Of a stretch of DNA of 64,000 nucleotides, positions 1 to 64,000 are shown in pieces. The notes beneath the pieces were generated by a model that saw only the letters and a list, made by a program, of their open reading frames with translations, did no database searches and was not told the origin of the DNA. Source of the DNA: Patescibacteria group bacterium (GTDB taxonomy: Bacteria > Patescibacteriota > Patescibacteriia > UBA1558 > GWA2-36-10); the NCBI GenBank assembly GCA_041665505.1, contig JBAYIR010000001.1:19108-83107 (forward strand), in the 5' to 3' direction. The position numbers and the translations under genes were made by a program. Position 1 is the first letter of the stretch; every line of letters begins with the position of its first letter.

Positions 1-596
1 CTCTGTATAAAATTGGCCCATGAAAATGGCAAGAAGCGACGAAGGATGCCTAGGACTGTGCTAACAAAAAATAATTCATCCCAAATGCCTAAACCATTTG
101 TACCGATAAACAAGCGAATAATATTTCCAATTCCTGGCTCTACAGTCCAGTTGAGATAAGCACCGGTGCTTTTGAGGTAATATGGTAATAGTAAATAAGA
201 TATTGTGGCAGTAATAAAAATCCAAGCTATTTCTTTGTGAGACCATTTGCGTCCATGATGGAAAGTGAAACGGACTAAATGATCTTTATAAATATAACGA
301 GAAACAAAATAGGGGATACTGACAGCTAAAGCTAATGTTGTACCCATCTGAAACATGTGGGCATAACTAGTATCAGTGGTAATTTGAGTAATAGCTAATA
401 AGGCTAAAGAAATATAAACTAATAATAGTTCTTTAATAAATTTTTTAGGGCAGTAATACAAACTTATTAAACCAAAAACTAATATCAAAAAGCCTAGTGG
501 TTTTATTTGTAGGGCAATTAAAATAATGCCGGCACTAGCTAGTAATGTCAGACAGATGATCTCAGCTGTATTTACTAAATATTTTTTGTGAAACAT
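1..596 (-). CDS. CPBP (CAAX protease/Abi) family intramembrane metalloprotease, 5' part only (C-terminus lies beyond the window start)
   Basis: Minus-strand ORF from the ATG at 594-596 runs in frame to position 1. The product is multi-TM and carries WDELFFV, an EExxFR-like CPBP motif 1. Confidence 0.55.
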   Translation of the reverse strand, partial: MFHKKYLVNTAEIICLTLLASAGIILIALQIKPLGFLILVFGLISLYYCPKKFIKELLLVYISLALLAITQITTDTSYAHMFQMGTTLALAVSIPYFVSRYIYKDHLVRFTFHHGRKWSHKEIAWIFITATISYLLLPYYLKSTGAYLNWTVEPGIGNIIRLFIGTNGLGIWDELFFVSTVLGILRRFLPFSWANFIQ

Positions 597-656
597 TAGC
601 TAAACTATTCTAATTTAGAATAGCAGTTACAGAAATTTTTATCAATATGCTATAAT

Positions 657-1928
657 TTGTGTATGAATATAACTTGGAAAAAACTTGGGCCATATCTGAT
701 AGTATTGGCCGCTATATTATGGGCGCTAGATGGTGTACTTCGTCGCTCTCTTTTTTCTTTGCCGCCGATTATTATAGTTTTTTATGAGCATTTAATTGGT
801 CTGCTTATTATCTCACCATTTTTGTTGAAGAATTTTAAAAAAATAAGTTTCAGCAAAAAAGAATGGGGAGCATTATTTCTAGTTAGTTTATTAAGCGGAG
901 TGCTAGGTACTTTATGGTTTACTACCGCTTTAGTTAAAGTTAATTTTATTTCTTTTTCAGTGGTGTTTTTATTACAAAAATTACAACCACTTTTTGCTAT
1001 GCTATTTGCGGTGATTTTTCTTAAAGAAAAAATTAGTAAGCAGTATATTGTTTGGGCATTTTTGGCACTACTGGCGGCTTATTTTGTAACTTTTAAAGAT
1101 GGTCTAGTAAATTTTGCGGCTGGACAAACTGCCTTAGCCGCTTTATTTGCCTTAGGAGCAGCTTTTGCTTGGGGTTCGTCTACAGCTTTTTCTCGTTTTG
1201 CCTTACTTAGAAAATCAAATACCTTGGTGACTGCTATGAGGTTTTTAATTACTACTATCTTAGCTTTTATTTTTGTGTTTATTTTTAGCCAAGAATCTAG
1301 TCTCGGAGCACCTAGCAGTAAAGAATACGGGCGGTTTTTAATTATTGCTCTGAGTACTGGTCTAGTGGCTCTATGGATTTATTATCGAGGTCTTAAAAAT
1401 ACTCAGGTTAAAGTAGCTACAATATTGGAACTTACTTTTCCATTTTTGGCAGTGATTATAGATATATTTTTATATAAAAATGTTTTAGCGCCTAGCCAAT
1501 ATATAGCAGCAGCAGTATTACTAGTAGCTATGTATATGGTCTCTCGTCTAAATACGGCTTTTGACAAAATATATAATACTAGAGTTATTGGTGGTGCTGG
1601 TAGAGGTAAGCGACTTGGTTTTCCCACCCTTAATTTTATTGTTCCAGATAATTTTGAGCATGCTTATGGTGTTTATTGTGGCTGGGTGATTGTAGGTGAT
1701 AAACAGTATCAAGCTGCTATGCATTATGGACCAATACCAACTTTTGCTGATAAGAGAAAATCATTGGAAGCACACCTTATTTCTGGTGAGCATTTACAAA
1801 ATATCCCAGATAAAATTTCTTTTCGTTTTGTGGCTAAGCTTCGGGACATAGAAAAATTTTCAGTTAAAGATAAATTAGTAGAGAATATTAATAGTGATAT
1901 CATTAGAGCCAAAGAAATTTTAAAATAA
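657..1928 (+). CDS. EamA/DMT-family transporter (about 290 aa, roughly 10 TM) fused to a C-terminal riboflavin kinase domain
   Basis: 423-aa continuous ORF. The N-terminal part is hydrophobic EamA-like. The C-terminal part reads GGAGRGKRLGFPTLNF...PIPTF...LEAHLI, matching the RibF kinase signature GRGxxLGFPTAN...PTF...LExHLxDF. There is no internal RBS at the junction. Confidence 0.6.
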   Translation: MCMNITWKKLGPYLIVLAAILWALDGVLRRSLFSLPPIIIVFYEHLIGLLIISPFLLKNFKKISFSKKEWGALFLVSLLSGVLGTLWFTTALVKVNFISFSVVFLLQKLQPLFAMLFAVIFLKEKISKQYIVWAFLALLAAYFVTFKDGLVNFAAGQTALAALFALGAAFAWGSSTAFSRFALLRKSNTLVTAMRFLITTILAFIFVFIFSQESSLGAPSSKEYGRFLIIALSTGLVALWIYYRGLKNTQVKVATILELTFPFLAVIIDIFLYKNVLAPSQYIAAAVLLVAMYMVSRLNTAFDKIYNTRVIGGAGRGKRLGFPTLNFIVPDNFEHAYGVYCGWVIVGDKQYQAAMHYGPIPTFADKRKSLEAHLISGEHLQNIPDKISFRFVAKLRDIEKFSVKDKLVENINSDIIRAKEILK

Positions 1929-2014
1929 TCATTTTTTTATTTGTTTTCAAATACCACCTGATGCTAAAACTTCAAGTGGTATTTTTATTATTTATATAAA
2001 TAGCCCTTTAGTGC

Positions 2015-2043
2015 TTGATTTTTTTGTTTCCTAGTCGTAAACT
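2015..2043 (+). promoter_or_regulatory. Sigma70-like promoter TTGATT-17-TAAACT driving the GC-rich radical SAM gene
   Basis: Direct motif read in AT-rich DNA, followed by AAGGAAAGAGAGG Shine-Dalgarno and ATG at 2107. Confidence 0.45.
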
Positions 2044-2106
2044 CATAAGGTTAGTCGTTATTTGTCAACCGAAGGAACTGAAACTGAAGGAAAGAGAGGA
2101 CTAGTC

Positions 2107-3633
2107 ATGTTGATAGTAGGAATCGAACCCAAAGCTCCTGGACTGCATATGTTTACGCAAGTGTACACGCCGCGGGCGGGTCTACCGAGGTTACTCCCCC
2201 GAGCTCAGGAACTCGGACATCAGTGCGTCATCTTCTGTGAAGAGTTGCGTCAATCGCAGCTCGATTGGACTCTGGTCTCCAAGGCGGATTTGATCTTGGT
2301 CTCGTCAACCACCTCGACTGCGCCACGCGCTTACCAGCTCGTGGCCAAGGCCAAAAGGCTGAATCCGCGGGCGACTATACTTGGTGGAGGACCTCATTTC
2401 ACTTTCGAGTGTCAGGAGGCGCTGGAGAGTGGTATTGATTTCGTCTTCCGTCATTGGGCAGACAGCAGTTTCTTTGAGTGGCTGGAGTGGTATCAGTCAC
2501 TTGAGGATACTCAGGTGATTAGCGGTGACGATTTGCGTCGCCTGTCAGAAATTGGCGGTTTGGCCTTCATGACGGGCAATCAAGTCCACAAGACGGCTAT
2601 GCCCAGGCAGGTTGACCCTGATTCATGGGCCACGCCTGATTTCCGCTTGGTGACTGGCTACAAGCCAAGAACTCTGACAATGATCACCAGTGAAGGATGT
2701 GATCACAAGTGTGAGTTCTGCTCGGAGTGGACCATGCACGGTGGAAAGTACCGTGTTCGTTCAGCTGAGAGAGTCTTGGCAGACCTTGTTTTTTACCGAA
2801 GAATCTATGGGAGGATTCCGATTTTCTTCGGAGATGACAACTTGGCTGCTGACCAGAAAGACAGCACTGGTCAGGTGACTGTTTCTGGTGTTGATCGTTT
2901 GACACAGCTGTGTCAGATGATCATTGATCATGGTTTGCAGGGTTCATATTCTGGTCAGGTTCGTCTGGCCTTGGCTGACCATCCGGGGGTCTTGGCTTTG
3001 ATGAGCCGAGCGGGCTTTAATCGAGCCTGTATTGGCTATGAATCGATAAACCCCGACAATGCCCAAGCTACGGGCAACAAGCTGGAGTTTGCTCGCATGG
3101 GTGAACAGACAGCTATGTTTCACAAGCATGGTATTGCTGTCCATGCGATGTGGATCATGGGTTTTGATCCTGATACTTTGGCCACCATCGCTGAAACAGT
3201 GAAGGCGGCCATCAACTGGCGGATTGAGACCAACCAATTTATGGTTTTGGTGCCAATTCCTGGTTCACCACTGAGGAAACGTCTAGAAAGAGAGGGGAGA
3301 ATCATTCATTCGGCGGGTTGGGATAAATACGACGGACACCATGTCGTATTCTACCCCAAACTGATGAAGTCTTGGGAACTCCAGGCAGCAGTGATGCTCA
3401 GAGCTATGCCCAAGGTCTACAACCTGGGACAAACCTTGGGCATTTACCTGTCTAGCAATTTCCGTACCTTGGTGAGATGGATTAACCGTCGGGCGCCTCA
3501 TCCTGGTATTGAGTTTCAGAGTCATACCATCACTCTGGTCTTGCGAGTGGTGGGACGTAACATGGTTAGGCGGGTTGGTAAACCCGCTAGAGACTACTTC
3601 GAGGAACTGAGGAGGTCGCCTACCAACAGGTAG
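2107..3633 (+). CDS. B12-binding-domain radical SAM protein (class B rSAM), compositionally foreign (~55% GC)
   Basis: N-terminal B12-binding-like region (ILVSSTTSTAPRAY...ILGGGPHFT) and a radical SAM CxxxCxxC box (SEGCDHKCEFCSE). A strong SD lies 8 nt before the ATG at 2107. The ORF track's TTG start at 2062 lacks an SD. Confidence 0.75.
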   Translation: MLIVGIEPKAPGLHMFTQVYTPRAGLPRLLPRAQELGHQCVIFCEELRQSQLDWTLVSKADLILVSSTTSTAPRAYQLVAKAKRLNPRATILGGGPHFTFECQEALESGIDFVFRHWADSSFFEWLEWYQSLEDTQVISGDDLRRLSEIGGLAFMTGNQVHKTAMPRQVDPDSWATPDFRLVTGYKPRTLTMITSEGCDHKCEFCSEWTMHGGKYRVRSAERVLADLVFYRRIYGRIPIFFGDDNLAADQKDSTGQVTVSGVDRLTQLCQMIIDHGLQGSYSGQVRLALADHPGVLALMSRAGFNRACIGYESINPDNAQATGNKLEFARMGEQTAMFHKHGIAVHAMWIMGFDPDTLATIAETVKAAINWRIETNQFMVLVPIPGSPLRKRLEREGRIIHSAGWDKYDGHHVVFYPKLMKSWELQAAVMLRAMPKVYNLGQTLGIYLSSNFRTLVRWINRRAPHPGIEFQSHTITLVLRVVGRNMVRRVGKPARDYFEELRRSPTNR

Positions 3634-3643
3634 GACCAGAGAG

Positions 3644-3690
3644 CCCGTTGTCCTCGCGCCAAGCGCGAGGACAACGGGTGTTTTTATTTT
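3644..3690 (+). terminator. Rho-independent terminator with a perfect 16-bp GC stem plus T-run
   Basis: cccgttgtcctcgcgc-caa-gcgcgaggacaacggg followed by tgtttttatttt. Confidence 0.7.
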
Positions 3691-3713
3691 CGGCAATTTG
3701 TTATAATATAGTC

Positions 3714-4106
3714 ATGCTTTCTAAAAAGTATAAACAACAAATTATATTTTTACTTTTAGCCGCTTTATGGGGTTATTTGATTTTTTATCTTTCGGATATA
3801 CCAGATTTAGCTACTAATTTACCACCTAAATATGATTTTATTTTACGCAAGTTAGCTCATAGCTTTGTTTTTTTAGTATTAACTTATTTGGTAGCTGCCA
3901 GTTTGGATAGATCAGAGCGTCATTATTTACTTTTTGTGATTGTAGCAGCTATTACTTATGCTTTGATAGATGAGATTCATCAAACTTTTGTCAGTGGTCG
4001 GGTGGGCAGTGGTCGTGATATATTGATAGATTCAATTGGTGTATATTTTGGTGTTTGGCTTTATAAAATTCGGCCACCTAAAAAATTATTTAAATTTATA
4101 AAATAA
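3714..4106 (+). CDS. VanZ-like family membrane protein
   Basis: LRKLAHSFVFLVL...DEIHQTFVSGR...DILIDSIG matches the VanZ signature. The start is taken as MLSKKYK; the ORF-track start at 3648 overlaps the terminator. Confidence 0.6.
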   Translation: MLSKKYKQQIIFLLLAALWGYLIFYLSDIPDLATNLPPKYDFILRKLAHSFVFLVLTYLVAASLDRSERHYLLFVIVAAITYALIDEIHQTFVSGRVGSGRDILIDSIGVYFGVWLYKIRPPKKLFKFIK

Positions 4107-4108
4107 AA

Positions 4109-4150
4109 TCCACCCAGCCCTTCGCGAAGGGCTGGGTGGATAAAATTTTT
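4109..4150. terminator. Bidirectional terminator between convergent genes
   Basis: tccacccagccc-ttcgcgaa-gggctgggtgga, a perfect 12-bp stem flanked by A/T runs. Confidence 0.6.
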
Positions 4151-4151
4151 A

Positions 4152-4499
4152 TTATTTCTTCAATTCAGCAACAATTTTTTGGAAAGCGGCTGGATCTTGT
4201 TCAGCTAGTTGAGACAATACTTTTCTGTCCAACTCACAGTTTTTGACTTTCATAGCGTGTATAAAAGCAGAATATTTCCAATCCAATTGGTGCAGAGCAG
4301 CATTAAGCTTGGTTTGCCATAATCTACGATTAACTCTTTTTTTATTGCGTCTATCACGCATAGCATGTGTACCAGCATGGAGCACAGCTTCTTTGGCTTG
4401 TTTTATTTTATTCTTACGACCCCAAGTATATCCTTTAGTTTTAGCTAGAAGATTTTTCCTTCTTTTGACATGGGTAGTGCCTCTTTTTACTCTTGGCAT
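4152..4499 (-). CDS. rplT: 50S ribosomal protein L20
   Basis: MPRVKRGTTHVKRRKNLLAKTKGY... is a typical L20 N-terminus. It sits in the infC-rpmI-rplT arrangement. Confidence 0.9.
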   Translation of the reverse strand: MPRVKRGTTHVKRRKNLLAKTKGYTWGRKNKIKQAKEAVLHAGTHAMRDRRNKKRVNRRLWQTKLNAALHQLDWKYSAFIHAMKVKNCELDRKVLSQLAEQDPAAFQKIVAELKK

Positions 4500-4521
4500 A
4501 ATATTTTAGTTTCTTTATAAA

Positions 4522-4716
4522 TTATAGATAAGGTAATAGTTTTTTGACTGCTTTGACATTAACAGGTGATATTTCTTTATCACGTTTTTTGTTTTTAGTA
4601 ACCTTGGAAGATTCTCTAGAATTAAAATGATCTTGTCCACCAGTGCGGATAAGGATTTTCTTTTTGCTAGTTATCTTAACTCTTTTGCTGAGTATTTTTT
4701 TGGTTTTCAATTTCAT
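4522..4716 (-). CDS. rpmI: 50S ribosomal protein L35
   Basis: 64-aa Lys/Arg-rich MKLKTKK... lies between infC and rplT. Confidence 0.85.
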   Translation of the reverse strand: MKLKTKKILSKRVKITSKKKILIRTGGQDHFNSRESSKVTKNKKRDKEISPVNVKAVKKLLPYL

Positions 4717-4728
4717 AGTCTTATGGAA

Positions 4729-5211
4729 TTATTTTTTATTGATCAATACACTTAATATAGCACCTTGTTGTTGTATGTCTTTGTCAACATTATATTCGCC
4801 GTCTAAGTCGGCTACAAATTGTTTTATTACTTCTTTAGCTTTTTCTTTGAAAGTAATAGCTTTTTCACGGCCTTTTAATCTCAATTCTATTTTGACGTCA
4901 TGGCCTTTGGATAAAAATTTTTGTACTTGTTTTTGTTTTACCAACATGTCATGTTGACCAATCTTTAAAGACAATCTAATGCCTTTGGTCTCTAGTTGTT
5001 TGACTTTTTGTTGGCTGCGACTTTGTTGGTATTGGAATTTGCCGTGGTCAATAATTTTACATACTGGCGGTTGGGCTAGGGGAGAGACCTCCACTAAATC
5101 CAAACCTTTTTCAATGGCCAAACTGAGCGCTTGGGCAATTGGCATAACACCTAATTGTTCGTCTTCTGGTCCAATTACTCTAACTTCTACTGCCCGGATT
5201 TGTCTATTCAT
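4729..5211 (-). CDS. infC: Translation initiation factor IF-3 (true start probably a non-AUG codon further upstream)
   Basis: IRAVEVRVIGPEDEQLGVM...GLDLVEVSP...PVCKIIDHGKFQYQ is the IF3 N- and C-domain signature. The ORF begins right at the conserved core, which suggests an upstream AUU/AUA start. Confidence 0.85.
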   Translation of the reverse strand: MNRQIRAVEVRVIGPEDEQLGVMPIAQALSLAIEKGLDLVEVSPLAQPPVCKIIDHGKFQYQQSRSQQKVKQLETKGIRLSLKIGQHDMLVKQKQVQKFLSKGHDVKIELRLKGREKAITFKEKAKEVIKQFVADLDGEYNVDKDIQQQGAILSVLINKK

Positions 5212-5319
5212 CCAATATTTTTTGGCAACGAAGTTTGTTTTGTTTCTTTTGCTGTTTCTAATAAATTTGTTTTAACTTCTAAAATGGAGTTTTAGCAGTC
5301 CTTTAGGGGCTTTTAAAAC

Positions 5320-5707
5320 TGGTGGAGATGAGGGGTATCACACCCCTGTCTGGCAAATGTCCTAATACACTTCTACAAGCTTATTCAATTTTGTGGTTTA
5401 AATTGTTGGCTCTAAAATTGACAAAAAACCAACAACCGAGCTAGTTTTTTTGTTTCAAAATACTTGTACTAACTCCAGGTATTTCTAGCCTGAAAAATAT
5501 GGCGCCTCTAGTCAAGCTCAGGCGGCTTAGCCTAGAAACGGTCGAGGCACAATTTAGGCCAAGACTGGTGCAAAGCTAGGAACTTTGAAAAGTTCTTTTA
5601 CTTTGGCAAAAGTGTTTTCTGCACTTATTTTAGTGTAATTTTTTACGAGATCACGAACTCAACTTGCTATATATCACTTCATCTGACGTCAAATAAAAAA
5701 CATCCCC
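5320..5707 (-). ncRNA. ssrA: tmRNA (SsrA)
   Basis: Minus-strand 5' end is GGGGAUG...UUUGACG. The 3' end has GGAC, a T-arm, CAUCUCC-A-CCA, and an acceptor stem with a G3:U70 wobble (Ala identity). A candidate tag ORF (AENTF...FAPVLA*) ends in TAA. The gene sits 4 nt downstream of the smpB stop. Confidence 0.65.
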
Positions 5708-5711
5708 TTAA

Positions 5712-6164
5712 TTAAAAATTTTTCAATTTTCTTAAAATGTTTCTATTGATATCCTTTCTTTTGATATCTTCTCGTTTGTCAAATTTCCTTTTTCCTTTAA
5801 CTAAAGCAATTTTTACCTTAATTAACCTTCGCGTAGTATACACTGAAACAGGCATTATTGTCAAGCCCTTCTCCTTGGTTTTACTGGATAAATATAGTAT
5901 TTCTTTTTTAGTTAAAAGTAATTTGCGGTTGGCATCTGAATCGTAGTTTTTCATACTTTGTAGAGAAGCTTTGGCATAAATAGGAATATGTACCTTTTTG
6001 ATGTAGGCTTGACCATTTTTAATAGAAATAAAAGCGCCTTTAAGACTAATATGTCTAGTTTTAATAGATTTCACTTCAGCCCCAGTCAAAACTAAACCAG
6101 CCTCAAACTCTTCTAAGTTTTGGAAATTATGATTAAGCTGTTTGTTTATGGCGATTGTAGGCAT
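5712..6164 (-). CDS. smpB: SsrA-binding protein SmpB
   Basis: IAINKQ..NY...EAG..L.G.EVKS...ISLKGA...YIKK..I is conserved SmpB sequence, and the gene is adjacent to the tmRNA. Confidence 0.85.
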   Translation of the reverse strand: MPTIAINKQLNHNFQNLEEFEAGLVLTGAEVKSIKTRHISLKGAFISIKNGQAYIKKVHIPIYAKASLQSMKNYDSDANRKLLLTKKEILYLSSKTKEKGLTIMPVSVYTTRRLIKVKIALVKGKRKFDKREDIKRKDINRNILRKLKNF

Positions 6165-6357
6165 AAGTTTTCTTTTTTCTACGGGGTAACTATATGATAT
6201 TTTAACTGCTTTGACAAGAATAAAGCTTCATAGTAATTGAATATTGTTTAATAAATCTATCTTTATAGTTTTTTGAGGGGTTTTTTGTTTGTTTTAATTT
6301 TGCTATAATATAATTATAGGGTTTTTTAATATTTATATAATAATTAATAAAAAAATT

Positions 6358-6582
6358 ATGTTTGGATTAATTTTAGTAATTTTGGGTGTCTTGGTCTTAT
6401 TTGAAAAGATGGGCATTATTCAAGGAGATTTTTGGGGATTCTTTTGGCCAATTATTTTGATTGTTTTAGGTCTTAACATGATCAAAAAAGATAGTGGTAG
6501 TATGTCTTGCTGCGGGTTTTTGAGTCATAAAAAACAAAAGAGTCATCAGGAAGATCATCATAAAGTAGTTGACGAACAATAA
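6358..6582 (+). CDS. Small membrane protein (2 TM), hypothetical
   Basis: ORF with two hydrophobic helices and a C-terminal His/charged tail. Confidence 0.4.
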   Translation: MFGLILVILGVLVLFEKMGIIQGDFWGFFWPIILIVLGLNMIKKDSGSMSCCGFLSHKKQKSHQEDHHKVVDEQ

Positions 6583-6624
6583 TTTTATCCAAGATAGATT
6601 AATCTCTGGCTGGCAATTTTTTAG

Positions 6625-7014
6625 ATGAATAGAATAATAGATAATAAAGATAGTCAGGTCTCTATAAAGCGGTCCAAGTTTTTGGGCTTTGCTTTTTATG
6701 TAGATAATGAAAAAAAAGTGTCTGAAATCTTACAAAGTTTTGAAGGTAAATATAAAGGAGCAGTCCATACAGTCTATGCTTATAGACTTAAAGAAAGCGG
6801 GGTGCTCAGAGAAAAATTTGATAATGACAAAGAGCCAGTCGGTTCAGCTGGGCAGCCTATTCTTTATTTATTGCAAAAAAAAGACATAATGAATTGTTTG
6901 ATAGTGGTAGTTCGCTACTTTGGCGGAGTTTTATTGGGGACAGGGGGGCTAGTCAGAGCTTACACTACTGCCGCCCAAGGTACTTTGGAGGATAATGTAA
7001 AAACAGATGTTTAG
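6625..7014 (+). CDS. IMPACT/YigZ (UPF0029) family protein
   Basis: KRSKFLGFAF...AVHTVYAYRL...GSAGQPIL..L......N.LIVVVRYFGGVLLGTGGLVRAY carries the YigZ N-domain motifs. Confidence 0.7.
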   Translation: MNRIIDNKDSQVSIKRSKFLGFAFYVDNEKKVSEILQSFEGKYKGAVHTVYAYRLKESGVLREKFDNDKEPVGSAGQPILYLLQKKDIMNCLIVVVRYFGGVLLGTGGLVRAYTTAAQGTLEDNVKTDV

Positions 7015-7576
7015 TAAAATAGAGAAAAAAAATATCAATATATCAGGTCAAAATTACGAATATACTCTTCGTCGTAGAGCCAGAGTAAAATATATCCGTT
7101 TAGCTATTGAGGCTGATGGTAGTATTGTTTTGACTGCACCTAGTGCTTATCCGGTATTTTTGCTTAAAAATTTTTTAGCTAGTCGTATCAACTGGATAGT
7201 CAGGGGCATTGAAAAGAGAAAATCCAATCCCAGTATTTTGGGTATCTGGCATTCGGCTACTGAGATCAAACATTATAAAAAACAAGCTAGGTTCTTGGTA
7301 GAGGAGAGGTTGAAATATTTTAATGAATATTATAATTTTAAATATAATAAGATAGCTATTCGCAATCAAAAGAGTCGTTGGGGCAGTTGTTCGTCTTCAA
7401 AAAATTTAAATTTTAATTATCGTTTAGCGATTTTACCACTAGAATTAGCTGACTATATTATTGTCCATGAGCTTTGCCATCTAAAGGAAATGAATCATTC
7501 ACGGCACTTTTGGGCTTTGGTAGAAAAGACCATTCCTGATTATAAAGTTAGGCAGAAAAAAATAAAGAAAATTTAG
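7007..7576 (+). CDS. YgjP-like metal-dependent hydrolase (DUF45/M48-like, HExxH)
   Basis: The C-terminal IIVHELCHLKEMNHSRHFW is the DUF45 zinc-motif region. Confidence 0.65.
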   Translation: MFSKIEKKNINISGQNYEYTLRRRARVKYIRLAIEADGSIVLTAPSAYPVFLLKNFLASRINWIVRGIEKRKSNPSILGIWHSATEIKHYKKQARFLVEERLKYFNEYYNFKYNKIAIRNQKSRWGSCSSSKNLNFNYRLAILPLELADYIIVHELCHLKEMNHSRHFWALVEKTIPDYKVRQKKIKKI

Positions 7577-7654
7577 CTAATGTTAGCTAATTTTTTTGAT
7601 TATTAATGATTTGAAAAAAGGCCTTGATTCTGCTAGAATTAGAAGTACAAAAGC

Positions 7655-8431
7655 ATGGAAGAAAAATATCAAAAAATCATAGCCGCAGCCAGAGCTGGTG
7701 GCCAAGTTTTAAAGCACTATTTTGGGCAAGAATTAGAAGTGACTGAAAAAACAATGCCGTCTGATTTTGTAACTATAGCTGATTTGGAAGCCGAAGCTGC
7801 AGTTTTGAAAATACTCAAAGAAAATTTTCCAGATTATAATATTATTTCGGAGGAATCAGACGATATAGCCAATGGCTCGGAATATACTTTTATTATTGAT
7901 CCAATGGATGGAACAAATAATTTTATTTTAGGTTTGGCCAATTTTTCTTGTACTATTGCTTTGATGAAAAATAAAGAAGTAATTTTTTCGGTAGTTTACA
8001 ATCCTATTATTGATAAGCTCTACTATGCTATCAAAGGTCAAGGAGCTTTTTTGAATGATAAAAAAATAAATGTAAACTCTGAAACAGATTTACGTAGAGC
8101 TAGTATTTCATTTATAGCCAAGTACAATCACGATGAAAATTTTAGATTAAAAATAATTGAAAATTTAAAAACGTCCAATATTATAAAAAGATATATGGAA
8201 AATTGGTCACCACTTTTGGATTTTTCCATGCTAGCGGCTGGTAAAATAGAAGTAGTCATCAGTTCAGATTCAGAACTGCATGATATTTTAGCTGGTAAAT
8301 TAATAGCTAAAGAAGCAGGAGCAATTATTTTGTCTTTGGACGGTAATTTAGAAACAGATGATAGAAATACTAGTTTTATTTGTGCCAACAATAAAGTTAT
8401 AGCTAATAAAATATTAGAAATTATTAAATAA
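7655..8431 (+). CDS. Inositol monophosphatase family protein (SuhB-like)
   Basis: EESD...IDPMDGTNNF and ...VVY.P... are IMPase motifs. Confidence 0.75.
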   Translation: MEEKYQKIIAAARAGGQVLKHYFGQELEVTEKTMPSDFVTIADLEAEAAVLKILKENFPDYNIISEESDDIANGSEYTFIIDPMDGTNNFILGLANFSCTIALMKNKEVIFSVVYNPIIDKLYYAIKGQGAFLNDKKINVNSETDLRRASISFIAKYNHDENFRLKIIENLKTSNIIKRYMENWSPLLDFSMLAAGKIEVVISSDSELHDILAGKLIAKEAGAIILSLDGNLETDDRNTSFICANNKVIANKILEIIK

Positions 8432-8432
8432 A

Positions 8433-8861
8433 ATGTTTTGTTTTTTTTGTGATATTCAAAAAGAAGATGAAAGAAAAGTAATAGATAGTCAATATTTTAC
8501 TTCTCGTTTTTCTGAAGTACCAGTAGCAGCTGGACATTGTGAAATATTTAGTAAAGAGCATAAAGAAGATTTGTTTCAATTATCTAGTGATGAGTGGAAT
8601 AATTTGTATGAAATAATAAAAGCAGTCAAACAAAAAATAGAAGAAAAATATCAGCCCAATGGCTATAATATTGGCTTCAATGTTGGCTTGGCCGGCGGGC
8701 AGAGTCAAAAACATATTCATCTTCATGTAATACCCCGTTATCTTGGCGATGTAGAGAATCCTCGCGGGGGAGTAAGAAATGTAATACCAGACAAAGCTGA
8801 TTATTATAAATATATTTTAGAAAAATTTCCAGAAAGAAAGAAGTATATAAAAGAAAATTAA
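8433..8861 (+). CDS. HIT-family (histidine triad) hydrolase
   Basis: QKHIHLHVIPR is the HxHxHxx motif. Confidence 0.75.
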   Translation: MFCFFCDIQKEDERKVIDSQYFTSRFSEVPVAAGHCEIFSKEHKEDLFQLSSDEWNNLYEIIKAVKQKIEEKYQPNGYNIGFNVGLAGGQSQKHIHLHVIPRYLGDVENPRGGVRNVIPDKADYYKYILEKFPERKKYIKEN

Positions 8862-8872
8862 ATAATAAACTT

Positions 8873-9415
8873 ATGGCTAGTGAAGAAAAAAAAGCTGGAG
8901 GGCTAGATAATAATCAAGAAGAAAAATACGTTCGCCCTAGTTGGGATGAATATTTTATGGAAATGGCTAGGACTGCTTCCAAACGCGCTACTTGCAGTAG
9001 AGGGCGTAGTGGTTCAATCGCTGTCAAAGATAATCAACTGCTGGTGACTGGCTATGTGGGAGCACCTAAAGGCTTTCCAGACTGTGATGAAGTAGGACAT
9101 TTGATTAAAAAAACTGATCATGGTGATGGGACTATCAGTAGCCATTGTGTCCGGACTATTCACGCTGAGCAGAACTTGATAACTCAAGCAGCCAAAAGAG
9201 GAGTTTCTTTAGATGGAGCAACTATTTATTGTCGGATGGTACCTTGCCATGTTTGTTGTATGTTGCTAGTCAATTGTGGTATCAAAAGGGTAGTAGCGGA
9301 AAGACATTATCATCAAGGTGGCGTGGATATTTTGAAACAAGCCGGCATACAACTAGATGTTTTGTATGAAGATGAAGTCCAAGCTTATGAAGGTATGACT
9401 GAGAAAAAAGAATAA
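8873..9415 (+). CDS. dCMP deaminase (ComEB/cytidine-deoxycytidylate deaminase family)
   Basis: HAEQN...PCHVCC zinc-binding motifs, and the gene lies in a thymidylate pathway context. Confidence 0.8.
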   Translation: MASEEKKAGGLDNNQEEKYVRPSWDEYFMEMARTASKRATCSRGRSGSIAVKDNQLLVTGYVGAPKGFPDCDEVGHLIKKTDHGDGTISSHCVRTIHAEQNLITQAAKRGVSLDGATIYCRMVPCHVCCMLLVNCGIKRVVAERHYHQGGVDILKQAGIQLDVLYEDEVQAYEGMTEKKE

Positions 9416-9416
9416 T

Positions 9417-9995
9417 ATGATAAAAAAAGCTAAAAATCTTAAGCGAGATCAAAAAGGTAAAATAATTTTGGGTTTTACTGGACTGCCAGCTTGTGGTAAA
9501 GGTACGGCAGCCAAATATTTAGCCGCCAAATATGGAGCCGGTACTTTTCGTTTTTCTACTTCTATGAGAGATTTGCTAGATCGTTTGTATTTACCACAAT
9601 CTAGAGAAAATATGAGCGCCATTTCTCGTATTACTCGTCAAGAATTTGGCCAAGATTTGTATGCCAAAGTTATGGCCGGCGATGTGGGTAAAGCAAAATA
9701 TGATATAGTAGTTGTAGATGGTATACGTAGATTGGATGATGTTAAAGAATTAAAAAAACTAGCTAGCTTTAAATTAGTAGCTATTGAAGTGGATATGAAA
9801 ACTCGTTGGCAGAGACTTAGAATGAGAGGAGAAAATCCAGATGACGCTACTAAGACCTGGAAAGAATTTCAGAAAGATCATAAATTGGAAACCGAGCTTA
9901 CTATCCCACCAGTGATGAAGCAAGCAGATTTTTTTATTAATAATAATGGGTCTTTAAAGGATTTTTATAAACAACTTGATAAATTGGTAAAATAA
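9417..9995 (+). CDS. P-loop nucleotide/nucleoside monophosphate kinase-like protein (dNMP kinase/AAA-family); substrate unknown
   Basis: Walker [13 protein letters not shown]. It is a small (192 aa) P-loop NTPase embedded between dCMP deaminase and thyA. Confidence 0.5.
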
Positions 9996-10002
9996 TAAGT
10001 AT

Positions 10003-10899
10003 ATGAAGCAGTATTTAGAGCTACTTCAAAAAATAATGGATGAAGGAGTGGACAAAAGTGATAGAACTGGTGTTGGCACCAGGAGTGTTTTTGGTGCTCA
10101 AGCTAGATTTGATTTGTCCGAAGGCTTTCCGCTTCTTACTACCAAGAAAATGTTTTTGAAAGGAATTATTCATGAGCTTATTTGGTTTGTTAGAGGTGAC
10201 ACTAATATTAAATATTTGGTGGACAATGGTGTTAAAATCTGGAATGAGTGGCCTTACCAAAAATATCTTGAAGCAAATTCTTTGACTGAAAAATTTCCTA
10301 AATACAGCCCAGAGTGGGAAGAAAAGATGCAGGAGTTTATAGACAATATCAAAAATGATGAAGAGTTCGCCAAGAAGTGGGGTAATCTCGGGCCAGTTTA
10401 TGGTAAACAGTGGAGGGACTTTGGCGGAGTGGATCAACTTAAAGACGTGATAGAAAGATTGAAAACTAATCCCAATGATAGGCGTATGATAGTGTCAGCC
10501 TGGAATCCACCAGAAATTCCCCAGATGGCTTTGCCACCTTGTCACCTGCTTTATCAATTTTATGTAGCTCAAGGCAAATTATCTCTACAGATGTATCAAA
10601 GAAGCTGTGATACTTTTTTGGGAGTGCCGTTTAATATTGCTTCCTATTCACTGCTACTGATGATGGTCGCTCAGGTAGTTGGACTGGAGGCCGGAACATT
10701 TGTGCATGTCTACGGCGATCTTCATATTTATAGTAATCATTTTGATCAGGTCAAAGAGCAATTATCACGTCAGCCAAGAAAATTGCCACAAATGTTAATA
10801 AATCAGAGTATTAAAAATATTGAAGATTTTAAATTTGAAGATTTTGTTTTGGAAGGTTATGACCCTCATCCTACAATTAAAGCACCAATTGCTGTATAA
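10003..10899 (+). CDS. thyA: Thymidylate synthase
   Basis: RTGVGT.S.FG...F......FPL.TTKK...I.HEL.WF..G.TN and the active-site PPCH..YQFYV. Confidence 0.9.
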
Positions 10900-10902
10900 A
10901 AT

Positions 10903-11352
10903 ATGAATAAATCAATAAAAAATAATTTGATAATAGAATTACATGTCCCAGATTTGGATATTGTAAAATCATTTTATTCTAAATTAGGTTTTGATATTAC
11001 AATGTATGATAAATCAAATGAAAAGGAGTTAGGTTATTTAACAATGACCAGAAACGATGAATTAGGAAATACAATGTTAAATTTTTACGGTGGGGATGAT
11101 AGAATATATAATCAAGCATATTTTAAGCAATTTTCCAAAGATACAAAAAGAGCTTATGCTACTGAAATAACTATTTGTGTTAAAGATATAGATAATATTT
11201 ATGATTTAGCTACTACTCACCTTAAAAAATTTGTGGTAAGAGAATTACAAGAAAAAGAGGATCATGGACATAAATGGAAAGATTTTAGGATGGAAGATCC
11301 TTTTGGATTTTATTTAAGATTTACAGAATTATTAGATTGGGGACAAAAATAA
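10903..11352 (+). CDS. VOC/glyoxalase-bleomycin resistance fold protein, hypothetical
   Basis: ELHVPDLDIVKSFYSKLGF is a typical VOC N-terminal beta-alpha-beta start. The gene is inserted between thyA and folA. Confidence 0.4.
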   Translation: MNKSIKNNLIIELHVPDLDIVKSFYSKLGFDITMYDKSNEKELGYLTMTRNDELGNTMLNFYGGDDRIYNQAYFKQFSKDTKRAYATEITICVKDIDNIYDLATTHLKKFVVRELQEKEDHGHKWKDFRMEDPFGFYLRFTELLDWGQK

Positions 11353-11356
11353 TATT

Positions 11357-11845
11357 ATGAATAAACCAATAATTAGTTTAATAGCCGCCATAGCTAGTGA
11401 TCGTGGTATAGGATATCAAAATAAATTGCTTATCCATTTGCCACCCGACTTGAAGCATTTTAAAGAAGTTACTTCTAGACATATGGTCATAATGGGCCAG
11501 ACTACTTATCAATCTATGGGCAAAGCATTACCCAATAGAGAAAATATAGTTTTAACCAAAGATCAAAATTTTATGGTGGCTGATGCTAAAGTAATGTATT
11601 CTATTGAAGAAGCACTGGAATATGCTAATAATTCTATAGAAGAAGAAATATTTTTTATAGGTGGAGCATCTATTTATGCTCAGTCTATAAAGTATGCGGA
11701 TAAATTATATTTGACTTTGATTGACGCTACTTATCCAGCTGATACTTACTTTCCAGATTATAGCGAATTTAAAAATATAATATCAGAGTCAGATGTCCAG
11801 GAATACAATGGTGTTAAATTTAAATACTTAGAATTAACTAAATGA
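11357..11845 (+). CDS. folA: Dihydrofolate reductase
   Basis: ISLIAA.A..RGIG..N.L....P.DL.HFK..T....VIMG..T..S....LP.R.NIVL. Confidence 0.85.
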   Translation: MNKPIISLIAAIASDRGIGYQNKLLIHLPPDLKHFKEVTSRHMVIMGQTTYQSMGKALPNRENIVLTKDQNFMVADAKVMYSIEEALEYANNSIEEEIFFIGGASIYAQSIKYADKLYLTLIDATYPADTYFPDYSEFKNIISESDVQEYNGVKFKYLELTK

Positions 11846-12264
11846 TTATAAAAGCAAAAAAATTATATATAGATGCGCAGTTGCCACAGATGATGAAAGA
11901 AGGCGATGCAGCCATGGATTTTTATAGTTATAAAGATTATGAATTAAGTCCAGGAGAAAAAGTCATAGTGGAGACCGGAGTGGCTATAGCTATACCGCGT
12001 GGCTATTGGGGTAATGTCAGAGACAGGAGCGGCTTAGCCGCCAAACATAGTCTTCATACTATGGGGGGTGTTTTTGATTCTAATTATCGTGGTGAAGTGC
12101 AGATTGTTTTAATCAATTTAAGCCAAGAAATTTATAATATAAAAAAAGGTGACCGAATTTGTCAGATGATTATAGAGCGTCACGAAGATTTAGAAGTGGT
12201 AGAAGTAGAACAGTTAGACGAGACAAATAGAGGTGAGGAGCGTTTTGCTTCTAGTGGGTATTAA
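11842..12264 (+). CDS. dut: dUTP diphosphatase
   Basis: The RSGLA.KH......GV.DS.YRGE and GDRI.Q motifs. The gene overlaps the folA stop by 4 nt. Confidence 0.85.
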   Translation: MIIKAKKLYIDAQLPQMMKEGDAAMDFYSYKDYELSPGEKVIVETGVAIAIPRGYWGNVRDRSGLAAKHSLHTMGGVFDSNYRGEVQIVLINLSQEIYNIKKGDRICQMIIERHEDLEVVEVEQLDETNRGEERFASSGY

Positions 12265-12280
12265 ATAATATTACTCGTAT

Positions 12281-12329
12281 CCTGAGACGACCGCTCCCCG
12301 CTAGCGCGGACAGTCGCGTCTGGCTCAGG
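12281..12329 (+). terminator. GC-rich imperfect palindrome between dut and tmk (terminator or attenuator-like hairpin; no clear T-run)
   Basis: cctgagacgaccgctccccgctagcgcggacagtcgcgtctggctcagg. Confidence 0.35.
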
Positions 12330-12344
12330 TTACTCAATATAAAT

Positions 12345-13022
12345 ATGGCTAAAGGAAAATTCATAGTTATAGAAGGAGGAGATGGATCGGGGAAAACTAC
12401 CCAGTTTAATCTCCTTAAAGAAAAATTACTAGCTGATGGTCATCAGCTAGAGACTGTTGATTTTCCTCAATACGGCCAGCCATCAGCAGTCTTGGTAGAA
12501 AAATATCTTAATGGTGATTTTGGTAGCGCCAAAGAAGTAGGTGCTTATCGAGCTAGTATTTTCTACGCTGTTGATAGGTATGAGGCTTCTTTTCGGATGA
12601 AAGAATGGCTAAGTGAAGGAAAAATTGTTTTGGCCAATCGCTATGCCACTTCCAATATGGTCCATCAAGCTGGCAAAATAAAAGATACTCTAGAGCGGGA
12701 TAAATTTTTAAATTGGCTAGATGAATTGGAATTTGGCATTTTTGATATTCCAAGACCAGACCTAGTATTTTTTATGAATATTTCGGCTGATATTTCCCAA
12801 AATTTAGCCCTTCAGAAAAATGCTCGGCACGATAATATTAAATCAAAAAATGATATTCATGAAAATGATTTGGGACATTTAGAAGACGCTTTAGAGGCTG
12901 GTAACTATGTGGCCAAAAAATATAACTGGGAAATAATAAATTGTGATGATGGTAGTGGACAAATGAGAAGTATTGATGATATTCACAATGAGGTTTGTAA
13001 TAAAATCAAAAAATATATATAG
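12345..13022 (+). CDS. tmk: Thymidylate kinase
   Basis: FIVIEGGDGSGKTTQ P-loop with DRY and lid motifs. Confidence 0.9.
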   Translation: MAKGKFIVIEGGDGSGKTTQFNLLKEKLLADGHQLETVDFPQYGQPSAVLVEKYLNGDFGSAKEVGAYRASIFYAVDRYEASFRMKEWLSEGKIVLANRYATSNMVHQAGKIKDTLERDKFLNWLDELEFGIFDIPRPDLVFFMNISADISQNLALQKNARHDNIKSKNDIHENDLGHLEDALEAGNYVAKKYNWEIINCDDGSGQMRSIDDIHNEVCNKIKKYI

Positions 13023-13029
13023 TTAAGCT

Positions 13030-14541
13030 ATGGCTAAATACGAAACAATTATAGGCTTAGAAATTCATTTACAACTCAAGACCAAGAGTAAGATGTTTTG
13101 CAGTTGTTCTAATGATTCAGAAGGCCAAGAACCAAATACTTTAGTTTGTCCTATTTGCTTGGGACATCCAGGGACATTGCCTAGCGTCAATAAAGAAGCT
13201 ATCAAGCTGGCTATGATGATGTCTTTGGCCTTGAATTGTAAAATAAATAAGCAATCAAAGTTTGATAGAAAAAATTATTTTTATCCAGATTTGCCCAAAG
13301 GCTATCAAATATCTCAATTTGACGAACCATTAGCTCATGACGGACATTTGGTAATTGAAGTAGATAATCAGACTTGGAGTATTGGTATAGAAAGATTACA
13401 TTTAGAAGAAGATGCCGCCAAAAATATTCATAAAGGCGATAAGACTTTGGTAGATTTTAATCGGGGTGGTACACCGCTAGCTGAGATTGTGACCAAACCA
13501 GATTTTAAAAGTCCCAAAGAGACCAAAGAATTTTTACAACAACTCAGGCTGATTGCTCGTTATCTAGATGTTTCTGAGGCGGACATGGAAAAAGGTCATT
13601 TGAGATGTGATGCCAATATATCACTAAGACCTTTAGGTGACCATGATCTTTATCCTAAAACAGAAATAAAAAACCTCAATTCATTTAAGGCTGTGGAAAA
13701 AGCTTTGATGTTTGAAGAAAAAAGACAAGCCAAACTTTGGGATGATAAGCAGGCTCCGCAAGTGACAGAGACTCGCGGCTGGGATGAAGATAAAGAGGAA
13801 ACAGTACTACAGCGCACCAAAGAAGGCTCATCTGATTATAGATATTTTCCAGAACCAGATTTGCCGCCAATTATTATTTCAGAAAAATTGATGCAAACTG
13901 TAGTTTCTACCATGGTAGAGCTACCATACAATAAAAAAGATAGATTTGTTAAAGAATATAATCTTAAAACAGAGGATGCTTGGGTTTTGGTCAATCAAAG
14001 AGTCTGGGCCAATTATTTTGAAGAAGTGATGTCTGATCTCAGGGCTTGGCTTTTTAAAGCCGAAGGCCTTTCTGAAGATAGTGATGAAGCTAGCCAACTG
14101 TGGGCAGGTAAAAAAGAAAAATTATCAAAGTTAACTTTTAATTGGATAAGTAGTGAATTGTTTGCTTTGATTGATAATAATTTTGATATTAAAAATCTTA
14201 AAATTAGCGCTGAAAATATGGCAGAGTTTATTAGTTTGATTTATAAGCAAACTATCAATAGCTCCGCTGGTCAAGTAATACTGAAAGAAATGTTTAATGG
14301 GGCCGATGATGATCCTAGCCATATTGCCGAAAGACTAAATTTGGCTCAAATTGATGATGATAGTAGTTTAGAGGATATAGCTATCGAGGTAGTGATGTCT
14401 AATCCAGAGCAAGTGGCAGAATATAAAGCTGGTAAAATTGCAGTATTAAAGTTTTTGGTGGGACAATTTATGAAAGAGAGTAAAGGCAAAGCCAATCCAC
14501 AAAAGGCAGAAGAAATTTTGAAAAAGAAATTAAAGGATTAA
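13030..14541 (+). CDS. gatB: Asp-tRNA(Asn)/Glu-tRNA(Gln) amidotransferase subunit B
   Basis: YE.IIGLEIH.QL.T.SK.FC.C...........CP.CLG.PG.LP. Confidence 0.9.
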   Translation: MAKYETIIGLEIHLQLKTKSKMFCSCSNDSEGQEPNTLVCPICLGHPGTLPSVNKEAIKLAMMMSLALNCKINKQSKFDRKNYFYPDLPKGYQISQFDEPLAHDGHLVIEVDNQTWSIGIERLHLEEDAAKNIHKGDKTLVDFNRGGTPLAEIVTKPDFKSPKETKEFLQQLRLIARYLDVSEADMEKGHLRCDANISLRPLGDHDLYPKTEIKNLNSFKAVEKALMFEEKRQAKLWDDKQAPQVTETRGWDEDKEETVLQRTKEGSSDYRYFPEPDLPPIIISEKLMQTVVSTMVELPYNKKDRFVKEYNLKTEDAWVLVNQRVWANYFEEVMSDLRAWLFKAEGLSEDSDEASQLWAGKKEKLSKLTFNWISSELFALIDNNFDIKNLKISAENMAEFISLIYKQTINSSAGQVILKEMFNGADDDPSHIAERLNLAQIDDDSSLEDIAIEVVMSNPEQVAEYKAGKIAVLKFLVGQFMKESKGKANPQKAEEILKKKLKD

Positions 14542-14544
14542 AAA

Positions 14545-16092
14545 ATGCCAAGAAGAGAAGTTTGGCGTAAAAATTTTGAAATTTATAGGATGCCGATCAT
14601 CATAACTGGTCCAGCAGTTTTTAGTGCTTTGTCTGATCAGAAAAAAGTAATAGGTAAAAATATTTTAAAAGATTTTTTACTAGTAGGTCAGGCTTATGAT
14701 TTAGTGGGTGCCTACATACCTCTTAAACAGTTAAGGGAATTTATTGAAGCTATTTTACATACTATAAAAACAAAGCCAAATTTTATATTTCATCTACAAA
14801 GAGATGGTCTAAAAGATGTGTCTGAACTTTTTAAATTTGTTAGAAAAAATAGAAGAACGGATTTTGGTAAAATGAGTAGTATAGAGTTGGTATATTTTCA
14901 TAATAAATTACAGAGCTATTTTTATAAAGCGCAGGGCAGACTTACTCTAACAACTTGGTTTGTAGATTCGGATGGGGAGGATTTGACCAAGTTTTTATGG
15001 GGGATGGTAGAGAATAAAATAAAAGAAAGTAATTTGAATTTAAATCCAGCTGAGGTTTTTTCAATACTTACCACTCCAGATAAAGCTAGTATGTCCTTGA
15101 AAGAAGAGATAGAAGCTTTAAGAATTTTATTACTTATAAAAGCTGATAAAAGTGCTAGAAAATTATTTAGCCATAAAGATCCAAAATATATAGAAAATAA
15201 TCTTGATAGAATAGAAAGTAAATTAAAAAATAAAATAATTAGCCATTATAAAAAATGGCTCTGGGTGCCTTATACTTATATTGGTCCTGCTTATGAGCTG
15301 GATTATTATTTGACAATGTGGTCAGGTTTACTCCGTCAAAAAGTAAATGTCAATAAAAATTTAAAAATACTTGAATCTCAGATTAGAAATGATAGAAAAT
15401 TACGTTTTAATTTTATTAAAAAATTACAACTTAATACTAAAGAAAAGAAATATTTTGATATTGCAGCAGATATTATTTATTTAAAATCATATCGGAAAGA
15501 TGCTTGGTTTTATTACTGCTATCTTTTGGAGTTTTTCCATAAAGAGCTAGCTAAACGATTAAATTTATCTTTACAGCAAGTAAGAATGATGACGCCAGAT
15601 GAATTAAATATAGCTATAAGAAAGGGTAGTTTTGATTCCAATATTTTAAATCAAAGATTTATAAAAAGCGCTTATATTTTTAGAGGTTTAAAATCAAAAG
15701 TTTATGCTGGACGTGAAGCTGAAAAATTTTTGCTTAGTCAAAATATAGAAAAAGAGAAAGTTGTAAAATTAGATATGTTAAAGGGTACTTCAGCTTACCC
15801 TGGCCATGCTAGATCTTATGTAAAGATAGTAAATTTACCAGAAGAGATGCATAAAATGAAGCAGGGGGATATTATGGTAGCCAGAACTACTTTTCCATCA
15901 CTAGTACCAGCTATGAAAAAGGCTGCTGCTATTGTCACCAATGATGGAGGAATAACTTGTCATGCCGCTATAGTTGCTAGAGAATTAAAAATACCTTGTG
16001 TAGTAGGCACTAAGATAGCTACTAAAATTTTGAAAGACGGAGATAAAGTAGATGTAGATGCTGCTAAGGGTATAGTAAAGAAATTAAAATAG
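14545..16092 (+). CDS. Protein with a C-terminal PEP-utilizing-enzyme mobile (phosphohistidine) domain; the N-terminal ~420 aa have no recognisable family
   Basis: The C-terminus reads GDIMVARTTFPSLVPAMKKAAAIVTNDGGITCHAAIVARELKIPCVVG, matching the GGxTSHAAIxAREhGIPxVVG motif. No ATP-grasp domain is present. Confidence 0.6.
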   Translation: MPRREVWRKNFEIYRMPIIITGPAVFSALSDQKKVIGKNILKDFLLVGQAYDLVGAYIPLKQLREFIEAILHTIKTKPNFIFHLQRDGLKDVSELFKFVRKNRRTDFGKMSSIELVYFHNKLQSYFYKAQGRLTLTTWFVDSDGEDLTKFLWGMVENKIKESNLNLNPAEVFSILTTPDKASMSLKEEIEALRILLLIKADKSARKLFSHKDPKYIENNLDRIESKLKNKIISHYKKWLWVPYTYIGPAYELDYYLTMWSGLLRQKVNVNKNLKILESQIRNDRKLRFNFIKKLQLNTKEKKYFDIAADIIYLKSYRKDAWFYYCYLLEFFHKELAKRLNLSLQQVRMMTPDELNIAIRKGSFDSNILNQRFIKSAYIFRGLKSKVYAGREAEKFLLSQNIEKEKVVKLDMLKGTSAYPGHARSYVKIVNLPEEMHKMKQGDIMVARTTFPSLVPAMKKAAAIVTNDGGITCHAAIVARELKIPCVVGTKIATKILKDGDKVDVDAAKGIVKKLK

Positions 16093-16106
16093 ATTATTTA
16101 TTTTTA

Positions 16107-16135
16107 GCCGGCCGCGTCAGACGCGGCCGGCTTTA
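16107..16135 (+). terminator. Rho-independent terminator
   Basis: gccggccgcgtc-a-gacgcggccggc, a perfect 12-bp stem followed by ttta. Confidence 0.6.
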
Positions 16136-16166
16136 ATGTCAGTCCAAATTTTTGCAATGTAGTGGA

Positions 16167-16195
16167 TTGACAAAAAATGTTGAATAGAGTATTAA
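16167..16195 (+). promoter_or_regulatory. Sigma70-like promoter TTGACA-17-TATTAA for GC-rich cassette B
   Basis: Direct motif read, followed by an AAGGAGA Shine-Dalgarno at 16233-16239. Confidence 0.45.
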
Positions 16196-16245
16196 TAAAT
16201 AGATTTGTTCCCATCACTGTTTCACCCTGGACAAGGAGACCTGAG

Positions 16246-16698
16246 TTGGAGACTGACAGCAAAAAAGCCAAGAAACCCCTGGTCGAACTCGACATATCGG
16301 TCAGGTATGGCCGCCTGACTGAAAAGCCGGCGCCGACTTATCAGGGCCAGGCGGTCGGCGAGGTTCTCAAGGACTTGCTCACCTCAGGGCCTATTTCGCG
16401 GACTTCTTCTGACATCAGTGTCAGTGTTGACTTCGGTCACAAGATGGTCCATCTGGTCCGTATGCGACTGCTTCGTTCGTCCAGCTTCGTCGGCGCATTC
16501 GGCGTCATCACGGTGGTACTTCGTCCCTTGGCCGTTGGTTTCTGCCATGGCCACGACCAGACCTTCCAGTTTTGCCCGGATGATCGTCTGATTGGCCAGC
16601 GTGGGCAGATCATCAAGCTGACGCTGGGTTACCCCGAATTCAAAAGCGAGACCTGGCACAGGGAGAAGCAGTCACAGGAAGTCAAGCAAGCTTCCTAG
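16246..16698 (+). CDS. Hypothetical protein (~150 aa) of GC-rich cassette B (~58% GC). The TTG start is inferred from the SD, and the coding strand is not fully certain.
   Basis: The ORF frame is continuous with the ORF-track ORF 16177..16698. AAGGAGA lies 6 nt upstream of a TTG. No family was recognised. A 91-aa antisense ORF (16384..16659) also exists. Confidence 0.35.
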   Translation: METDSKKAKKPLVELDISVRYGRLTEKPAPTYQGQAVGEVLKDLLTSGPISRTSSDISVSVDFGHKMVHLVRMRLLRSSSFVGAFGVITVVLRPLAVGFCHGHDQTFQFCPDDRLIGQRGQIIKLTLGYPEFKSETWHREKQSQEVKQAS

Positions 16699-16760
16699 AT
16701 TTCCGAGTCCATCGGAAATCAAAAGAGCCCCCGCCTAGTGCAGGGGCTCTTTTCCTATTT
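16698..16760. terminator. Two tandem hairpins forming a bidirectional terminator between cassette B and miaA
   Basis: gatttccg-agtccat-cggaaatc is followed by agagcccc-gcctagtgc-aggggctct and then tttcctatttttt. Confidence 0.55.
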
Positions 16761-17498
16761 TTTCAAAAATTTATTTAAAAGTTTTTTTCTTTCTCGGGTG
16801 TTTTTATTCCAATGTATTTTAATACCTTGGCTCTCCATCCGCCTGAACCAAGTCATTTGTCTTTTGGCATAGTGGCGAGTATTTTGCTTTATTTTTTCAA
16901 TAGCGTCTTCCAAACTAATTTTTTTATCAAGATATTCTATAATTTCCTTGTAGCCAATACCATTTAAAGCAATCAATTTTTTATTGGGATATTTTTTGTA
17001 TAATCTTTTGGTCTCAGTTATAGAGCCATCACTAATCATTTTTTCTACTCGCTTGTTTATTTTTTGATATAATTTGTCTCTATCAGGGGAAAGTCCAAAT
17101 ACTAAAGAGTTATAAGGACAGTCACGCAATTTTGGCTCTTTAGGATTCAAATCATAATTTTGCAAGATGGAAGAAATATATAGTCCGGTACCACCAGCGA
17201 TAATAGGTAATTTATTTTTGGTTAATATTTTGTCTATTATTTTAAAAGCATCTTTTTGCCAGTTATATAAATTGTATTTCTCATTTGGCTTTACAATATC
17301 AAGCAGATAGTGGGGGATGCCTTGTCTTTCTTGCTTAGTAATTTTATTGCTAGCAATATTTAAACCTTTATAAATTTGACGTGAATCGGCTGATATAATT
17401 TCACCATTAAAATTTTTGGCAATTTTAACAGCTAAAGCAGATTTACCAGCTGCGGTCGGTCCTAAAACTACTATTATTTTTTGTTTGGTATTTCGCAT
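16755..17498 (-). CDS. miaA: tRNA dimethylallyltransferase
   Basis: IIVVLGPTAAGKSALAV..A....GEIISADSRQIY......A..K....E...IPH.LLD. Confidence 0.85.
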   Translation of the reverse strand: MRNTKQKIIVVLGPTAAGKSALAVKIAKNFNGEIISADSRQIYKGLNIASNKITKQERQGIPHYLLDIVKPNEKYNLYNWQKDAFKIIDKILTKNKLPIIAGGTGLYISSILQNYDLNPKEPKLRDCPYNSLVFGLSPDRDKLYQKINKRVEKMISDGSITETKRLYKKYPNKKLIALNGIGYKEIIEYLDKKISLEDAIEKIKQNTRHYAKRQMTWFRRMESQGIKIHWNKNTRERKKLLNKFLKK

Positions 17499-17522
17499 TT
17501 ATACTTATGTAAGTCTAAGCAG

Positions 17523-18827
17523 TTATTTTTTTACAATTTTGGCTTTGACTCCCCAATCTAGGGCCTCTGTTATTTCTACTTGATAAAAATTACCAATTTT
17601 TAGAGCTATTTTATTTTCAATATAAGCTGGTAAATAATTTGATAGTTTACCAATGTTGATAAATTTATTTTTTTCTTTATTGACTGTATCAATTAAAACT
17701 TCACGTTTTTGGCCAACTAGATTTTTGTTAAAGTTTAAAGACTGAGTGGTCAATTGGTCGTTCATTTCTTGCCAGCGTTTCTTTTTGATAGATTTTGCTA
17801 CATCATCTTTATACATTTTAGCAGCAATAGTACCAGTGCGGGAAGAGTATTGAGAAATGTACATTAAATTATAATTTAAGTCTTTGACCAATTTTTTGGT
17901 CATTTGAAAATCTTTGTCTGTTTCGCCACAAAATCCGACAATGATATCGGTAGACAAAGTAATATTAGGCAGGGACTTTTTTATTTTTTTGATGAGTTTT
18001 TTATAAGACGCTATGCTGTAGTGTCTATTCATTTTTTTAAGCACTTGATCAGAACCACATTGGACAGGTAGATGTAAATAGTCATTCAGATTTTTACATT
18101 TAGCCATAACGCTAATCAACTCATCACTCATATCATAAGGATGGCTGGTTAAAAATTTTAACCAAAAATGTTTAGACAGGCCGTCTATTTTTTTTAGTAA
18201 GCTAGGGAAGTTAATTTCCTGTCCTTTTTTATCTAAACCATAGCTATTAACGTTTTGTCCCAAGAGTACTATTTCTTTGTAGCCTTTGCTTAGCAAGTCT
18301 TTAACTTCATTTATAATATGTTCTGAGGGGCGAGATGTTTCACGACCTCTAGTATATGGTACAGCACAATAAGAACAAAATTTGTTGCAGCCAGTCATAA
18401 TTGGTACATAAGCCCGGTAGCTTGATCCGTAGCTAGGGGAGATATCAAAAAAATCTGGTAAAGCCAATTTTTCTTCAGGATGGATAGCGGCTAAATCACG
18501 ACCCAAATTTTTTAAATTTTTTATATCAATAAAAAGATCAAACTGATGGGCCAATTTTTTTTGATCGGACTCCAAAACGCAGCCAGATAATATAGTAATT
18601 AGTGGTCTGGTTTCTTTGGTCAATTGCCAGTTATGTATTTTGCTGTGGATTCTATCTACCGCAGCCTGTTTAACAGAGCAAGCTATAATAGCAATTAGAT
18701 CAGCGTCCATTTCATTTTTAGTTTCCTGGTAACCAAGCTTTTTTAAAACAGTCGCTAGTCTTTCACTATCAGAATAGTTCATCTGACAGCCAAATACAAT
18801 GAGGTAAAATTTTTTCTTTTTTATCAT
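17523..18827 (-). CDS. miaB: tRNA-i6A37 methylthiotransferase (radical SAM MTTase with TRAM domain)
   Basis: N-terminal MTTase domain, a radical SAM CNKFCSYC box, and a C-terminal TRAM domain. The gene is adjacent to miaA. Confidence 0.85.
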   Translation of the reverse strand: MIKKKKFYLIVFGCQMNYSDSERLATVLKKLGYQETKNEMDADLIAIIACSVKQAAVDRIHSKIHNWQLTKETRPLITILSGCVLESDQKKLAHQFDLFIDIKNLKNLGRDLAAIHPEEKLALPDFFDISPSYGSSYRAYVPIMTGCNKFCSYCAVPYTRGRETSRPSEHIINEVKDLLSKGYKEIVLLGQNVNSYGLDKKGQEINFPSLLKKIDGLSKHFWLKFLTSHPYDMSDELISVMAKCKNLNDYLHLPVQCGSDQVLKKMNRHYSIASYKKLIKKIKKSLPNITLSTDIIVGFCGETDKDFQMTKKLVKDLNYNLMYISQYSSRTGTIAAKMYKDDVAKSIKKKRWQEMNDQLTTQSLNFNKNLVGQKREVLIDTVNKEKNKFINIGKLSNYLPAYIENKIALKIGNFYQVEITEALDWGVKAKIVKK

Positions 18828-18865
18828 TAGGGCTATTGTAAGTGTTTTTTATGATTTGGTCAAAA

Positions 18866-18891
18866 GCGGCTCGCGCTTTGGCGCGAGCCGC
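18866..18891 (-). terminator. Rho-independent terminator for gene 18901..20163
   Basis: gcggctcgcgc-tttg-gcgcgagccgc, with a T-run on the minus strand. Confidence 0.55.
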
Positions 18892-18900
18892 TACTTGGCT

Positions 18901-20163
18901 TTATTGATTAGTGTTTAGAGAGGCTGAAGGAGCTGGGAGTAGGCTATTTTGTTCAGTTTTTATTTGTCTTTGTTGATCTTGAATTTGTTTTCTTAGTATG
19001 GGATTATTTTGTAGATTTTGTTCTAAAGTTTTTAATTTAACTGGGTCAGTAGTTTTTTGTATTTTTTCTTTTACTCCTTCAGACTGGATTTCTAAAAGAT
19101 TTTTGATTCTCTCTTTATTTTCAGAGCTGTCTAAACTTTCCAAAAATTGGATATTAGCTGGGTGACTTCTAAGTTTGTCTTCAAACTGGTCTAAAAATTT
19201 TTTTTGACCAGCTGGGTCTAGACTTTGAAATTTTTTCCGTAAAGTATCGGAATAATTATTGAATATATTATTAGCTTTTTCTTTAAATGCTGGTGAGAGC
19301 TGTTCGCTGTCTTTGAGGTTACTGATAAATTTTTCTTTATTTACATCAGAAGTTTTGATATTTTTAATGTATTTTTCTAATTTTTCCTTATCTTGGCTAT
19401 TAATATTTTCTAATTTTTCTGATAATTTTTCTTCGGCCCGGACTTTAGCAGCCTCTACTTTAATTTTGACATCTTCTGGCAAAGTATCGCTTAATTCTTC
19501 CAAAGTAGCAATATTTTTTAATTGTTTAAATTTACTACCAACATCATTGTTGTCTACAGCTTTTTCTAGACGGGCTTGGATTTTTTCTTTGTCATTATTA
19601 TACCAGCGAAGAGCTTCTTCTTTTTTTATAGTTTCTAGTTTATCCAATTGGCTTTCGGAAATTTTGTTTCTTAATTTTTCAGTAACACTAGAGAGTATTT
19701 GCTGATGTTTTATTTGGTTAGCGTCAAATTTTTCTAGTAGTTTTTCTCTGAGCTCTGGGTTATTTTCCAAACGGGCATTAATTTTTTGTTTAGTTTCCTC
19801 ATATTTTTTAAGAGCCTCGGCGACTCGACTAGCAGCATCCGTAGTATTAGTTTCAGCTAATTGTTTGGCTTCTAGTAGTCTCCGGCTAGATATTTTTTCT
19901 AATTTTTCAATTTTCTTTTCTTTGTCAAAAGTAAAAAAGAGTTCAGTATTTTCTTTAAAAATTTGCCAATTATATTTGAACTGCCCAGGTACAGCATCTG
20001 GTTCTTCTATATTCAAGCTTTTGGCGTTTATTTCGTCAGTTTCAAATTCTATTAAAACATTAGCTAATTGTTCGGTATTTGTTTCTTGAGCTTGGACAAA
20101 ATGGAATGAAAAAACCAATAAAAAACTCATTATAGCTAGGCTAAATAGTTTTAATAATTTCAT
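18901..20163 (-). CDS. Secreted, Lys/Glu-rich, predicted alpha-helical/coiled-coil protein; hypothetical
   Basis: N-terminal signal peptide (MKLLKLFSLAIMSFLLVFSFHFVQA), then about 390 aa of low-complexity charged sequence. Confidence 0.5.
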   Translation of the reverse strand: MKLLKLFSLAIMSFLLVFSFHFVQAQETNTEQLANVLIEFETDEINAKSLNIEEPDAVPGQFKYNWQIFKENTELFFTFDKEKKIEKLEKISSRRLLEAKQLAETNTTDAASRVAEALKKYEETKQKINARLENNPELREKLLEKFDANQIKHQQILSSVTEKLRNKISESQLDKLETIKKEEALRWYNNDKEKIQARLEKAVDNNDVGSKFKQLKNIATLEELSDTLPEDVKIKVEAAKVRAEEKLSEKLENINSQDKEKLEKYIKNIKTSDVNKEKFISNLKDSEQLSPAFKEKANNIFNNYSDTLRKKFQSLDPAGQKKFLDQFEDKLRSHPANIQFLESLDSSENKERIKNLLEIQSEGVKEKIQKTTDPVKLKTLEQNLQNNPILRKQIQDQQRQIKTEQNSLLPAPSASLNTNQ

Positions 20164-20213
20164 ATTTATCTAATTAATTATTAACTAGAATTATTATAGC
20201 ATTTTATATAATT

Positions 20214-21632
20214 TTATAAAACTTCATTGTCATGAGAGTGGGATTCTCTAGAACCAGCGTTGGTGATGCGTATAAATTCAGCGTTTTTCTTTAGTTCTTC
20301 AATAGTATGGGCATTACCATAGCTCATACCAGATTTGAGTCCGCCGATATATTGGTTTAATATATTTTCTACTGGGCCACTATAGGGGACACGAGCCTCA
20401 ACGCCTTCGGGAGTGATATCTTTTATTTTTTCTTTGGCATCTGGGCGTGATAAGGCGGCAGTTAAGCTAGCCATACCGCGAGATATTTTATATTGACGAC
20501 CATGATAAGTAATTGGTAAGCCAGGACTTTCTTTGGTGCCAGATAATTGGCCACCCATCATAACAGTGTCTGCTCCAGCAGCCAAAGCTTTTACTAAATC
20601 GCCAGATTGTTTGATGCCGCCGTCAGCTATAATTGGGATATTATATTCTTTGGTCACTTGATAGACATTCATAACCGCGCTGAGTTGAGGGACGCCAAAA
20701 CCAGTGGTGATGCGGGTAGTACAAATTGAACCAGGGCCAACACCGACTTTAACAGCACTGACGCCAGCTTTTATTAAATCTAGAGCGGCTTGTCCAGTGG
20801 CAATATTTCCGCCGATTATTTCTATATTTGGCCACTTAGCTTTGATAGCACTAATAGCATTTATAGCATTACTACTATGACCGTGGGCAATATCCAACAC
20901 CAAGACGTCTACATCGGCTTTGATTAAGGCTTCAGCTCTTTCCATATAATCTGCTCGGACGCCAATAGCGGCACCAACTAGTAGACGCCCTTTACTATCT
21001 TTACTAGCCCCGACGTTATTATAATTTTTGATAATATCTTTGGCAGTAATAAGGCCTTTTATTTTAAATTCATTATCTACTAAAGGTAATTTTTCAATGC
21101 GATTTTCTCGCATTAGTTTTTTGGCCTCTTCAGGACTGATATCATGAGGAGCAGTAATAAGTTTTGTCTGAGGAGTCATCAAATCTTTGACCAAGATATT
21201 TTCATCTTTTATAAAAGTAATATCACGAGGAGTGAGTATTCCTAGTAATTTTTGGCTATTATCAGTCACCAAAAAACTTTTGCAATTATATTCTCTTATT
21301 TTTTCTTTGACCTCAGCTAGAGTATTGTCAGGGGAGACAATAAAAGGATTATCAATCACAATATTTTGTTTTCTTTTGACTTTGGCTACTTCTTTGGCTT
21401 GAGTGGCTATATCACAAAAACGGTGGATAATACCAATACCACCAGCTAAGGACATAGCAATAGCCATTTCACTTTCCGTGACAGTATCCATATTGGAAGA
21501 AACAATAGGAATTTTGAGGGATATATTTTTAGTCAGCCTAGTTGATATGTTTACATTTTGGCGAGAGACGATGTTTGATCTTTGTGGTACCAATAAAACA
21601 TCATCATAAGTCAGGGCTGTTTTAATTTCCAT
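20214..21632 (-). CDS. guaB: IMP dehydrogenase
   Basis: TIM-barrel catalytic loop [11 protein letters not shown], a CBS pair, and ...GGI....D..KAL..GA. Confidence 0.9.
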
Positions 21633-21809
21633 AAGTTTCGGGCTTAATTATAAGTTTTTAAACATAGCTATACTACTATTGGGGATAAAAAACCCCAGAC
21701 TTATTAGGCCTCGGGACCCTTTTTCACTAAAGTCACAAAGGTTAGTTTTACCCAAGCTGTTTGAGCTTATTTCAAGCGCTTAAAGCATTAATTAGTATAG
21801 CCTTTTTGT

Positions 21810-21860
21810 AAAAAAAGTCAAAAAACTTCGCCTCCAACTTTATTCAAGCTGGAGGCGGGG
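21810..21860 (-). terminator. Rho-independent terminator for GC-rich cassette C
   Basis: cgcctcca-actttattcaagc-tggaggcg, with a T-run on the minus strand. Confidence 0.55.
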
Positions 21861-21867
21861 AGCATGG

Positions 21868-22905
21868 TCACATGCGTTTGGGCAGTTTGAGTTCTATACC
21901 GCCCTCTGGCATGCCACCACCACTGCAACAGTTGGAAGCAGGGATGATCAAGAGCTGGCCTCGATGACCTTGTCCTTTTTGTTCGAAGGGACGCGATTCA
22001 TTTACTTGCCACACCGTTGCATTTGTTGGTTTTTCGCTACGTAGCCAGCTGAGAGCTGGAAAGCCATCTCCACATTTCCAGTTAGCGAAATGTTCGGCTA
22101 TGCTGGTTTCATCAAAATAGAGTGCCGGATCTTGAATGTGCAGAGAGATATGACGCATGTGATTTGGTCTGAACTTGTCACTGCTAGTGCCTTCCCGCCA
22201 GCAGGGTTGACCACGAAAAGCTCTAGCCGGGTAGACTTTTGCGTATCCGTTGTCAGGATGGAAAACAATCACCCAGTTGGTTGACAATATCTTCGTGCCG
22301 TCATCACTGACAGCTACTGCCTGGTTGAAGTCCTTTTCAGCCTTACTGCGAGTAGCTGCAATTTTTTGATCCATGAGTTGGCACATGATATCTCGCGACT
22401 GCTGCCACTTGTTACCACTGCGGTACCAGCTACCATAAAGGCAGTAGAGCAAGCCATGGGGCCAGAAGCCTTCACTGATGCCATCATTTCTCTGATTGAA
22501 TGTCAGGAACATCCGATCGTCTTCCTTACCGCTGACAATTATCAAACAACATGCCGTTCCTACATATAGTTTGACGTCACGGAGTCGGTGCATTATAGCC
22601 AGCAGTGGTTCTAGTTTTTCAAGCCATTCCATCATACTATTAGATTCCACTTTAGGGTCAAAGGGGAACCACATTGGATCAGCACAGTCGAGTAGCAATT
22701 TTCTCATATCATGCTCTTCGACTACGTCACAGAGCAAGGTAGATCCCAGATATTTGGACCACATCTCATGATCTGGGTGAGGGGATTGCCGCTCTTGTTT
22801 AAGCCAATCAGCGATATCGCGACGGCGAAACAGGTTGTCTTCAGCAAAGCGATTGAGCACGAAATCCTTACGGATTTCAGACAGGGGTTTAGTGAAAAGA
22901 GCCAT
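21868..22905 (-). CDS. Hypothetical 345-aa protein of cassette C (~48% GC, Cys/Trp-rich); no family recognised
   Basis: An AGGAGG SD sits 8 nt upstream of ATG (MALFTKPLSEIRK...). This is shorter than the ORF-track ORF, whose first Met lacks an SD. The promoter TTGACA-N18-TGATTAAAT lies at 22965-22996. Confidence 0.6.
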   Translation of the reverse strand: MALFTKPLSEIRKDFVLNRFAEDNLFRRRDIADWLKQERQSPHPDHEMWSKYLGSTLLCDVVEEHDMRKLLLDCADPMWFPFDPKVESNSMMEWLEKLEPLLAIMHRLRDVKLYVGTACCLIIVSGKEDDRMFLTFNQRNDGISEGFWPHGLLYCLYGSWYRSGNKWQQSRDIMCQLMDQKIAATRSKAEKDFNQAVAVSDDGTKILSTNWVIVFHPDNGYAKVYPARAFRGQPCWREGTSSDKFRPNHMRHISLHIQDPALYFDETSIAEHFANWKCGDGFPALSWLRSEKPTNATVWQVNESRPFEQKGQGHRGQLLIIPASNCCSGGGMPEGGIELKLPKRM

Positions 22906-22964
22906 GGGTATCAACCTCCTAAAGTTGGTGCAGTAGTTGTCTAAACTACCGCACATACCCACAG

Positions 22965-22996
22965 TCATTTAATCAGAATATTACATTATTTGTCAA
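22965..22996 (-). promoter_or_regulatory. Sigma70-like promoter (TTGACA plus an extended -10 TGATTAAAT) for cassette C
   Basis: Direct motif read on the minus strand. Confidence 0.4.
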
Positions 22997-23033
22997 ATAA
23001 AAAACACCGAGTTGATTTCGGCGTTTTTTAAGA

Positions 23034-24161
23034 TTATTCTATAATAATATGATCTTTGAGTTTTGGTGTTGTCTTGACCCAAAAAGGTGAAAATTTTATT
23101 TCTATTTTTTCAGGATTATATTTTTTAAAATATTCTCTTAAGCCTTCTTCATTTAGGCCTATTAGATTTGATTTGTCTATATCCCATTTATTTTCACTAG
23201 AGCTAACAGTAATAGTAGTTTTTGCTTCTAGTATGGCTTCTTGTTTTTCCAAATTTATTTCTGAAATACTATAGCTTATTTTTTCGGTATCAAAATTTAA
23301 TAAAACTTGTCCACCTTCCAATTCTTTAGCAAATTTTTCTTTGGCTATTTTCATCAAAGCTTCTTGATCAAAAATTAAGCCATGAACTATGATTTTTTGG
23401 GTGACTTTAGTTTCTTCACTAAGCTCTCCCACTTGGCTACTACTGATAGTTTCAAATTCAAATTTTAGTCTACTTTTGTCTATAGCTAAATTTTCTCCGA
23501 TTAATTCATTGATTTTGGCTAGACTCTGTTTTTCAGCTTCTAATCTAATTTTTTCTTTGGCAGCGTCTATAGTGGCTTGGTTAACAGTAAAAGTAGGCAC
23601 ACTTTGTAAACTCATGCCTTCGCTAGTTTCGCCATATATTTTATCTTGTAAGCCTTCCCACAGGCCAGGGATTATAAAAGTAGTGGAGCTAGTTATAAAT
23701 TCTTCACCTAAACCGTCAGCTTCGGCCCAAACTTTGACTTCTCCGCCAGCCGGCACAGTGATATTTTCACTGAGTCTAAATAGTTTATTATCAGGAGTAA
23801 GTAGGCGAGTAGTTTTGATCAGCGCTTGAGACTGGGAATAATTATTGTGGATAGTTACATAACCACCAGCCTTGTCACTACTAACTGCTTCTTGGCTACT
23901 AGGCACACTAGCGCTCAGTTCTAATTCAGTACTTATAATTTTACCTAGTATGGCGTCAGCTGATAGTTCAGGACTGTTTTCAGCTTGCATTTGCACCAAA
24001 ACAGCTGCTTCTTTTGTTTCTAGACTGCTGTATATTTTGATGTGCACTCTAGCCAAAGCAAAGTGTGTTACTACAAATATGGCGATGATAGTCAAAAAAA
24101 GAAAAAAGCTTACTAATCGGGAATAGATGTTGTTTGGCTTTCTGTTTATTGTTTGATTCAT
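23034..24161 (-). CDS. Membrane-anchored hypothetical protein (N-terminal TM, large extracytoplasmic domain)
   Basis: 375-aa ORF with an N-terminal hydrophobic helix. No motif recognised. Confidence 0.5.
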   Translation of the reverse strand: MNQTINRKPNNIYSRLVSFFLFLTIIAIFVVTHFALARVHIKIYSSLETKEAAVLVQMQAENSPELSADAILGKIISTELELSASVPSSQEAVSSDKAGGYVTIHNNYSQSQALIKTTRLLTPDNKLFRLSENITVPAGGEVKVWAEADGLGEEFITSSTTFIIPGLWEGLQDKIYGETSEGMSLQSVPTFTVNQATIDAAKEKIRLEAEKQSLAKINELIGENLAIDKSRLKFEFETISSSQVGELSEETKVTQKIIVHGLIFDQEALMKIAKEKFAKELEGGQVLLNFDTEKISYSISEINLEKQEAILEAKTTITVSSSENKWDIDKSNLIGLNEEGLREYFKKYNPEKIEIKFSPFWVKTTPKLKDHIIIE

Positions 24162-24250
24162 ATTTTGACACTTTTAAATATTAAGTGATTATTTATTTTA
24201 CCATTATATTATAGCAGAAATAGCTATTTAAAACCATTATATTATAGAGA

Positions 24251-27200
24251 TTATTTTTTTAATTGCCAACTGTCGGTGTCTAAAAATTCTATAATTTTAT
24301 TTTTTAGATTTTCATTTGGTAATACTTTGATATTTGTTTTTATTTTTCGGACTTTACCGTTGTTTATTTGCAGATAGACTGGGCTGAGGCCAGGGCTAGT
24401 TTCAAGAATAGCTTTTAGTTGATTCATTTTTTCTTTATCAAAATCTTGGGGTAGAATTAACCACAATTTATCTTTAGCTAGATTCTGAGCACTCAAATTA
24501 TCTAGAGTGGACTGGCTAATTAATTCTACTTTCTCGGCCAATATTTTTATTTGGCCATCTTTGTCTGAAACCTTGCCTTCTACTATCACTTTATTTTCAT
24601 CTTTCCATAATTGAAAAGTAAGATCTAATGTTTTTGGAAAAACTATTACTTCCACGCTAGCGGTTGAATCTTCTATCAATACAAAAAGCATAGCTTGGCC
24701 TTTATGGGTAGTAATTTTATGAATATTGGTTATGACACCAGCTACTTTTACATTTTCTCCTTCTTTTCTTTTTAATTTATCTAGAGTAGTAACATGTTCT
24801 TCTAGTATTTTAATATAGGATTTAAATGGATGATCGGAAATATATAGACCCATTAATTCTTTTTCCCAAGACAGCCTGTTTTCAATGCTAATGTCTGCGA
24901 ATTCATCTAACTTGAGAGATAGACTAGAGCTGGCCATTGGCAAATCAGCAAATAAATTGTTTTGACCACTTTTATGTTCGTTTTGAATTTTTTTGTTAAA
25001 TTCTAGGAGAGCATTAATATTACCCAGAGCTTGTCCGCGACTAATTAAAGAATCTAAAGCTCCAGCCTTAATTAAACTTTCTAGAGATTTTTTGTTTAAA
25101 TCTTTGTCTTTAATACGCAACAATAAATCTTCTGTTGATTTATAAGGGCCATTAGCTTTTCTCTCTCTGATAATTACTTTGGCAATATTATGACCAACAT
25201 TTTTAATAGCATTTAAACCAAAACGTATTTTGCCCATTTTATCTTTATCGTCTTTTTTTACTACAGCAAAATTAGAAAAACTTTCATTAACATCGGGGGC
25301 TAAGACATCAATACCCATTTTATGGCATTCTTTAATTTCAATAGTTACTCTATCAATGTTGTCTTGGTCAGCTGTCAGAAGAGCGGCCATAAAAGCTTCA
25401 GGAAAATTACTTTTCAAGTAGGCAGTTTGATAGGCAATCATAGCGTAGCAGGCAGCGTGAGATCTGTTGAAACCATAGCGAGCAAAAGGCACTATAAATT
25501 CCCAAATTTTAGCGGCGGTTTTTTTATCAATACCATTGTCTACCATACCAGAGATAAGTTTTTCTTCCTGCTCATCAAGTAGATTTTTTATTTTTTTACC
25601 AACCGCTTTTCTCAAGACATCCGCTTGGCCATAACTAAAGCCAGCTAAATCACGAGCAATACGCATGATTTGCTCTTGGTAAATAGCAATGCCATAAGTA
25701 TTTTTGAGGATTGGTTCCAATTTGGGGTGCAGATAGCTGACTTTTTTTTGACCGTGTTTGCCGGCAATAAAATCAGGAATAAACTCCATTGGACCAGGGC
25801 GATAGAGGGAGACCATAGCAATAATATCTTCCAACTCAGTCGGTTTGAGTTGTTTGAGGTATCTTTTCATACCACCAGACTCCAACTGAAAGACTCCAGT
25901 AGTATCACCAGCTTGAAATAGTTTAAAAGTTTTTTGGTCTTCTAGTGGTAGATTATCTAAATCTATTTTAATTCCTTTGGTGGCCTCTATTATCTCTATA
26001 GTTTTTTCTAAGATAGTTAGATTTTTTAATCCCAAAAAATCCATCTTTAGTAGTCCCAAATCTTCTACGGGGTGCATAGAATATTGAGAAACAATTGTTT
26101 TATCATCACCGGAGGCATATTGGAGTGGGGTATAGTTGGTCAGTGGTTCTTTGGTGATTAAAACAGCACAAGCGTGAGTAGAAGAGTGGCGAGCTAGACC
26201 TTCCAATTTTTTGGCCATATCTAGTAAGCGTTGAGATTCAGGATCTTCTTCATATATTTTTTTCAGTTCATCTACATTGGCTAGAGCCTCTTCTAAAGAT
26301 GTAAACATCGGAATCATCTTGGCTATTTGATCACAATAACTATAGCTATAGCCTAAGACTCGGCCCACATCTCTAATAGCGGCTCGAGCAGCCATAGTAC
26401 CAAAAGTAATAATTTGAGCGACATGGTCTTTGCCGTATTTATCTTCAACATAGCGTATGACTTCTTCACGTCTGATATCAGCAAAATCAAGATCAATATC
26501 AGGCATTGAGACACGCTCCGGATTGAGAAATCTTTCAAATAGGAGATCATATTTTATAGGATCAATATTGGTGATATTGATAAGATAAGAAACTAGTGAC
26601 CCAGCAGCTGAACCACGACCTGGCCCGACGATAATACCTTGATTTTTAGACCAATTGACAAAATCTTGAACAATCAAAAAATAAGCAGCATAGCCAGTTT
26701 TTTGGATAATTGATAGTTCATAATTTAATCTTTCTTGGATATGCTGAGGAATATCTTTTTGGGCAAAACCATATCTTTTGGTGACGCCTTCTAGACATAG
26801 CCTTTGTAATTCATCATTGACATTGGTGCTACTTGGTAGTTCATATTCTGGTAATTGGATAACATCTAGCTCTATTTCTATCTGGCAACGGTTAGCTATT
26901 TTAGCGGTGTTATCAATAGCAACTCTCGCATCTTGACCAAATAGCTCTAAAACTTTAGCTTCATCGATCATAGAAAGATCTTCACCTAGATAGCTCATTC
27001 GTTTTTCTTCGTTTTGTTTTTGTTTGGTTTGAATACAAAGTAGCACATCTTGAGCTTGATCATCTTCAGCTTTAACGTAGTGGACATCATTGGTGATGAT
27101 TAGTGGTATATTGTGTTTTTTTGATAGTTTTTTGTATTCTTCGTTTACTATTTTTTGGGCGTCATTATTTAGATTTTGCATCTCCAAATAAAGATTATTG

Positions 27201-27691
27201 TATCCAAAAATATCCAAAAGTATTTTGATATTTTCTTCTACTTTGTTATCTTGGCCAGCTCTAATGTGTCTAGCTAGTGGCCCAGCCAGACAGGCAGTAC
27301 TGGCAATCAGACCTTGGCTATATTTTTTGAGAGTGGCCCAGTCTATACGAGGTTTATAATAAAAGCCTTCTAGATGGGCAATACTAGTAAGTTTTAAAAG
27401 ATTTTTGTAACCGGTATTATTTTCAGCCAACAGAATCAAATGGTATGGTTTTTCTTTAGCATTTTTTTCGCTAAGAGGACCCGGGGATACATAACACTCC
27501 ACACCAATAATAGCTTTGATATCAGCCTTTTTGCATTTTTGATAAAATTCTATAGCTCCATACATATTGCCGTGATCAGTCAAAGCCAAAGCAGTAGCCC
27601 CTTGTCTTTTAGCTTCAGCAATTAGCTGGTCAGGAGTGCCTAGTCCATCAAGTAGACTATAGTGAGAATGAGTATGGAGATGAATAAACAT
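24251..27691 (-). CDS. dnaE: DNA polymerase III alpha subunit
   Basis: PHP domain MFIHLHTHSHYSLLDG, a polymerase core and an OB fold; 1146 aa. Confidence 0.95.
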   Translation of the reverse strand: MFIHLHTHSHYSLLDGLGTPDQLIAEAKRQGATALALTDHGNMYGAIEFYQKCKKADIKAIIGVECYVSPGPLSEKNAKEKPYHLILLAENNTGYKNLLKLTSIAHLEGFYYKPRIDWATLKKYSQGLIASTACLAGPLARHIRAGQDNKVEENIKILLDIFGYNNLYLEMQNLNNDAQKIVNEEYKKLSKKHNIPLIITNDVHYVKAEDDQAQDVLLCIQTKQKQNEEKRMSYLGEDLSMIDEAKVLELFGQDARVAIDNTAKIANRCQIEIELDVIQLPEYELPSSTNVNDELQRLCLEGVTKRYGFAQKDIPQHIQERLNYELSIIQKTGYAAYFLIVQDFVNWSKNQGIIVGPGRGSAAGSLVSYLINITNIDPIKYDLLFERFLNPERVSMPDIDLDFADIRREEVIRYVEDKYGKDHVAQIITFGTMAARAAIRDVGRVLGYSYSYCDQIAKMIPMFTSLEEALANVDELKKIYEEDPESQRLLDMAKKLEGLARHSSTHACAVLITKEPLTNYTPLQYASGDDKTIVSQYSMHPVEDLGLLKMDFLGLKNLTILEKTIEIIEATKGIKIDLDNLPLEDQKTFKLFQAGDTTGVFQLESGGMKRYLKQLKPTELEDIIAMVSLYRPGPMEFIPDFIAGKHGQKKVSYLHPKLEPILKNTYGIAIYQEQIMRIARDLAGFSYGQADVLRKAVGKKIKNLLDEQEEKLISGMVDNGIDKKTAAKIWEFIVPFARYGFNRSHAACYAMIAYQTAYLKSNFPEAFMAALLTADQDNIDRVTIEIKECHKMGIDVLAPDVNESFSNFAVVKKDDKDKMGKIRFGLNAIKNVGHNIAKVIIRERKANGPYKSTEDLLLRIKDKDLNKKSLESLIKAGALDSLISRGQALGNINALLEFNKKIQNEHKSGQNNLFADLPMASSSLSLKLDEFADISIENRLSWEKELMGLYISDHPFKSYIKILEEHVTTLDKLKRKEGENVKVAGVITNIHKITTHKGQAMLFVLIEDSTASVEVIVFPKTLDLTFQLWKDENKVIVEGKVSDKDGQIKILAEKVELISQSTLDNLSAQNLAKDKLWLILPQDFDKEKMNQLKAILETSPGLSPVYLQINNGKVRKIKTNIKVLPNENLKNKIIEFLDTDSWQLKK

Positions 27692-27775
27692 TTTAAATAT
27701 TTTTTATAATAAAACCCGATAACAGCAGTTATTATTATTTACATGTATCGGGGTGTCCCAGACGGGTTTTTGTTT

Positions 27776-28072
27776 TTATTTTTTAGCGCTGGATTTTTTA
27801 GCGCTAGATCTTTTTTTGTTTACAGCCTCTAGTATTGATTGGGCGCTTTTGATAAATACTGTCAAAAAAGCTCCGGCGTTACTAGCTTTGTTTTTGAAAT
27901 TGCTGATTCCTTCGTCAATATTGTTGGCTATTTTTTGTATCGATCTAATGGTGTCATTTAGACCTTTGATAGTGCGGGCAGTTTGATAAAGTAACCAGGA
28001 AAAAAGTATAGCCACCAAAAGTACAGATGAGCCAAGCATAATATTTAATAAGTCTTTTGAAGTTTCTAACAT
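27776..28072 (-). CDS. Small membrane protein (DUF948-like), hypothetical
   Basis: N-terminal TM followed by a helical region. The overlapping + ORF 27753..27986 is judged spurious. Confidence 0.4.
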   Translation of the reverse strand: MLETSKDLLNIMLGSSVLLVAILFSWLLYQTARTIKGLNDTIRSIQKIANNIDEGISNFKNKASNAGAFLTVFIKSAQSILEAVNKKRSSAKKSSAKK

Positions 28073-28186
28073 TTTTTTATTTTATTTTTTAATTCGCTAT
28101 TATTATAACATAGCTAATCTTATCTTGCCAAATAATTGGCATTAATAGCCAAATATTGTATAATTAATACATATTAGATATTTGTT

Positions 28187-29047
28187 ATGGATGATTATAA
28201 ACCAATTAGCCAAAAGGAACTAGAAAGAGGATATTTTTTTGTTACTCATCGGCTCTTAATTAAAAAAATTATTTTTTTATTAAGTATTTTTATTTTAGTT
28301 GTTTTTTATGGATTTTTAATCTTTAGATCAATTAAATATTTTACTGGGCCTAGTTTTAGCAATTTGGCTTTAGAGATACAGCAAAATACTTTTGACTTCG
28401 CTAGCTATCATAACCAGCGTGTTCCTCAGAATATAATCTTAGGTCAGCCAGAGTTTATTTCACTTGGTGATAGGCGCTATAATATTGTAGCTTTAGTAGA
28501 GAATCCAAATAAAGATTGGGCAGTCAAAAGTATAGAGTATTATTTTGTTTCTCAAGGAGAGCCTAGTCCTAGTAAAACAACTTTTATAAATCCTGGTGAA
28601 AAAAGATTATTGACCTTGACAGCTTATGAGTCTAATAAAGCTATTAGAAGTCCCGAACTTGTGATTTCTAAGACGGAGTGGTACCGTGTAGATAATAGTT
28701 TTCCCCAGATAAATATTGATATTACTGATATTACATTTCAAGCTTCTAGTCGGGAGACTGTTGATGGAGTAGTTAGTGATTTACCGGCTAGGGTGCTATG
28801 GAGAGCTTATAATGATTCAGTCTACAATTTTTGGGAAGTAGATTGGCAAGTAGCTCTTTATAATAGTGATAAATTAGTAGCTATTAATGAACTTAAAACT
28901 AAAGATTTTTTGGCTTTGGAGAATAGAGATTTAGAAGCAGTTTGGTTGACCAAATTACCCAGAGTAACTAGAGCGGCTGTTTTTCCAATCATCAATAAGT
29001 TAGATTCAGCTATATTCAAAGATATTCACGTAACACCAAAATTTTAG
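28187..29047 (+). CDS. Membrane-anchored hypothetical protein
   Basis: 286-aa ORF with an N-terminal TM (IIFLLSIFILVVFYGFLIF). Confidence 0.45.
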   Translation: MDDYKPISQKELERGYFFVTHRLLIKKIIFLLSIFILVVFYGFLIFRSIKYFTGPSFSNLALEIQQNTFDFASYHNQRVPQNIILGQPEFISLGDRRYNIVALVENPNKDWAVKSIEYYFVSQGEPSPSKTTFINPGEKRLLTLTAYESNKAIRSPELVISKTEWYRVDNSFPQINIDITDITFQASSRETVDGVVSDLPARVLWRAYNDSVYNFWEVDWQVALYNSDKLVAINELKTKDFLALENRDLEAVWLTKLPRVTRAAVFPIINKLDSAIFKDIHVTPKF

Positions 29048-29061
29048 ATTAGATAAAAATT

Positions 29062-30156
29062 ATGATGAATTTTTTTGCCAAGTGGCAAAAAATAGACTGG
29101 CTTTTATTTTTTGCTGTAAGTATTTTACTGGTGCTAGGCATCAGTATTTTGTATAGTTTGAGTTTGAATACTGATGCTAGTAATTTTTTGATTTTTAAAA
29201 AACAGATATTTTTTGCTTTGTCTGGTCTGGCTCTTTTTTTCTTTTTTGCCAGCATCAATTATAATGTTTGGCTGACCTACGCCAAGCTTATTTTTATTTT
29301 ATTTACTATTATTTTGATAATAGTACTATTTTTTGGGCAAACTACTAAAGGTACTACTGGTTGGATAAGTTTAGGGTTTTTTAATGTGCAGCCAGTTGAG
29401 TTTGCTAAAATAGCTTTAATTATTGCCTTGGCTAGATATTTTTCTCACTATGCTGTTGAATTTTTTATGTTTAGGCACATTTTAAAATCAGGGCTACTGG
29501 CTTTATTTTTTGTTGCTTTAGTTATGCTACAACCAGATTTGGGATCGGCTTTGGTACTTTTAGGTACTTGGATTATAGTTTTGCTTTTTACTGGGATTAG
29601 TAAAAAACATTTTTGGTGGCTGACTGGGGGTTTTTTAGTGACAGTAGTTTTGGCTTGGTTTTTTGTTTTACAACCTTATCAACAATCTAGAATATTAACT
29701 TTTATAGACCCAGGACGTGATCCACAAGGAGACGGTTATAATGTAATTCAGTCTATGGTCGCGGTTGGTTCAGGACAGGTTTTTGGTCGTGGTTTAGCTT
29801 TGGGTTCGCAAAGTAGTTTGAGGTTTTTACCTGAGCCCGGTACAGATTTTATTTTTGCCGTCATTGCCGAAGACCTTGGTTTAGTAGGGGTAACTTTGGT
29901 TTTAGGCTTGTTTACCTTTATATTTTATAGATTGTTTTTGACTATGCGCAAAAGTCAAGATGATTTTGGCACTTACCTAATACTTGGTACGGCCGCTATG
30001 CTACTAGTGCAAACTTTCATAAATATTGGTATGAATATGGGCATTTCACCAGTCACTGGTATTCCATTGCCCTTAGTATCAGCTGGAGGTAGCTCCATGT
30101 GGGCTATTATGATTGCTTTGGGTATTTCACAAAGTGTACATATGAGGAGTAATTAG
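29062..30156 (+). CDS. SEDS-family peptidoglycan glycosyltransferase (FtsW/RodA)
   Basis: GDGYN..QS..A.GSG...G.GL.......LPE..TDFIF......LG..G. Confidence 0.85.
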   Translation: MMNFFAKWQKIDWLLFFAVSILLVLGISILYSLSLNTDASNFLIFKKQIFFALSGLALFFFFASINYNVWLTYAKLIFILFTIILIIVLFFGQTTKGTTGWISLGFFNVQPVEFAKIALIIALARYFSHYAVEFFMFRHILKSGLLALFFVALVMLQPDLGSALVLLGTWIIVLLFTGISKKHFWWLTGGFLVTVVLAWFFVLQPYQQSRILTFIDPGRDPQGDGYNVIQSMVAVGSGQVFGRGLALGSQSSLRFLPEPGTDFIFAVIAEDLGLVGVTLVLGLFTFIFYRLFLTMRKSQDDFGTYLILGTAAMLLVQTFINIGMNMGISPVTGIPLPLVSAGGSSMWAIMIALGISQSVHMRSN

Positions 30157-30279
30157 TATGCTTGACTTTATTGATATTTTATGATTAAATAGACGCATTG
30201 AATTTTTAATTTCACCTTTATTAAATCCTAGCAATAGGATTTTGTGGGGCAAAATATTTAACGGAGTTAATCTAAAAGT

Positions 30280-30948
30280 ATGGCAGAATTTATATTAGAG
30301 GCAAAAGAACGTCAAGTTGATAAGCAAAGTCAACTGACAGACATTAGAACCAGCAGCCGAGTACCTGGTATTATTTATGGTTTTTCTCAAGAACCAGTAT
30401 CAATAGAGGCAGACTATCAAAAGTTACTAAAAATATTAAAGGAAGCTGGCACTAGTAATATTGTGACTATCAAAGTGTCTGGTAAGGAAATCAGAGCTAT
30501 TGTCCGTGAATTTCAGCAAAATCCAGTTTCTGACCGGATTACTCATGTTGATTTTATGGCTATTGATGATAAAAAACCATTGATGACCAAAGTCCCTTTA
30601 GAATTTATTGGTATATCAAAATTGGTGCGTGAACAAGGTGCTCAGCTCAATAAAAAAATAAACACGGTTAATGTTAAATGTTTACCAGCTGACTTACCAA
30701 GTAAAATAGAAGTTGATATTAGTATCTTGACTGAGATTGGTCAAAAATTGTTGATCAGGGACTTAAAAAAGATTAATGAAAAAGTGCTTATCACCAATGA
30801 TCATAATGATCCAGTCGCTAATATTACTATGCCTAAATTAGCTCAGATGAAGGAAGGTGCGGTTGCCAAAACAGCTACTGAGGCTGAAACTCCAGCTGAG
30901 GCTGAAACTCCAGCTGAAGGCGCAAGCAAAGCAGAAGAAAAAAAATAA
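30280..30948 (+). CDS. rplY: 50S ribosomal protein L25/general stress protein Ctc
   Basis: L25 N-domain (R...G....R..G.IP.I.YG) and a Ctc-type C-domain. The acidic tail carries an EAETPA repeat. Confidence 0.8.
   Translation: MAEFILEAKERQVDKQSQLTDIRTSSRVPGIIYGFSQEPVSIEADYQKLLKILKEAGTSNIVTIKVSGKEIRAIVREFQQNPVSDRITHVDFMAIDDKKPLMTKVPLEFIGISKLVREQGAQLNKKINTVNVKCLPADLPSKIEVDISILTEIGQKLLIRDLKKINEKVLITNDHNDPVANITMPKLAQMKEGAVAKTATEAETPAEAETPAEGASKAEEKK
30880..30915 (+). repeat. Perfect 18-bp tandem duplication (gaggctgaaactccagct x2) inside the rplY 3' end
   Basis: Direct read. It encodes EAETPA-EAETPA. Confidence 0.8.
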
Positions 30949-30981
30949 TTTAATTTACGGGGTAAATATTTCAGGGTTTGA

Positions 30982-32001
30982 ATGATAAATCATAAGACCA
31001 GAATATATATCATAATAACTGTCATTTTTGTGGCAGTTATTTTGCTGGGAATTGGAATTTTTAATTTTATTTCTTACAACAAAAAAATAATACCACAAAA
31101 TATAAATAATAATATAAAAGAAGAGATTATTTATAGGCATATTCTTAATGGTTCGTCAGTAGAGGGCCCAGAGCAAAAATTTTTTGCTGTAGGTATTATG
31201 TTTGATAATGCTTATGATGCTAGACCGCAATACGGACTGGACAGGGCCGATATAGTGTATGAGGCTTTAGCCGAGGGTAATATTACTAGATTGTTGGGTA
31301 TTTTTGATAGCCGACAAAATATAGACAAAATTGGGCCAGTTAGATCAGCTCGGCCATATTTTATGGATTTTGCTAGTGAGTATGGCGGTGTTTATATGCA
31401 CGTTGGTGGCTCACCAGATGCTTTGTCAGAGGCTAGTAATTATAGTTTTTATAATATTGATCAGATTGGAGCTGGAGAAACGTATTTTTGGCGAGATAAT
31501 AATTTGGACTCGCCACATAATGTTTTTACTTCATCTTCAAATTGGCTAAGAGTAGGGGATATCAAAGAAATTAAAGATATTAATCCCAGTGTGACTTGGA
31601 ATTTTGTAGAGGCAATAGCTACTTCGACTGTTGATTTTTCCGTAGATTATAATGGTGTTTATAAAGTAGATTGGAAATACAATAATAAGTTATCTACTTA
31701 TCTTCGTTTTCAAGGTGGGGATAAATTTATTTATAATACTGGTGAGCAGGCTAGAGCAGACAATATTATTGTTTTGGTTATAAGTTCTAAGATTGTTGAT
31801 GACAAAGAGAGGAGAGAGATGAAAACTCAAATTGGAGGCCAGGTATTTATTTTTAATAAATTAGGTCAGCAGTCAGGTAATTGGGAAGTGGTAAATGGTC
31901 GGACTAGATTTTTTGATGCTGAAAAAAATGAGCTAAAACTAGTAGCTGGTCAGACTTGGGTGCAGATTATTCCTGATGAGTCGATGTTGCTTATTGAGTA
32001 A
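30982..32001 (+). CDS. DUF3048 (YerB-like) domain protein with an N-terminal TM anchor
   Basis: FAVGIMFDNAYDARPQYGLDRADIVYEALAEGNITRLLGIF....IGPVRSARPYF matches the DUF3048 core. Confidence 0.6.
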   Translation: MINHKTRIYIIITVIFVAVILLGIGIFNFISYNKKIIPQNINNNIKEEIIYRHILNGSSVEGPEQKFFAVGIMFDNAYDARPQYGLDRADIVYEALAEGNITRLLGIFDSRQNIDKIGPVRSARPYFMDFASEYGGVYMHVGGSPDALSEASNYSFYNIDQIGAGETYFWRDNNLDSPHNVFTSSSNWLRVGDIKEIKDINPSVTWNFVEAIATSTVDFSVDYNGVYKVDWKYNNKLSTYLRFQGGDKFIYNTGEQARADNIIVLVISSKIVDDKERREMKTQIGGQVFIFNKLGQQSGNWEVVNGRTRFFDAEKNELKLVAGQTWVQIIPDESMLLIE

Positions 32002-32851
32002 TTTTAGCTACTCTAATATTAGCAGCTAAATCTTTGATAAAAGTTATTTTAGCTTGAGGGAGATTATTTATAATCTCTTTTTTGATTGCTTCTTTTTGGC
32101 TAGGGTCAATTTCTAGTAAGACTAGATATTTTTTGTTTAGGTGCTTTGGCAACTGGCTTAAAAGTTTTTTATAATGATCTAAACCATCTAAACCAGAGAG
32201 CAAAGCAATCCGCGGTTCTTTTTTTATAGAAGGCTCTTTCATTTGTTGAGGATTAAGATAGGGGAGATTAGCTATGATGATATCAAATTTACCAGTAATA
32301 CTAGTTAGTAGATTTGATTTTATAAAAGTTATTTTCTGTTTTAAACCTAGTTTGCGGGCATTGGTTCTAGCTGTAGCTAAAGCGCCAATAGAAATATCGC
32401 TAGCAGTATAAGTAGCAGAGTGTTTATTATTTTTGGCTATAGCTAAAATCAAAGCACCAGAACCAGTGCCAATATCTAAGATGTTTTGCTTTCCGCCAGC
32501 TGGCGAATTAGTATTTTTTAAAACCTCTTCTACTATCAATTCACTATCTGGGCGAGGAATAAGAGTATGAGAGCTAACTATAAATTTTAGGCCAAAAAAT
32601 TCTTTATGGCCTTTGAGTTTAGCTAGCGACCAATTAGCTAATCTTTTATTCAAAAGTTTTTTGAAAGTCAGAATATTGGATCTATTGATTTGTTTATCAG
32701 GATTTTTGTATATATAGTTTATATTTTTATGCAAAGCCAAAGCCATGAGCTGATCTAGCTCATCTATTTTTAATTTACTTTGATATTTTAAGACTAGCTC
32801 TTTGATAGTAGGCTGGAAATTTTTTTTAACTCTGTTTTGGCTGGGTGACAT
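31991..32851 (-). CDS. prmC: Release factor glutamine N5-methyltransferase
   Basis: ILDIGTGSGALILAIA SAM motif and a NLPY (NPPY-type) motif. The gene lies immediately downstream of prfA. Confidence 0.8.
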   Translation of the reverse strand: MSPSQNRVKKNFQPTIKELVLKYQSKLKIDELDQLMALALHKNINYIYKNPDKQINRSNILTFKKLLNKRLANWSLAKLKGHKEFFGLKFIVSSHTLIPRPDSELIVEEVLKNTNSPAGGKQNILDIGTGSGALILAIAKNNKHSATYTASDISIGALATARTNARKLGLKQKITFIKSNLLTSITGKFDIIIANLPYLNPQQMKEPSIKKEPRIALLSGLDGLDHYKKLLSQLPKHLNKKYLVLLEIDPSQKEAIKKEIINNLPQAKITFIKDLAANIRVAKITQ

Positions 32852-33903
32852 TATTTTTTTGTTTTAGCTGCTTGCCACAGAGGTTTGATTATAGGCATTA
32901 GGTCACCACCAAGTATTTTGTCTAGATTGTGTAAGGATAATTTTATACGATGGTCGGTCATCCTGTCTTGGGGGAAATTATAAGTACGGATTTTTTCTGA
33001 TCTATCACCACTGCCAATTTGGCTTTTTCTATCAGCCGCATTTTTGGCATTTTTGGTTTCTTCCATTTGAGCTAAAATACGAGAGCGTAAAATAGACATA
33101 GCTTTTTCTTTGTTTTGGCCTTGTGATTTTTCATCTTGGCAAGATACCACAGTGTTGGTTGGTAAGTGAGTAATCCGAACAGCTGAGTAAGTAGTATTGA
33201 CTGACTGGCCACCATTGCCTGAGGCACAAAAAGTATCAATACGTAGATCTTTGGCTTCTATTTGTAAATCAATTTCTTCAGCTTCTGGCATGACAGCTAC
33301 CGAAGCGGCACTAGTGTGTACGCGACCAGCTTTTTCTGTTTCTGGCACGCGTTGGACACGATGGACCCCACTTTCATATTTAAAATATTTATAAGCATTA
33401 TCACCATCAACCGAAGCAATTATTTCTTTGAAGCCGCCAATCTCTGTGCGGTTAGAAGACATTATTTTCATTTTAAAATTCATGTTTTCAGCAAAACGTG
33501 AGTACATGCGAAAGAGTTGAGCAGCAAAAAGAGCTGATTCATCGCCACCAGTGCCAGCTCTGATTTCCAAGATTATATTTTTTTTGTCATTGGGATCTTC
33601 GGGGTTTATGAGCTCTTCAATTTTTTCTTCATTAGTGGTTATTCTTTGTTCCAAGACATTTATTTCTTCTTCGGTCATTACAATCATCTCATCATTAGTT
33701 TCTGCTTTAACAGATTCTTTTAAACTTTCCAAATCATGTGAATCCTTGTCTATACTTTCAGCCAATGCCAAAATTTCCTTGAGGCTGCTGTATTTTTTGC
33801 CAAGGCGAGACATTTTAGTAGCATCAGAAACAACATCTGATTTTTGCATAGCTGTTTCTAGCTCAGCTACTTGGTTTTTGTATTCTTCAATGTTTATTTT
33901 CAT
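32851..33903 (-). CDS. prfA: Peptide chain release factor 1
   Basis: GGQ motif ([21 protein letters not shown]) and a PxT-region. Confidence 0.9.
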
Positions 33904-34026
33904 CTGTTTAGAAATTTATATTATTATTTTGTAGCATTATTCTATTATAACAAAAAAGCTCTGATAAATCTAAGAGAGCTTTTTATCCAAAGGTAGACCC
34001 CGCTCTATGGGGTCCATTTGGCTTAG

Positions 34027-34389
34027 TTATTTTTTTCTATCAGCGCTAGATTTGCTTTTGGCAGAAGGTTTTACTTGGCTGTTTTCTTTTATTTCAGCTT
34101 TGATTTTTTCTTTTTCCTTAGCAATTTTTCTTTCGCTGGCTTTAGCTTTTTTGACGGCTTTGCCTTTTCTAGTTTTAGCCACCTTTTCTTTTTGCTCAGC
34201 GATTTTTTTGAATCTATCTACACGACCAGCTGTATCTACTAATCTTTCTTTTCCAGTATAAAAAGGATGGCAGTTTGAGCAAATTTCTACATGGATTTCT
34301 TTGACAGTAGAACCTACTGTAAATGAATTGCCACAAGCGCAAACTACTTTAGCGTCAGCATGATAATTTGGATGGATATCTTTTTTCAT
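34027..34389 (-). CDS. rpmE: 50S ribosomal protein L31 with an ~50-aa Lys-rich C-terminal extension
   Basis: [10 protein letters not shown]...CACGNSF...[10 protein letters not shown] is the L31 core. It is followed by a KEK-rich tail. Confidence 0.85.
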
Positions 34390-34464
34390 ATGTTTTTTCT
34401 AATTTGGCATCTGGGATTTAATCCGAGATCAAAAATTAATACCCCAATAAAATAGCAGATTATC

Positions 34465-34518
34465 AAAAAAAAGTCAAGAATAAAGACAATACCCCGCCGC
34501 ACTTGATGCGCGGCGGGG
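34465..34518 (-). terminator. Rho-independent terminator ending the cassette D operon
   Basis: ccccgccgc-acttgat-gcgcggcgggg, with a T-run on the minus strand. Confidence 0.55.
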
Positions 34519-34551
34519 CTGAAATTTATCGTTGACCACATTGGTGGTGGT

Positions 34552-34821
34552 CTAGTCGATCCTGAAAACTTGTGCATATTCTTCGTTCGGTAGTATGGTC
34601 AACAATTCCATAGGAATCATGGAATCTATGGCCATGCCCTTCATACGAACAGGCACTTCCAGCTTGAAGCTGGTAACGAGGTTGTCCTTGCCCAGCCGCA
34701 TCTCAACTACCTGCGGTGGACCCAGCATAGTGCCTTCAGCACCAGCCGGCCAGGCCTTGAAGCTGACAGCCAGCCGTATCGGCTGGTGCCAGAATGGTTC
34801 TGTGATGGCTCGAACTAGCAT
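34552..34821 (-). CDS. Hypothetical 89-aa protein (cassette D, third gene)
   Basis: GAAAGGAAAG SD lies 5 nt upstream of ATG. GC-rich. No family recognised. Confidence 0.5.
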   Translation of the reverse strand: MLVRAITEPFWHQPIRLAVSFKAWPAGAEGTMLGPPQVVEMRLGKDNLVTSFKLEVPVRMKGMAIDSMIPMELLTILPNEEYAQVFRID

Positions 34822-34853
34822 CTTGGCTTTCCTTTCGTTTGCAGTGGCGGGGC

Positions 34854-35111
34854 TTAGTCATCAAAATCATCGTAGTACGGATTGACGAACATCAAGGGCC
34901 CCCCGAAAGAGGGGCACAGTTCGATCCGTTCGACCTTTATTCCCTGAAGCTGTTCCCACGGTGTTTGACGGGGCCGAGCCTCCTCCTGAGCCTCGAGTTC
35001 CTTCACGCGCCTCACGATGCATTGGCCCAAGATGTTTGCGATCTGCAATCGCATTGCATTCAGCTCATCAACTTCGGTTTCGGTAACATGTTTTGCTCCT
35101 TGATCCGGCAT
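34854..35111 (-). CDS. Hypothetical 85-aa acidic protein with a C-terminal YYDDFDD (cassette D, second gene)
   Basis: GGAAGGGG SD before the ATG. The start codon lies 24 nt after the upstream gene's stop. Confidence 0.5.
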   Translation of the reverse strand: MPDQGAKHVTETEVDELNAMRLQIANILGQCIVRRVKELEAQEEARPRQTPWEQLQGIKVERIELCPSFGGPLMFVNPYYDDFDD

Positions 35112-35136
35112 GTTTCACCCCTTCCGTTTTCGGCAA

Positions 35137-35562
35137 CTAGGCCGGGTCAAACAATTCGACTAGTCCCTCGATCGTGGCTACAAGAGTTTGGAGTCCAGCT
35201 AGAGTGAACATCAGGATTGCAGCCAGGAAACAGCCAAAGGGTAGAGCTAGACCAAACCAGCTCACGCCAATTAGCAGTTCCAGGACGGAGAAGGCGTCTT
35301 TGCTCTGGTCGAGCCTGGAGATAGCGAGAAAAGTCCCACCGGCAACTGACAGAAGTGGCCACCAGGAGTAGTCCAGAGTCATCATCCATCCGGACGTGCT
35401 TATCAGCACCACGGCGATGACTTGCCGGCGTTTGAACATGGGGTGTGAGAAACTGAGTCCCGCGATCATCAGGCTCAGACCCGCCACAACACTATTGTCG
35501 TGGAACATAGCCACAAACAGCATGGCAATGCCAGCTAGGACACTCAGTAGGGCGTTTTTCAT
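35137..35562 (-). CDS. Hypothetical 4-TM membrane protein (cassette D, first gene)
   Basis: GGAAGAAAGGGAAAG SD lies before the ATG (MKNALLSVLAG...). There are four hydrophobic helices. Confidence 0.55.
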   Translation of the reverse strand: MKNALLSVLAGIAMLFVAMFHDNSVVAGLSLMIAGLSFSHPMFKRRQVIAVVLISTSGWMMTLDYSWWPLLSVAGGTFLAISRLDQSKDAFSVLELLIGVSWFGLALPFGCFLAAILMFTLAGLQTLVATIEGLVELFDPA

Positions 35563-35902
35563 GGTCTTTCCCTTTCTTCCTTGGGGGATCACTGGCTTTA
35601 GCCAGACTTTGCTAGGCGTTTTTAGCACACAAGGCTCTATCTACTATGGGCTTTGACCCAATTTACAAATGAATTGTACAGTGACTTTAACAATTAAATA
35701 TAATCTGATTATCAGCCTTTTGTCAATTACTGGCTTAAAGGGCTTGATTTATTTAAATTTTTATGTTAAAGTATTGCTGCTTAATTAATCACAAGTATTT
35801 TCATTGATTATTTGATTAACCTTCCCCAAATAAAAAAAGGGGCATTCAAATAGGAAAATACGGGTAAGCCCGCTTGTAGCGAGGCTAAAGAAAGGAAAAA
35901 AT

Positions 35903-36583
35903 ATGAAATTACCAACACTAGAAGAGTTGTTGAAAAAGGGTGTTCATTTTGGTCACCAGACTTCAAAAAGATATCCAAAAGCCAATGCGTATATTCACAC
36001 CCAACGCAATGGCGTGCATATCATTGATTTGCAAAAAACTGTTAAAGCTTTGGAAGAAGCTTTAGCCTTTGTGGATAAAACTGTAAAAGCTGGCGGCCTT
36101 ATTTTATTTGTCGGATCAAAAAAACAAGCCAAGACTATTGTCAAAGAAGCAGCCGAGAGTTGTGGTATGCCTTATATAGTTGGTCGTTGGTTAGGTGGTA
36201 CTTTTACCAATTTTGAAAATATCGTCAAATTGACTAGAAAACTAGAAAGATTGGAAAGAGAAGAAGAAGATGGTACTTGGGAAATGTATACCAAAAAAGA
36301 GCAAGTTACTTTCAAAAAAGAACTTGATAAACTTATGGAAAACGTTGGCGGTATCAAAAATATGAAAAGTTTACCTAAAGCAATTTTTGTGGTGGATTTG
36401 AAAAAAGAAGGTACTGCTGTCTCAGAAGCCAATAAAATGGGCATCCCAGTTATTGCTTTGGCTGATACCAATGTCAATCCAGAGTTGGCTACTTATCCTA
36501 TCCCAGCCAATGATGATGCTATAAAATCTATTGAAGTAATTACTGATTTGATAGCTGACGCGGTTAGAGGCGCACGTAATTAA
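35903..36583 (+). CDS. rpsB: 30S ribosomal protein S2
   Basis: LL..GVHFGHQT.....KM..YI...RNG.HIIDL.KT. Confidence 0.9.
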   Translation: MKLPTLEELLKKGVHFGHQTSKRYPKANAYIHTQRNGVHIIDLQKTVKALEEALAFVDKTVKAGGLILFVGSKKQAKTIVKEAAESCGMPYIVGRWLGGTFTNFENIVKLTRKLERLEREEEDGTWEMYTKKEQVTFKKELDKLMENVGGIKNMKSLPKAIFVVDLKKEGTAVSEANKMGIPVIALADTNVNPELATYPIPANDDAIKSIEVITDLIADAVRGARN

Positions 36584-36605
36584 TTATATTTAAACTAAAA
36601 TAAAA

Positions 36606-37379
36606 ATGTCATTAGAATTGATAAAAGAAATAAGACAAATTACTGGTGGTGGTATTGTTGATGTCAAGCAAGCTTTAGATGAAGCCAGCGGTGATAGAGA
36701 AAAAGCCATTGAGATTTTGAGAAAAAAAGGCCAAAAAATTGCTGCCAAAAAATCAGCCAGAGAAGTAAAAGAAGGTGTGATTGCTTTTGAGCGTCAAGCT
36801 AATAAAGTAGCCATAGTTGCTTTAGCTTGTGAAACAGACTTTGTGGCTAAAAATCAAGATTTTCAAAAGGCTGTCCAAGAATTGGCTGCTAAGCTGCTAA
36901 TTGTCGGTAAAGAAGAATTTGAATCTTGGGCTACTAAATATATTCAAGATGAATTGATTGTTAAAATTGGTGAAAATTTACAATTAGCTAGCTTTGATAT
37001 TTTTAGTGGTGAAGTAGTTGGTACTTATCTACACTCCAATAAAAAAGTAGCCGCTGTGGTAGTGCTAAAAGGTGGCAGTGAAGACTTGGCCAAAGATATT
37101 GCTATGCACACTGCGGCTATGGCTCCTAAATATCTCAAGTCAGACGAAGTACCAAGTGCTGAACTAGAGAAAGAAAAAGAAATTTACGCTGAGCAATTAA
37201 AGCAAGAAGGCAAACCAGAAGAAATGCTAACCAAAATTTTGGAAGGCAAAGTCAAAAAATATTACAGTGAAGTTTGTCTTTTGCATCAGCTTTATATCAA
37301 AGATGATAAAAAATCTATTGAAAAACTTTTGGAAGAAAATAAAGCTAGTATAGAAAATTTTGGATATTACTCATTATAA
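36606..37379 (+). CDS. tsf: Elongation factor Ts
   Basis: N-terminal UBA-like (IKE.R..TG.G..D.K.AL.E..GD...A.E.LR.KG) and a dimerisation core. The gene follows rpsB. Confidence 0.85.
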   Translation: MSLELIKEIRQITGGGIVDVKQALDEASGDREKAIEILRKKGQKIAAKKSAREVKEGVIAFERQANKVAIVALACETDFVAKNQDFQKAVQELAAKLLIVGKEEFESWATKYIQDELIVKIGENLQLASFDIFSGEVVGTYLHSNKKVAAVVVLKGGSEDLAKDIAMHTAAMAPKYLKSDEVPSAELEKEKEIYAEQLKQEGKPEEMLTKILEGKVKKYYSEVCLLHQLYIKDDKKSIEKLLEENKASIENFGYYSL

Positions 37380-37393
37380 ATCAAAATAAATCA

Positions 37394-37417
37394 AAGCCCC
37401 CGTTTAGGGGGTTTTTG
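37394..37417 (+). terminator. Rho-independent terminator
   Basis: agccccc-gttta-gggggt followed by ttttg. Confidence 0.55.
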
Positions 37418-37486
37418 AAATCTTGCCAATCTGATGGCAATTTGACATAATAAAGGTAAGTTTTTAAGTAGCTAATTTATAAGTGA

Positions 37487-38224
37487 ATGAAAAATAAACG
37501 TATTGTTATAAAGCTCTCAGGAGAAGTATTTGAAATTGGTGACCGTCCTCTTGCTTCCACTCGGGATCTCCCGGAAGCTAATCTTGATTTTTCAGCCATT
37601 AAAAAGCTGGCTACTAGTTTGAAAAAATTAATCAAAGCGGGTTATCAAGTGGGCGTGGTAGTGGGAGCAGGCAATATTTTTAGGGCCCGAATGGTCAAAG
37701 GAGAGGAGATTGATAGAGTGGCGGCTGATCATATGGGTATGATGGCTACTTCTATCAATGCTTTAGCTTTGCAGTCAAGTTTAGAAAAGATTGGCCAAGA
37801 GGCTAGAGTATTATCTGCTTTTTCTATTCCAGCGGTGATGGAAGATTATGTCTATAAAAGAGCTATTAATCATTTGGAAAAGAAAAGAGTGGTTATTTTT
37901 GCTGGTGGGACTGGTAATCCTTATTTTACGACTGACACTACTTTGGTACTCAGAGCTTTAGAAGTGGGAGCTCAAGAGATATATAAGGCTAGTAATGTCT
38001 TGGGAGTTTATGATAGTAATCCAGATGCCAATCCCAAAGCCAAGTTGTATAAAACATTAAGCTATAGTGAAGCTTTGAAGAGAGATCTTAAAGTGATGGA
38101 TGCTACAGCTTTTGCCTTAGCTCGGGATAATAAAATAAATTTGACTGTTTTTAAATATAGCCCTGAGAACATCATCAAAGCAGTGCTACAAAATAATATT
38201 GGTACCAAAGTTAGTAATAGTTAG
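37487..38224 (+). CDS. pyrH: UMP kinase
   Basis: R...KLSGE and G.GN..RG... are amino-acid-kinase-family motifs. The gene follows tsf. Confidence 0.85.
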   Translation: MKNKRIVIKLSGEVFEIGDRPLASTRDLPEANLDFSAIKKLATSLKKLIKAGYQVGVVVGAGNIFRARMVKGEEIDRVAADHMGMMATSINALALQSSLEKIGQEARVLSAFSIPAVMEDYVYKRAINHLEKKRVVIFAGGTGNPYFTTDTTLVLRALEVGAQEIYKASNVLGVYDSNPDANPKAKLYKTLSYSEALKRDLKVMDATAFALARDNKINLTVFKYSPENIIKAVLQNNIGTKVSNS

Positions 38225-38260
38225 GTTTTAGGTTTTTATTTTTACTATAATTTTAAACAA

Positions 38261-39139
38261 ATGCAAGTTGTTAGAGTACAATTTCATAAATTAGATAAAG
38301 AATATTTTTTCTTACCAGAATTTAGTGCCGACCCAGACGCTGTAGTTGAAGTTGGCGATAGTGTAGTGGTTGCTACTTCTTTGGGTCAGGATGTGGGCAG
38401 AGTGACTGCTTGGGACAAGTGGCAAGCTCCAAAACTGGAAGTCAAAGATAGCGATGAAAAAAATAGTGCGGATATTGTCCAGGATAAAATCAGCGATATC
38501 AAGCCAATGCTCCGACCTCTTAGTGAAGATGATTTGGAAAAGCTGAGAGGACAAAAAAAAGAAATGGTAAAAATTTTTGTGGATTGCAAAAAATTGATAC
38601 AGAAGCACAATCTTAAGGCTATGAAATTGGTGGATATGGCTGAGTCTTTTGATAATCAAAGAATGACTTTTTATTTTATTGCCGATTCGCGAGTTGATTT
38701 TAGAGATTTGGTCAAAGATTTAGTCAAAAATTATCACAAAAAAATTCGTCTGCAACAAGTCGGTGTGCGTGACGCAGTCAAAGTAAATGGTGATTTGGGT
38801 CCTTGCGGAGTGCCTTTGTGTTGTAAGTCTTGGCTCAATACTATTGGTAGCGTCAGTCCAGACAGTATCAAAAATCAAGAACTGAGCCACCGGGGAGCTG
38901 ACAGATTGACCGGACCATGTGGACGCTTAAAATGCTGTCTGCGTTTTGAAGAAGAGGCTTATAAATATCAGCGTGATCATATGCCCAAAGAAGGGGATAT
39001 TATAAAAACTGGAGCTGGTCCAGCTAAAGTAGTAGCTGTTCATCCTATTAAAGCTACAGTGGAATTAAATATTGATGGTAATATAGTAGAATATCCTTAT
39101 TTAGAAGGCCGACTTTGTGAAATAAAAACAGCCGAGTAA
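38261..39139 (+). CDS. PSP1 C-terminal domain protein (YaaT/RicT-like)
   Basis: KIRLQQVGVRD...GPCGVPLCCKSWL...GPCGRLKCCLRFEE are paired CC motifs typical of PSP1/YaaT. Confidence 0.6.
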   Translation: MQVVRVQFHKLDKEYFFLPEFSADPDAVVEVGDSVVVATSLGQDVGRVTAWDKWQAPKLEVKDSDEKNSADIVQDKISDIKPMLRPLSEDDLEKLRGQKKEMVKIFVDCKKLIQKHNLKAMKLVDMAESFDNQRMTFYFIADSRVDFRDLVKDLVKNYHKKIRLQQVGVRDAVKVNGDLGPCGVPLCCKSWLNTIGSVSPDSIKNQELSHRGADRLTGPCGRLKCCLRFEEEAYKYQRDHMPKEGDIIKTGAGPAKVVAVHPIKATVELNIDGNIVEYPYLEGRLCEIKTAE

Positions 39140-39164
39140 ATTTATATAGCTATTAATAACTAAC

Positions 39165-39191
39165 AGCTCTTCGCTTGGAGCTGTTTTTTTG
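39165..39191 (+). terminator. Rho-independent terminator
   Basis: cagctc-ttcgcttg-gagctg followed by ttttttt. Confidence 0.55.
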
Positions 39192-39229
39192 CTATAATAC
39201 ATTTATATAATAAAAAATAAATAAAAATT

Positions 39230-40270
39230 ATGAAAAAGGCAAATCCCGCAAAGCGGGACTCCGCTACGCGGAGGAAAAAAATAAGAGTAGCTATCAATGG
39301 TTTTGGTCGTATTGGCCGAGCGGCTTTTAAAATAATGTTGGATAATAAAAAATATGAAGTAGTAGCTATCAATGATTTAGCACCAGTAGAGACTCTGGCT
39401 TATTTATTAAAACACGATACTGTCTATGGACTCTACCATAAAAAAGTTAGTCACAGTGGCTTAAATATTGTAGTTAGCGGTAAAAAATATCTTATTACCA
39501 GTCAGGCTGAACCAAAAAAATTACCTTGGAAAAAAATGAGAGTAGATGTGGTTTTGGAATGTACTGGTCGTTTTGTCAAAGATGGAATGTCTCGCGATCA
39601 TATCAGAGCTGGCGCTAAAAAAGTAATTATATCTGCTCCAGCTAAGGGTGGAGGAGTAGATACTTTTCTTTTGGGAGTCAATCAAGATAGTTACAAAAAT
39701 CAAGACGTCATATCCAATGCCAGTTGCACTACCAATTGTATTGCGCCAGTCGCTCAAGTATTAGTGTCCAAGTTTGGAGTAGCCAAGGCTATGATGACTA
39801 CTATTCATTCCTATACAGCTGATCAAGTTTTGGTAGACGGTCCACATAAAGATTTTCGTCGGGGCAGAAGTGCGGCTGAAAATATTATTCCTACTTCTAC
39901 GGGAGCAGCAGTGGCGACAGCTCAGGTCATACCAGAGCTAGAAGGATTGTTTGACGGCTTAGCTGTGCGTGTACCAACTCCAGTTGGCTCTTTGTCTGAT
40001 TTTACCTTTGTGCTCAAAAAAGATGTAACAGTCCAGCAAGTAAATAATGCTTTAATTGCTGCTAGCAAGAGTAAGCGGTATCAGGGTATTTTGGGAGTAA
40101 CTGATGAGCCAGTAGTTTCTTCAGATTTTATTGGGGACGCTCGTTCATCAATTGTAGATTTGTCACTGACCAAAGTAGTTGGTGGTAATATGGTCAAAAT
40201 TATTGCTTGGTATGATAATGAATGGGGCTATTCCGCTAGATTGGTAGAAATGATTGATAGAGTAGCATAA
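39230..40270 (+). CDS. gap: Glyceraldehyde-3-phosphate dehydrogenase (type I) with a 17-aa basic N-terminal leader of uncertain reality
   Basis: INGFGRIGR Rossmann motif and the active-site SCTTNC. Confidence 0.85.
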   Translation: MKKANPAKRDSATRRKKIRVAINGFGRIGRAAFKIMLDNKKYEVVAINDLAPVETLAYLLKHDTVYGLYHKKVSHSGLNIVVSGKKYLITSQAEPKKLPWKKMRVDVVLECTGRFVKDGMSRDHIRAGAKKVIISAPAKGGGVDTFLLGVNQDSYKNQDVISNASCTTNCIAPVAQVLVSKFGVAKAMMTTIHSYTADQVLVDGPHKDFRRGRSAAENIIPTSTGAAVATAQVIPELEGLFDGLAVRVPTPVGSLSDFTFVLKKDVTVQQVNNALIAASKSKRYQGILGVTDEPVVSSDFIGDARSSIVDLSLTKVVGGNMVKIIAWYDNEWGYSARLVEMIDRVA

Positions 40271-40370
40271 TTTTTATATTCAAACTAAGAGACGTTCCTA
40301 GCGGGGCGTCTTTTCATGTATTAGACAAAAATTATCTTTGTGTTACAATGGAATAATTGAGGCAAATAGT

Positions 40371-41753
40371 ATGAATATTCGTTTATATAATAGTTTGAGT
40401 AAAACCAAGGAGGAATTTAAGCCCATCAAAAAGAAAGAGGTGGGTCTTTATACTTGTGGCCCAACTGTTTATGACTATCCGCATATTGGCAATTTAATGC
40501 CTTATATTGTTTGGGATGTTTTGAAAAAAGTGTTAAAAGTGGATGGTTATAAAGTCAAACATATCATGAATATTACAGATGTTGGACATTTAACTTCAGA
40601 TGCTGATCAGGGAGAAGATAAATTGGTCAAAGCCAGTCGTGAGTCTGGTCAAAATGCTTGGCAGATTGCAGAATTTTTTATCAAAGTTTTTCGTAATAAT
40701 CTATCCAGCTTAAATATTGATGAGCCAAGCAAATTTATCCGAGCGACTGAAAGTATCAAAGAACAAATAGAATTTGTGCGTTTGTTGGATCAAAAAGGCT
40801 ATTTATATAAGATTTCAGATGGTATGTATTTTGATACATCCAAGATAGCTGATTATGGTCGTTTGGCTAATTTGGCCAATGTTGAACTACAAGAAGGTGC
40901 CCGGGTAGAAAAAAATGAGGAAAAAAGGAATCCAAGTGATTTTGCGGTTTGGAAATTTTCTCCAGAAGACAGAACTAGAGATATGGAATGGGAATCTCCT
41001 TGGGGTCTTGGTTTTCCAGGCTGGCATTTGGAGTGTTCAGTGATGAGTCGTTTGGAGCTAGGGGATACTTTTGATATTCATACTGGTGGCATGGATCATT
41101 TGACCGTCCATCATCCCAATGAAATGGCACAATCACAGGCTGTGACTGGTAAATTGCAAGCCAATTATTGGTTACATAATGCTTTTATTAAATATGAAGG
41201 TGGGAAAATGTCCAAGTCTAATGGCACTTTTATTACTTTAGAAGAATTAAGGGCCAAGGGTTTTTCACCAATGTCATATCGATTTCTTATTTTACAAAAT
41301 CATTACCGTAAGCCACTTAATTTTTCTTTAGAATCATTACAAGCTGCTCAAAATGGTTTGGCTGCTATTGTCCGAGCTATAGCTTTTTATCCTAAAGCCA
41401 AAGGCGGCTGTAAAGAATTGGAAGCAGAATTTTATGAGGCTGTTAGTGATGATTTAAACACCTCAAAAGCTTTGGCAGTAGTGCAGAAAGTAATTGAAGC
41501 TGATTGTAAAGACAATGCCAAGCTAGCCACTATTTTGAAGATGGATGAGGTTTTGGGTTTGCGTTTGGAAGGTTTAGTAAAAAATGCTTTGGATATTACT
41601 GGGGAGGCAGTAGTCATTTTAGAAGAAAGAATTAAAGCCAGAGATAATAAAGATTGGCCGTCAGCTGATAGATTGAGAAACAAATTAACGGCTCTAGGAG
41701 TAGAAGTACAGGATACTCCAGATGGACAAAGAGCTATTCAAATAAAATTTTAA
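40371..41753 (+). CDS. cysS: Cysteine--tRNA ligase
   Basis: HIGN (HIGH) and KMSKS motifs. The start is taken at MNIRLYN, which has an upstream TGAGG SD. Confidence 0.9.
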   Translation: MNIRLYNSLSKTKEEFKPIKKKEVGLYTCGPTVYDYPHIGNLMPYIVWDVLKKVLKVDGYKVKHIMNITDVGHLTSDADQGEDKLVKASRESGQNAWQIAEFFIKVFRNNLSSLNIDEPSKFIRATESIKEQIEFVRLLDQKGYLYKISDGMYFDTSKIADYGRLANLANVELQEGARVEKNEEKRNPSDFAVWKFSPEDRTRDMEWESPWGLGFPGWHLECSVMSRLELGDTFDIHTGGMDHLTVHHPNEMAQSQAVTGKLQANYWLHNAFIKYEGGKMSKSNGTFITLEELRAKGFSPMSYRFLILQNHYRKPLNFSLESLQAAQNGLAAIVRAIAFYPKAKGGCKELEAEFYEAVSDDLNTSKALAVVQKVIEADCKDNAKLATILKMDEVLGLRLEGLVKNALDITGEAVVILEERIKARDNKDWPSADRLRNKLTALGVEVQDTPDGQRAIQIKF

Positions 41754-41851
41754 TTAGTGTCTAGTATAGTAAATAAGTATGCGGATACTGATAGTATTCC
41801 GCATTTTTTTCTTTATTTATATAAAAATGTTTGTTATAATGCTCTATATAT

Positions 41852-42934
41852 ATGAAAAATGAATCAAAAATAATTATAATTAAAGTGGGTACTAATATGC
41901 TCACGGCCAATGGTGATAAATTGAATCGTAGTCTTATTTTAGAATTGGTTAAACAGTTAGTCAGTTTACATAATAAAGGATATAAGCCAGTACTCGTAAC
42001 TTCTGGAGCTGTAGCAGCTGGCAGAGAAGTGCTCAAATTATCAAATGGTATAGAAAGAATTACACAACGTCAAATTTATGCTGCTGTTGGTCAGGCCCGT
42101 CTGATGCATGAGTATGAAAAAATTTTTCAAAAACATGGAATACTTGTCGGTCAAGCACTATTAACCAGAGAAGATTTTTCAGATAGAATTAGATATGACA
42201 ATGCCCTCCATACTTTAAATGGCTTATTAGATAATGGTGCTATTCCAATTATCAATGAGAATGATGTGGTAACTATACAAGAGCTTTCTTTTGGAGATAA
42301 TGATGTATTAGCCGCCGCTACTGCTATTGCTTTAAATGCAGATAAACTGTTGTTATTAACCAATCAAGACGGAGTGATGACAGCCAACCCAGAAAAAAAT
42401 AAAGAAGCAGCTAAATTAATTCATGAAGTTAGGGATATAAACGAAATTTTTTCTGTTATTTCTGATAATTCTAGTTCTAGCCATGGTGTTGGGGGGATGT
42501 ATTCAAAAGTTAATGCCGCACAGCTAGCAGCTAATGCTGGAATTCCCACTTGGATTGCCAATGGTTTGCAGCCAGAAAATATTGGGGCAATTATAGAAGG
42601 CAAAAAGACAGGCACTAATCTTATTGCTAGACCAAATAAACTGTCTGAAAGAGAGCGCTGGATTCTATGTGCCAAAAATGCGGCTGCTGGTATTATTATA
42701 GATGATGGAGCGGCTCAAGCATTACGTCAAAATAAAAGTCTTTTGATGGTCGGAGTAAAAAAGATTAAAGGATCTTTTGACGCCAGAGAAATTGTTGAGG
42801 TGTTAGATCAATTTGAGCACATTGTTGCCTATGGCATAGTCAACTATTCTTCCAATGAATTAACTCAAGCGCTTGATTTTCCTCAATCATTAAAAAAAGA
42901 AGTAATTCACGTAAATAATTTACATTTAGCATGA
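41852..42934 (+). CDS. proB: Glutamate 5-kinase with a C-terminal PUA domain
   Basis: IIKVGTN.L...G.L........L..Q...L...G...V.V.SGAVA.G. Confidence 0.85.
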   Translation: MKNESKIIIIKVGTNMLTANGDKLNRSLILELVKQLVSLHNKGYKPVLVTSGAVAAGREVLKLSNGIERITQRQIYAAVGQARLMHEYEKIFQKHGILVGQALLTREDFSDRIRYDNALHTLNGLLDNGAIPIINENDVVTIQELSFGDNDVLAAATAIALNADKLLLLTNQDGVMTANPEKNKEAAKLIHEVRDINEIFSVISDNSSSSHGVGGMYSKVNAAQLAANAGIPTWIANGLQPENIGAIIEGKKTGTNLIARPNKLSERERWILCAKNAAAGIIIDDGAAQALRQNKSLLMVGVKKIKGSFDAREIVEVLDQFEHIVAYGIVNYSSNELTQALDFPQSLKKEVIHVNNLHLA

Positions 42935-43743
42935 GAAAATATAATATCACAATTATTGGTTGTGGAAACATGGGCACCGTTATTATGGAGCGTTTACTTA
43001 GCGCTGGCTATGTTACAAAAAAAACACTCACTATAGTTGATAATAATCCTTTGACTTTGGCTAAGCTAAAAAAAACTGGAATAAAAGTGGAAAATGATTT
43101 AGTCAAAGCAGTGGCTAAAGCAGAAATAATTTTTTTGGCCGTCAAACCCCAACAATATCAGCTGATAGCTAATGATTTAAAAGCTAAATTAAGAGCCGGT
43201 CAGATAGTAATTTCAATAATGGCTGGCGTTACATACAAAGCTTTGGCTAAGCGTTTGTCACACAAAAATATTGTCCGGACTATGCCCAACTTAGCAGCTA
43301 AAATAGGGGAAAGTATTAGCGTCTGGTACACACCAGAAGAATTTGTCAAAAAAAATAAAAAAACTATTGAAAATTTATTATCTGTAATTGGTGATTCACT
43401 ACAAGTAAAAAATGAAGCTATGCTTGATAAAACGACGGCCATCAGTGGTAGTGGTCCAGCTTATTTTTTCTATATAGCAGAATTATTGGAGCAACAAGCT
43501 TGTGATTTTGGCTTCACAGCTGAAGAAGCAAATAAATTAGTAAGTCAGACTTTTTATGGTGCCGCACAACTTTTAGATAATGATATTCGATCATCTAAAG
43601 ACCTTAGACAAGCAGTAACATCAAAAAACGGCACAACAGAGGCAGCTCTAAAAAAATTGGGTCCGCAGTTTGTAAAGATTTGGAAAGGTGCTATAAATGC
43701 TGCCTATCAAAGGGCAAAAGTAATTTCAAAAGAATATGAATAA
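42931..43743 (+). CDS. proC: Pyrroline-5-carboxylate reductase
   Basis: I.IIG.GNMG N-terminal Rossmann fold and a C-terminal P5CR dimerisation region. The gene overlaps proB by 4 nt. Confidence 0.85.
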   Translation: MRKYNITIIGCGNMGTVIMERLLSAGYVTKKTLTIVDNNPLTLAKLKKTGIKVENDLVKAVAKAEIIFLAVKPQQYQLIANDLKAKLRAGQIVISIMAGVTYKALAKRLSHKNIVRTMPNLAAKIGESISVWYTPEEFVKKNKKTIENLLSVIGDSLQVKNEAMLDKTTAISGSGPAYFFYIAELLEQQACDFGFTAEEANKLVSQTFYGAAQLLDNDIRSSKDLRQAVTSKNGTTEAALKKLGPQFVKIWKGAINAAYQRAKVISKEYE

Positions 43744-44995
43744 ATCAATATTACAAATAGGAAAACAAGCCCAACTGGCTTCACGTCAATTTTCTCAGAC
43801 TTCAAATATAAATAAAAATGCCGTATTGAAGACATTGGCAAAGTTAATTCAAATTAAAGAAGCGGAAATTCTAAAAGCCAATCGCCAAGATGTAATGCGA
43901 CAAGGTGAAAGGCATCCTATGACTGATCGTCTGATGCTAAATAAAGAGCGTTTAAAAGAAATTAGACGAAGTCTTTTGGCTGTAGCACAGTTGCCAGACC
44001 CAGTTGGTGAAGTAGTAGAAACTAGCAAAGAAGCCAACGGCCTAAATATCTCTAGAGTCAGAGTACCTATTGGAGTACTAGGGGTGATTTATGAATCAAG
44101 ACCAAATGTAACAGTAGAAATATCCAGTTTGGCTTTAAAAGCTGGTAATGTTGTTATTCTAAAAGGAGGGAAAGAAGCAAATTCTACTAACCAAGTATTG
44201 GTAAATTTAATTCAAGGCGCTTTGACAAAACATGGTTTTTCAAAATTTACTGTCCAATTACTAGATGCTTCGCAAAGGTCTCTGGTGATAGAGCTTCTTC
44301 GCTTAAATAAATATGTTGACGTTTTAATACCACGTGGCAGTAGAAGATTAATTGATTTTGTGCGTGATAATGCTAGTGTACCAGTTATTGAAACTGGTGC
44401 TGGAGTTTGTCATACATATGTAGAAAAATCAGCTGCTATTATAAAGTCTGCCAAAATTATTGAAAATGCTAAGACTCAACGTCCCACTGTTTGCAATGCT
44501 TTAGATACTTTGGTGTTAGATCAAGCTATCACTCAAAAATTTTTACCAGTAGTAGCCCAGCGACTGAAAAAATACAAAGTAATTATCAGAGCTGATATGC
44601 TCAGTCATAAAGTTTTAGAGAAGTGTTATCCAAAGGACTTATTGAAAAAAGCCATAGAAAAAGATTTTGGTAAAGAATTTCTTGGATTGGAAATGTCAAT
44701 AAAAACTGTAAAAAATTTTACAGAAGCTTTTGAGTTTATTCAAAATCATACTTCCGGACATTCAGAAGCAATTTTAACAAAAAATAAAAAAATTGGAGAA
44801 CAATTTTTGAAAACAATTGATGCCGCCGCTGTGTATGTAAATACTTCCACTCGCTATACTGACGGCTTTCAATTTGGTCTGGGGGCAGAAGTGGGTATTT
44901 CTACTCAAAAATTACACGCTCGAGGACCAATTGGTTTGAGAGAATTAACTAGCGTTAAATGGGTAGTGCACAGTAATTGGAAAATTAGAATTTGA
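43736..44995 (+). CDS. proA: Gamma-glutamyl phosphate reductase
   Basis: Aldehyde dehydrogenase fold with VIYESRPNVTV..S.LALK.GN.VILKGG. Confidence 0.85.
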   Translation: MNKSILQIGKQAQLASRQFSQTSNINKNAVLKTLAKLIQIKEAEILKANRQDVMRQGERHPMTDRLMLNKERLKEIRRSLLAVAQLPDPVGEVVETSKEANGLNISRVRVPIGVLGVIYESRPNVTVEISSLALKAGNVVILKGGKEANSTNQVLVNLIQGALTKHGFSKFTVQLLDASQRSLVIELLRLNKYVDVLIPRGSRRLIDFVRDNASVPVIETGAGVCHTYVEKSAAIIKSAKIIENAKTQRPTVCNALDTLVLDQAITQKFLPVVAQRLKKYKVIIRADMLSHKVLEKCYPKDLLKKAIEKDFGKEFLGLEMSIKTVKNFTEAFEFIQNHTSGHSEAILTKNKKIGEQFLKTIDAAAVYVNTSTRYTDGFQFGLGAEVGISTQKLHARGPIGLRELTSVKWVVHSNWKIRI

Positions 44996-45117
44996 TTACT
45001 ATATAATTTATTTTAAGCTGTTTCAAATAATTTAAAATATCATTTCTCTAAATAGGGGAGTGATTTTTAGATTATTATTTTTTAGTAAGTATTATTTCAT
45101 TTATATAAGCCGTCGCT

Positions 45118-45146
45118 TGACACTACGCCGTCTATTAATTATACTC
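45118..45146 (+). promoter_or_regulatory. Sigma70-like promoter TTGACA-17-TATACT for cassette E, with a ~120-nt structured leader
   Basis: Direct motif read. The leader contains the hairpin gacaggc-tttat-gcttgtc. Confidence 0.45.
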
Positions 45147-45266
45147 TTATTGTTACTATGTGTTTTTTTGACAGTTTAATATGTCTAAGTGTTTTGCTCT
45201 ATGAGCAAAAGGTGACAGGCTTTATGCTTGTCTCTAAACCGTCCCTTCAACCTAGGAAAGGAGGAT

Positions 45267-46715
45267 GTGCACGTTTCGCCATATCCTAGTCCATCGGCTT
45301 CACACGCTTCACCAAAACAAACTAGGATGCTTGGTGCATCCAGAATGGAGCTGCAGATGATTACCCGTCAGGACAACCCTAGCATGTCTGCTCAGGCAGA
45401 CGTTATCGTCATTGGTGGGGGCGCCAACGGTGCTCTTATCACCTTTGAGCTCGCCAAGCGTGGCTACCAAGTCATCACCCTGGAAAAGGGTGCACTTGGT
45501 AACGGATCCAGCAGTCGTTCCGCGGCTTGTATCCGCGCTCAGTTCGGCGATCCTCGTAACGTCCTCGGCATGGTGTATGCCGAGTGGTTCTTCGAGAACT
45601 TCTACTCGATCTTGGGTGTTCCCGAAGAGGAGCAGAATGAGTGGCTGTTTGAGCAAAACGGCTACCTGTTCCTCTATGAGGATCCTGGTCAGATCGAAGA
45701 TTCTGCCAAGAGCAAGGCTTCTGCCAAGGCATGGCTCGAGGCACTGAAAGCTGCTCACATGCAACAGAAGCTTGGTTTGCCGGTTGAGATTCTCGATCCC
45801 TCTACTGTCCACGCCCGCTACCCGCACATCAACCCTGAACTTTTGATCGGCGCGACCTTCTGCCCCACCGACGGTTTCCTCAACCACGACCTCATCTACC
45901 TCAGGGGATTCGAGATGGCCCAGCGGCACTACGGTGCCCAGGTCTTCACGAACACCGAGGTGATCGGCGCTACTCGTGCCAAAGACGGCACGATCACTAC
46001 TCTGCACACCACAAGTGGTGACTTCTCGGCCAAGTGGATTGTCAACGCGACCAATGCGTGGGCGCCACGGCTGAGCAAGTTGCTGGGCGGCATGGAACTG
46101 CCCATCACACCCTTTAAGCGGTATTTGTACTGGGTACAGCCGCACTCGTCCGTGTTTTCGGACGATAGTTGGAAGAAACTACCCTTCACCATCTTCGGGA
46201 TGGGTCCGGACAGAGGATCCTACTGTCGGCCGCATCACAACGAGTTGATGTACGGTTGGGCTCACGAAGCTGAACCTGAACCGCAGTTCAGCGACGAAGA
46301 CCAGGACAGGATCGGTGCTGGTTTCCATCCCGATTCGGCAAGTGGCGACCGAGACTACTGGCTGGAGTTCCGTCTCAACGTCAACGACTTCTCGGAGTTG
46401 TTGGCCAACACTGGTCGGGCTCGGGCAACTGCCGGGTACTACGGCCAGACGCCGGATCATCAGCCAATCATCGATGTGGATACGCAAGTGTCCAACCTGA
46501 TCCATGCGGTCGGATTCTCTGGCCACGGCTTGATGATGTCTCCGGTGACTGCTCAGGTGGTCGCCGCCCTCGTCGATGGCCGGGGCGAGATCGTGAACAG
46601 GCAGATTTGTCTGCCACCGATGTTCAGGCCCGAGATGACCAAGCTCATGCTCGATTGCAGTCACTTCTCGGCCACGAGGGACTTCTACGCTCAGAAGGAA
46701 GGAGCTTACATCTAG
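45267..46715 (+). CDS. FAD-dependent oxidoreductase, DAO family (glycine/sarcosine/D-amino-acid oxidase-like); GC-rich (~58%)
   Basis: DVIVIGGGANGALITFELAKRGYQVITLEKG is a GxGxxG Rossmann motif, and the C-terminus has a GFSGHGLM motif. A GTG at 45267 lies 4 nt after AGGAGG. Alternative starts are 45228 (ORF track) and the ATG at about 45357. Confidence 0.75.
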   Translation: MHVSPYPSPSASHASPKQTRMLGASRMELQMITRQDNPSMSAQADVIVIGGGANGALITFELAKRGYQVITLEKGALGNGSSSRSAACIRAQFGDPRNVLGMVYAEWFFENFYSILGVPEEEQNEWLFEQNGYLFLYEDPGQIEDSAKSKASAKAWLEALKAAHMQQKLGLPVEILDPSTVHARYPHINPELLIGATFCPTDGFLNHDLIYLRGFEMAQRHYGAQVFTNTEVIGATRAKDGTITTLHTTSGDFSAKWIVNATNAWAPRLSKLLGGMELPITPFKRYLYWVQPHSSVFSDDSWKKLPFTIFGMGPDRGSYCRPHHNELMYGWAHEAEPEPQFSDEDQDRIGAGFHPDSASGDRDYWLEFRLNVNDFSELLANTGRARATAGYYGQTPDHQPIIDVDTQVSNLIHAVGFSGHGLMMSPVTAQVVAALVDGRGEIVNRQICLPPMFRPEMTKLMLDCSHFSATRDFYAQKEGAYI

Positions 46716-46742
46716 ACATGTGTTCATTACAGTTTCGGACCA

Positions 46743-46808
46743 GGGGGTCTACAGCACATAAGCGATTGTTTACAATCGTGTGTCTGTAGCCCCCTGAATT
46801 TTTTTATT
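46743..46808 (+). terminator. Long imperfect palindrome plus T-run, acting as a terminator
   Basis: cagggggtctacagcaca...cgattgt-tt-acaatcg...tgtgtctgtagccccctg followed by aattttttta. Confidence 0.5.
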
Positions 46809-46848
46809 CTAAATATTATACTATATTGATTATTTACGAGGCTTTGTA

Positions 46849-46877
46849 TTGACAAATTGTATTTTTTACGATAATTT
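46849..46877 (+). promoter_or_regulatory. Sigma70-like promoter (TTGACA ... GATAAT) for the small cassette E gene
   Basis: Direct motif read. An AGGAGG SD lies at 46927-46932. Confidence 0.45.
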
Positions 46878-46941
46878 TTATATTACGTTCCAAAATTGGG
46901 GCGTTTGCTAGGAAACAGTGCATTTAGCAGGAGGCAATTCA

Positions 46942-47271
46942 ATGCAGGCCGACAAAATTATCGGTGAGACCACCCGTGTGTTCCCTCGACTGCGCTGCGT
47001 GGCTATCAAGCTGGCACCGAACGACACGGTTCTCAGGGAGGGGATGACCGTTTCCTTCCATCGCGAGGCTAGCGATATGGGAGCTTTGGGCTTCCATGAC
47101 AGCACCCACAAGATCACCTCGATCGAGGTCAACCGGACGCCGGTGGCTGAGGCAACTCATCAGGATGGTATCTGTGCTGTTTGGATCGGTGGTTCGGTAG
47201 ATGATTTGCCGCCTCGTCGCTGCATCGTCTCGGTCATCAACGACCGGGCACCTGATCAGCCCACGACTTGA
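46942..47271 (+). CDS. Hypothetical 109-aa protein, partner of the FAD oxidoreductase
   Basis: AGGAGG lies 9 nt before ATG (MQADKIIGETTRV...). GC-rich. No family recognised. Confidence 0.55.
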   Translation: MQADKIIGETTRVFPRLRCVAIKLAPNDTVLREGMTVSFHREASDMGALGFHDSTHKITSIEVNRTPVAEATHQDGICAVWIGGSVDDLPPRRCIVSVINDRAPDQPTT

Positions 47272-47296
47272 CAAGTTGTTCGAGTCGTGGTAAGAT
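47268..47296 (+). promoter_or_regulatory. Putative tRNA-operon promoter TTGACA-17-TAAGAT
   Basis: Direct motif read. It overlaps the hairpin cacgact-N14-agtcgtg at the end of the preceding CDS. Confidence 0.4.
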
Positions 47297-47312
47297 AATC
47301 TTTCGATTTGGT

Positions 47313-47389
47313 GCGCCGTTAGCTCAATTGGTTAGAGCACTAGGCTTACAAGCTAGAGGTTGAGGGTTCAAGTCCCTCACGGCGTACCA
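47313..47389 (+). tRNA. tRNA-Val(TAC)
   Basis: Manual cloverleaf. Acceptor GCGCCGT/ACGGCGT (G1:U72), D-arm TAGCTCAATTGGTTAGAGC, anticodon loop CTTACAA, T-arm GAGGGTTCAAGTCCCTC, and an encoded CCA. Confidence 0.75.
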
Positions 47390-47400
47390 CACAATTTGGT

Positions 47401-47476
47401 GGGGTTATAGCTCAATTGGCAGAGCATCAGACTCAAAATCTGAATGTTAGGAGTTCAAATCTCCTTAACCCCACCA
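47401..47476 (+). tRNA. tRNA with anticodon CAA and a short (5-nt) variable arm. The overall sequence resembles tRNA-Trp(CCA) with C35 changed to A.
   Basis: Manual cloverleaf. Acceptor GGGGTTA/TAACCCC, anticodon stem TCAGA/TCTGA, loop CTCAAAA, variable arm ATGTT, T-arm AGGAGTTCAAATCTCCT, discriminator A, encoded CCA. Confidence 0.65.
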
Positions 47477-47494
47477 CTGTTCTTCTCTACAGAA

Positions 47495-47570
47495 CCCTAT
47501 ATAGCTCAACTGGACAGAGCCCCTGGATTTCTTCTCAGGAGCCGTGGAGGTTCGAATCCTCCTATAGGAG
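47495..47570 (+). tRNA. Non-canonical tRNA-like gene (Arg-TCT-like layout) with an 8-nt anticodon loop, a 6-nt variable region, a C1:A72 mismatch and no encoded CCA; possibly a pseudo- or recoding tRNA
   Basis: A canonical D-arm (TAGCTCAACTGGACAGAGC) and T-arm (GGAGGTTCGAATCCTCC) are present. The anticodon stem CCTGG/TCAGG encloses ATTTCTTC. Confidence 0.4.
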
Positions 47571-47576
47571 TTCTGG

Positions 47577-47614
47577 GGGCCCGCGTTGCACAAACGCGGG
47601 CCCTAAAGTTTTTT
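47577..47614 (+). terminator. Rho-independent terminator after the tRNA cluster
   Basis: gggcccgcg-ttgcacaaa-cgcgggccc followed by taaagtttttt. Confidence 0.65.
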
Positions 47615-47663
47615 ATGCTATAATATAGGTATACTAATTTGAATATTTATCGCTTTAAATGAT

Positions 47664-48401
47664 ATGCAAGTCAACAAAAAACAAATAGAATTTTTGCTCA
47701 AGTTAAAAAAGAAAAAATATCGTGATGAACACCAAAAATTTTTGTTTGAAAACCCCAAAGTAATTTGGGAAGAATTTTCCAATCCTTTATTGGATTCTGT
47801 TTATGTGACGGATAATTTTTATAAAGAAAATGAAGATCGGATGGTTTTTAAAAACATCTATCGTCTTTCCGAAAAAGATTTGGGCAAAATATCCAATCAA
47901 GTGAATCCTCTTGGTATGGTAGCACTGTTTAATATGCCTCAGGCCAAAAAATTTATTTTTAAATCAAAAAACGTTTTGCTTTTAGATGGTATTTCCGATC
48001 CAGGCAACATGGGTACTATTATTCGCACGGCTGATTGGTTTGGTTTCAATCATGTATTTTTGGGCAATAATTGTGTAGAAATTTATAATCCCAAAGTAGT
48101 AGCAGCTAGTATGGGTTCTATTTTCAATGTTAGTTTAAATGCCGATGTTAATTTAAAATCATTAATCAATGACCTCAAAGAAGAAGGCTATCAGATTGTA
48201 GTGACTGATTTGATGGGTGATGAATCTGATATAGATAGGCGGGCTAATATCGCTCTAGTGATTGGCAATGAAGCCAAGGGAGTAGATAGAAAATTAATTG
48301 AGTTGGCTGATAAGCGTTTTAAGATTATGAAGTCTGGTAAGGCTGAATCACTTAATGCTGCTGTAGCCGCTGGTATAGTGATGAATAAAATAAAATTTTA
48401 A
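47664..48401 (+). CDS. SpoU/TrmH-family RNA 2'-O-methyltransferase
   Basis: LLLDGISDPGNMGTIIRTADWFG......G.......PKVV.ASMGS are SPOUT motifs. Confidence 0.75.
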   Translation: MQVNKKQIEFLLKLKKKKYRDEHQKFLFENPKVIWEEFSNPLLDSVYVTDNFYKENEDRMVFKNIYRLSEKDLGKISNQVNPLGMVALFNMPQAKKFIFKSKNVLLLDGISDPGNMGTIIRTADWFGFNHVFLGNNCVEIYNPKVVAASMGSIFNVSLNADVNLKSLINDLKEEGYQIVVTDLMGDESDIDRRANIALVIGNEAKGVDRKLIELADKRFKIMKSGKAESLNAAVAAGIVMNKIKF

Positions 48402-48406
48402 TTAAA

Positions 48407-48440
48407 AGAAAGGGATTTATCAAGCCCTTTCTTTTTTTAT
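48407..48440 (+). terminator. Rho-independent terminator
   Basis: agaaaggg-atttatcaa-gccctttct followed by ttttttt. Confidence 0.55.
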
Positions 48441-48542
48441 TTACCCCACTTCGCTAAAGCTAGACAGGGCAGGACGACACAGATAATAAGTCTGGTCATT
48501 TATGCAAACAATGAGGTGTTGTTAGTGTTAATCTTGTTTTCC

Positions 48543-48571
48543 TTGACAAAAAGTGCCATTATAAGTATATT
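48543..48571 (+). promoter_or_regulatory. Sigma70-like promoter TTGACA-17-TATATT
   Basis: Direct motif read upstream of gene 48617. Confidence 0.45.
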
Positions 48572-48616
48572 ATCTATAGACGGCTTAGAGTTTTTGACGG
48601 CCGCTAGTAATTATTT

Positions 48617-50002
48617 ATGGATTTATCAAGCCTAATTTTATTTTTTGTATATATAGTAAATCTTTGTTTACTGGTTTTTGTCTTTTTTCATAAGGATAGA
48701 CAAAGATCGTGGCCATTTTTTTGGATGCTATTATTATTGGTGCTGTGGCAGAGTACGGAATTATTGAATATTTTTTACTTTATTCATCAAGATAAAAGCA
48801 TTTTACTTTTAGCTGTCCAAGCCGGCCTTTTGCCAGCTTTGTATTTAGCGCCAGCTTTTGTTAAGTTGGTTTTTTCTTTATTTGGGAAATGGCAACATGT
48901 AGGGAATTGGCGCAAGTTTTTATGGTATTTGCCAGCTATTATTATGTCAGGCTTTGTATTTACACCTTACAATTTAGCAGAGGTCATAGTCAGAGATAGT
49001 AGACTTTATTATATAGCGGGGCCAGTTTATTGGTTTTTTGCTGCTTATTTTGTCTTGTTGATGGCTTATGGTTTGTATATTTTGGCCAAAAATAGAAGGA
49101 CCGCTGGACCGATTGTGCGTCGGCAAATCGCTTATATTTTTGTAGCTACAGCTTTGGTGTCTATTAGCGGCTTATTATTTAATATTTTATTACCAATTTT
49201 ATCTAAACATAATTTTTATTATCTAGGAGTAAATAGTACTATATTTTTCACAGTAATACTGACTTATGCTTTGTTTAGACATAGATTTTTTGATTTGCGT
49301 ATTTCTTTTTATCAAACTCTTATCAATTTGTTCAAATTATTTATTACCGGTTTCATTTATTATATTTTTTATTTTTTATTACACGATTTGATAAAAGTAG
49401 ATTTTAATAATATACAAAATGTAATATTTTTACTTTTACTATTTGGTCTTAGCGCACCATTTATATTCAATGCAGTTCATAAATTTTTATTAGCTCTATT
49501 TATCACTCCTGAGCATGATATCAGAGTATCTAGTGATAAAATCGCAGAGATACTGCGCTCTAGTCGTGATTTGGATATTTTGCTGTCCAGATTATCCAAA
49601 GAAATAAATAAGGTAATTGGCTATAAAGAATTATTTATTTATCTTTCCAAGAAAAAAGATTTAGATACATTCTACCAGGTTTTTCCTATGGGGGAGAGGC
49701 TACTTAATAAAGCGGATAGCGAGCTTATTAAATATTTGGCTCAAAAGAAGACAATAGCCAATCGAGCGGAGATAGAGTATTTTTTTGTAGACAAGATGTT
49801 GATTACTGAGATGGAGACTATGCATGTAGATATAGCTTTACCGATTTTTTATAATAAACAGCTCTTGGGTATTTTGATGATTGATAATGATGGTGAACTC
49901 TTGTCCATTCAAGAATTGCAGTTTCTCAAAGAATTAAATAAGTATTTAGATATTGCTGTCGGCAGTTTGCTATTGTATCAGCAGGATTTAGCAGGTAAAT
50001 AA
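48617..50002 (+). CDS. HisKA_7TM-type 7TM receptor module fused to a C-terminal GAF domain (no kinase domain)
   Basis: The N-terminal 7 TM region ends in the conserved YALFRHRFFDLRI, matching the 7TM region of the kinase at 57436. The C-terminal ~150 aa are GAF-like. Confidence 0.55.
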   Translation: MDLSSLILFFVYIVNLCLLVFVFFHKDRQRSWPFFWMLLLLVLWQSTELLNIFYFIHQDKSILLLAVQAGLLPALYLAPAFVKLVFSLFGKWQHVGNWRKFLWYLPAIIMSGFVFTPYNLAEVIVRDSRLYYIAGPVYWFFAAYFVLLMAYGLYILAKNRRTAGPIVRRQIAYIFVATALVSISGLLFNILLPILSKHNFYYLGVNSTIFFTVILTYALFRHRFFDLRISFYQTLINLFKLFITGFIYYIFYFLLHDLIKVDFNNIQNVIFLLLLFGLSAPFIFNAVHKFLLALFITPEHDIRVSSDKIAEILRSSRDLDILLSRLSKEINKVIGYKELFIYLSKKKDLDTFYQVFPMGERLLNKADSELIKYLAQKKTIANRAEIEYFFVDKMLITEMETMHVDIALPIFYNKQLLGILMIDNDGELLSIQELQFLKELNKYLDIAVGSLLLYQQDLAGK

Positions 50003-50012
50003 TCATAAAATT

Positions 50013-50702
50013 ATGAGTGTTCAAAACATTTTACTTTTATTAGCGGGACTTATCAATTTAACAATGAGTATTTTGGTTTTCTCCCGAGGTGTCAAGCATA
50101 ATAAAATAAATTTTTATTTTTCTCTTTTGACTTTTTTTAATTTTTTATGGGCACTTAATCTTATTGTAATAAATTTAGGAATTAATTATGAGCTTACTAG
50201 ATTTATGGCTAGTTTGGTATATCCAGTAGCCTTGATGATAGTGGTCATTTTGTTTTATTTTATAATACATTTTCCTTATAAATTGCTTGAAATACCAAAA
50301 ATTTATAAATTGTTTATTAACTTGTCGATATTATTTTATAGTATATTTTGTATTTTTTTCTATCAAATTTTTGTTTGGAAAGTTTCTCTAGGTCCTAAAG
50401 TTATAATTTATTATGAATTTATATCTTATTCCATTTATACTTTTATACTTATTATTTTAATGTTGGCTGGCATAGTAATATTATTTTTAAAATTAAAAAA
50501 AGCTGAAGCAGCTTTTAAACAGCAACTATGCTTAGTATTATTAGCGGTGATTATTGGTACGGTCATGGGCAGTTATTCCAATTTGTTTTTAATGTATTTC
50601 CATAATCTTGATTATAACCACTTTGGTCCTTTATTTACTTTGGTTATAAATTTTATAGCCTTTTATCTAATTTTTTTAAAAGGCAAAATAAACAATAAAT
50701 AA
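50013..50702 (+). CDS. Stand-alone HisKA_7TM-like 7TM membrane protein (paralogue 1)
   Basis: The N-terminal ~45 aa are near-identical to gene 50707. The product is multi-TM with no cytoplasmic domain. Confidence 0.55.
   Translation: MSVQNILLLLAGLINLTMSILVFSRGVKHNKINFYFSLLTFFNFLWALNLIVINLGINYELTRFMASLVYPVALMIVVILFYFIIHFPYKLLEIPKIYKLFINLSILFYSIFCIFFYQIFVWKVSLGPKVIIYYEFISYSIYTFILIILMLAGIVILFLKLKKAEAAFKQQLCLVLLAVIIGTVMGSYSNLFLMYFHNLDYNHFGPLFTLVINFIAFYLIFLKGKINNK
50040..50160 (+). repeat. About 120-bp direct repeat (roughly 85% identical copy at 50745..50865) marking the tandem duplicated 5' ends of the 7TM paralogues
   Basis: Direct sequence comparison of the two gene starts. Confidence 0.6.
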
Positions 50703-50706
50703 ACAT

Positions 50707-51405
50707 ATGACAATCACAACACTAGGCTTACAAAACTTTACTTTATTGCTGGCTGGGCTGATTAATTTGACAATGAGCATTTTGGTTTTTTCTCGCGGAG
50801 TAAAGCACAATAAAATAAACCTTTATTTTTCTCTACTGACTTTTTTTAATTTTTTGTGGGCGTTTGCTCTACTACTAGCTAATATTTTTTCTAACAACGC
50901 CTTAGCGGAAATATCTTATAGAACATCATATCTCGCTGCAGTTGGTATAGCTGTCTCCTTGTTTTATTTCTCATTATATTTCCCTTACAAGATAAAGAAT
51001 TTAAAGTTGTATAATAACGTATTAGTTCTAATTTTTTCAGCAATTATTTTAGTATTTATATATTCTAAGTGGCATATAATTTTTTTTGAGAGGGGACTAA
51101 ATTTATCTAATTGGTTAATTGATTATTATAAACCTTTTTATGTAGTTTATAGTTTATTTTTTCTATCATTAGTTATCTCAGCTATATGTTTTTTAGTAAG
51201 CAGATTATATAATTTGGAAAGCTGGCTAAAGAGGAGAATAAAAATTTTATTAATTACTATTATAGTAGGTCTGGTTTTTGGTGTTTATTTTGATTTAATA
51301 CTTTGTTATTTTGGAAACTTTAACTATATTTGGTTTGGTCCAATATTTACTGCTTTTATGAATATATATGTTTTTTATCTTATATTCCACAACAAAGAAA
51401 AATAA
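50707..51405 (+). CDS. Stand-alone HisKA_7TM-like 7TM membrane protein (paralogue 2)
   Basis: LLLAGLINLTMSILVFSRGVKHNKINxYFSLLTFFNFLWA is shared with gene 50013. Confidence 0.55.
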   Translation: MTITTLGLQNFTLLLAGLINLTMSILVFSRGVKHNKINLYFSLLTFFNFLWAFALLLANIFSNNALAEISYRTSYLAAVGIAVSLFYFSLYFPYKIKNLKLYNNVLVLIFSAIILVFIYSKWHIIFFERGLNLSNWLIDYYKPFYVVYSLFFLSLVISAICFLVSRLYNLESWLKRRIKILLITIIVGLVFGVYFDLILCYFGNFNYIWFGPIFTAFMNIYVFYLIFHNKEK

Positions 51406-51408
51406 TTT

Positions 51409-52395
51409 ATGAGTAAGCAAAATAAAAAGATATTTTTGATTTTAGCTGGTGGTACCTGTATTTTAAATGATCATGGTCGTATTTTAGCAGTGCAATCAGA
51501 AGCAGATATTAATGATTGGCTGGCTCAAATGCCAGAGTTAAATATCTTGGCAAATATTGAGCCAATTTTTGTCAGTGGGGAAGATGATTTGTTAGAGCCA
51601 GCAATATGGCAGAAAATAGTAGAAAAAATTTCTGAAAAAGATAGTGAAGCAGATGGTTTTGTAGTAGTTTCCAAAATAGATCAGTTGGTCAATATTTCTT
51701 TGGCATTGAGTTTTGCTTTACAAAATTTTAAAAAAACTATAGTTACTACAGCTTCTCAAGTCAGCGGCACTAGTTTTATTGATAAAAAAGAAGTACTCAG
51801 TGGTTTAAAAAATAAATATGGTGGTCTGAGTTTGCGAGCTAATTTGATAAACGCTATTCAAATAGCTCAGCAACCCTTACCAGCTCCAGCTATTATATTT
51901 GGCACCCGTTTGATACCAGCTACTAGAGCTGTGGCTGATTTGGCTAATGATATAAATGTTTTTTCTAGCATTGATAATAATTATTGGGGCAAGGTAGACT
52001 TTGGTATAAATGTAAAATCTGGTCTAAATTATAATAAGCAAGCTAGTAAAATATATACCAATAAATTAGCTAATATTTTAATTATAGAAGATATTCCAGG
52101 TTTGCCATGGTTTTTTGATAAAAAAGTTTTGTCTGCTTATCATGGTATTTTTATTAAAATAAATCCTTATCAAACTTTAGAAAAATCTAAACAGGATCAA
52201 ATCATTAAATGGAAACTGCCAGTATTTTTATATAATTATCACTTAACTTCTCCAGTCAAAGGAGCAATTAATTTATCAAATTGTACAAAAAATACAGCTA
52301 TTATAAAGGCTATGTGGGCTTTAGGCGAAGACTTCAAAGAAAAAAGTTTGGAAAATATCATGACGCAAAATATTATTGGTGAATTTTTAAATTAA
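51409..52395 (+). CDS. L-asparaginase/GatD-like family protein (divergent)
   Basis: The N-terminal IFLILAGGTCIL resembles the asparaginase TGGTIAG nucleophile motif. Size and layout fit a type I asparaginase. Confidence 0.4.
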   Translation: MSKQNKKIFLILAGGTCILNDHGRILAVQSEADINDWLAQMPELNILANIEPIFVSGEDDLLEPAIWQKIVEKISEKDSEADGFVVVSKIDQLVNISLALSFALQNFKKTIVTTASQVSGTSFIDKKEVLSGLKNKYGGLSLRANLINAIQIAQQPLPAPAIIFGTRLIPATRAVADLANDINVFSSIDNNYWGKVDFGINVKSGLNYNKQASKIYTNKLANILIIEDIPGLPWFFDKKVLSAYHGIFIKINPYQTLEKSKQDQIIKWKLPVFLYNYHLTSPVKGAINLSNCTKNTAIIKAMWALGEDFKEKSLENIMTQNIIGEFLN

Positions 52396-52399
52396 ATGT

Positions 52400-52972
52400 A
52401 TGAAAATTTATTTTTATAGTAATCAATATTTGAACAATCAAAAGGCTAAAGACATTGTGCTTTATCTTAAAAAAGCTGGAGCAGAAGTGCTTAGCAATTT
52501 AGGTTCAACTGCCTCAGGGGGCTTAGATGGCAGATTTTTGGACAAGGTTGATGCTTTTGTTTTTCAGGGGGAGAGTTTGGACACTAAAGCTAGCTATTTG
52601 ATAGCCTTAGTTTTGGCTCAGAACAAAGAGGTTTTATGTCTTTTACCCCAAGGAGCTAAATTGGATCCATCACTTAAAGATTTGGAGTCTGATAGTAAAC
52701 TAGCGCAAAAAATTCATATTGAATTATATGATGAGGCCAATTTAAAAGAAAAGGTTTTGGCCTTTTTGAAGATTATCGATAATGGTAGTATTAGAAATCT
52801 GTTTAATATCAAATATACTTTGCGCATATCTGGTAAAATTGCTGATTATTTAAATTGGAAAGCAGATAACAAAAATGTCAACAAAGCAGATTGGATAAGG
52901 GATCAGATACAGGAGATAATGCAAGATGATAGTGCTTATCAAGAATTTTTGAAAAAGAAGTTTAATACTTAG
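52400..52972 (+). CDS. Hypothetical protein
   Basis: 190-aa ORF with no recognised motif. Confidence 0.4.
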   Translation: MKIYFYSNQYLNNQKAKDIVLYLKKAGAEVLSNLGSTASGGLDGRFLDKVDAFVFQGESLDTKASYLIALVLAQNKEVLCLLPQGAKLDPSLKDLESDSKLAQKIHIELYDEANLKEKVLAFLKIIDNGSIRNLFNIKYTLRISGKIADYLNWKADNKNVNKADWIRDQIQEIMQDDSAYQEFLKKKFNT

Positions 52973-52995
52973 TTGGAGGGTATTCGAATTTTTGG

Positions 52996-54732
52996 TTGTT
53001 TACCACTAGCCATTATGGTAAAATTAATATAAATATGACCATTGTAGAAAAGTATAAAAGTATCGTCAAAGAATTTGGCTCTCACACAGCCTTGGCTTAC
53101 TTGTCAGATGATCATTATAAAAAAATAAGTTATAACAACCTTAATGCCTATCGTAGGCGTCTAGCGGATAAATGGCATAATTTTGGTTGGCTTAAAGGAG
53201 AAAAATTAGCTCTGATGTTGCCAAATTCTCCAGAGTGGATTATTAGTGATTTAGCCGCCGCTACATTAGGAATAGTAGTAGTACCAATTCATACTACCTA
53301 TAATAGTGAGTATATCAAAAAAGTTATAAGGCATTCAGACAGTAAATATTTGCTTATTCATCGGGAATATTTTGATAAGCACAGAGCGATCATAGAAGAA
53401 TTTAATTTATCTATGATTATGGTAGTAGGAGGTAGCCAAGATTTAGTCGGCCAAAATTTGCAAGCTTGGCCAATACTAGATGAAGATAAAAAATTATCTA
53501 TGTTGCCTCATGATATTTCTGGAGACGATGTCCATACTATTGTCTATACCTCTGGGACTACTGGAGATCCAAAAGGAGTTATGCTGACTCATAAAAATAT
53601 TATATTTGATGTAGAAGCAGCTAAACGTAATGTAGATATTGATTATAGAGATAGATTTTTTTCTTTTCTCCCGTTATCTCATGCTTTTGAGAGAACAGCT
53701 GGCTATTACGCGCCTATTTTTAGCGGTTCTAGTATATATTTTGCTCGTAGCAAAGAGAGTATTATAGATGATATTAAAAAAGCTAGACCCACAATGATAA
53801 ATAGTGTGCCACGTATTTTTGAAAAAATTTATGGTAGAGTTTTTGACAAGGTAGATACGGCTAGTGATTTTAGGAGAAAAATATTTTTTAAGGGTTTGCA
53901 GCTATCTGTTTTAAAGAAAAAACAAAGTTTAGGATTTTTTAAATATATTCTTTGGATAACCTTGGATATTATTGTACTTAAAAAAATTAGAGCAGTTTTA
54001 GGAGGTAGGCTTCGCATGGCAATATCAGGAGGAGCATCTTTGGATCTAAAAATGCTGAAATTTTTTGAAAATCTAGGTATTAAAATAATAGAAGGCTATG
54101 GTATGAGTGAGGCCTCACCAATTATAGCTGTTAATAGGCCTAATAATTCTAGACCAGGTACTGTCGGGCACGCTTTAGATTGTAATGAAGTAACTATTGG
54201 AGCAAATAAAGAAATACTAGTTCGTGGTACCAATGTGATGAAAGGTTATTATAAGGCTGATAATTTAACCAAAGAGCTTATAGATGATAATAATTGGCTA
54301 CATACTGGAGATCTAGGTTTTATAGATAGAGATGGTTTTATATCTATTATAGGTAGAGCCAAGGATGTCATAGTACTTTCCACTGGTAAAAATATTTTTC
54401 CTGAGGCCATAGAAAATATATTAAATGAAAGCAGATATATTAGCCAAAGTATGGTTTATGGTGATAATCAAAAACATATTTCAGCTCTAATAGTACCAAA
54501 TTTTGAACAATTAAAAGAATGGTGTATTGCACATAGTATAAAGTTTAATTTAGAGGACCTTAAAATAATTGATTTTTATAAGGATAAAATTAATCAAAGA
54601 TTAAAAGAACATGCTAAGGTGGAACAAATTAATAATTTTAAATTATTATCTGAAGAATTTAGTCAGGAAAATGGATTTTTAACACCAACACTAAAATTAA
54701 AGAGGTATAAAATATTAAAGAAATATAATTAA
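52996..54732 (+). CDS. Long-chain fatty acid--CoA ligase (AMP-binding superfamily)
   Basis: AMP-binding motif IVYTSGTTGDPKGVMLTH, with GYG.SE, D.GW..TGD. and R.KD.I. Confidence 0.8.
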   Translation: MFTTSHYGKININMTIVEKYKSIVKEFGSHTALAYLSDDHYKKISYNNLNAYRRRLADKWHNFGWLKGEKLALMLPNSPEWIISDLAAATLGIVVVPIHTTYNSEYIKKVIRHSDSKYLLIHREYFDKHRAIIEEFNLSMIMVVGGSQDLVGQNLQAWPILDEDKKLSMLPHDISGDDVHTIVYTSGTTGDPKGVMLTHKNIIFDVEAAKRNVDIDYRDRFFSFLPLSHAFERTAGYYAPIFSGSSIYFARSKESIIDDIKKARPTMINSVPRIFEKIYGRVFDKVDTASDFRRKIFFKGLQLSVLKKKQSLGFFKYILWITLDIIVLKKIRAVLGGRLRMAISGGASLDLKMLKFFENLGIKIIEGYGMSEASPIIAVNRPNNSRPGTVGHALDCNEVTIGANKEILVRGTNVMKGYYKADNLTKELIDDNNWLHTGDLGFIDRDGFISIIGRAKDVIVLSTGKNIFPEAIENILNESRYISQSMVYGDNQKHISALIVPNFEQLKEWCIAHSIKFNLEDLKIIDFYKDKINQRLKEHAKVEQINNFKLLSEEFSQENGFLTPTLKLKRYKILKKYN

Positions 54733-54743
54733 TAAATTTTATT

Positions 54744-55286
54744 ATGGAAAATATAAAAGATTTACATATAGATAATGTCGAATATAAACTTTCTAATATG
54801 AAAGTAATTTTATTCTCATTTTTATTCTCTTCACTATCTTTAGCAACTATTTGGGTTACTCACCAATTTGGTTTAGCAGGTCCAGTTTTTTTACCTATGC
54901 ATTTTTTTATTTTAATAGCAGCCTTATCTTTTGGGTGGAGGGTAGGTTTATTGACGGGTATTTTGGTCCCTATAATGAGTTATTTTCAGTCTGGTATGCC
55001 AATTTTACCAATTTTACCAAGAATAATTTTAGAAGTAACAGCTTATGGATTCTTTGTGGGTATTTTTAGAGAGAAACTAAAATTTAATATGATAATATCA
55101 TTGTTATTGGCAATGATTATTGGTAGAATATTTTCTGGTCTCGGAGGGTTAGTTTTCAATGGGATTAGCTTTTTTGGCCACATTTTTAGTATTATAAAAG
55201 TCGGTTTTTTAGGGATCATATTACAATTTTTATTAGTTATACCTATAAGTAAATTTATTTTAAAATGGATGCATTTAAAAAATTAG
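54744..55286 (+). CDS. Putative ECF-transporter S component or small polytopic membrane protein
   Basis: 180 aa with about 5-6 TM. No solute-specific motif recognised. Confidence 0.35.
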   Translation: MENIKDLHIDNVEYKLSNMKVILFSFLFSSLSLATIWVTHQFGLAGPVFLPMHFFILIAALSFGWRVGLLTGILVPIMSYFQSGMPILPILPRIILEVTAYGFFVGIFREKLKFNMIISLLLAMIIGRIFSGLGGLVFNGISFFGHIFSIIKVGFLGIILQFLLVIPISKFILKWMHLKN

Positions 55287-55678
55287 AAAAAAATTTATTG
55301 GAAGGCTACAGCCTAATAGTTATTAAGGATGATAAGGAAATTTTTAAGTCCAAAGATCATGGCATAAAAGCCCTTTTTCAGTTATTAGACAAAGATAAAG
55401 ATATTTTAAAACACACTATAGTTTTAGATAAAAGAGTTGGGAGAGCTGCTGCGCTGTTGTTGATTAAAGGTGATATAAAAAAATTAATAACTCTTAAATT
55501 GAGTAAATCAGCTAAGCAGTCTTTAAAGGAAAATAATATATTATTTGAGGCACAGGAAATAGTGGATAATATAATGAGTAAAGATGGCTCTAAGATTTGT
55601 AGATTAGAAGAATTATCACAGGATAGAGAAGCTAATGATTTTTTTGAAATTTTAAAAATTAAAAAAATATTTGAATAG
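55265..55678 (+). CDS. Hypothetical protein (possibly DUF1893/TM1506-like)
   Basis: 137-aa soluble ORF that overlaps the previous gene's end. Confidence 0.35.
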   Translation: MDAFKKLEKNLLEGYSLIVIKDDKEIFKSKDHGIKALFQLLDKDKDILKHTIVLDKRVGRAAALLLIKGDIKKLITLKLSKSAKQSLKENNILFEAQEIVDNIMSKDGSKICRLEELSQDREANDFFEILKIKKIFE

Positions 55679-55683
55679 ATAAA

Positions 55684-56298
55684 ATGTTTTATAGTTTAAT
55701 AAAAATTTTATTTGCGCCTATTATAAAATTTTTTTGGCTTGGGGAGATTAAAGGTATTAATAATATTCCCACAAAAAAATCGGTTATTTTGTGTGCCAAC
55801 CATACTAGTTATTTAGATTTTTTACTTTTAGCAAGTGTATTGTCAAAAAAAGTTTATTTTTTAGCTGCAGAAGTTTTTTTTAAGAGTAAAATATGGTATC
55901 CTTTGGTAAAATTTACTGGTCAAATTAGAGTCGATAGAAATGCAGAAGATAAAAGTAAAACTTATATAGGAGTAGATAATATTTTAAATAGGCATGATAC
56001 CCTATGTCTATTCCCGGAGGGGACGAGATCGAGATCTGGTAAGTTACAAAAAGGGTATAATGGGGCTGTAAAATTTGCTTATAAATATAAAGTGCCAATA
56101 GTACCTATAGGCATATTAGGCGCATTCGAAGCTTGGCCACCTCAAAAAAAAATACCAAAAATAAAAAAGATTAATCTAGTATTCGGTGAACCGTATAGAG
56201 TTATCACAGATTCATTTGAGTATGAAACTAGTATATTAATGAATAAAATAGCTAAATTATCAAATCAGAATTATAAATCAAATGATAAAATATTATAA
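55684..56298 (+). CDS. plsC: 1-acyl-sn-glycerol-3-phosphate acyltransferase
   Basis: CANHTSYLD (HxxxxD) and FPEGTRS motifs. Confidence 0.8.
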   Translation: MFYSLIKILFAPIIKFFWLGEIKGINNIPTKKSVILCANHTSYLDFLLLASVLSKKVYFLAAEVFFKSKIWYPLVKFTGQIRVDRNAEDKSKTYIGVDNILNRHDTLCLFPEGTRSRSGKLQKGYNGAVKFAYKYKVPIVPIGILGAFEAWPPQKKIPKIKKINLVFGEPYRVITDSFEYETSILMNKIAKLSNQNYKSNDKIL

Positions 56299-57430
56299 AA
56301 ATGCAAATAATAAAATTCAAGAGATAGTGGACACATCCTTAAATTTGATGAATTTAAGGCATGGGTCTAAAGTTTTTATAAAACCTAATTTTTCTGGCAG
56401 GCCTCCTATATTACTAGGAGAGAACACATCTCTAGATGTATTAGAAGCAATAGTTAAGAATCTCGTAAGTAAAGATTGCGAAATTATTATTGGGCACTAT
56501 GCTTTACTGTCACTTGATAAAAAGAAATTTCCATTCGAAAAAATGATAGAGATGGGAGGTTATGATATTTTAAAAAAATATAATAAAGTTAAGTTTTTGA
56601 ATTTGGAAGAGGAGGAACATAAAACTGAACGCATTAATGAATTTACTATATTTATACCGAAAATATTAGATAAAGTTGACTATATTATAAATGTTCCAAA
56701 AGCTAAAACTCACATGGAAACACAAGTTAGCCTTTCCATAAAGAATTTAATGGGGTTGATTGATGGGCATAGTAGGAAATTATTTCATAAATTTTTTCTT
56801 AATGAATTATTGGGCTATTTAGGAGTTTTTATAAAACCAAGCATTAATATTGTTGATGGTATAACTTCTATGGAAGGAAATGGACCACATGAAGGTACAA
56901 ATATAGATTCAAATTTTATATGTGTTGGTGATGATTTAGTGGAATTAGATTCTTTTTTAGCACATATGATGGGTTTTAATTTTAATGATGTAACACATAT
57001 AAAAAAAGCTCAAGAGTTAGGTGTTGGTAATTATGCGTCAAGAGATATAATAGACAAATATCAGAAAGAAATTAAAGATTTTAAGAAACCTGATACTTAT
57101 ATGAAACTTGGTAGGCAATTATATTTTTGGCCGACAACTAGTTGTTCATTATGCCATGAAGTAATGAGAGATATGAAGAAAAAATTAAAGAAAGATTTTA
57201 TTTTTGGTTTAAAATTTTATTATTATGCTATTTTTTCTAAGAAAAGAATAAATATTATTATCGGCCGATGTGAAAATATGGAATATTTTAAAAATGATAT
57301 AAATGTCTGTATAGGTATATGTACGAAATGGTTTGCCGAAGAAAATAATATTGAATTTTTAATGGGTTGTCCTCCTTCAGCAGATAAAGTAATCGATTTT
57401 GTTTTTAAAAAATTTAGAGATAGTAAATAA
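56282..57430 (+). CDS. DUF362-domain protein with C-terminal Cys clusters (possible Fe-S)
   Basis: The N-terminal VFIKPNFSG... is DUF362-like. The C-terminal region has CSLCHE and CIGICTKW. Confidence 0.45.
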   Translation: MIKYYKNANNKIQEIVDTSLNLMNLRHGSKVFIKPNFSGRPPILLGENTSLDVLEAIVKNLVSKDCEIIIGHYALLSLDKKKFPFEKMIEMGGYDILKKYNKVKFLNLEEEEHKTERINEFTIFIPKILDKVDYIINVPKAKTHMETQVSLSIKNLMGLIDGHSRKLFHKFFLNELLGYLGVFIKPSINIVDGITSMEGNGPHEGTNIDSNFICVGDDLVELDSFLAHMMGFNFNDVTHIKKAQELGVGNYASRDIIDKYQKEIKDFKKPDTYMKLGRQLYFWPTTSCSLCHEVMRDMKKKLKKDFIFGLKFYYYAIFSKKRINIIIGRCENMEYFKNDINVCIGICTKWFAEENNIEFLMGCPPSADKVIDFVFKKFRDSK

Positions 57431-57435
57431 CTTTT

Positions 57436-60255
57436 ATGAATAGTTTCACGATATCTACATTAATTACAGCATCAGTCTCTTTAATTTTTGGTGTTTTTGT
57501 TATTTATCGTAATAATAAGTCTTTAGAAAATAGGTTCTGGAGCCTTGTATGCTTTGGTGTTTTTGTTTGGCAATTAGGTCTTTTTTTAGAATTGTTGTCT
57601 AAAGATGAATCTCAAGCTTTATTTTGGAATAAATTTTTAAATGTTGGTGCTATATTAATACCTATTTTTTATTATAATTTTGTTTTAATTTTATTAAATA
57701 AATTAAAAAATGGTAAAAAATTATTGAATTTTGGTTACATTTTGGCTTTATTTTTTTTATGTTTTAATTTATTCACAAGTTTATTTGTAAAAGGTGTCCC
57801 GCCGGCTTTTAATTTTAAATATTGGGTAGAGCCTGGTATTTTGTACTATCCGTATTTTGTATATTTTGCTTTATATTTTATATTTAGTTTTCATAAATTA
57901 ATTTTAGCTCTTAGAGAATATAAATTTTTAAAAAAACAACAAATAAAATATGTTTTATTATCAGGTCTTTTTGGCGTAGGGGGTGGCGTAACGGTCTTTT
58001 TCCCGCAATTTTTTGGTATATACCCAACTGGTAATTACTTCGTTATATTATATTTAATTTTAGTTACATATGCTATGGCAAAATATCGTTTTATGAATAT
58101 AAGACTTATTTTAACCCGTAGTATTTTATACGCTATATTAGTTGGTACAGTAGCTAGTTTTTTTGCTTTGTCAGTCTTAGTCATTGGTAATGCTATCGGC
58201 GGTAATACTCAAACTAGTAAAATAATTACATATATTGTTACTTCATTTATAGTAGTAGTATTTCTTGACCCAGTAAAACGCACTTGGGCCAAAGTTACAG
58301 ACAAAGTTTTTTATAGAGGAAAGATTGACTATCAAGAAGTGTTTAGAGAAGTTGGTAATGTAGTGGCTAGAGAAATTGATTTGTATAAATTATTAGCTGG
58401 TGCCAGCTCTTTGCTGGCCGATAAATTAAAGATAAAACAGGTAGCATTCTTCGTACCAAACGATAAACAAGAGTTTTATCTTTTTGTTAGTTCAGATCAA
58501 GAAAAGCAGAAGTTTTCTTTGTCAAAAGATTTTGTTACTTATCTAGAAAAAAATAGAAAAATTTTGATTATTGACGAAGTAATCAGAGATTTAGGTAATC
58601 TAGATGAAAAATCTGAGCAATATCAAACAGCGGATTATTTTATCAAAGAAGCAGAAGCTCATAAAGCAGAAATGATTGTGCCAATAGTAGAAAATGATAA
58701 TATTACAGCTATTATATTATTTGATGCTAAGCAGTCAGGTGATCTCTACGGGCAGGATGATATCAATTTTTTGGAAGTTTTTGTTCCTCAAGTCGCTACC
58801 GCTATTGAAAAATCCAAGCTTTATGAAGAAGTAGAAGCCTTCAATAAAGAGCTCCAGCAAAAAGTAGATGAAAAAACCAAGAGTCTCAAAGAGGTCAATG
58901 TTGCTTTGCAGGCTAGAAATAAATTTTTGACCACTATCCAAGTGGTGACCAATATGATCAGTCGTACTTTGGACTTGAAAAAAATCAATCAAATGATTGC
59001 CGACAGCATAGCTACAGAGCTCGGTTATGTGGGTGGTATGCTAAGTTTTGTAGATAGAGAGAATAAATATTTAAAAGTAGGGGCAATTACTAATAACGAT
59101 CACACTAGGCAAGCTTTTCATATTCTCTCCAAAGAGCCGAGAGATTATCAGACCAAGTTGGAAGAAAATTATAATTTGAGCGCTCAGACTTTTTTAACTG
59201 GTAAAATAAATTTTTCTGATAAGCTATCAGACTTTTTAGCTCCACCAGTGGGTAAAGCAGAAATAGACAAAATTCAAGAAATATTGGGCATAAAGACTAT
59301 AGTCGGTGTGCCAGTATTTTCTGAAGCTAGAATCATTGGGCTTATCCAATATTATTTGCCAATTAAAAGAGATAAAATTTCTTCATTGGATATTGAGATT
59401 ATGACAGCTTTGACCAATCAAGTTGGCTTAGTATCTCGTAATCTAAAACTTTATAATACTCTCCAGGAGGCCAATGCTGATTTACAAGATGCTAATACCA
59501 GACTGAGAGAATTGGATAAAGCTAAATCAGAATTTTTGTCCATTGCTTCTCATCAATTGCGTACACCAATTTCAGCTATCAAAGGTTATTTATCTATGAT
59601 GATTGATGGAGATTTTGGGCCATTACCAAAAAATATTAATGATGTAATAAAAAACCTTTTTGAAAGTGCCGCTCGCTTGGCTAGGCTCATTAATATTTTC
59701 TTAAATGTCAGTCGTATCGAATCTGGTCGGTTGAAGCTAGAGAAAAAACCAATTCAAATAAATGAATTGATAGATAGTGTCATAATAGAGCTTATCAATC
59801 AAGCTAAACAAAAAAAAGTAAGTTTGGAATACAAAAAAAAGAAAACAGTTCCACCACTTATTATGGCTGACGCTGATAAACTCAGAGAAGTAGTGCTTAA
59901 TCTAGTAGATAATGCTATTAAATATACTCCAGAGGGCTCTATTGTTGTAACAGTAGAAGCTGATAATGATGAATTAAACTTCAAAGTGACAGACACCGGT
60001 ATTGGTATCAAGAAAGAAGAGGTAAAAACTTTGTTTAGAAAATTTGTTAGAGGTTCTGGTGTAGCTCAGATTCATACTGGTGGATCAGGTCTAGGACTTT
60101 TCATTGCCCAAAAGATTATCAAAGAGCATGATGGCCAAGTCTGGGCTGAAAGTGAAGGTAGTGGCAAAGGCTCAGTTTTTCAATTTACATTGCCAGTTTA
60201 CAAGGAAAATGGAGCACCAATTTATAAGGAAGAAACAAAAATAACTAAGAAATAG
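57436..60255 (+). CDS. Sensor histidine kinase: HisKA_7TM membrane domain, two GAF-like regions, HisKA and HATPase_c. It is an orphan, with no adjacent response regulator.
   Basis: H-box SIASHQLRTPISAIKGY, and N/G boxes LVDNAIKYTP...DTGIGI...GGSGLGLFIA. Confidence 0.85.
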   Translation: MNSFTISTLITASVSLIFGVFVIYRNNKSLENRFWSLVCFGVFVWQLGLFLELLSKDESQALFWNKFLNVGAILIPIFYYNFVLILLNKLKNGKKLLNFGYILALFFLCFNLFTSLFVKGVPPAFNFKYWVEPGILYYPYFVYFALYFIFSFHKLILALREYKFLKKQQIKYVLLSGLFGVGGGVTVFFPQFFGIYPTGNYFVILYLILVTYAMAKYRFMNIRLILTRSILYAILVGTVASFFALSVLVIGNAIGGNTQTSKIITYIVTSFIVVVFLDPVKRTWAKVTDKVFYRGKIDYQEVFREVGNVVAREIDLYKLLAGASSLLADKLKIKQVAFFVPNDKQEFYLFVSSDQEKQKFSLSKDFVTYLEKNRKILIIDEVIRDLGNLDEKSEQYQTADYFIKEAEAHKAEMIVPIVENDNITAIILFDAKQSGDLYGQDDINFLEVFVPQVATAIEKSKLYEEVEAFNKELQQKVDEKTKSLKEVNVALQARNKFLTTIQVVTNMISRTLDLKKINQMIADSIATELGYVGGMLSFVDRENKYLKVGAITNNDHTRQAFHILSKEPRDYQTKLEENYNLSAQTFLTGKINFSDKLSDFLAPPVGKAEIDKIQEILGIKTIVGVPVFSEARIIGLIQYYLPIKRDKISSLDIEIMTALTNQVGLVSRNLKLYNTLQEANADLQDANTRLRELDKAKSEFLSIASHQLRTPISAIKGYLSMMIDGDFGPLPKNINDVIKNLFESAARLARLINIFLNVSRIESGRLKLEKKPIQINELIDSVIIELINQAKQKKVSLEYKKKKTVPPLIMADADKLREVVLNLVDNAIKYTPEGSIVVTVEADNDELNFKVTDTGIGIKKEEVKTLFRKFVRGSGVAQIHTGGSGLGLFIAQKIIKEHDGQVWAESEGSGKGSVFQFTLPVYKENGAPIYKEETKITKK

Positions 60256-60429
60256 TATATTTAGATATTTCTTTGTGAGCTAGTATCAACACTAATTAAA
60301 TTTTATGATATGGGTTATGAAAATTTAGAAGCAACTCCAACCTTGGAACAGCAATTCAGAAATAGAGAAAAAATAGAATTACCAGGCGGGGAAATTGAAT
60401 AAAATACTTAATGCAATAGGACAATAATT

Positions 60430-60912
60430 ATGAAATTAAAAGTAACGTCAGAAATTATAAAAAAGTATAAGGGAAAGCCATTGATTGTGCCTGTTTATGC
60501 TTCAAGGAGAAAATTATTTTATACAGTAGATGATTTAAAATCGCCTAAAAATTTTCAATATTATTTAGGAGAAGTGAATGATCATGAAGCATATATTTCT
60601 GATGAGGGTATAAATTTCATAAAAGAAATTATAGGATTTGGCGAGCTAGCTTGTGTTTTGTATGAGGAAAAGTGGCGTCCGGATGAATATGGTGATATAG
60701 AAGATATTCAAAACTGGCTTGTATGGTGGGAAAAAGAAGCTAAAGAATATATAGGTGGCTCAGATGGCAACATTAATAATATGAAAGTTGATAAGATTAG
60801 CAGAATATTTAAGAAAATATTATTAAGGATCTATAATTTTATTACATTGCCATTAGCTTTTTTTATAGTGTTGAAAAATCTACGTAAGCGAGATAAAGAG
60901 GACGATGATTAA
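60430..60912 (+). CDS. Hypothetical protein with a C-terminal TM helix
   Basis: 160-aa ORF with no recognised motif. Confidence 0.4.
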   Translation: MKLKVTSEIIKKYKGKPLIVPVYASRRKLFYTVDDLKSPKNFQYYLGEVNDHEAYISDEGINFIKEIIGFGELACVLYEEKWRPDEYGDIEDIQNWLVWWEKEAKEYIGGSDGNINNMKVDKISRIFKKILLRIYNFITLPLAFFIVLKNLRKRDKEDDD

Positions 60913-61025
60913 CTTCTGGAGCATGTGTTGTGCTAACCTCGACTCGTTATTTTCGGCGAGAAGGAGTATTGTAAAGAAAAATAGCTCACCATTCTATAGC
61001 TTTGTAAATAACCTAACATAGAGTC

Positions 61026-62489
61026 ATGTCAAAAATCACAGAAATATTTAAACAACGACCACGATGGATTATCCATTCTTTACTGATATCTTTATTTTGG
61101 GTAATTTTTTTGTGGAATTTTTGGCATAAGGATATCCAAGCTCTGGGCATCAATACTTTTATTTTCTTGAGTTTAGTATTGCTATTTTTAAATAGCGTCC
61201 TGCTAGAAAAAAGATTATTGGCCAAAAATAATTTGACTTGGCTCATACCTCTAGTATTTATTGTGATGAGTTTTGCTATTTATGATAATCCATTTATCAA
61301 AACTTTTGATATGCTTATTTTGCCAGTCTTGGCTACTATTTTTATCAATTATTCTTTACTCCCAGATAGCCAAAAGAAATATTGGGACATCCGATTATTA
61401 TTTACTTTATTTTTTAGACTTTTTGCTCCATTTACCAAGCTCAGAAAATCAGCCCAAGCGCATGACCAGATGCTAAAAATTAGTAATCGGCCAGCTGATA
61501 TTTTGAAGAAAATAATTTTGGGCTTAGCCGCCTTTATTCTGCTGGCCATAGCTATAATAATTCCTTTATTGTCCTCAGCTGATCCAGAATTTTCTAAAAG
61601 ATTGGGTCATGTTTATCAGTGGTCAACTAGTGTAGTTTCCAGCACTTTGTTGATGAAAATAATATTTTTCTATATATTATCACTGTTTTTGTATGCTATA
61701 TTTTTGGCTTGGCAAGAGCCAATAAAAATTAAAGACAATGAAGCCTCTGGCAAAAAAATAGATTCTATAGTTTCTGGCATAGTCATTGGTGGCACTTTAT
61801 TGCTTTATTTATTATTTTTATGGCTACAATTGCAAAGGTTGTGGTCTAATACTTTACCCAATGATTTCAAAGCAGTTGAAATATTGGTCAAGAGTGGTTT
61901 TTGGCAATTGATTTTATTATCAATTATAAATATTATTGTATTATTTTTTAGCTACAAAAAAACTAATCGCTTGGTGCAGGGCATTTTGACATTTTTTACC
62001 ATAGCTTCACTGCTACTGCTAGTCTCAGCTGGGCATCGTATGTTTCTCTATGTGGGTTTTTATGGCTTGAGTTATGAAAAGTTTTTTGCCAGCTATGTGG
62101 TACTTTATTGCGCTATACTTTTTATTTATTTGATTATTACCATAGCTACACAGTCTAGGTTAAATATTATCAAATTTGTTTTGTTTTTATTTTTATGGAT
62201 GTATGGAGTGATTAATATTTTACCGGTGGAGCAAATTATTTTGAGATCCAATATAGCCTTAGCCAAAAATGAGCACTCTCGCATTAATCTCAGTGAATCT
62301 AGGATATTATCGTCAGATGTCTTATCTTATGTAGAGAAAAATAGAGAAAAGTATTTTATGACAGTAAATCCTGATGATGACAAAGAAGTAATTTGGGACA
62401 AATGGATTCTAGCCAAACAAAATATTGTTAAAAATAAGCAGTGGTATGAATTAAATTTGACTAATATATTATACAAAATTGGTAAATAG
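61026..62489 (+). CDS. Polytopic membrane protein, hypothetical (about 10 TM)
   Basis: 487-aa hydrophobic ORF. Confidence 0.5.
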   Translation: MSKITEIFKQRPRWIIHSLLISLFWVIFLWNFWHKDIQALGINTFIFLSLVLLFLNSVLLEKRLLAKNNLTWLIPLVFIVMSFAIYDNPFIKTFDMLILPVLATIFINYSLLPDSQKKYWDIRLLFTLFFRLFAPFTKLRKSAQAHDQMLKISNRPADILKKIILGLAAFILLAIAIIIPLLSSADPEFSKRLGHVYQWSTSVVSSTLLMKIIFFYILSLFLYAIFLAWQEPIKIKDNEASGKKIDSIVSGIVIGGTLLLYLLFLWLQLQRLWSNTLPNDFKAVEILVKSGFWQLILLSIINIIVLFFSYKKTNRLVQGILTFFTIASLLLLVSAGHRMFLYVGFYGLSYEKFFASYVVLYCAILFIYLIITIATQSRLNIIKFVLFLFLWMYGVINILPVEQIILRSNIALAKNEHSRINLSESRILSSDVLSYVEKNREKYFMTVNPDDDKEVIWDKWILAKQNIVKNKQWYELNLTNILYKIGK

Positions 62490-62550
62490 ATTGTTTAATT
62501 TTAGCTGAAATGTTATTATATAATTATATAAAATATTAATTTTAAAAAGT

Positions 62551-64000
62551 ATGAACAACATTAATTGGTCTCTGAGAGTTGTCACCACAACCGCATTTTT
62601 TTTATTTGTTGCTTTTGTGGCTCACTTGGCACAAGCAGAGGAGTACATCACAGATCCTAGTGATTTACCAGATGAAAATGCCTATAAGGCAGTGGTTTTG
62701 ATTAATTCATTTTCTTCTTTTGATGGTGAGAATTTATACCAATATGCCTCTGGTTCGGGCATTATCATTTCTAGCGATGGTGTGATTTTGACTAATCATC
62801 ACGTAGTGACACTAGAAGATGAATTCAATGAGGGTGAATACAAATCTGTTTATCAGATTTGTTTGTCTAGTAGTATTGATCAAGCACCAGATTGTCATTA
62901 TGCAGCCAAATTGTTGGCCAAAGATAAAGATCAAGATTTAGCCTTGTTGAAAATAGAACCAATCACTGGACTCAGTACACAAACAAATAATTTTAAATAT
63001 CTAAATTTAGCCTCCGTTGACAACACAGAGGTCAATGATACAGCTATTGTCATGGGTTATCCAGGTATTGGTGGTGGCACTATTACTATTACCAGAGGTA
63101 TTATCAGTGGTAAAGAAGAAAAATTTAATAAAAAATGGATAAAGACTGATGCCGTGCTTTCTTTTGGTAGTTCCGGTGGAGCGGCCATTGATAGCCAAGG
63201 TAATGTTATTGGTTTGGTCAATGCTTCTCATTCAGATTATGTCAGTAGTTTAGGCTATCTGATAAATATAGCGTCCATAAATACTTGGATAAATAGCAAT
63301 AAAAATCTAGGTGGTCAGCAAAATTCTTATTTGGAAGATTTGAAAAGTTTTAGCAAATTCCAGAAAAATTTAGAAAATACTAATAATTTTTCCAATGATT
63401 ATTTTAGTATCACCAAACCAGCTGATTGGGAGTTTACTTATAATCATGAAGCGGAAATAAATATAGATAATCCCAGCGATGACGAGGGTGGCTATGTCAT
63501 AGTCAAGATGTTTAAATATCCTTATAATATTTCTTTGGAAACAGCTGTCAATTCATTGAAGGATTCTTTTGTTAAGAATGGATTATTAACTGTGATTAAT
63601 TTTACGACAGTGGAGAATACTTTGATTAATAATCAAGCAGCCAAAAAAATAATTTTAAGTCATACCAATGATACAGAGACGCTTTATTATTTGGTTAATA
63701 AAAATTATCTAATAGAAGTAGATTATGATTATGGTGTTAATGAAAAAGATGAAGATTTAATCAGAGGCGTTATAAATAGTCTGACATTAGTAAATAATAA
63801 TAAAACGCTGGAGAAATTGAGCCAATATACTAATACTTCGCCACAATTTAGTATTAAAGCCGATGGAGATTGGCATATTTTGAGTAAAGATATAAAAAAA
63901 GAGCCGGTAGTTATTTATAATGAAAAAATACCAGAAGCTTATATTTCTATCAGTGTGGCGAAAGGTGATGAAAACACCAAAAATTATAATAATCAGCAAT
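62551..64000 (+). CDS. Secreted trypsin-like (S1) serine protease, 3'-truncated by the window end
   Basis: Signal peptide, catalytic His (LTNHHVV), Asp (DLALLK) and Ser (GSSGGA). The ORF has no stop before position 64000 and is absent from the ORF track. Confidence 0.65.
   Translation, partial: MNNINWSLRVVTTTAFFLFVAFVAHLAQAEEYITDPSDLPDENAYKAVVLINSFSSFDGENLYQYASGSGIIISSDGVILTNHHVVTLEDEFNEGEYKSVYQICLSSSIDQAPDCHYAAKLLAKDKDQDLALLKIEPITGLSTQTNNFKYLNLASVDNTEVNDTAIVMGYPGIGGGTITITRGIISGKEEKFNKKWIKTDAVLSFGSSGGAAIDSQGNVIGLVNASHSDYVSSLGYLINIASINTWINSNKNLGGQQNSYLEDLKSFSKFQKNLENTNNFSNDYFSITKPADWEFTYNHEAEINIDNPSDDEGGYVIVKMFKYPYNISLETAVNSLKDSFVKNGLLTVINFTTVENTLINNQAAKKIILSHTNDTETLYYLVNKNYLIEVDYDYGVNEKDEDLIRGVINSLTLVNNNKTLEKLSQYTNTSPQFSIKADGDWHILSKDIKKEPVVIYNEKIPEAYISISVAKGDENTKNYNNQQ

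What the first reader, a model, noticed from the sequence alone, without database searches (positions are those of the whole stretch)
47313..47570. tRNA cluster contains two non-canonical tRNAs
The first tRNA folds cleanly as tRNA-Val(TAC). The second has the overall sequence of a tRNA-Trp (GGGG..TAG.TCAATTGG.AGAGCA...TGTT.GGAGTTC) but its anticodon loop is CTCAAAA. That gives anticodon CAA (reads UUG) with a short variable arm, whereas bacterial tRNA-Leu has a long arm. This could be a Trp-to-Leu codon reassigning tRNA, a suppressor, or a sequencing error. The third has canonical D- and T-arms but an 8-nt anticodon loop (ATTTCTTC), a 6-nt variable region and a C1:A72 mismatch. Eight-nt loops are typical of +1 frameshift suppressors. 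Both lie immediately downstream of a foreign cassette.
Basis: seen in the sequence. Interest (0 to 1): 0.55.

Follow-up and report, generated by a model that had tools for sequence, protein, structure and literature searches.

The report
Fast-evolving accessory tRNA-like operon
The three genes are real and error-free, but they form a spare tRNA-like operon of an uncultured Patescibacteria bacterium: the tRNA bodies are strictly conserved, the anticodon loops change from strain to strain, and the genetic code has not changed.

Summary
ARAGORN and Rfam find three tRNAs at 47313-47570. The second has anticodon CAA, a 5-nt variable region and a perfect cloverleaf. The third has an 8-nt anticodon loop, an unpaired 1:72 position and no encoded CCA. 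The same bases recur in other assemblies, so they are not sequencing errors.

The host is a Komeilibacteria-related Patescibacteria MAG with about 33% GC. Syntenic alleles in relatives show what the locus is: a promoter-to-terminator unit found only in one subclade, just upstream of a TrmH-family gene.
- tRNA2 keeps an almost invariant body, but its anticodon is CCA, CAA, GAA or AGG.
- tRNA1 keeps its acceptor stem, but carries UAC, CAG, CAU, CUU or a closed tetraloop.
- tRNA3 keeps a covarying fold, with loops of 6, 7, 8 or about 12 nt.

A near-identical strain differs from the window at 9 of 807 bases, and 8 of these lie inside tRNA1. UUG codons in the window still align with Leu in orthologs (86%), so no reassignment has occurred.

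A rare small protein with an EF-Tu-domain-II-like fold (ORF109) travels with the operon. My best reading is an accessory tRNA-like module used through its body and acceptor end rather than for dedicated decoding. Its function is inferred, not shown.

The parts
46942..47271 (+). ORF109, a 109-aa GC-rich small protein preceded by an AGGAGG ribosome-binding site. It belongs to a rare family with an EF-Tu-domain-II / aIF2-gamma / eIF5B-type beta-barrel fold.
   Evidence: Sequence. Only 2 homologs turned up among 5.8e9 proteins and 9 representatives among 1.84e9. The AF2 model has pLDDT 84.5 and is all-beta. Foldseek PDB hits are 4he5, aIF2-gamma, EF-Tu and eIF5B. 3 of 11 members weakly hit Pfam GTP_EFTU_D2. 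A 63%-identical homolog lies directly upstream of the tRNA unit in L122, and a homolog sits upstream of the tRNA-like gene in L041.
47268..47296 (+). Sigma-70-like promoter of the tRNA operon (TTGACA, 17 nt, TAAGAT, with TG before the -10). The -35 box overlaps the ORF109 stop codon.
   Evidence: The promoter is conserved in the alleles of alignment A2 and in L034 and L122.
47313..47389 (+). tRNA1, anticodon UAC in this strain. It has G1.U72, A73, an encoded CCA and a G31.G39 mismatch. The anticodon arm is hypervariable among alleles.
   Evidence: Alleles are CAG (L033), CAU (L120), CUU (L030/31) and a tetraloop (L034, L121/122), on the same or a near-identical acceptor stem. 8 of the 9 differences from L033 fall at 47323-47372.
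47401..47476 (+). tRNA2, a class I tRNA with a 5-nt variable region, anticodon CAA, A73, an encoded CCA and a perfect cloverleaf.
   Evidence: Six alleles are 100% paired and show covariation. Allele anticodons are CAA, GAA, AGG and CCA. The best E. coli match is tRNA-Trp.
47479..47487 (+). Conserved spacer motif GTTCTTCTC between tRNA2 and tRNA3.
   Evidence: The motif is present in the window, L030, L120, L034 and L122. A degraded form, TTGTTCTTT, remains in L041. Its function is unknown.
47490..47575 (+). tRNA3 (ARAGORN 47495-47570) with its flanking helix. It is a tRNA-like RNA with Arg-like D and T arms, an 8-nt loop AUUUCUUC, a 6-nt variable region, nucleotide 72 bulged, G73 and no CCA. 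The 5' flank CAGAAC pairs with the 3' flank GUUCUG.
   Evidence: Covariation is seen at 12 pairs, including the extension pairs 1:73, -1:74, -2:75 and -3:76. The 8-nt loop is kept in L030 and L120. The loop is 7 nt in L034, 6 nt in L122 and about 12 nt in L041.
47576..47614 (+). Intrinsic terminator of the operon: a 12-bp GC-rich hairpin followed by a T run. The TrmH promoter-like TGCTATAAT comes directly after it.
   Evidence: It is conserved with compensatory changes in the alleles.
45327..46715 (+). Context: a GC-rich (56%) FAD-dependent oxidoreductase of the DAO family, linked to proBCA in relatives.
47664..48401 (+). Context: a SpoU/TrmH-family RNA methyltransferase. It is the conserved downstream neighbour and was used as the synteny anchor.

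Best explanation
The three genes form one transcription unit, with a promoter at 47268-47296 and a terminator at 47576-47604. The unit is an accessory tRNA / tRNA-like operon restricted to one lineage of Komeilibacteria-related Patescibacteria. It is physically linked to a small protein, ORF109, whose fold matches the beta-barrel with which EF-Tu, aIF2-gamma and eIF5B hold the acceptor end of tRNA.

Shown:
- The tRNA bodies (acceptor, D and T arms, and the CCA of tRNA1 and tRNA2) are under strong purifying selection, with compensatory changes.
- The anticodon arms change as fast as or faster than synonymous sites, and in some alleles they are closed into tetraloops or resized to 6-12 nt.
- The window's tRNA2(CAA) is a fixed allele. 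It lies one step along the series CUCCAAA (CCA), CUCAAAA (CAA), CUGAAAA (GAA), GUGAAAA, all on one Trp-like class I body.
- UUG remains a Leu codon.

Inferred:
- Close relatives lack the unit altogether, and the anticodon is not conserved. These RNAs are therefore redundant for decoding.
- They are selected for something that needs the tRNA elbow and acceptor end. The most likely role is binding, protection or hand-over of the 3' end (possibly aminoacylated) by ORF109.
- Any decoding by tRNA2(CAA) would be a tolerated side effect: at most low-level misreading of UUG, or none if the tRNA is poorly charged.
- tRNA3 is a conserved non-decoding tRNA-like RNA, not a quadruplet decoder.
For: - Real tRNA folds.
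- Same bases in other assemblies.
- Subclade-restricted: relatives with 76-85% identical TrmH have CysRS directly next to TrmH and no tRNAs (L035-L039, L042).
- Alleles at the same syntenic site carry different anticodons.
- The tRNA2 body differs at 0-6 of 59 positions while TrmH 4-fold sites differ by 19-58%, and its loop differs at up to 5 of 7.
- The tRNA1 anticodon arm differs at 11 of 17 positions from L030, against 29% at 4-fold sites.
- The window and L033 differ at 9 of 807 positions, and 8 of these fall within 50 nt of tRNA1.
- Pairing is 100% with covariation for tRNA2. tRNA3 has 12 covarying pairs.
- The tetraloop alleles of tRNA1 are conserved between L034 and L122.
- UUG codons align with Leu.
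- ORF109 fold and linkage.
Against: - No expression, processing or charging data exist.
- The complete tRNA set of the genome was not available, so redundancy is inferred from relatives rather than shown.
- Most tRNA1 and tRNA2 alleles keep U33, a purine at 37 and even isoacceptor-typical loops (G37 with the AGG anticodon). This is what decoding tRNAs would show.
- The ORF109 fold match is moderate (Foldseek E 3e-4 to 1e-2, TM about 0.6). Such beta-barrels also occur in proteins unrelated to tRNA.
- ORF109 is absent next to the operon in L034.
- Only about six independent lineages were sampled.
Confidence: 0.45

Rival explanations
1. Working decoders that have undergone anticodon shifts (alloacceptor remolding). 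tRNA1 and tRNA2 are spare tRNA genes whose identity follows the anticodon, because ValRS, MetRS, LysRS, PheRS, TrpRS and ProRS read mainly the anticodon on an A73 body. Each shift retunes tRNA supply. The CAA and CAG alleles would be charged by LeuRS, which ignores the anticodon and needs A73, so they read UUG and CUG correctly as Leu despite the short variable arm.
For: - 7-nt loops with U33 and R37, and isoacceptor-typical loop sequences, in most tRNA1 and tRNA2 alleles.
- All alleles have A73 and CCA.
- UUG is a frequent Leu codon and shows no sign of miscoding.
- Val/Met identity swaps by anticodon change, and anticodon shifts of syntenic tRNA genes, are established (PMC3923123, PMC3868979; Schulman and Pelka 1988, from my own knowledge).
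- Short-arm tRNAs with Leu anticodons also occur in phage tRNA arrays.
Against: - Tetraloop alleles of tRNA1 and the 6-12-nt loops of tRNA3 cannot decode, yet their bodies stay conserved.
- No bacterial LeuRS is known to accept a natural class I tRNA.
- In 185,579 species genomes, the pattern for such a short-arm CAA tRNA hit only one other gene.
Confidence: 0.25
2. Deliberate mistranslation by dual-identity tRNAs. The body is charged with one fixed amino acid whatever the anticodon, so different strains misread different codons (UUG here). This would be analogous to tRNA-ProX in Streptomyces.
For: - One body carries several anticodons across relatives.
- This precedent is documented (PMC10404621).
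- The locus sits next to proline genes, and a related island carries ProRS plus tRNA-Pro genes.
- There is a weak excess of sister-species TTG aligned to window TTA over the reverse, 36 against 17.
Against: - No dedicated synthetase paralog lies next to the operon.
- No known anticodon-independent identity element is present, such as G3:U70 or a long arm. The exception is a G3.U70 in the tRNA1 allele of L122.
- UUG makes up roughly a quarter to a third of Leu codons and sits at conserved Leu positions, so efficient misreading would be very costly.
- The TTG/TTA asymmetry counts one branch twice and is not significant.
Confidence: 0.1
3. Decoys or spare parts in an arms race with anticodon-loop nucleases from phages, hosts or competitors. 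The bodies are kept so that the toxin, or the repair and processing enzymes, recognise the RNA. The loops change to match or escape the nuclease.
For: - The anticodon arm evolves faster than neutral, while its stem stays paired.
- Strain-level replacement is confined to tRNA1.
- Phage tRNAs are known to escape anticodon nucleases through loop changes (my own knowledge).
Against: - No nuclease, toxin or defence gene was identified next to the locus.
- Escape variants normally keep the anticodon, whereas here the anticodon itself changes.
- No relative of ORF109 or of tRNA3 was found in phage or viral collections.
Confidence: 0.1
4. One reading: tRNA2 reassigns or suppresses a codon (Trp to Leu), and tRNA3 is a +1 frameshift suppressor with a quadruplet anticodon (UUCU or UCUU).
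For: - The 8-nt loop is conserved in three lineages.
- ARAGORN itself calls a 4-base anticodon 'ttct' in L030 and L120.
- The body is Trp-like.
Against: - UUG is Leu.
- Loop length is 6, 7 or about 12 nt in other lineages.
- Position 37 is a pyrimidine, 1:72 is unpaired, there is no CCA, and the acceptor helix extends into the flanks.
- AGA-A and A-AGA would be extremely common in this AT-rich genome, so efficient quadruplet reading would be lethal (inference).
Confidence: 0.05
5. Decaying pseudogenes left after a duplication or transfer of a tRNA cluster.
For: - The anticodons are not conserved.
- tRNA1 carries a mismatch.
- tRNA3 scores low (42 bits).
- The unit is reduced to one weak tRNA-like gene in L041 and L123.
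Against: - The bodies are far more conserved than synonymous sites.
- Pairing is 100% with compensatory changes.
- The promoter and terminator are conserved.
- The tetraloop allele is conserved between species.
Confidence: 0.05

Closest known systems
tRNA anticodon shifts / alloacceptor remolding (syntenic tRNA genes that change anticodon; Rogers and Griffiths-Jones 2014, PMC3923123; Yona et al. 2013, PMC3868979; mitochondrial remolding, PMC4783518)
   Same: An orthologous tRNA gene, defined by synteny, keeps its body but carries a different anticodon in close relatives. Single-step changes such as GAA/CAA/CCA occur.
   Different: - Here the shifts are repeated at the same two genes, across strains and species of one bacterial clade.
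- They include anticodons whose synthetase (LeuRS) does not read the anticodon.
- They coexist with alleles that have no anticodon at all, and with a linked tRNA-like gene and a small protein.
Dual-identity mistranslating tRNAs (tRNA-ProX with ProRSx in Streptomyces and Kitasatospora; PMC10404621)
   Same: One tRNA body carries different non-matching anticodons in different genomes. The genes are accessory and clustered with a protein partner.
   Different: - No synthetase paralog lies next to the operon. The partner is a 109-aa beta-barrel.
- The identity elements are unknown.
- Mistranslation has not been shown.
- The host is a Patescibacteria bacterium.
+1 frameshift suppressor tRNAs with 8-nt anticodon loops (sufD, SufB2, sufJ; my own knowledge)
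   Same: An 8-nt anticodon loop on an otherwise tRNA-shaped RNA.
   Different: - Those suppressors are canonical tRNAs with a single inserted base, and they keep U33, R37, a 7-bp acceptor stem and CCA.
- tRNA3 has Y37, a bulged nucleotide 72 and no CCA.
- Its loop length is variable among orthologs.
Non-decoding tRNA-like RNAs and non-ribosomal tRNA isoacceptors (for example the tRNA-like domain of YrlA, or Staphylococcus tRNA-Gly used for cell-wall synthesis; my own knowledge)
   Same: A conserved elbow and acceptor architecture, with features that disfavour normal elongation: an unpaired 1:72 and a disrupted anticodon loop.
   Different: - There is no sequence or context relationship to those systems.
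- No Rsr/Ro or Fem-type gene is nearby.
- The function is not shown.
Cryptic or accessory tRNA gene clusters and phage tRNA arrays
   Same: Extra tRNA genes in a tight array with their own promoter. Some have odd features, including short-arm tRNAs with Leu anticodons.
   Different: - There are only three genes.
- They are chromosomal and sit at a fixed syntenic site.
- No phage genes are present, and no relative was found in viral collections.

Membership tests
Bacterial tRNA-Leu (class II) | Long variable arm (stem-loop of 11 nt or more) | tested here: not met
   The variable region of tRNA2 is AUGUU, 5 nt.
Bacterial tRNA-Leu (class II) | A73 discriminator and an NAA or NAG anticodon | tested here: met
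   A73 and CAA.
Bacterial tRNA-Leu (class II) | Charged by LeuRS | not testable with these tools
   Needs an aminoacylation assay.
Bacterial tRNA-Trp | Anticodon CCA | tested here: not met
   The window has CAA. The syntenic allele in L121/L122 has CCA.
Bacterial tRNA-Trp | G73 discriminator | tested here: not met
   All six alleles have A73.
Bacterial tRNA-Trp | Body similarity to known tRNA-Trp | tested here: met
   The only E. coli match is tRNA-Trp, 78.6% over 56 nt with E 4e-3. Comparison with phage tRNAs was inconclusive.
tRNA-Phe | Anticodon GAA with A73 | tested here: not met
   The window has CAA. The sister species L030 and L120 carry GAA on the same body.
+1 frameshift suppressor tRNA | 8-nt anticodon loop | tested here: met
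   AUUUCUUC in the window and L030, AUUUCUUG in L120.
+1 frameshift suppressor tRNA | Otherwise canonical elongator tRNA: U33, R37, paired 1:72 and a CCA end | tested here: not met
   U follows the candidate anticodon, nucleotide 72 is bulged or unpaired in all lineages, and no CCA is encoded.
+1 frameshift suppressor tRNA | Causes quadruplet reading | not testable with these tools
   Needs a reporter assay. The loop length of 6, 7, 8 or about 12 nt among orthologs argues against a conserved quadruplet role.
Anticodon-shifted (remolded) tRNA gene | An orthologous gene, by synteny and body identity, carries a different anticodon in close relatives | tested here: met
   The flanks are shared (ORF109 or CysRS upstream, TrmH downstream). 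The tRNA2 body is 90-100% identical, with anticodons CAA, GAA, AGG and CCA. tRNA1 carries UAC, CAG, CAU and CUU.
Anticodon-shifted (remolded) tRNA gene | The shifted tRNA is functional in its new identity | not testable with these tools
   Needs charging and decoding assays.
Dual-identity mistranslating tRNA (tRNA-ProX type) | Encoded next to a dedicated aminoacyl-tRNA synthetase paralog | tested here: not met
   The neighbours are DAO, ORF109 and TrmH. ProRS lies next to DAO only in the related island L004, which carries canonical tRNA-Pro genes.
Dual-identity mistranslating tRNA (tRNA-ProX type) | The codon is translated with the 'wrong' amino acid | tested here: inconclusive
   The genomic meaning of UUG is Leu. 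Low-level misincorporation cannot be seen from DNA.
Bacterial initiator tRNA | C1 x A72 mismatch | tested here: met
   C1 lies opposite A72 in tRNA3. In relatives the mismatch is C.C or U.U, and the helix continues past it.
Bacterial initiator tRNA | CAU anticodon and three G:C pairs at the base of the anticodon stem | tested here: not met
   The stem is CCUGG/UCAGG and the loop is AUUUCUUC.
EF-Tu domain II / translation-protein beta-barrel (ORF109) | Beta-barrel fold matching domain II of EF-Tu or aIF2-gamma, or domain IV of eIF5B | tested here: met
   The AF2 model has pLDDT 84.5. Foldseek probability is 1.00, E is 3e-4 to 1e-2 and TM is 0.5-0.64. Sequence-level hits are weak.
EF-Tu domain II / translation-protein beta-barrel (ORF109) | Binds the (aminoacyl-)acceptor end of tRNA | not testable with these tools
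   Needs a binding assay.

The most novel reading that the evidence does not exclude
ORF109 and the tRNA-like genes form a previously undescribed module of Patescibacteria. A stand-alone beta-barrel of the EF-Tu-domain-II type would work with dedicated non-decoding tRNA-like RNAs. The anticodon arm would be a freely diversifying, possibly target-specifying or decoy, element, replaced between strains by short conversion tracts. The RNAs would be used for something other than ordinary decoding, such as non-ribosomal aminoacyl transfer, sequestration of a tRNA-binding factor, or defence against tRNA-targeting toxins.
Probability: 0.25. Interest if true: 0.85.

Novelty: new variant of a known kind. 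Interest (0 to 1): 0.65.

Why it matters
Anticodons are normally the most conserved part of a tRNA gene. Here a syntenic operon in an uncultured minimal-genome bacterium has frozen tRNA bodies, while its anticodons differ between strains and species (Val/Leu/Met/Lys at one gene and Trp/Leu/Phe/Pro at the next). Some alleles have no usable anticodon.

If these RNAs decode, this is a natural system of rapid tRNA identity switching, or of tolerated ambiguity at a common Leu codon. If they do not, it is a new class of tRNA-like RNA with a dedicated small partner protein.

There is also a practical warning. Automated tRNA calls such as 'Leu-CAA' or 'Arg-UCU' in CPR genomes, and code-inference methods that rely on them, can be misled by such loci.

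Tried and rejected
- **Sequencing error:** rejected. The same bases occur in L002, L032 and L033.
- **Codon reassignment:** rejected on the ortholog codon tallies.
- **Whole-collection pattern scans:**
  - The genome-contig scan for short-arm CAA tRNAs gave one unrelated hit, a Phe-like tRNA with CAA in a Thermoanaerobaculia MAG.
  - The metagenome-contig scan for the tRNA2 body with a free anticodon gave nothing. That collection evidently lacks the short JGI contig that carries it.
  - The viral scans gave nothing specific. A looser body pattern hit phage tRNAs of many isotypes and was not diagnostic.
- **Homology of the tRNAs to the three tRNA-Pro genes of the related GC-rich island L004:** none.
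- **Rfam at a permissive threshold on 46650-47700:** nothing apart from the tRNAs.
- **ORF109:**
  - No direct Pfam hit.
  - The AF2 model built from two sequences was useless, at pLDDT 36.
  - There was no phage relative.
  - The search for related loci on viral contigs could not use the alignment.
- **Isotype assignment of the bodies against tRNAs in the fetched loci:** inconclusive.
- **Gene conversion from the genome's canonical tRNAs as the source of tRNA1 variation:** could not be tested, because no canonical tRNAs of this clade were within reach.
- **Search for genes needing a +1 frameshift:** not done systematically.
Full report
**1. Observation**

ARAGORN finds exactly three tRNA genes in the 64-kb window:
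- Val(tac) at 47313-47389
- Leu(caa) at 47401-47476
- Arg(tct) at 47495-47570

Rfam's tRNA model scores them 71.4, 76.7 and 42.2 bits, against a gathering score of 29.

tRNA2 is a perfect class I cloverleaf. It has a 5-nt variable region, the loop CUCAAAA, A73 and an encoded CCA. tRNA3 has the 8-nt loop AUUUCUUC, a 6-nt variable region, C1 opposite A72, G73 and no CCA.

- tRNA1 has a G31.G39 mismatch. Its MFE fold prefers a register-shifted stem that closes the anticodon into a UACA tetraloop.
- The acceptor helix of tRNA3 continues into the flanks (CAGAAC with GUUCUG), with nucleotide 72 bulged.

A sigma-70-like promoter lies at 47268-47296 (TTGACA, 17 nt, TAAGAT). An intrinsic terminator lies at 47576-47604. 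Together they frame the three genes as one unit.

**2. Not an error**

The window is part of ENA assembly ERZ27249449, contig k141_749216 (350 kb). The same tRNA2 and tRNA3 sequences occur in:
- JGI 3300037810 (L002)
- SRR6484324 (L032)
- ERZ27247837 (L033)

ERZ27249449 and JGI 3300037810 may share reads, because they share other contigs.

**3. Host and context**

NCBI names the identical proteins 'Patescibacteria group bacterium'. The closest named relatives are Candidatus Komeilibacteria.

The genome has about 33% GC, but it holds several genes with 48-57% GC. These include the DAO-family oxidoreductase (45327-46715) and ORF109 (46942-47271) just upstream of the tRNAs.

DAO is not a random insertion. 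GC-rich orthologs sit beside proBCA in relatives. In one relative the island holds ProRS, DAO and three canonical tRNA-Pro genes. Those tRNA-Pro genes are unrelated to the window's tRNAs.

**4. The same locus in relatives**

The downstream TrmH-family gene served as the synteny anchor.

The ancestral order is PSP1, GAPDH, CysRS, TrmH, HisKA_7TM, with CysRS next to TrmH and no tRNAs. This is seen in L035-L039 and L042, where TrmH is 76-85% identical.

A subclade carries a promoter, tRNA-like genes and a terminator directly upstream of TrmH. The alleles, all verified in the sequences, are:

| Gene | Allele | Loci |
|---|---|---|
| tRNA1 | UAC | window, L032 |
| tRNA1 | CAG | L033 |
| tRNA1 | CAU | L120 |
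| tRNA1 | CUU | L030, L031 |
| tRNA1 | 5-bp stem capped by UUUU or UUUA, no anticodon | L034, L121/L122 |
| tRNA2 | CAA | window, L002, L032, L033 |
| tRNA2 | GAA | L030, L120 |
| tRNA2 | AGG, with G37 | L034 |
| tRNA2 | CCA | L121/L122 |
| tRNA3 | 8-nt loop | window, L030, L120 |
| tRNA3 | 7-nt loop | L034 |
| tRNA3 | 6-nt loop | L122 |
| tRNA3 | about 12-nt loop | L041 |

L041 retains only this gene, at 29 bits. L123-L125 hold a single 69-nt element without a proper D arm.

**5. Pattern of evolution**

- **tRNA2.** All 126 base-pair cells across six alleles are standard pairs. Compensatory changes occur at 5:68, 27:43 and 31:39. Outside the anticodon arm, 0-6 of 59 positions differ, while TrmH 4-fold sites differ by 19-58%. 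The 7-nt loop differs at up to 5 positions.
- **tRNA1.** The anticodon arm differs at 11 of 17 positions between the window and L030, against 29% at 4-fold sites.
- **Window against L033.** Over 807 aligned bases there are 9 differences. Eight lie at 47323-47372 inside tRNA1 and one at position 26 of tRNA2. There are none in ORF109, the promoter, tRNA3 or the terminator. This points to allelic replacement or conversion of a short tract, or to strong local selection.
- **tRNA3.** Twelve pairs change on both sides. The pairs 1:73, -1:74, -2:75 and -3:76 beyond the acceptor stem are kept in every lineage, while nucleotide 72 is never paired: C.A, C.C or U.U.
- **Leaders.** tRNA1 and tRNA2 have the analogous pairing of a UGGU leader with ACCA, read directly.

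The bodies are therefore under purifying selection, and the anticodon is not. This is the opposite of what is expected for core decoders, and it is not what decaying pseudogenes show.

**6. Origin of the CAA anticodon**

The tRNA2 loops form a single-step series: CUCCAAA (L122), CUCAAAA (window), CUGAAAA (L030) and GUGAAAA (L120).

By TrmH divergence, L030 and L120 are sisters and the window is their outgroup. With L122 = CCA further out, parsimony slightly favours CAA as the ancestral state of the three, derived from CCA. That is an inference from few taxa.

The only E. coli gene matching tRNA2 is tRNA-Trp. However, all alleles have A73 rather than the bacterial Trp determinant G73, and the sister species read the same body as Phe(GAA).

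**7. Is the code changed?**

No. 197 UUG codons of the window that have orthologs in 13 related loci align with Leu in 86% of residues, with Phe in 2%, and essentially never with Trp. This matches the other Leu codons.

Against the sister species, 117 of 122 UUG codons align with Leu codons. UUG makes up a quarter to a third of Leu codons. An efficiently used, non-Leu-charged tRNA(CAA) would therefore be very costly.

A weak asymmetry exists: sister TTG aligned to window TTA occurs 36 times, and the reverse 17 times. It is not significant once shared ancestry is allowed for.

**8. The linked protein**

ORF109 has an AGGAGG ribosome-binding site. Its family is very small: 2 homologs among 5.8e9 proteins and 9 representatives among 1.84e9, from Komeilibacteria-type MAGs.

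Linkage to the tRNA unit:
- A 63%-identical homolog lies directly upstream of the tRNA unit in L122, where DAO is absent.
- A 204-aa homolog precedes the single tRNA-like gene in L041.
- Three further homologs have the same longest-contig lengths as TrmH orthologs. This suggests, but does not prove, the same linkage.
- ORF109 is absent in L034.

With 11 sequences, AlphaFold gives an all-beta model at pLDDT 84.5. Foldseek matches it to the C-terminal domain of a U32 peptidase (4he5), aIF2-gamma domain II, EF-Tu domain II and eIF5B. In those factors the barrel contacts the acceptor end of tRNA, which is established knowledge. Whether ORF109 does the same is inference.

**9. Interpretation**

The data fit best an accessory tRNA / tRNA-like module whose selected function depends on the tRNA body and acceptor end, probably together with ORF109. 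The anticodon arm is free, or even driven, to change.

Under this view:
- tRNA2(CAA) is a real one-step allele of this system.
- tRNA3 is a conserved non-decoding tRNA-like RNA.

The main rival is that tRNA1 and tRNA2 are working spare decoders whose identity follows the anticodon. In its favour, most alleles keep U33, R37 and isoacceptor-typical loops, and such shifts are documented elsewhere (PMC3923123, PMC3868979). Against it are the anticodon-less alleles and the class I body with Leu anticodons.

Deliberate mistranslation of the tRNA-ProX type (PMC10404621) lacks its hallmark neighbouring synthetase. The roles as +1 frameshift suppressor or codon-reassigning tRNA, and the pseudogene reading, are each contradicted by specific tests (sections 5-7).

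**10. Rarity**

A pattern for short-arm tRNAs with the loop CUCAAAA and these D and T loops hit only one other gene in 185,579 species-representative genomes. That gene is a Phe-like tRNA in a Thermoanaerobaculia MAG. It hit none in IMG/VR.

Phage tRNA arrays do contain short tRNAs with Leu anticodons UAG and AAG. The combination as such is therefore not unique to this locus.

**11. Limits**

- No expression or charging data exist.
- The full tRNA complement of the genome is unknown.
- About six independent lineages were sampled.

Noticed in passing
window 2062-3633, 16177-16698, 21868-22968 (-), 35137-35628 (-), 45228-46715, 46942-47271: Six genes with 48-57% GC are scattered through a genome of about 33% GC. 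One is a B12-binding radical SAM protein, and three have no Pfam match. Their intergenic regions are AT-rich and contain promoter-like sequences (read by eye; the scan confirmed only the tRNA-operon promoter). DAO and ORF109 stay GC-rich in species that have diverged by 20-37% in protein sequence, so this is not simply recent unameliorated transfer.
   Followed up: partly
L004 4232-8560 (also L005, L006): In a related organism, a GC-rich island (53-58% GC) sits next to AT-rich proBCA. It holds ProRS, DAO, three canonical tRNA-Pro genes (UGG, GGG, CGG) and a further GC-rich stretch. A 62%-GC genome (L008) has proBCA, ProRS, DAO and tRNA-Ser(GGA) in the same order.
   Followed up: partly
window 5320-5707 (-): A tmRNA gene (Rfam 115 bits) lies next to smpB (5712-6164, -). 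ARAGORN did not report it.
   Followed up: no
window 47479-47487; L030, L120, L034, L122; L041 ~2803-2811: The spacer motif GTTCTTCTC between tRNA2 and tRNA3 is conserved in all lineages. A degraded copy persists in L041, where tRNA1 and tRNA2 are gone. In the window group the same UUCUUCUC string also forms the loop and 3' strand of the tRNA3 anticodon arm.
   Followed up: no
window 47309-47312 with 47386-47389, and 47397-47400 with 47473-47476: The 5' leaders of tRNA1 and tRNA2 end in TGGT, which is complementary to the discriminator plus CCA (ACCA). The tRNA-Pro genes of L004 show the same feature. In tRNA3 the leader covaries with a non-CCA trailer.
   Followed up: partly
L123 3881-3949 (also L124, L125): In another relative (TrmH 86% identical), the site upstream of TrmH holds a single 69-nt tRNA-like gene. 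ARAGORN calls it His(gtg), and Rfam scores it 38.6 bits. It has no proper D arm, has a G-1-like extra base, and carries the same CTTGG/CCAAG stem as the tetraloop alleles of tRNA1.
   Followed up: partly
L003 1506-1580 (-), Thermoanaerobaculia MAG DATKBT010000153.1: This is the only other short-arm tRNA with a CUCAAAA loop found in 185,579 species genomes. It has a typical tRNA-Phe body carrying CAA instead of GAA.
   Followed up: no
L014 6445-6519, L018 10753-10826, L020 4677-4753, L029 12815-12888 (IMG/VR contigs): Phage tRNA arrays contain 74-77-nt tRNAs with Leu anticodons (UAG, AAG) and no long variable arm. They also contain entries that ARAGORN cannot assign, reported with a 2-base 'anticodon'.
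   Followed up: no
window versus L030/L120 orthologous codons: Sister-species TTG aligned to window TTA occurs 36 times, against 17 for the reverse. This could hint at mild avoidance of UUG in the lineage carrying tRNA2(CAA), but the shared branch is counted twice and the sample is small.
   Followed up: partly
window 48617-51405: Three tandem genes encode HisKA_7TM-type membrane domains (461, 229 and 232 aa), and a full histidine kinase with the same N-terminal domain lies at 57436-60255. The two short ones share an identical N-terminal stretch of about 30 residues.
   Followed up: no
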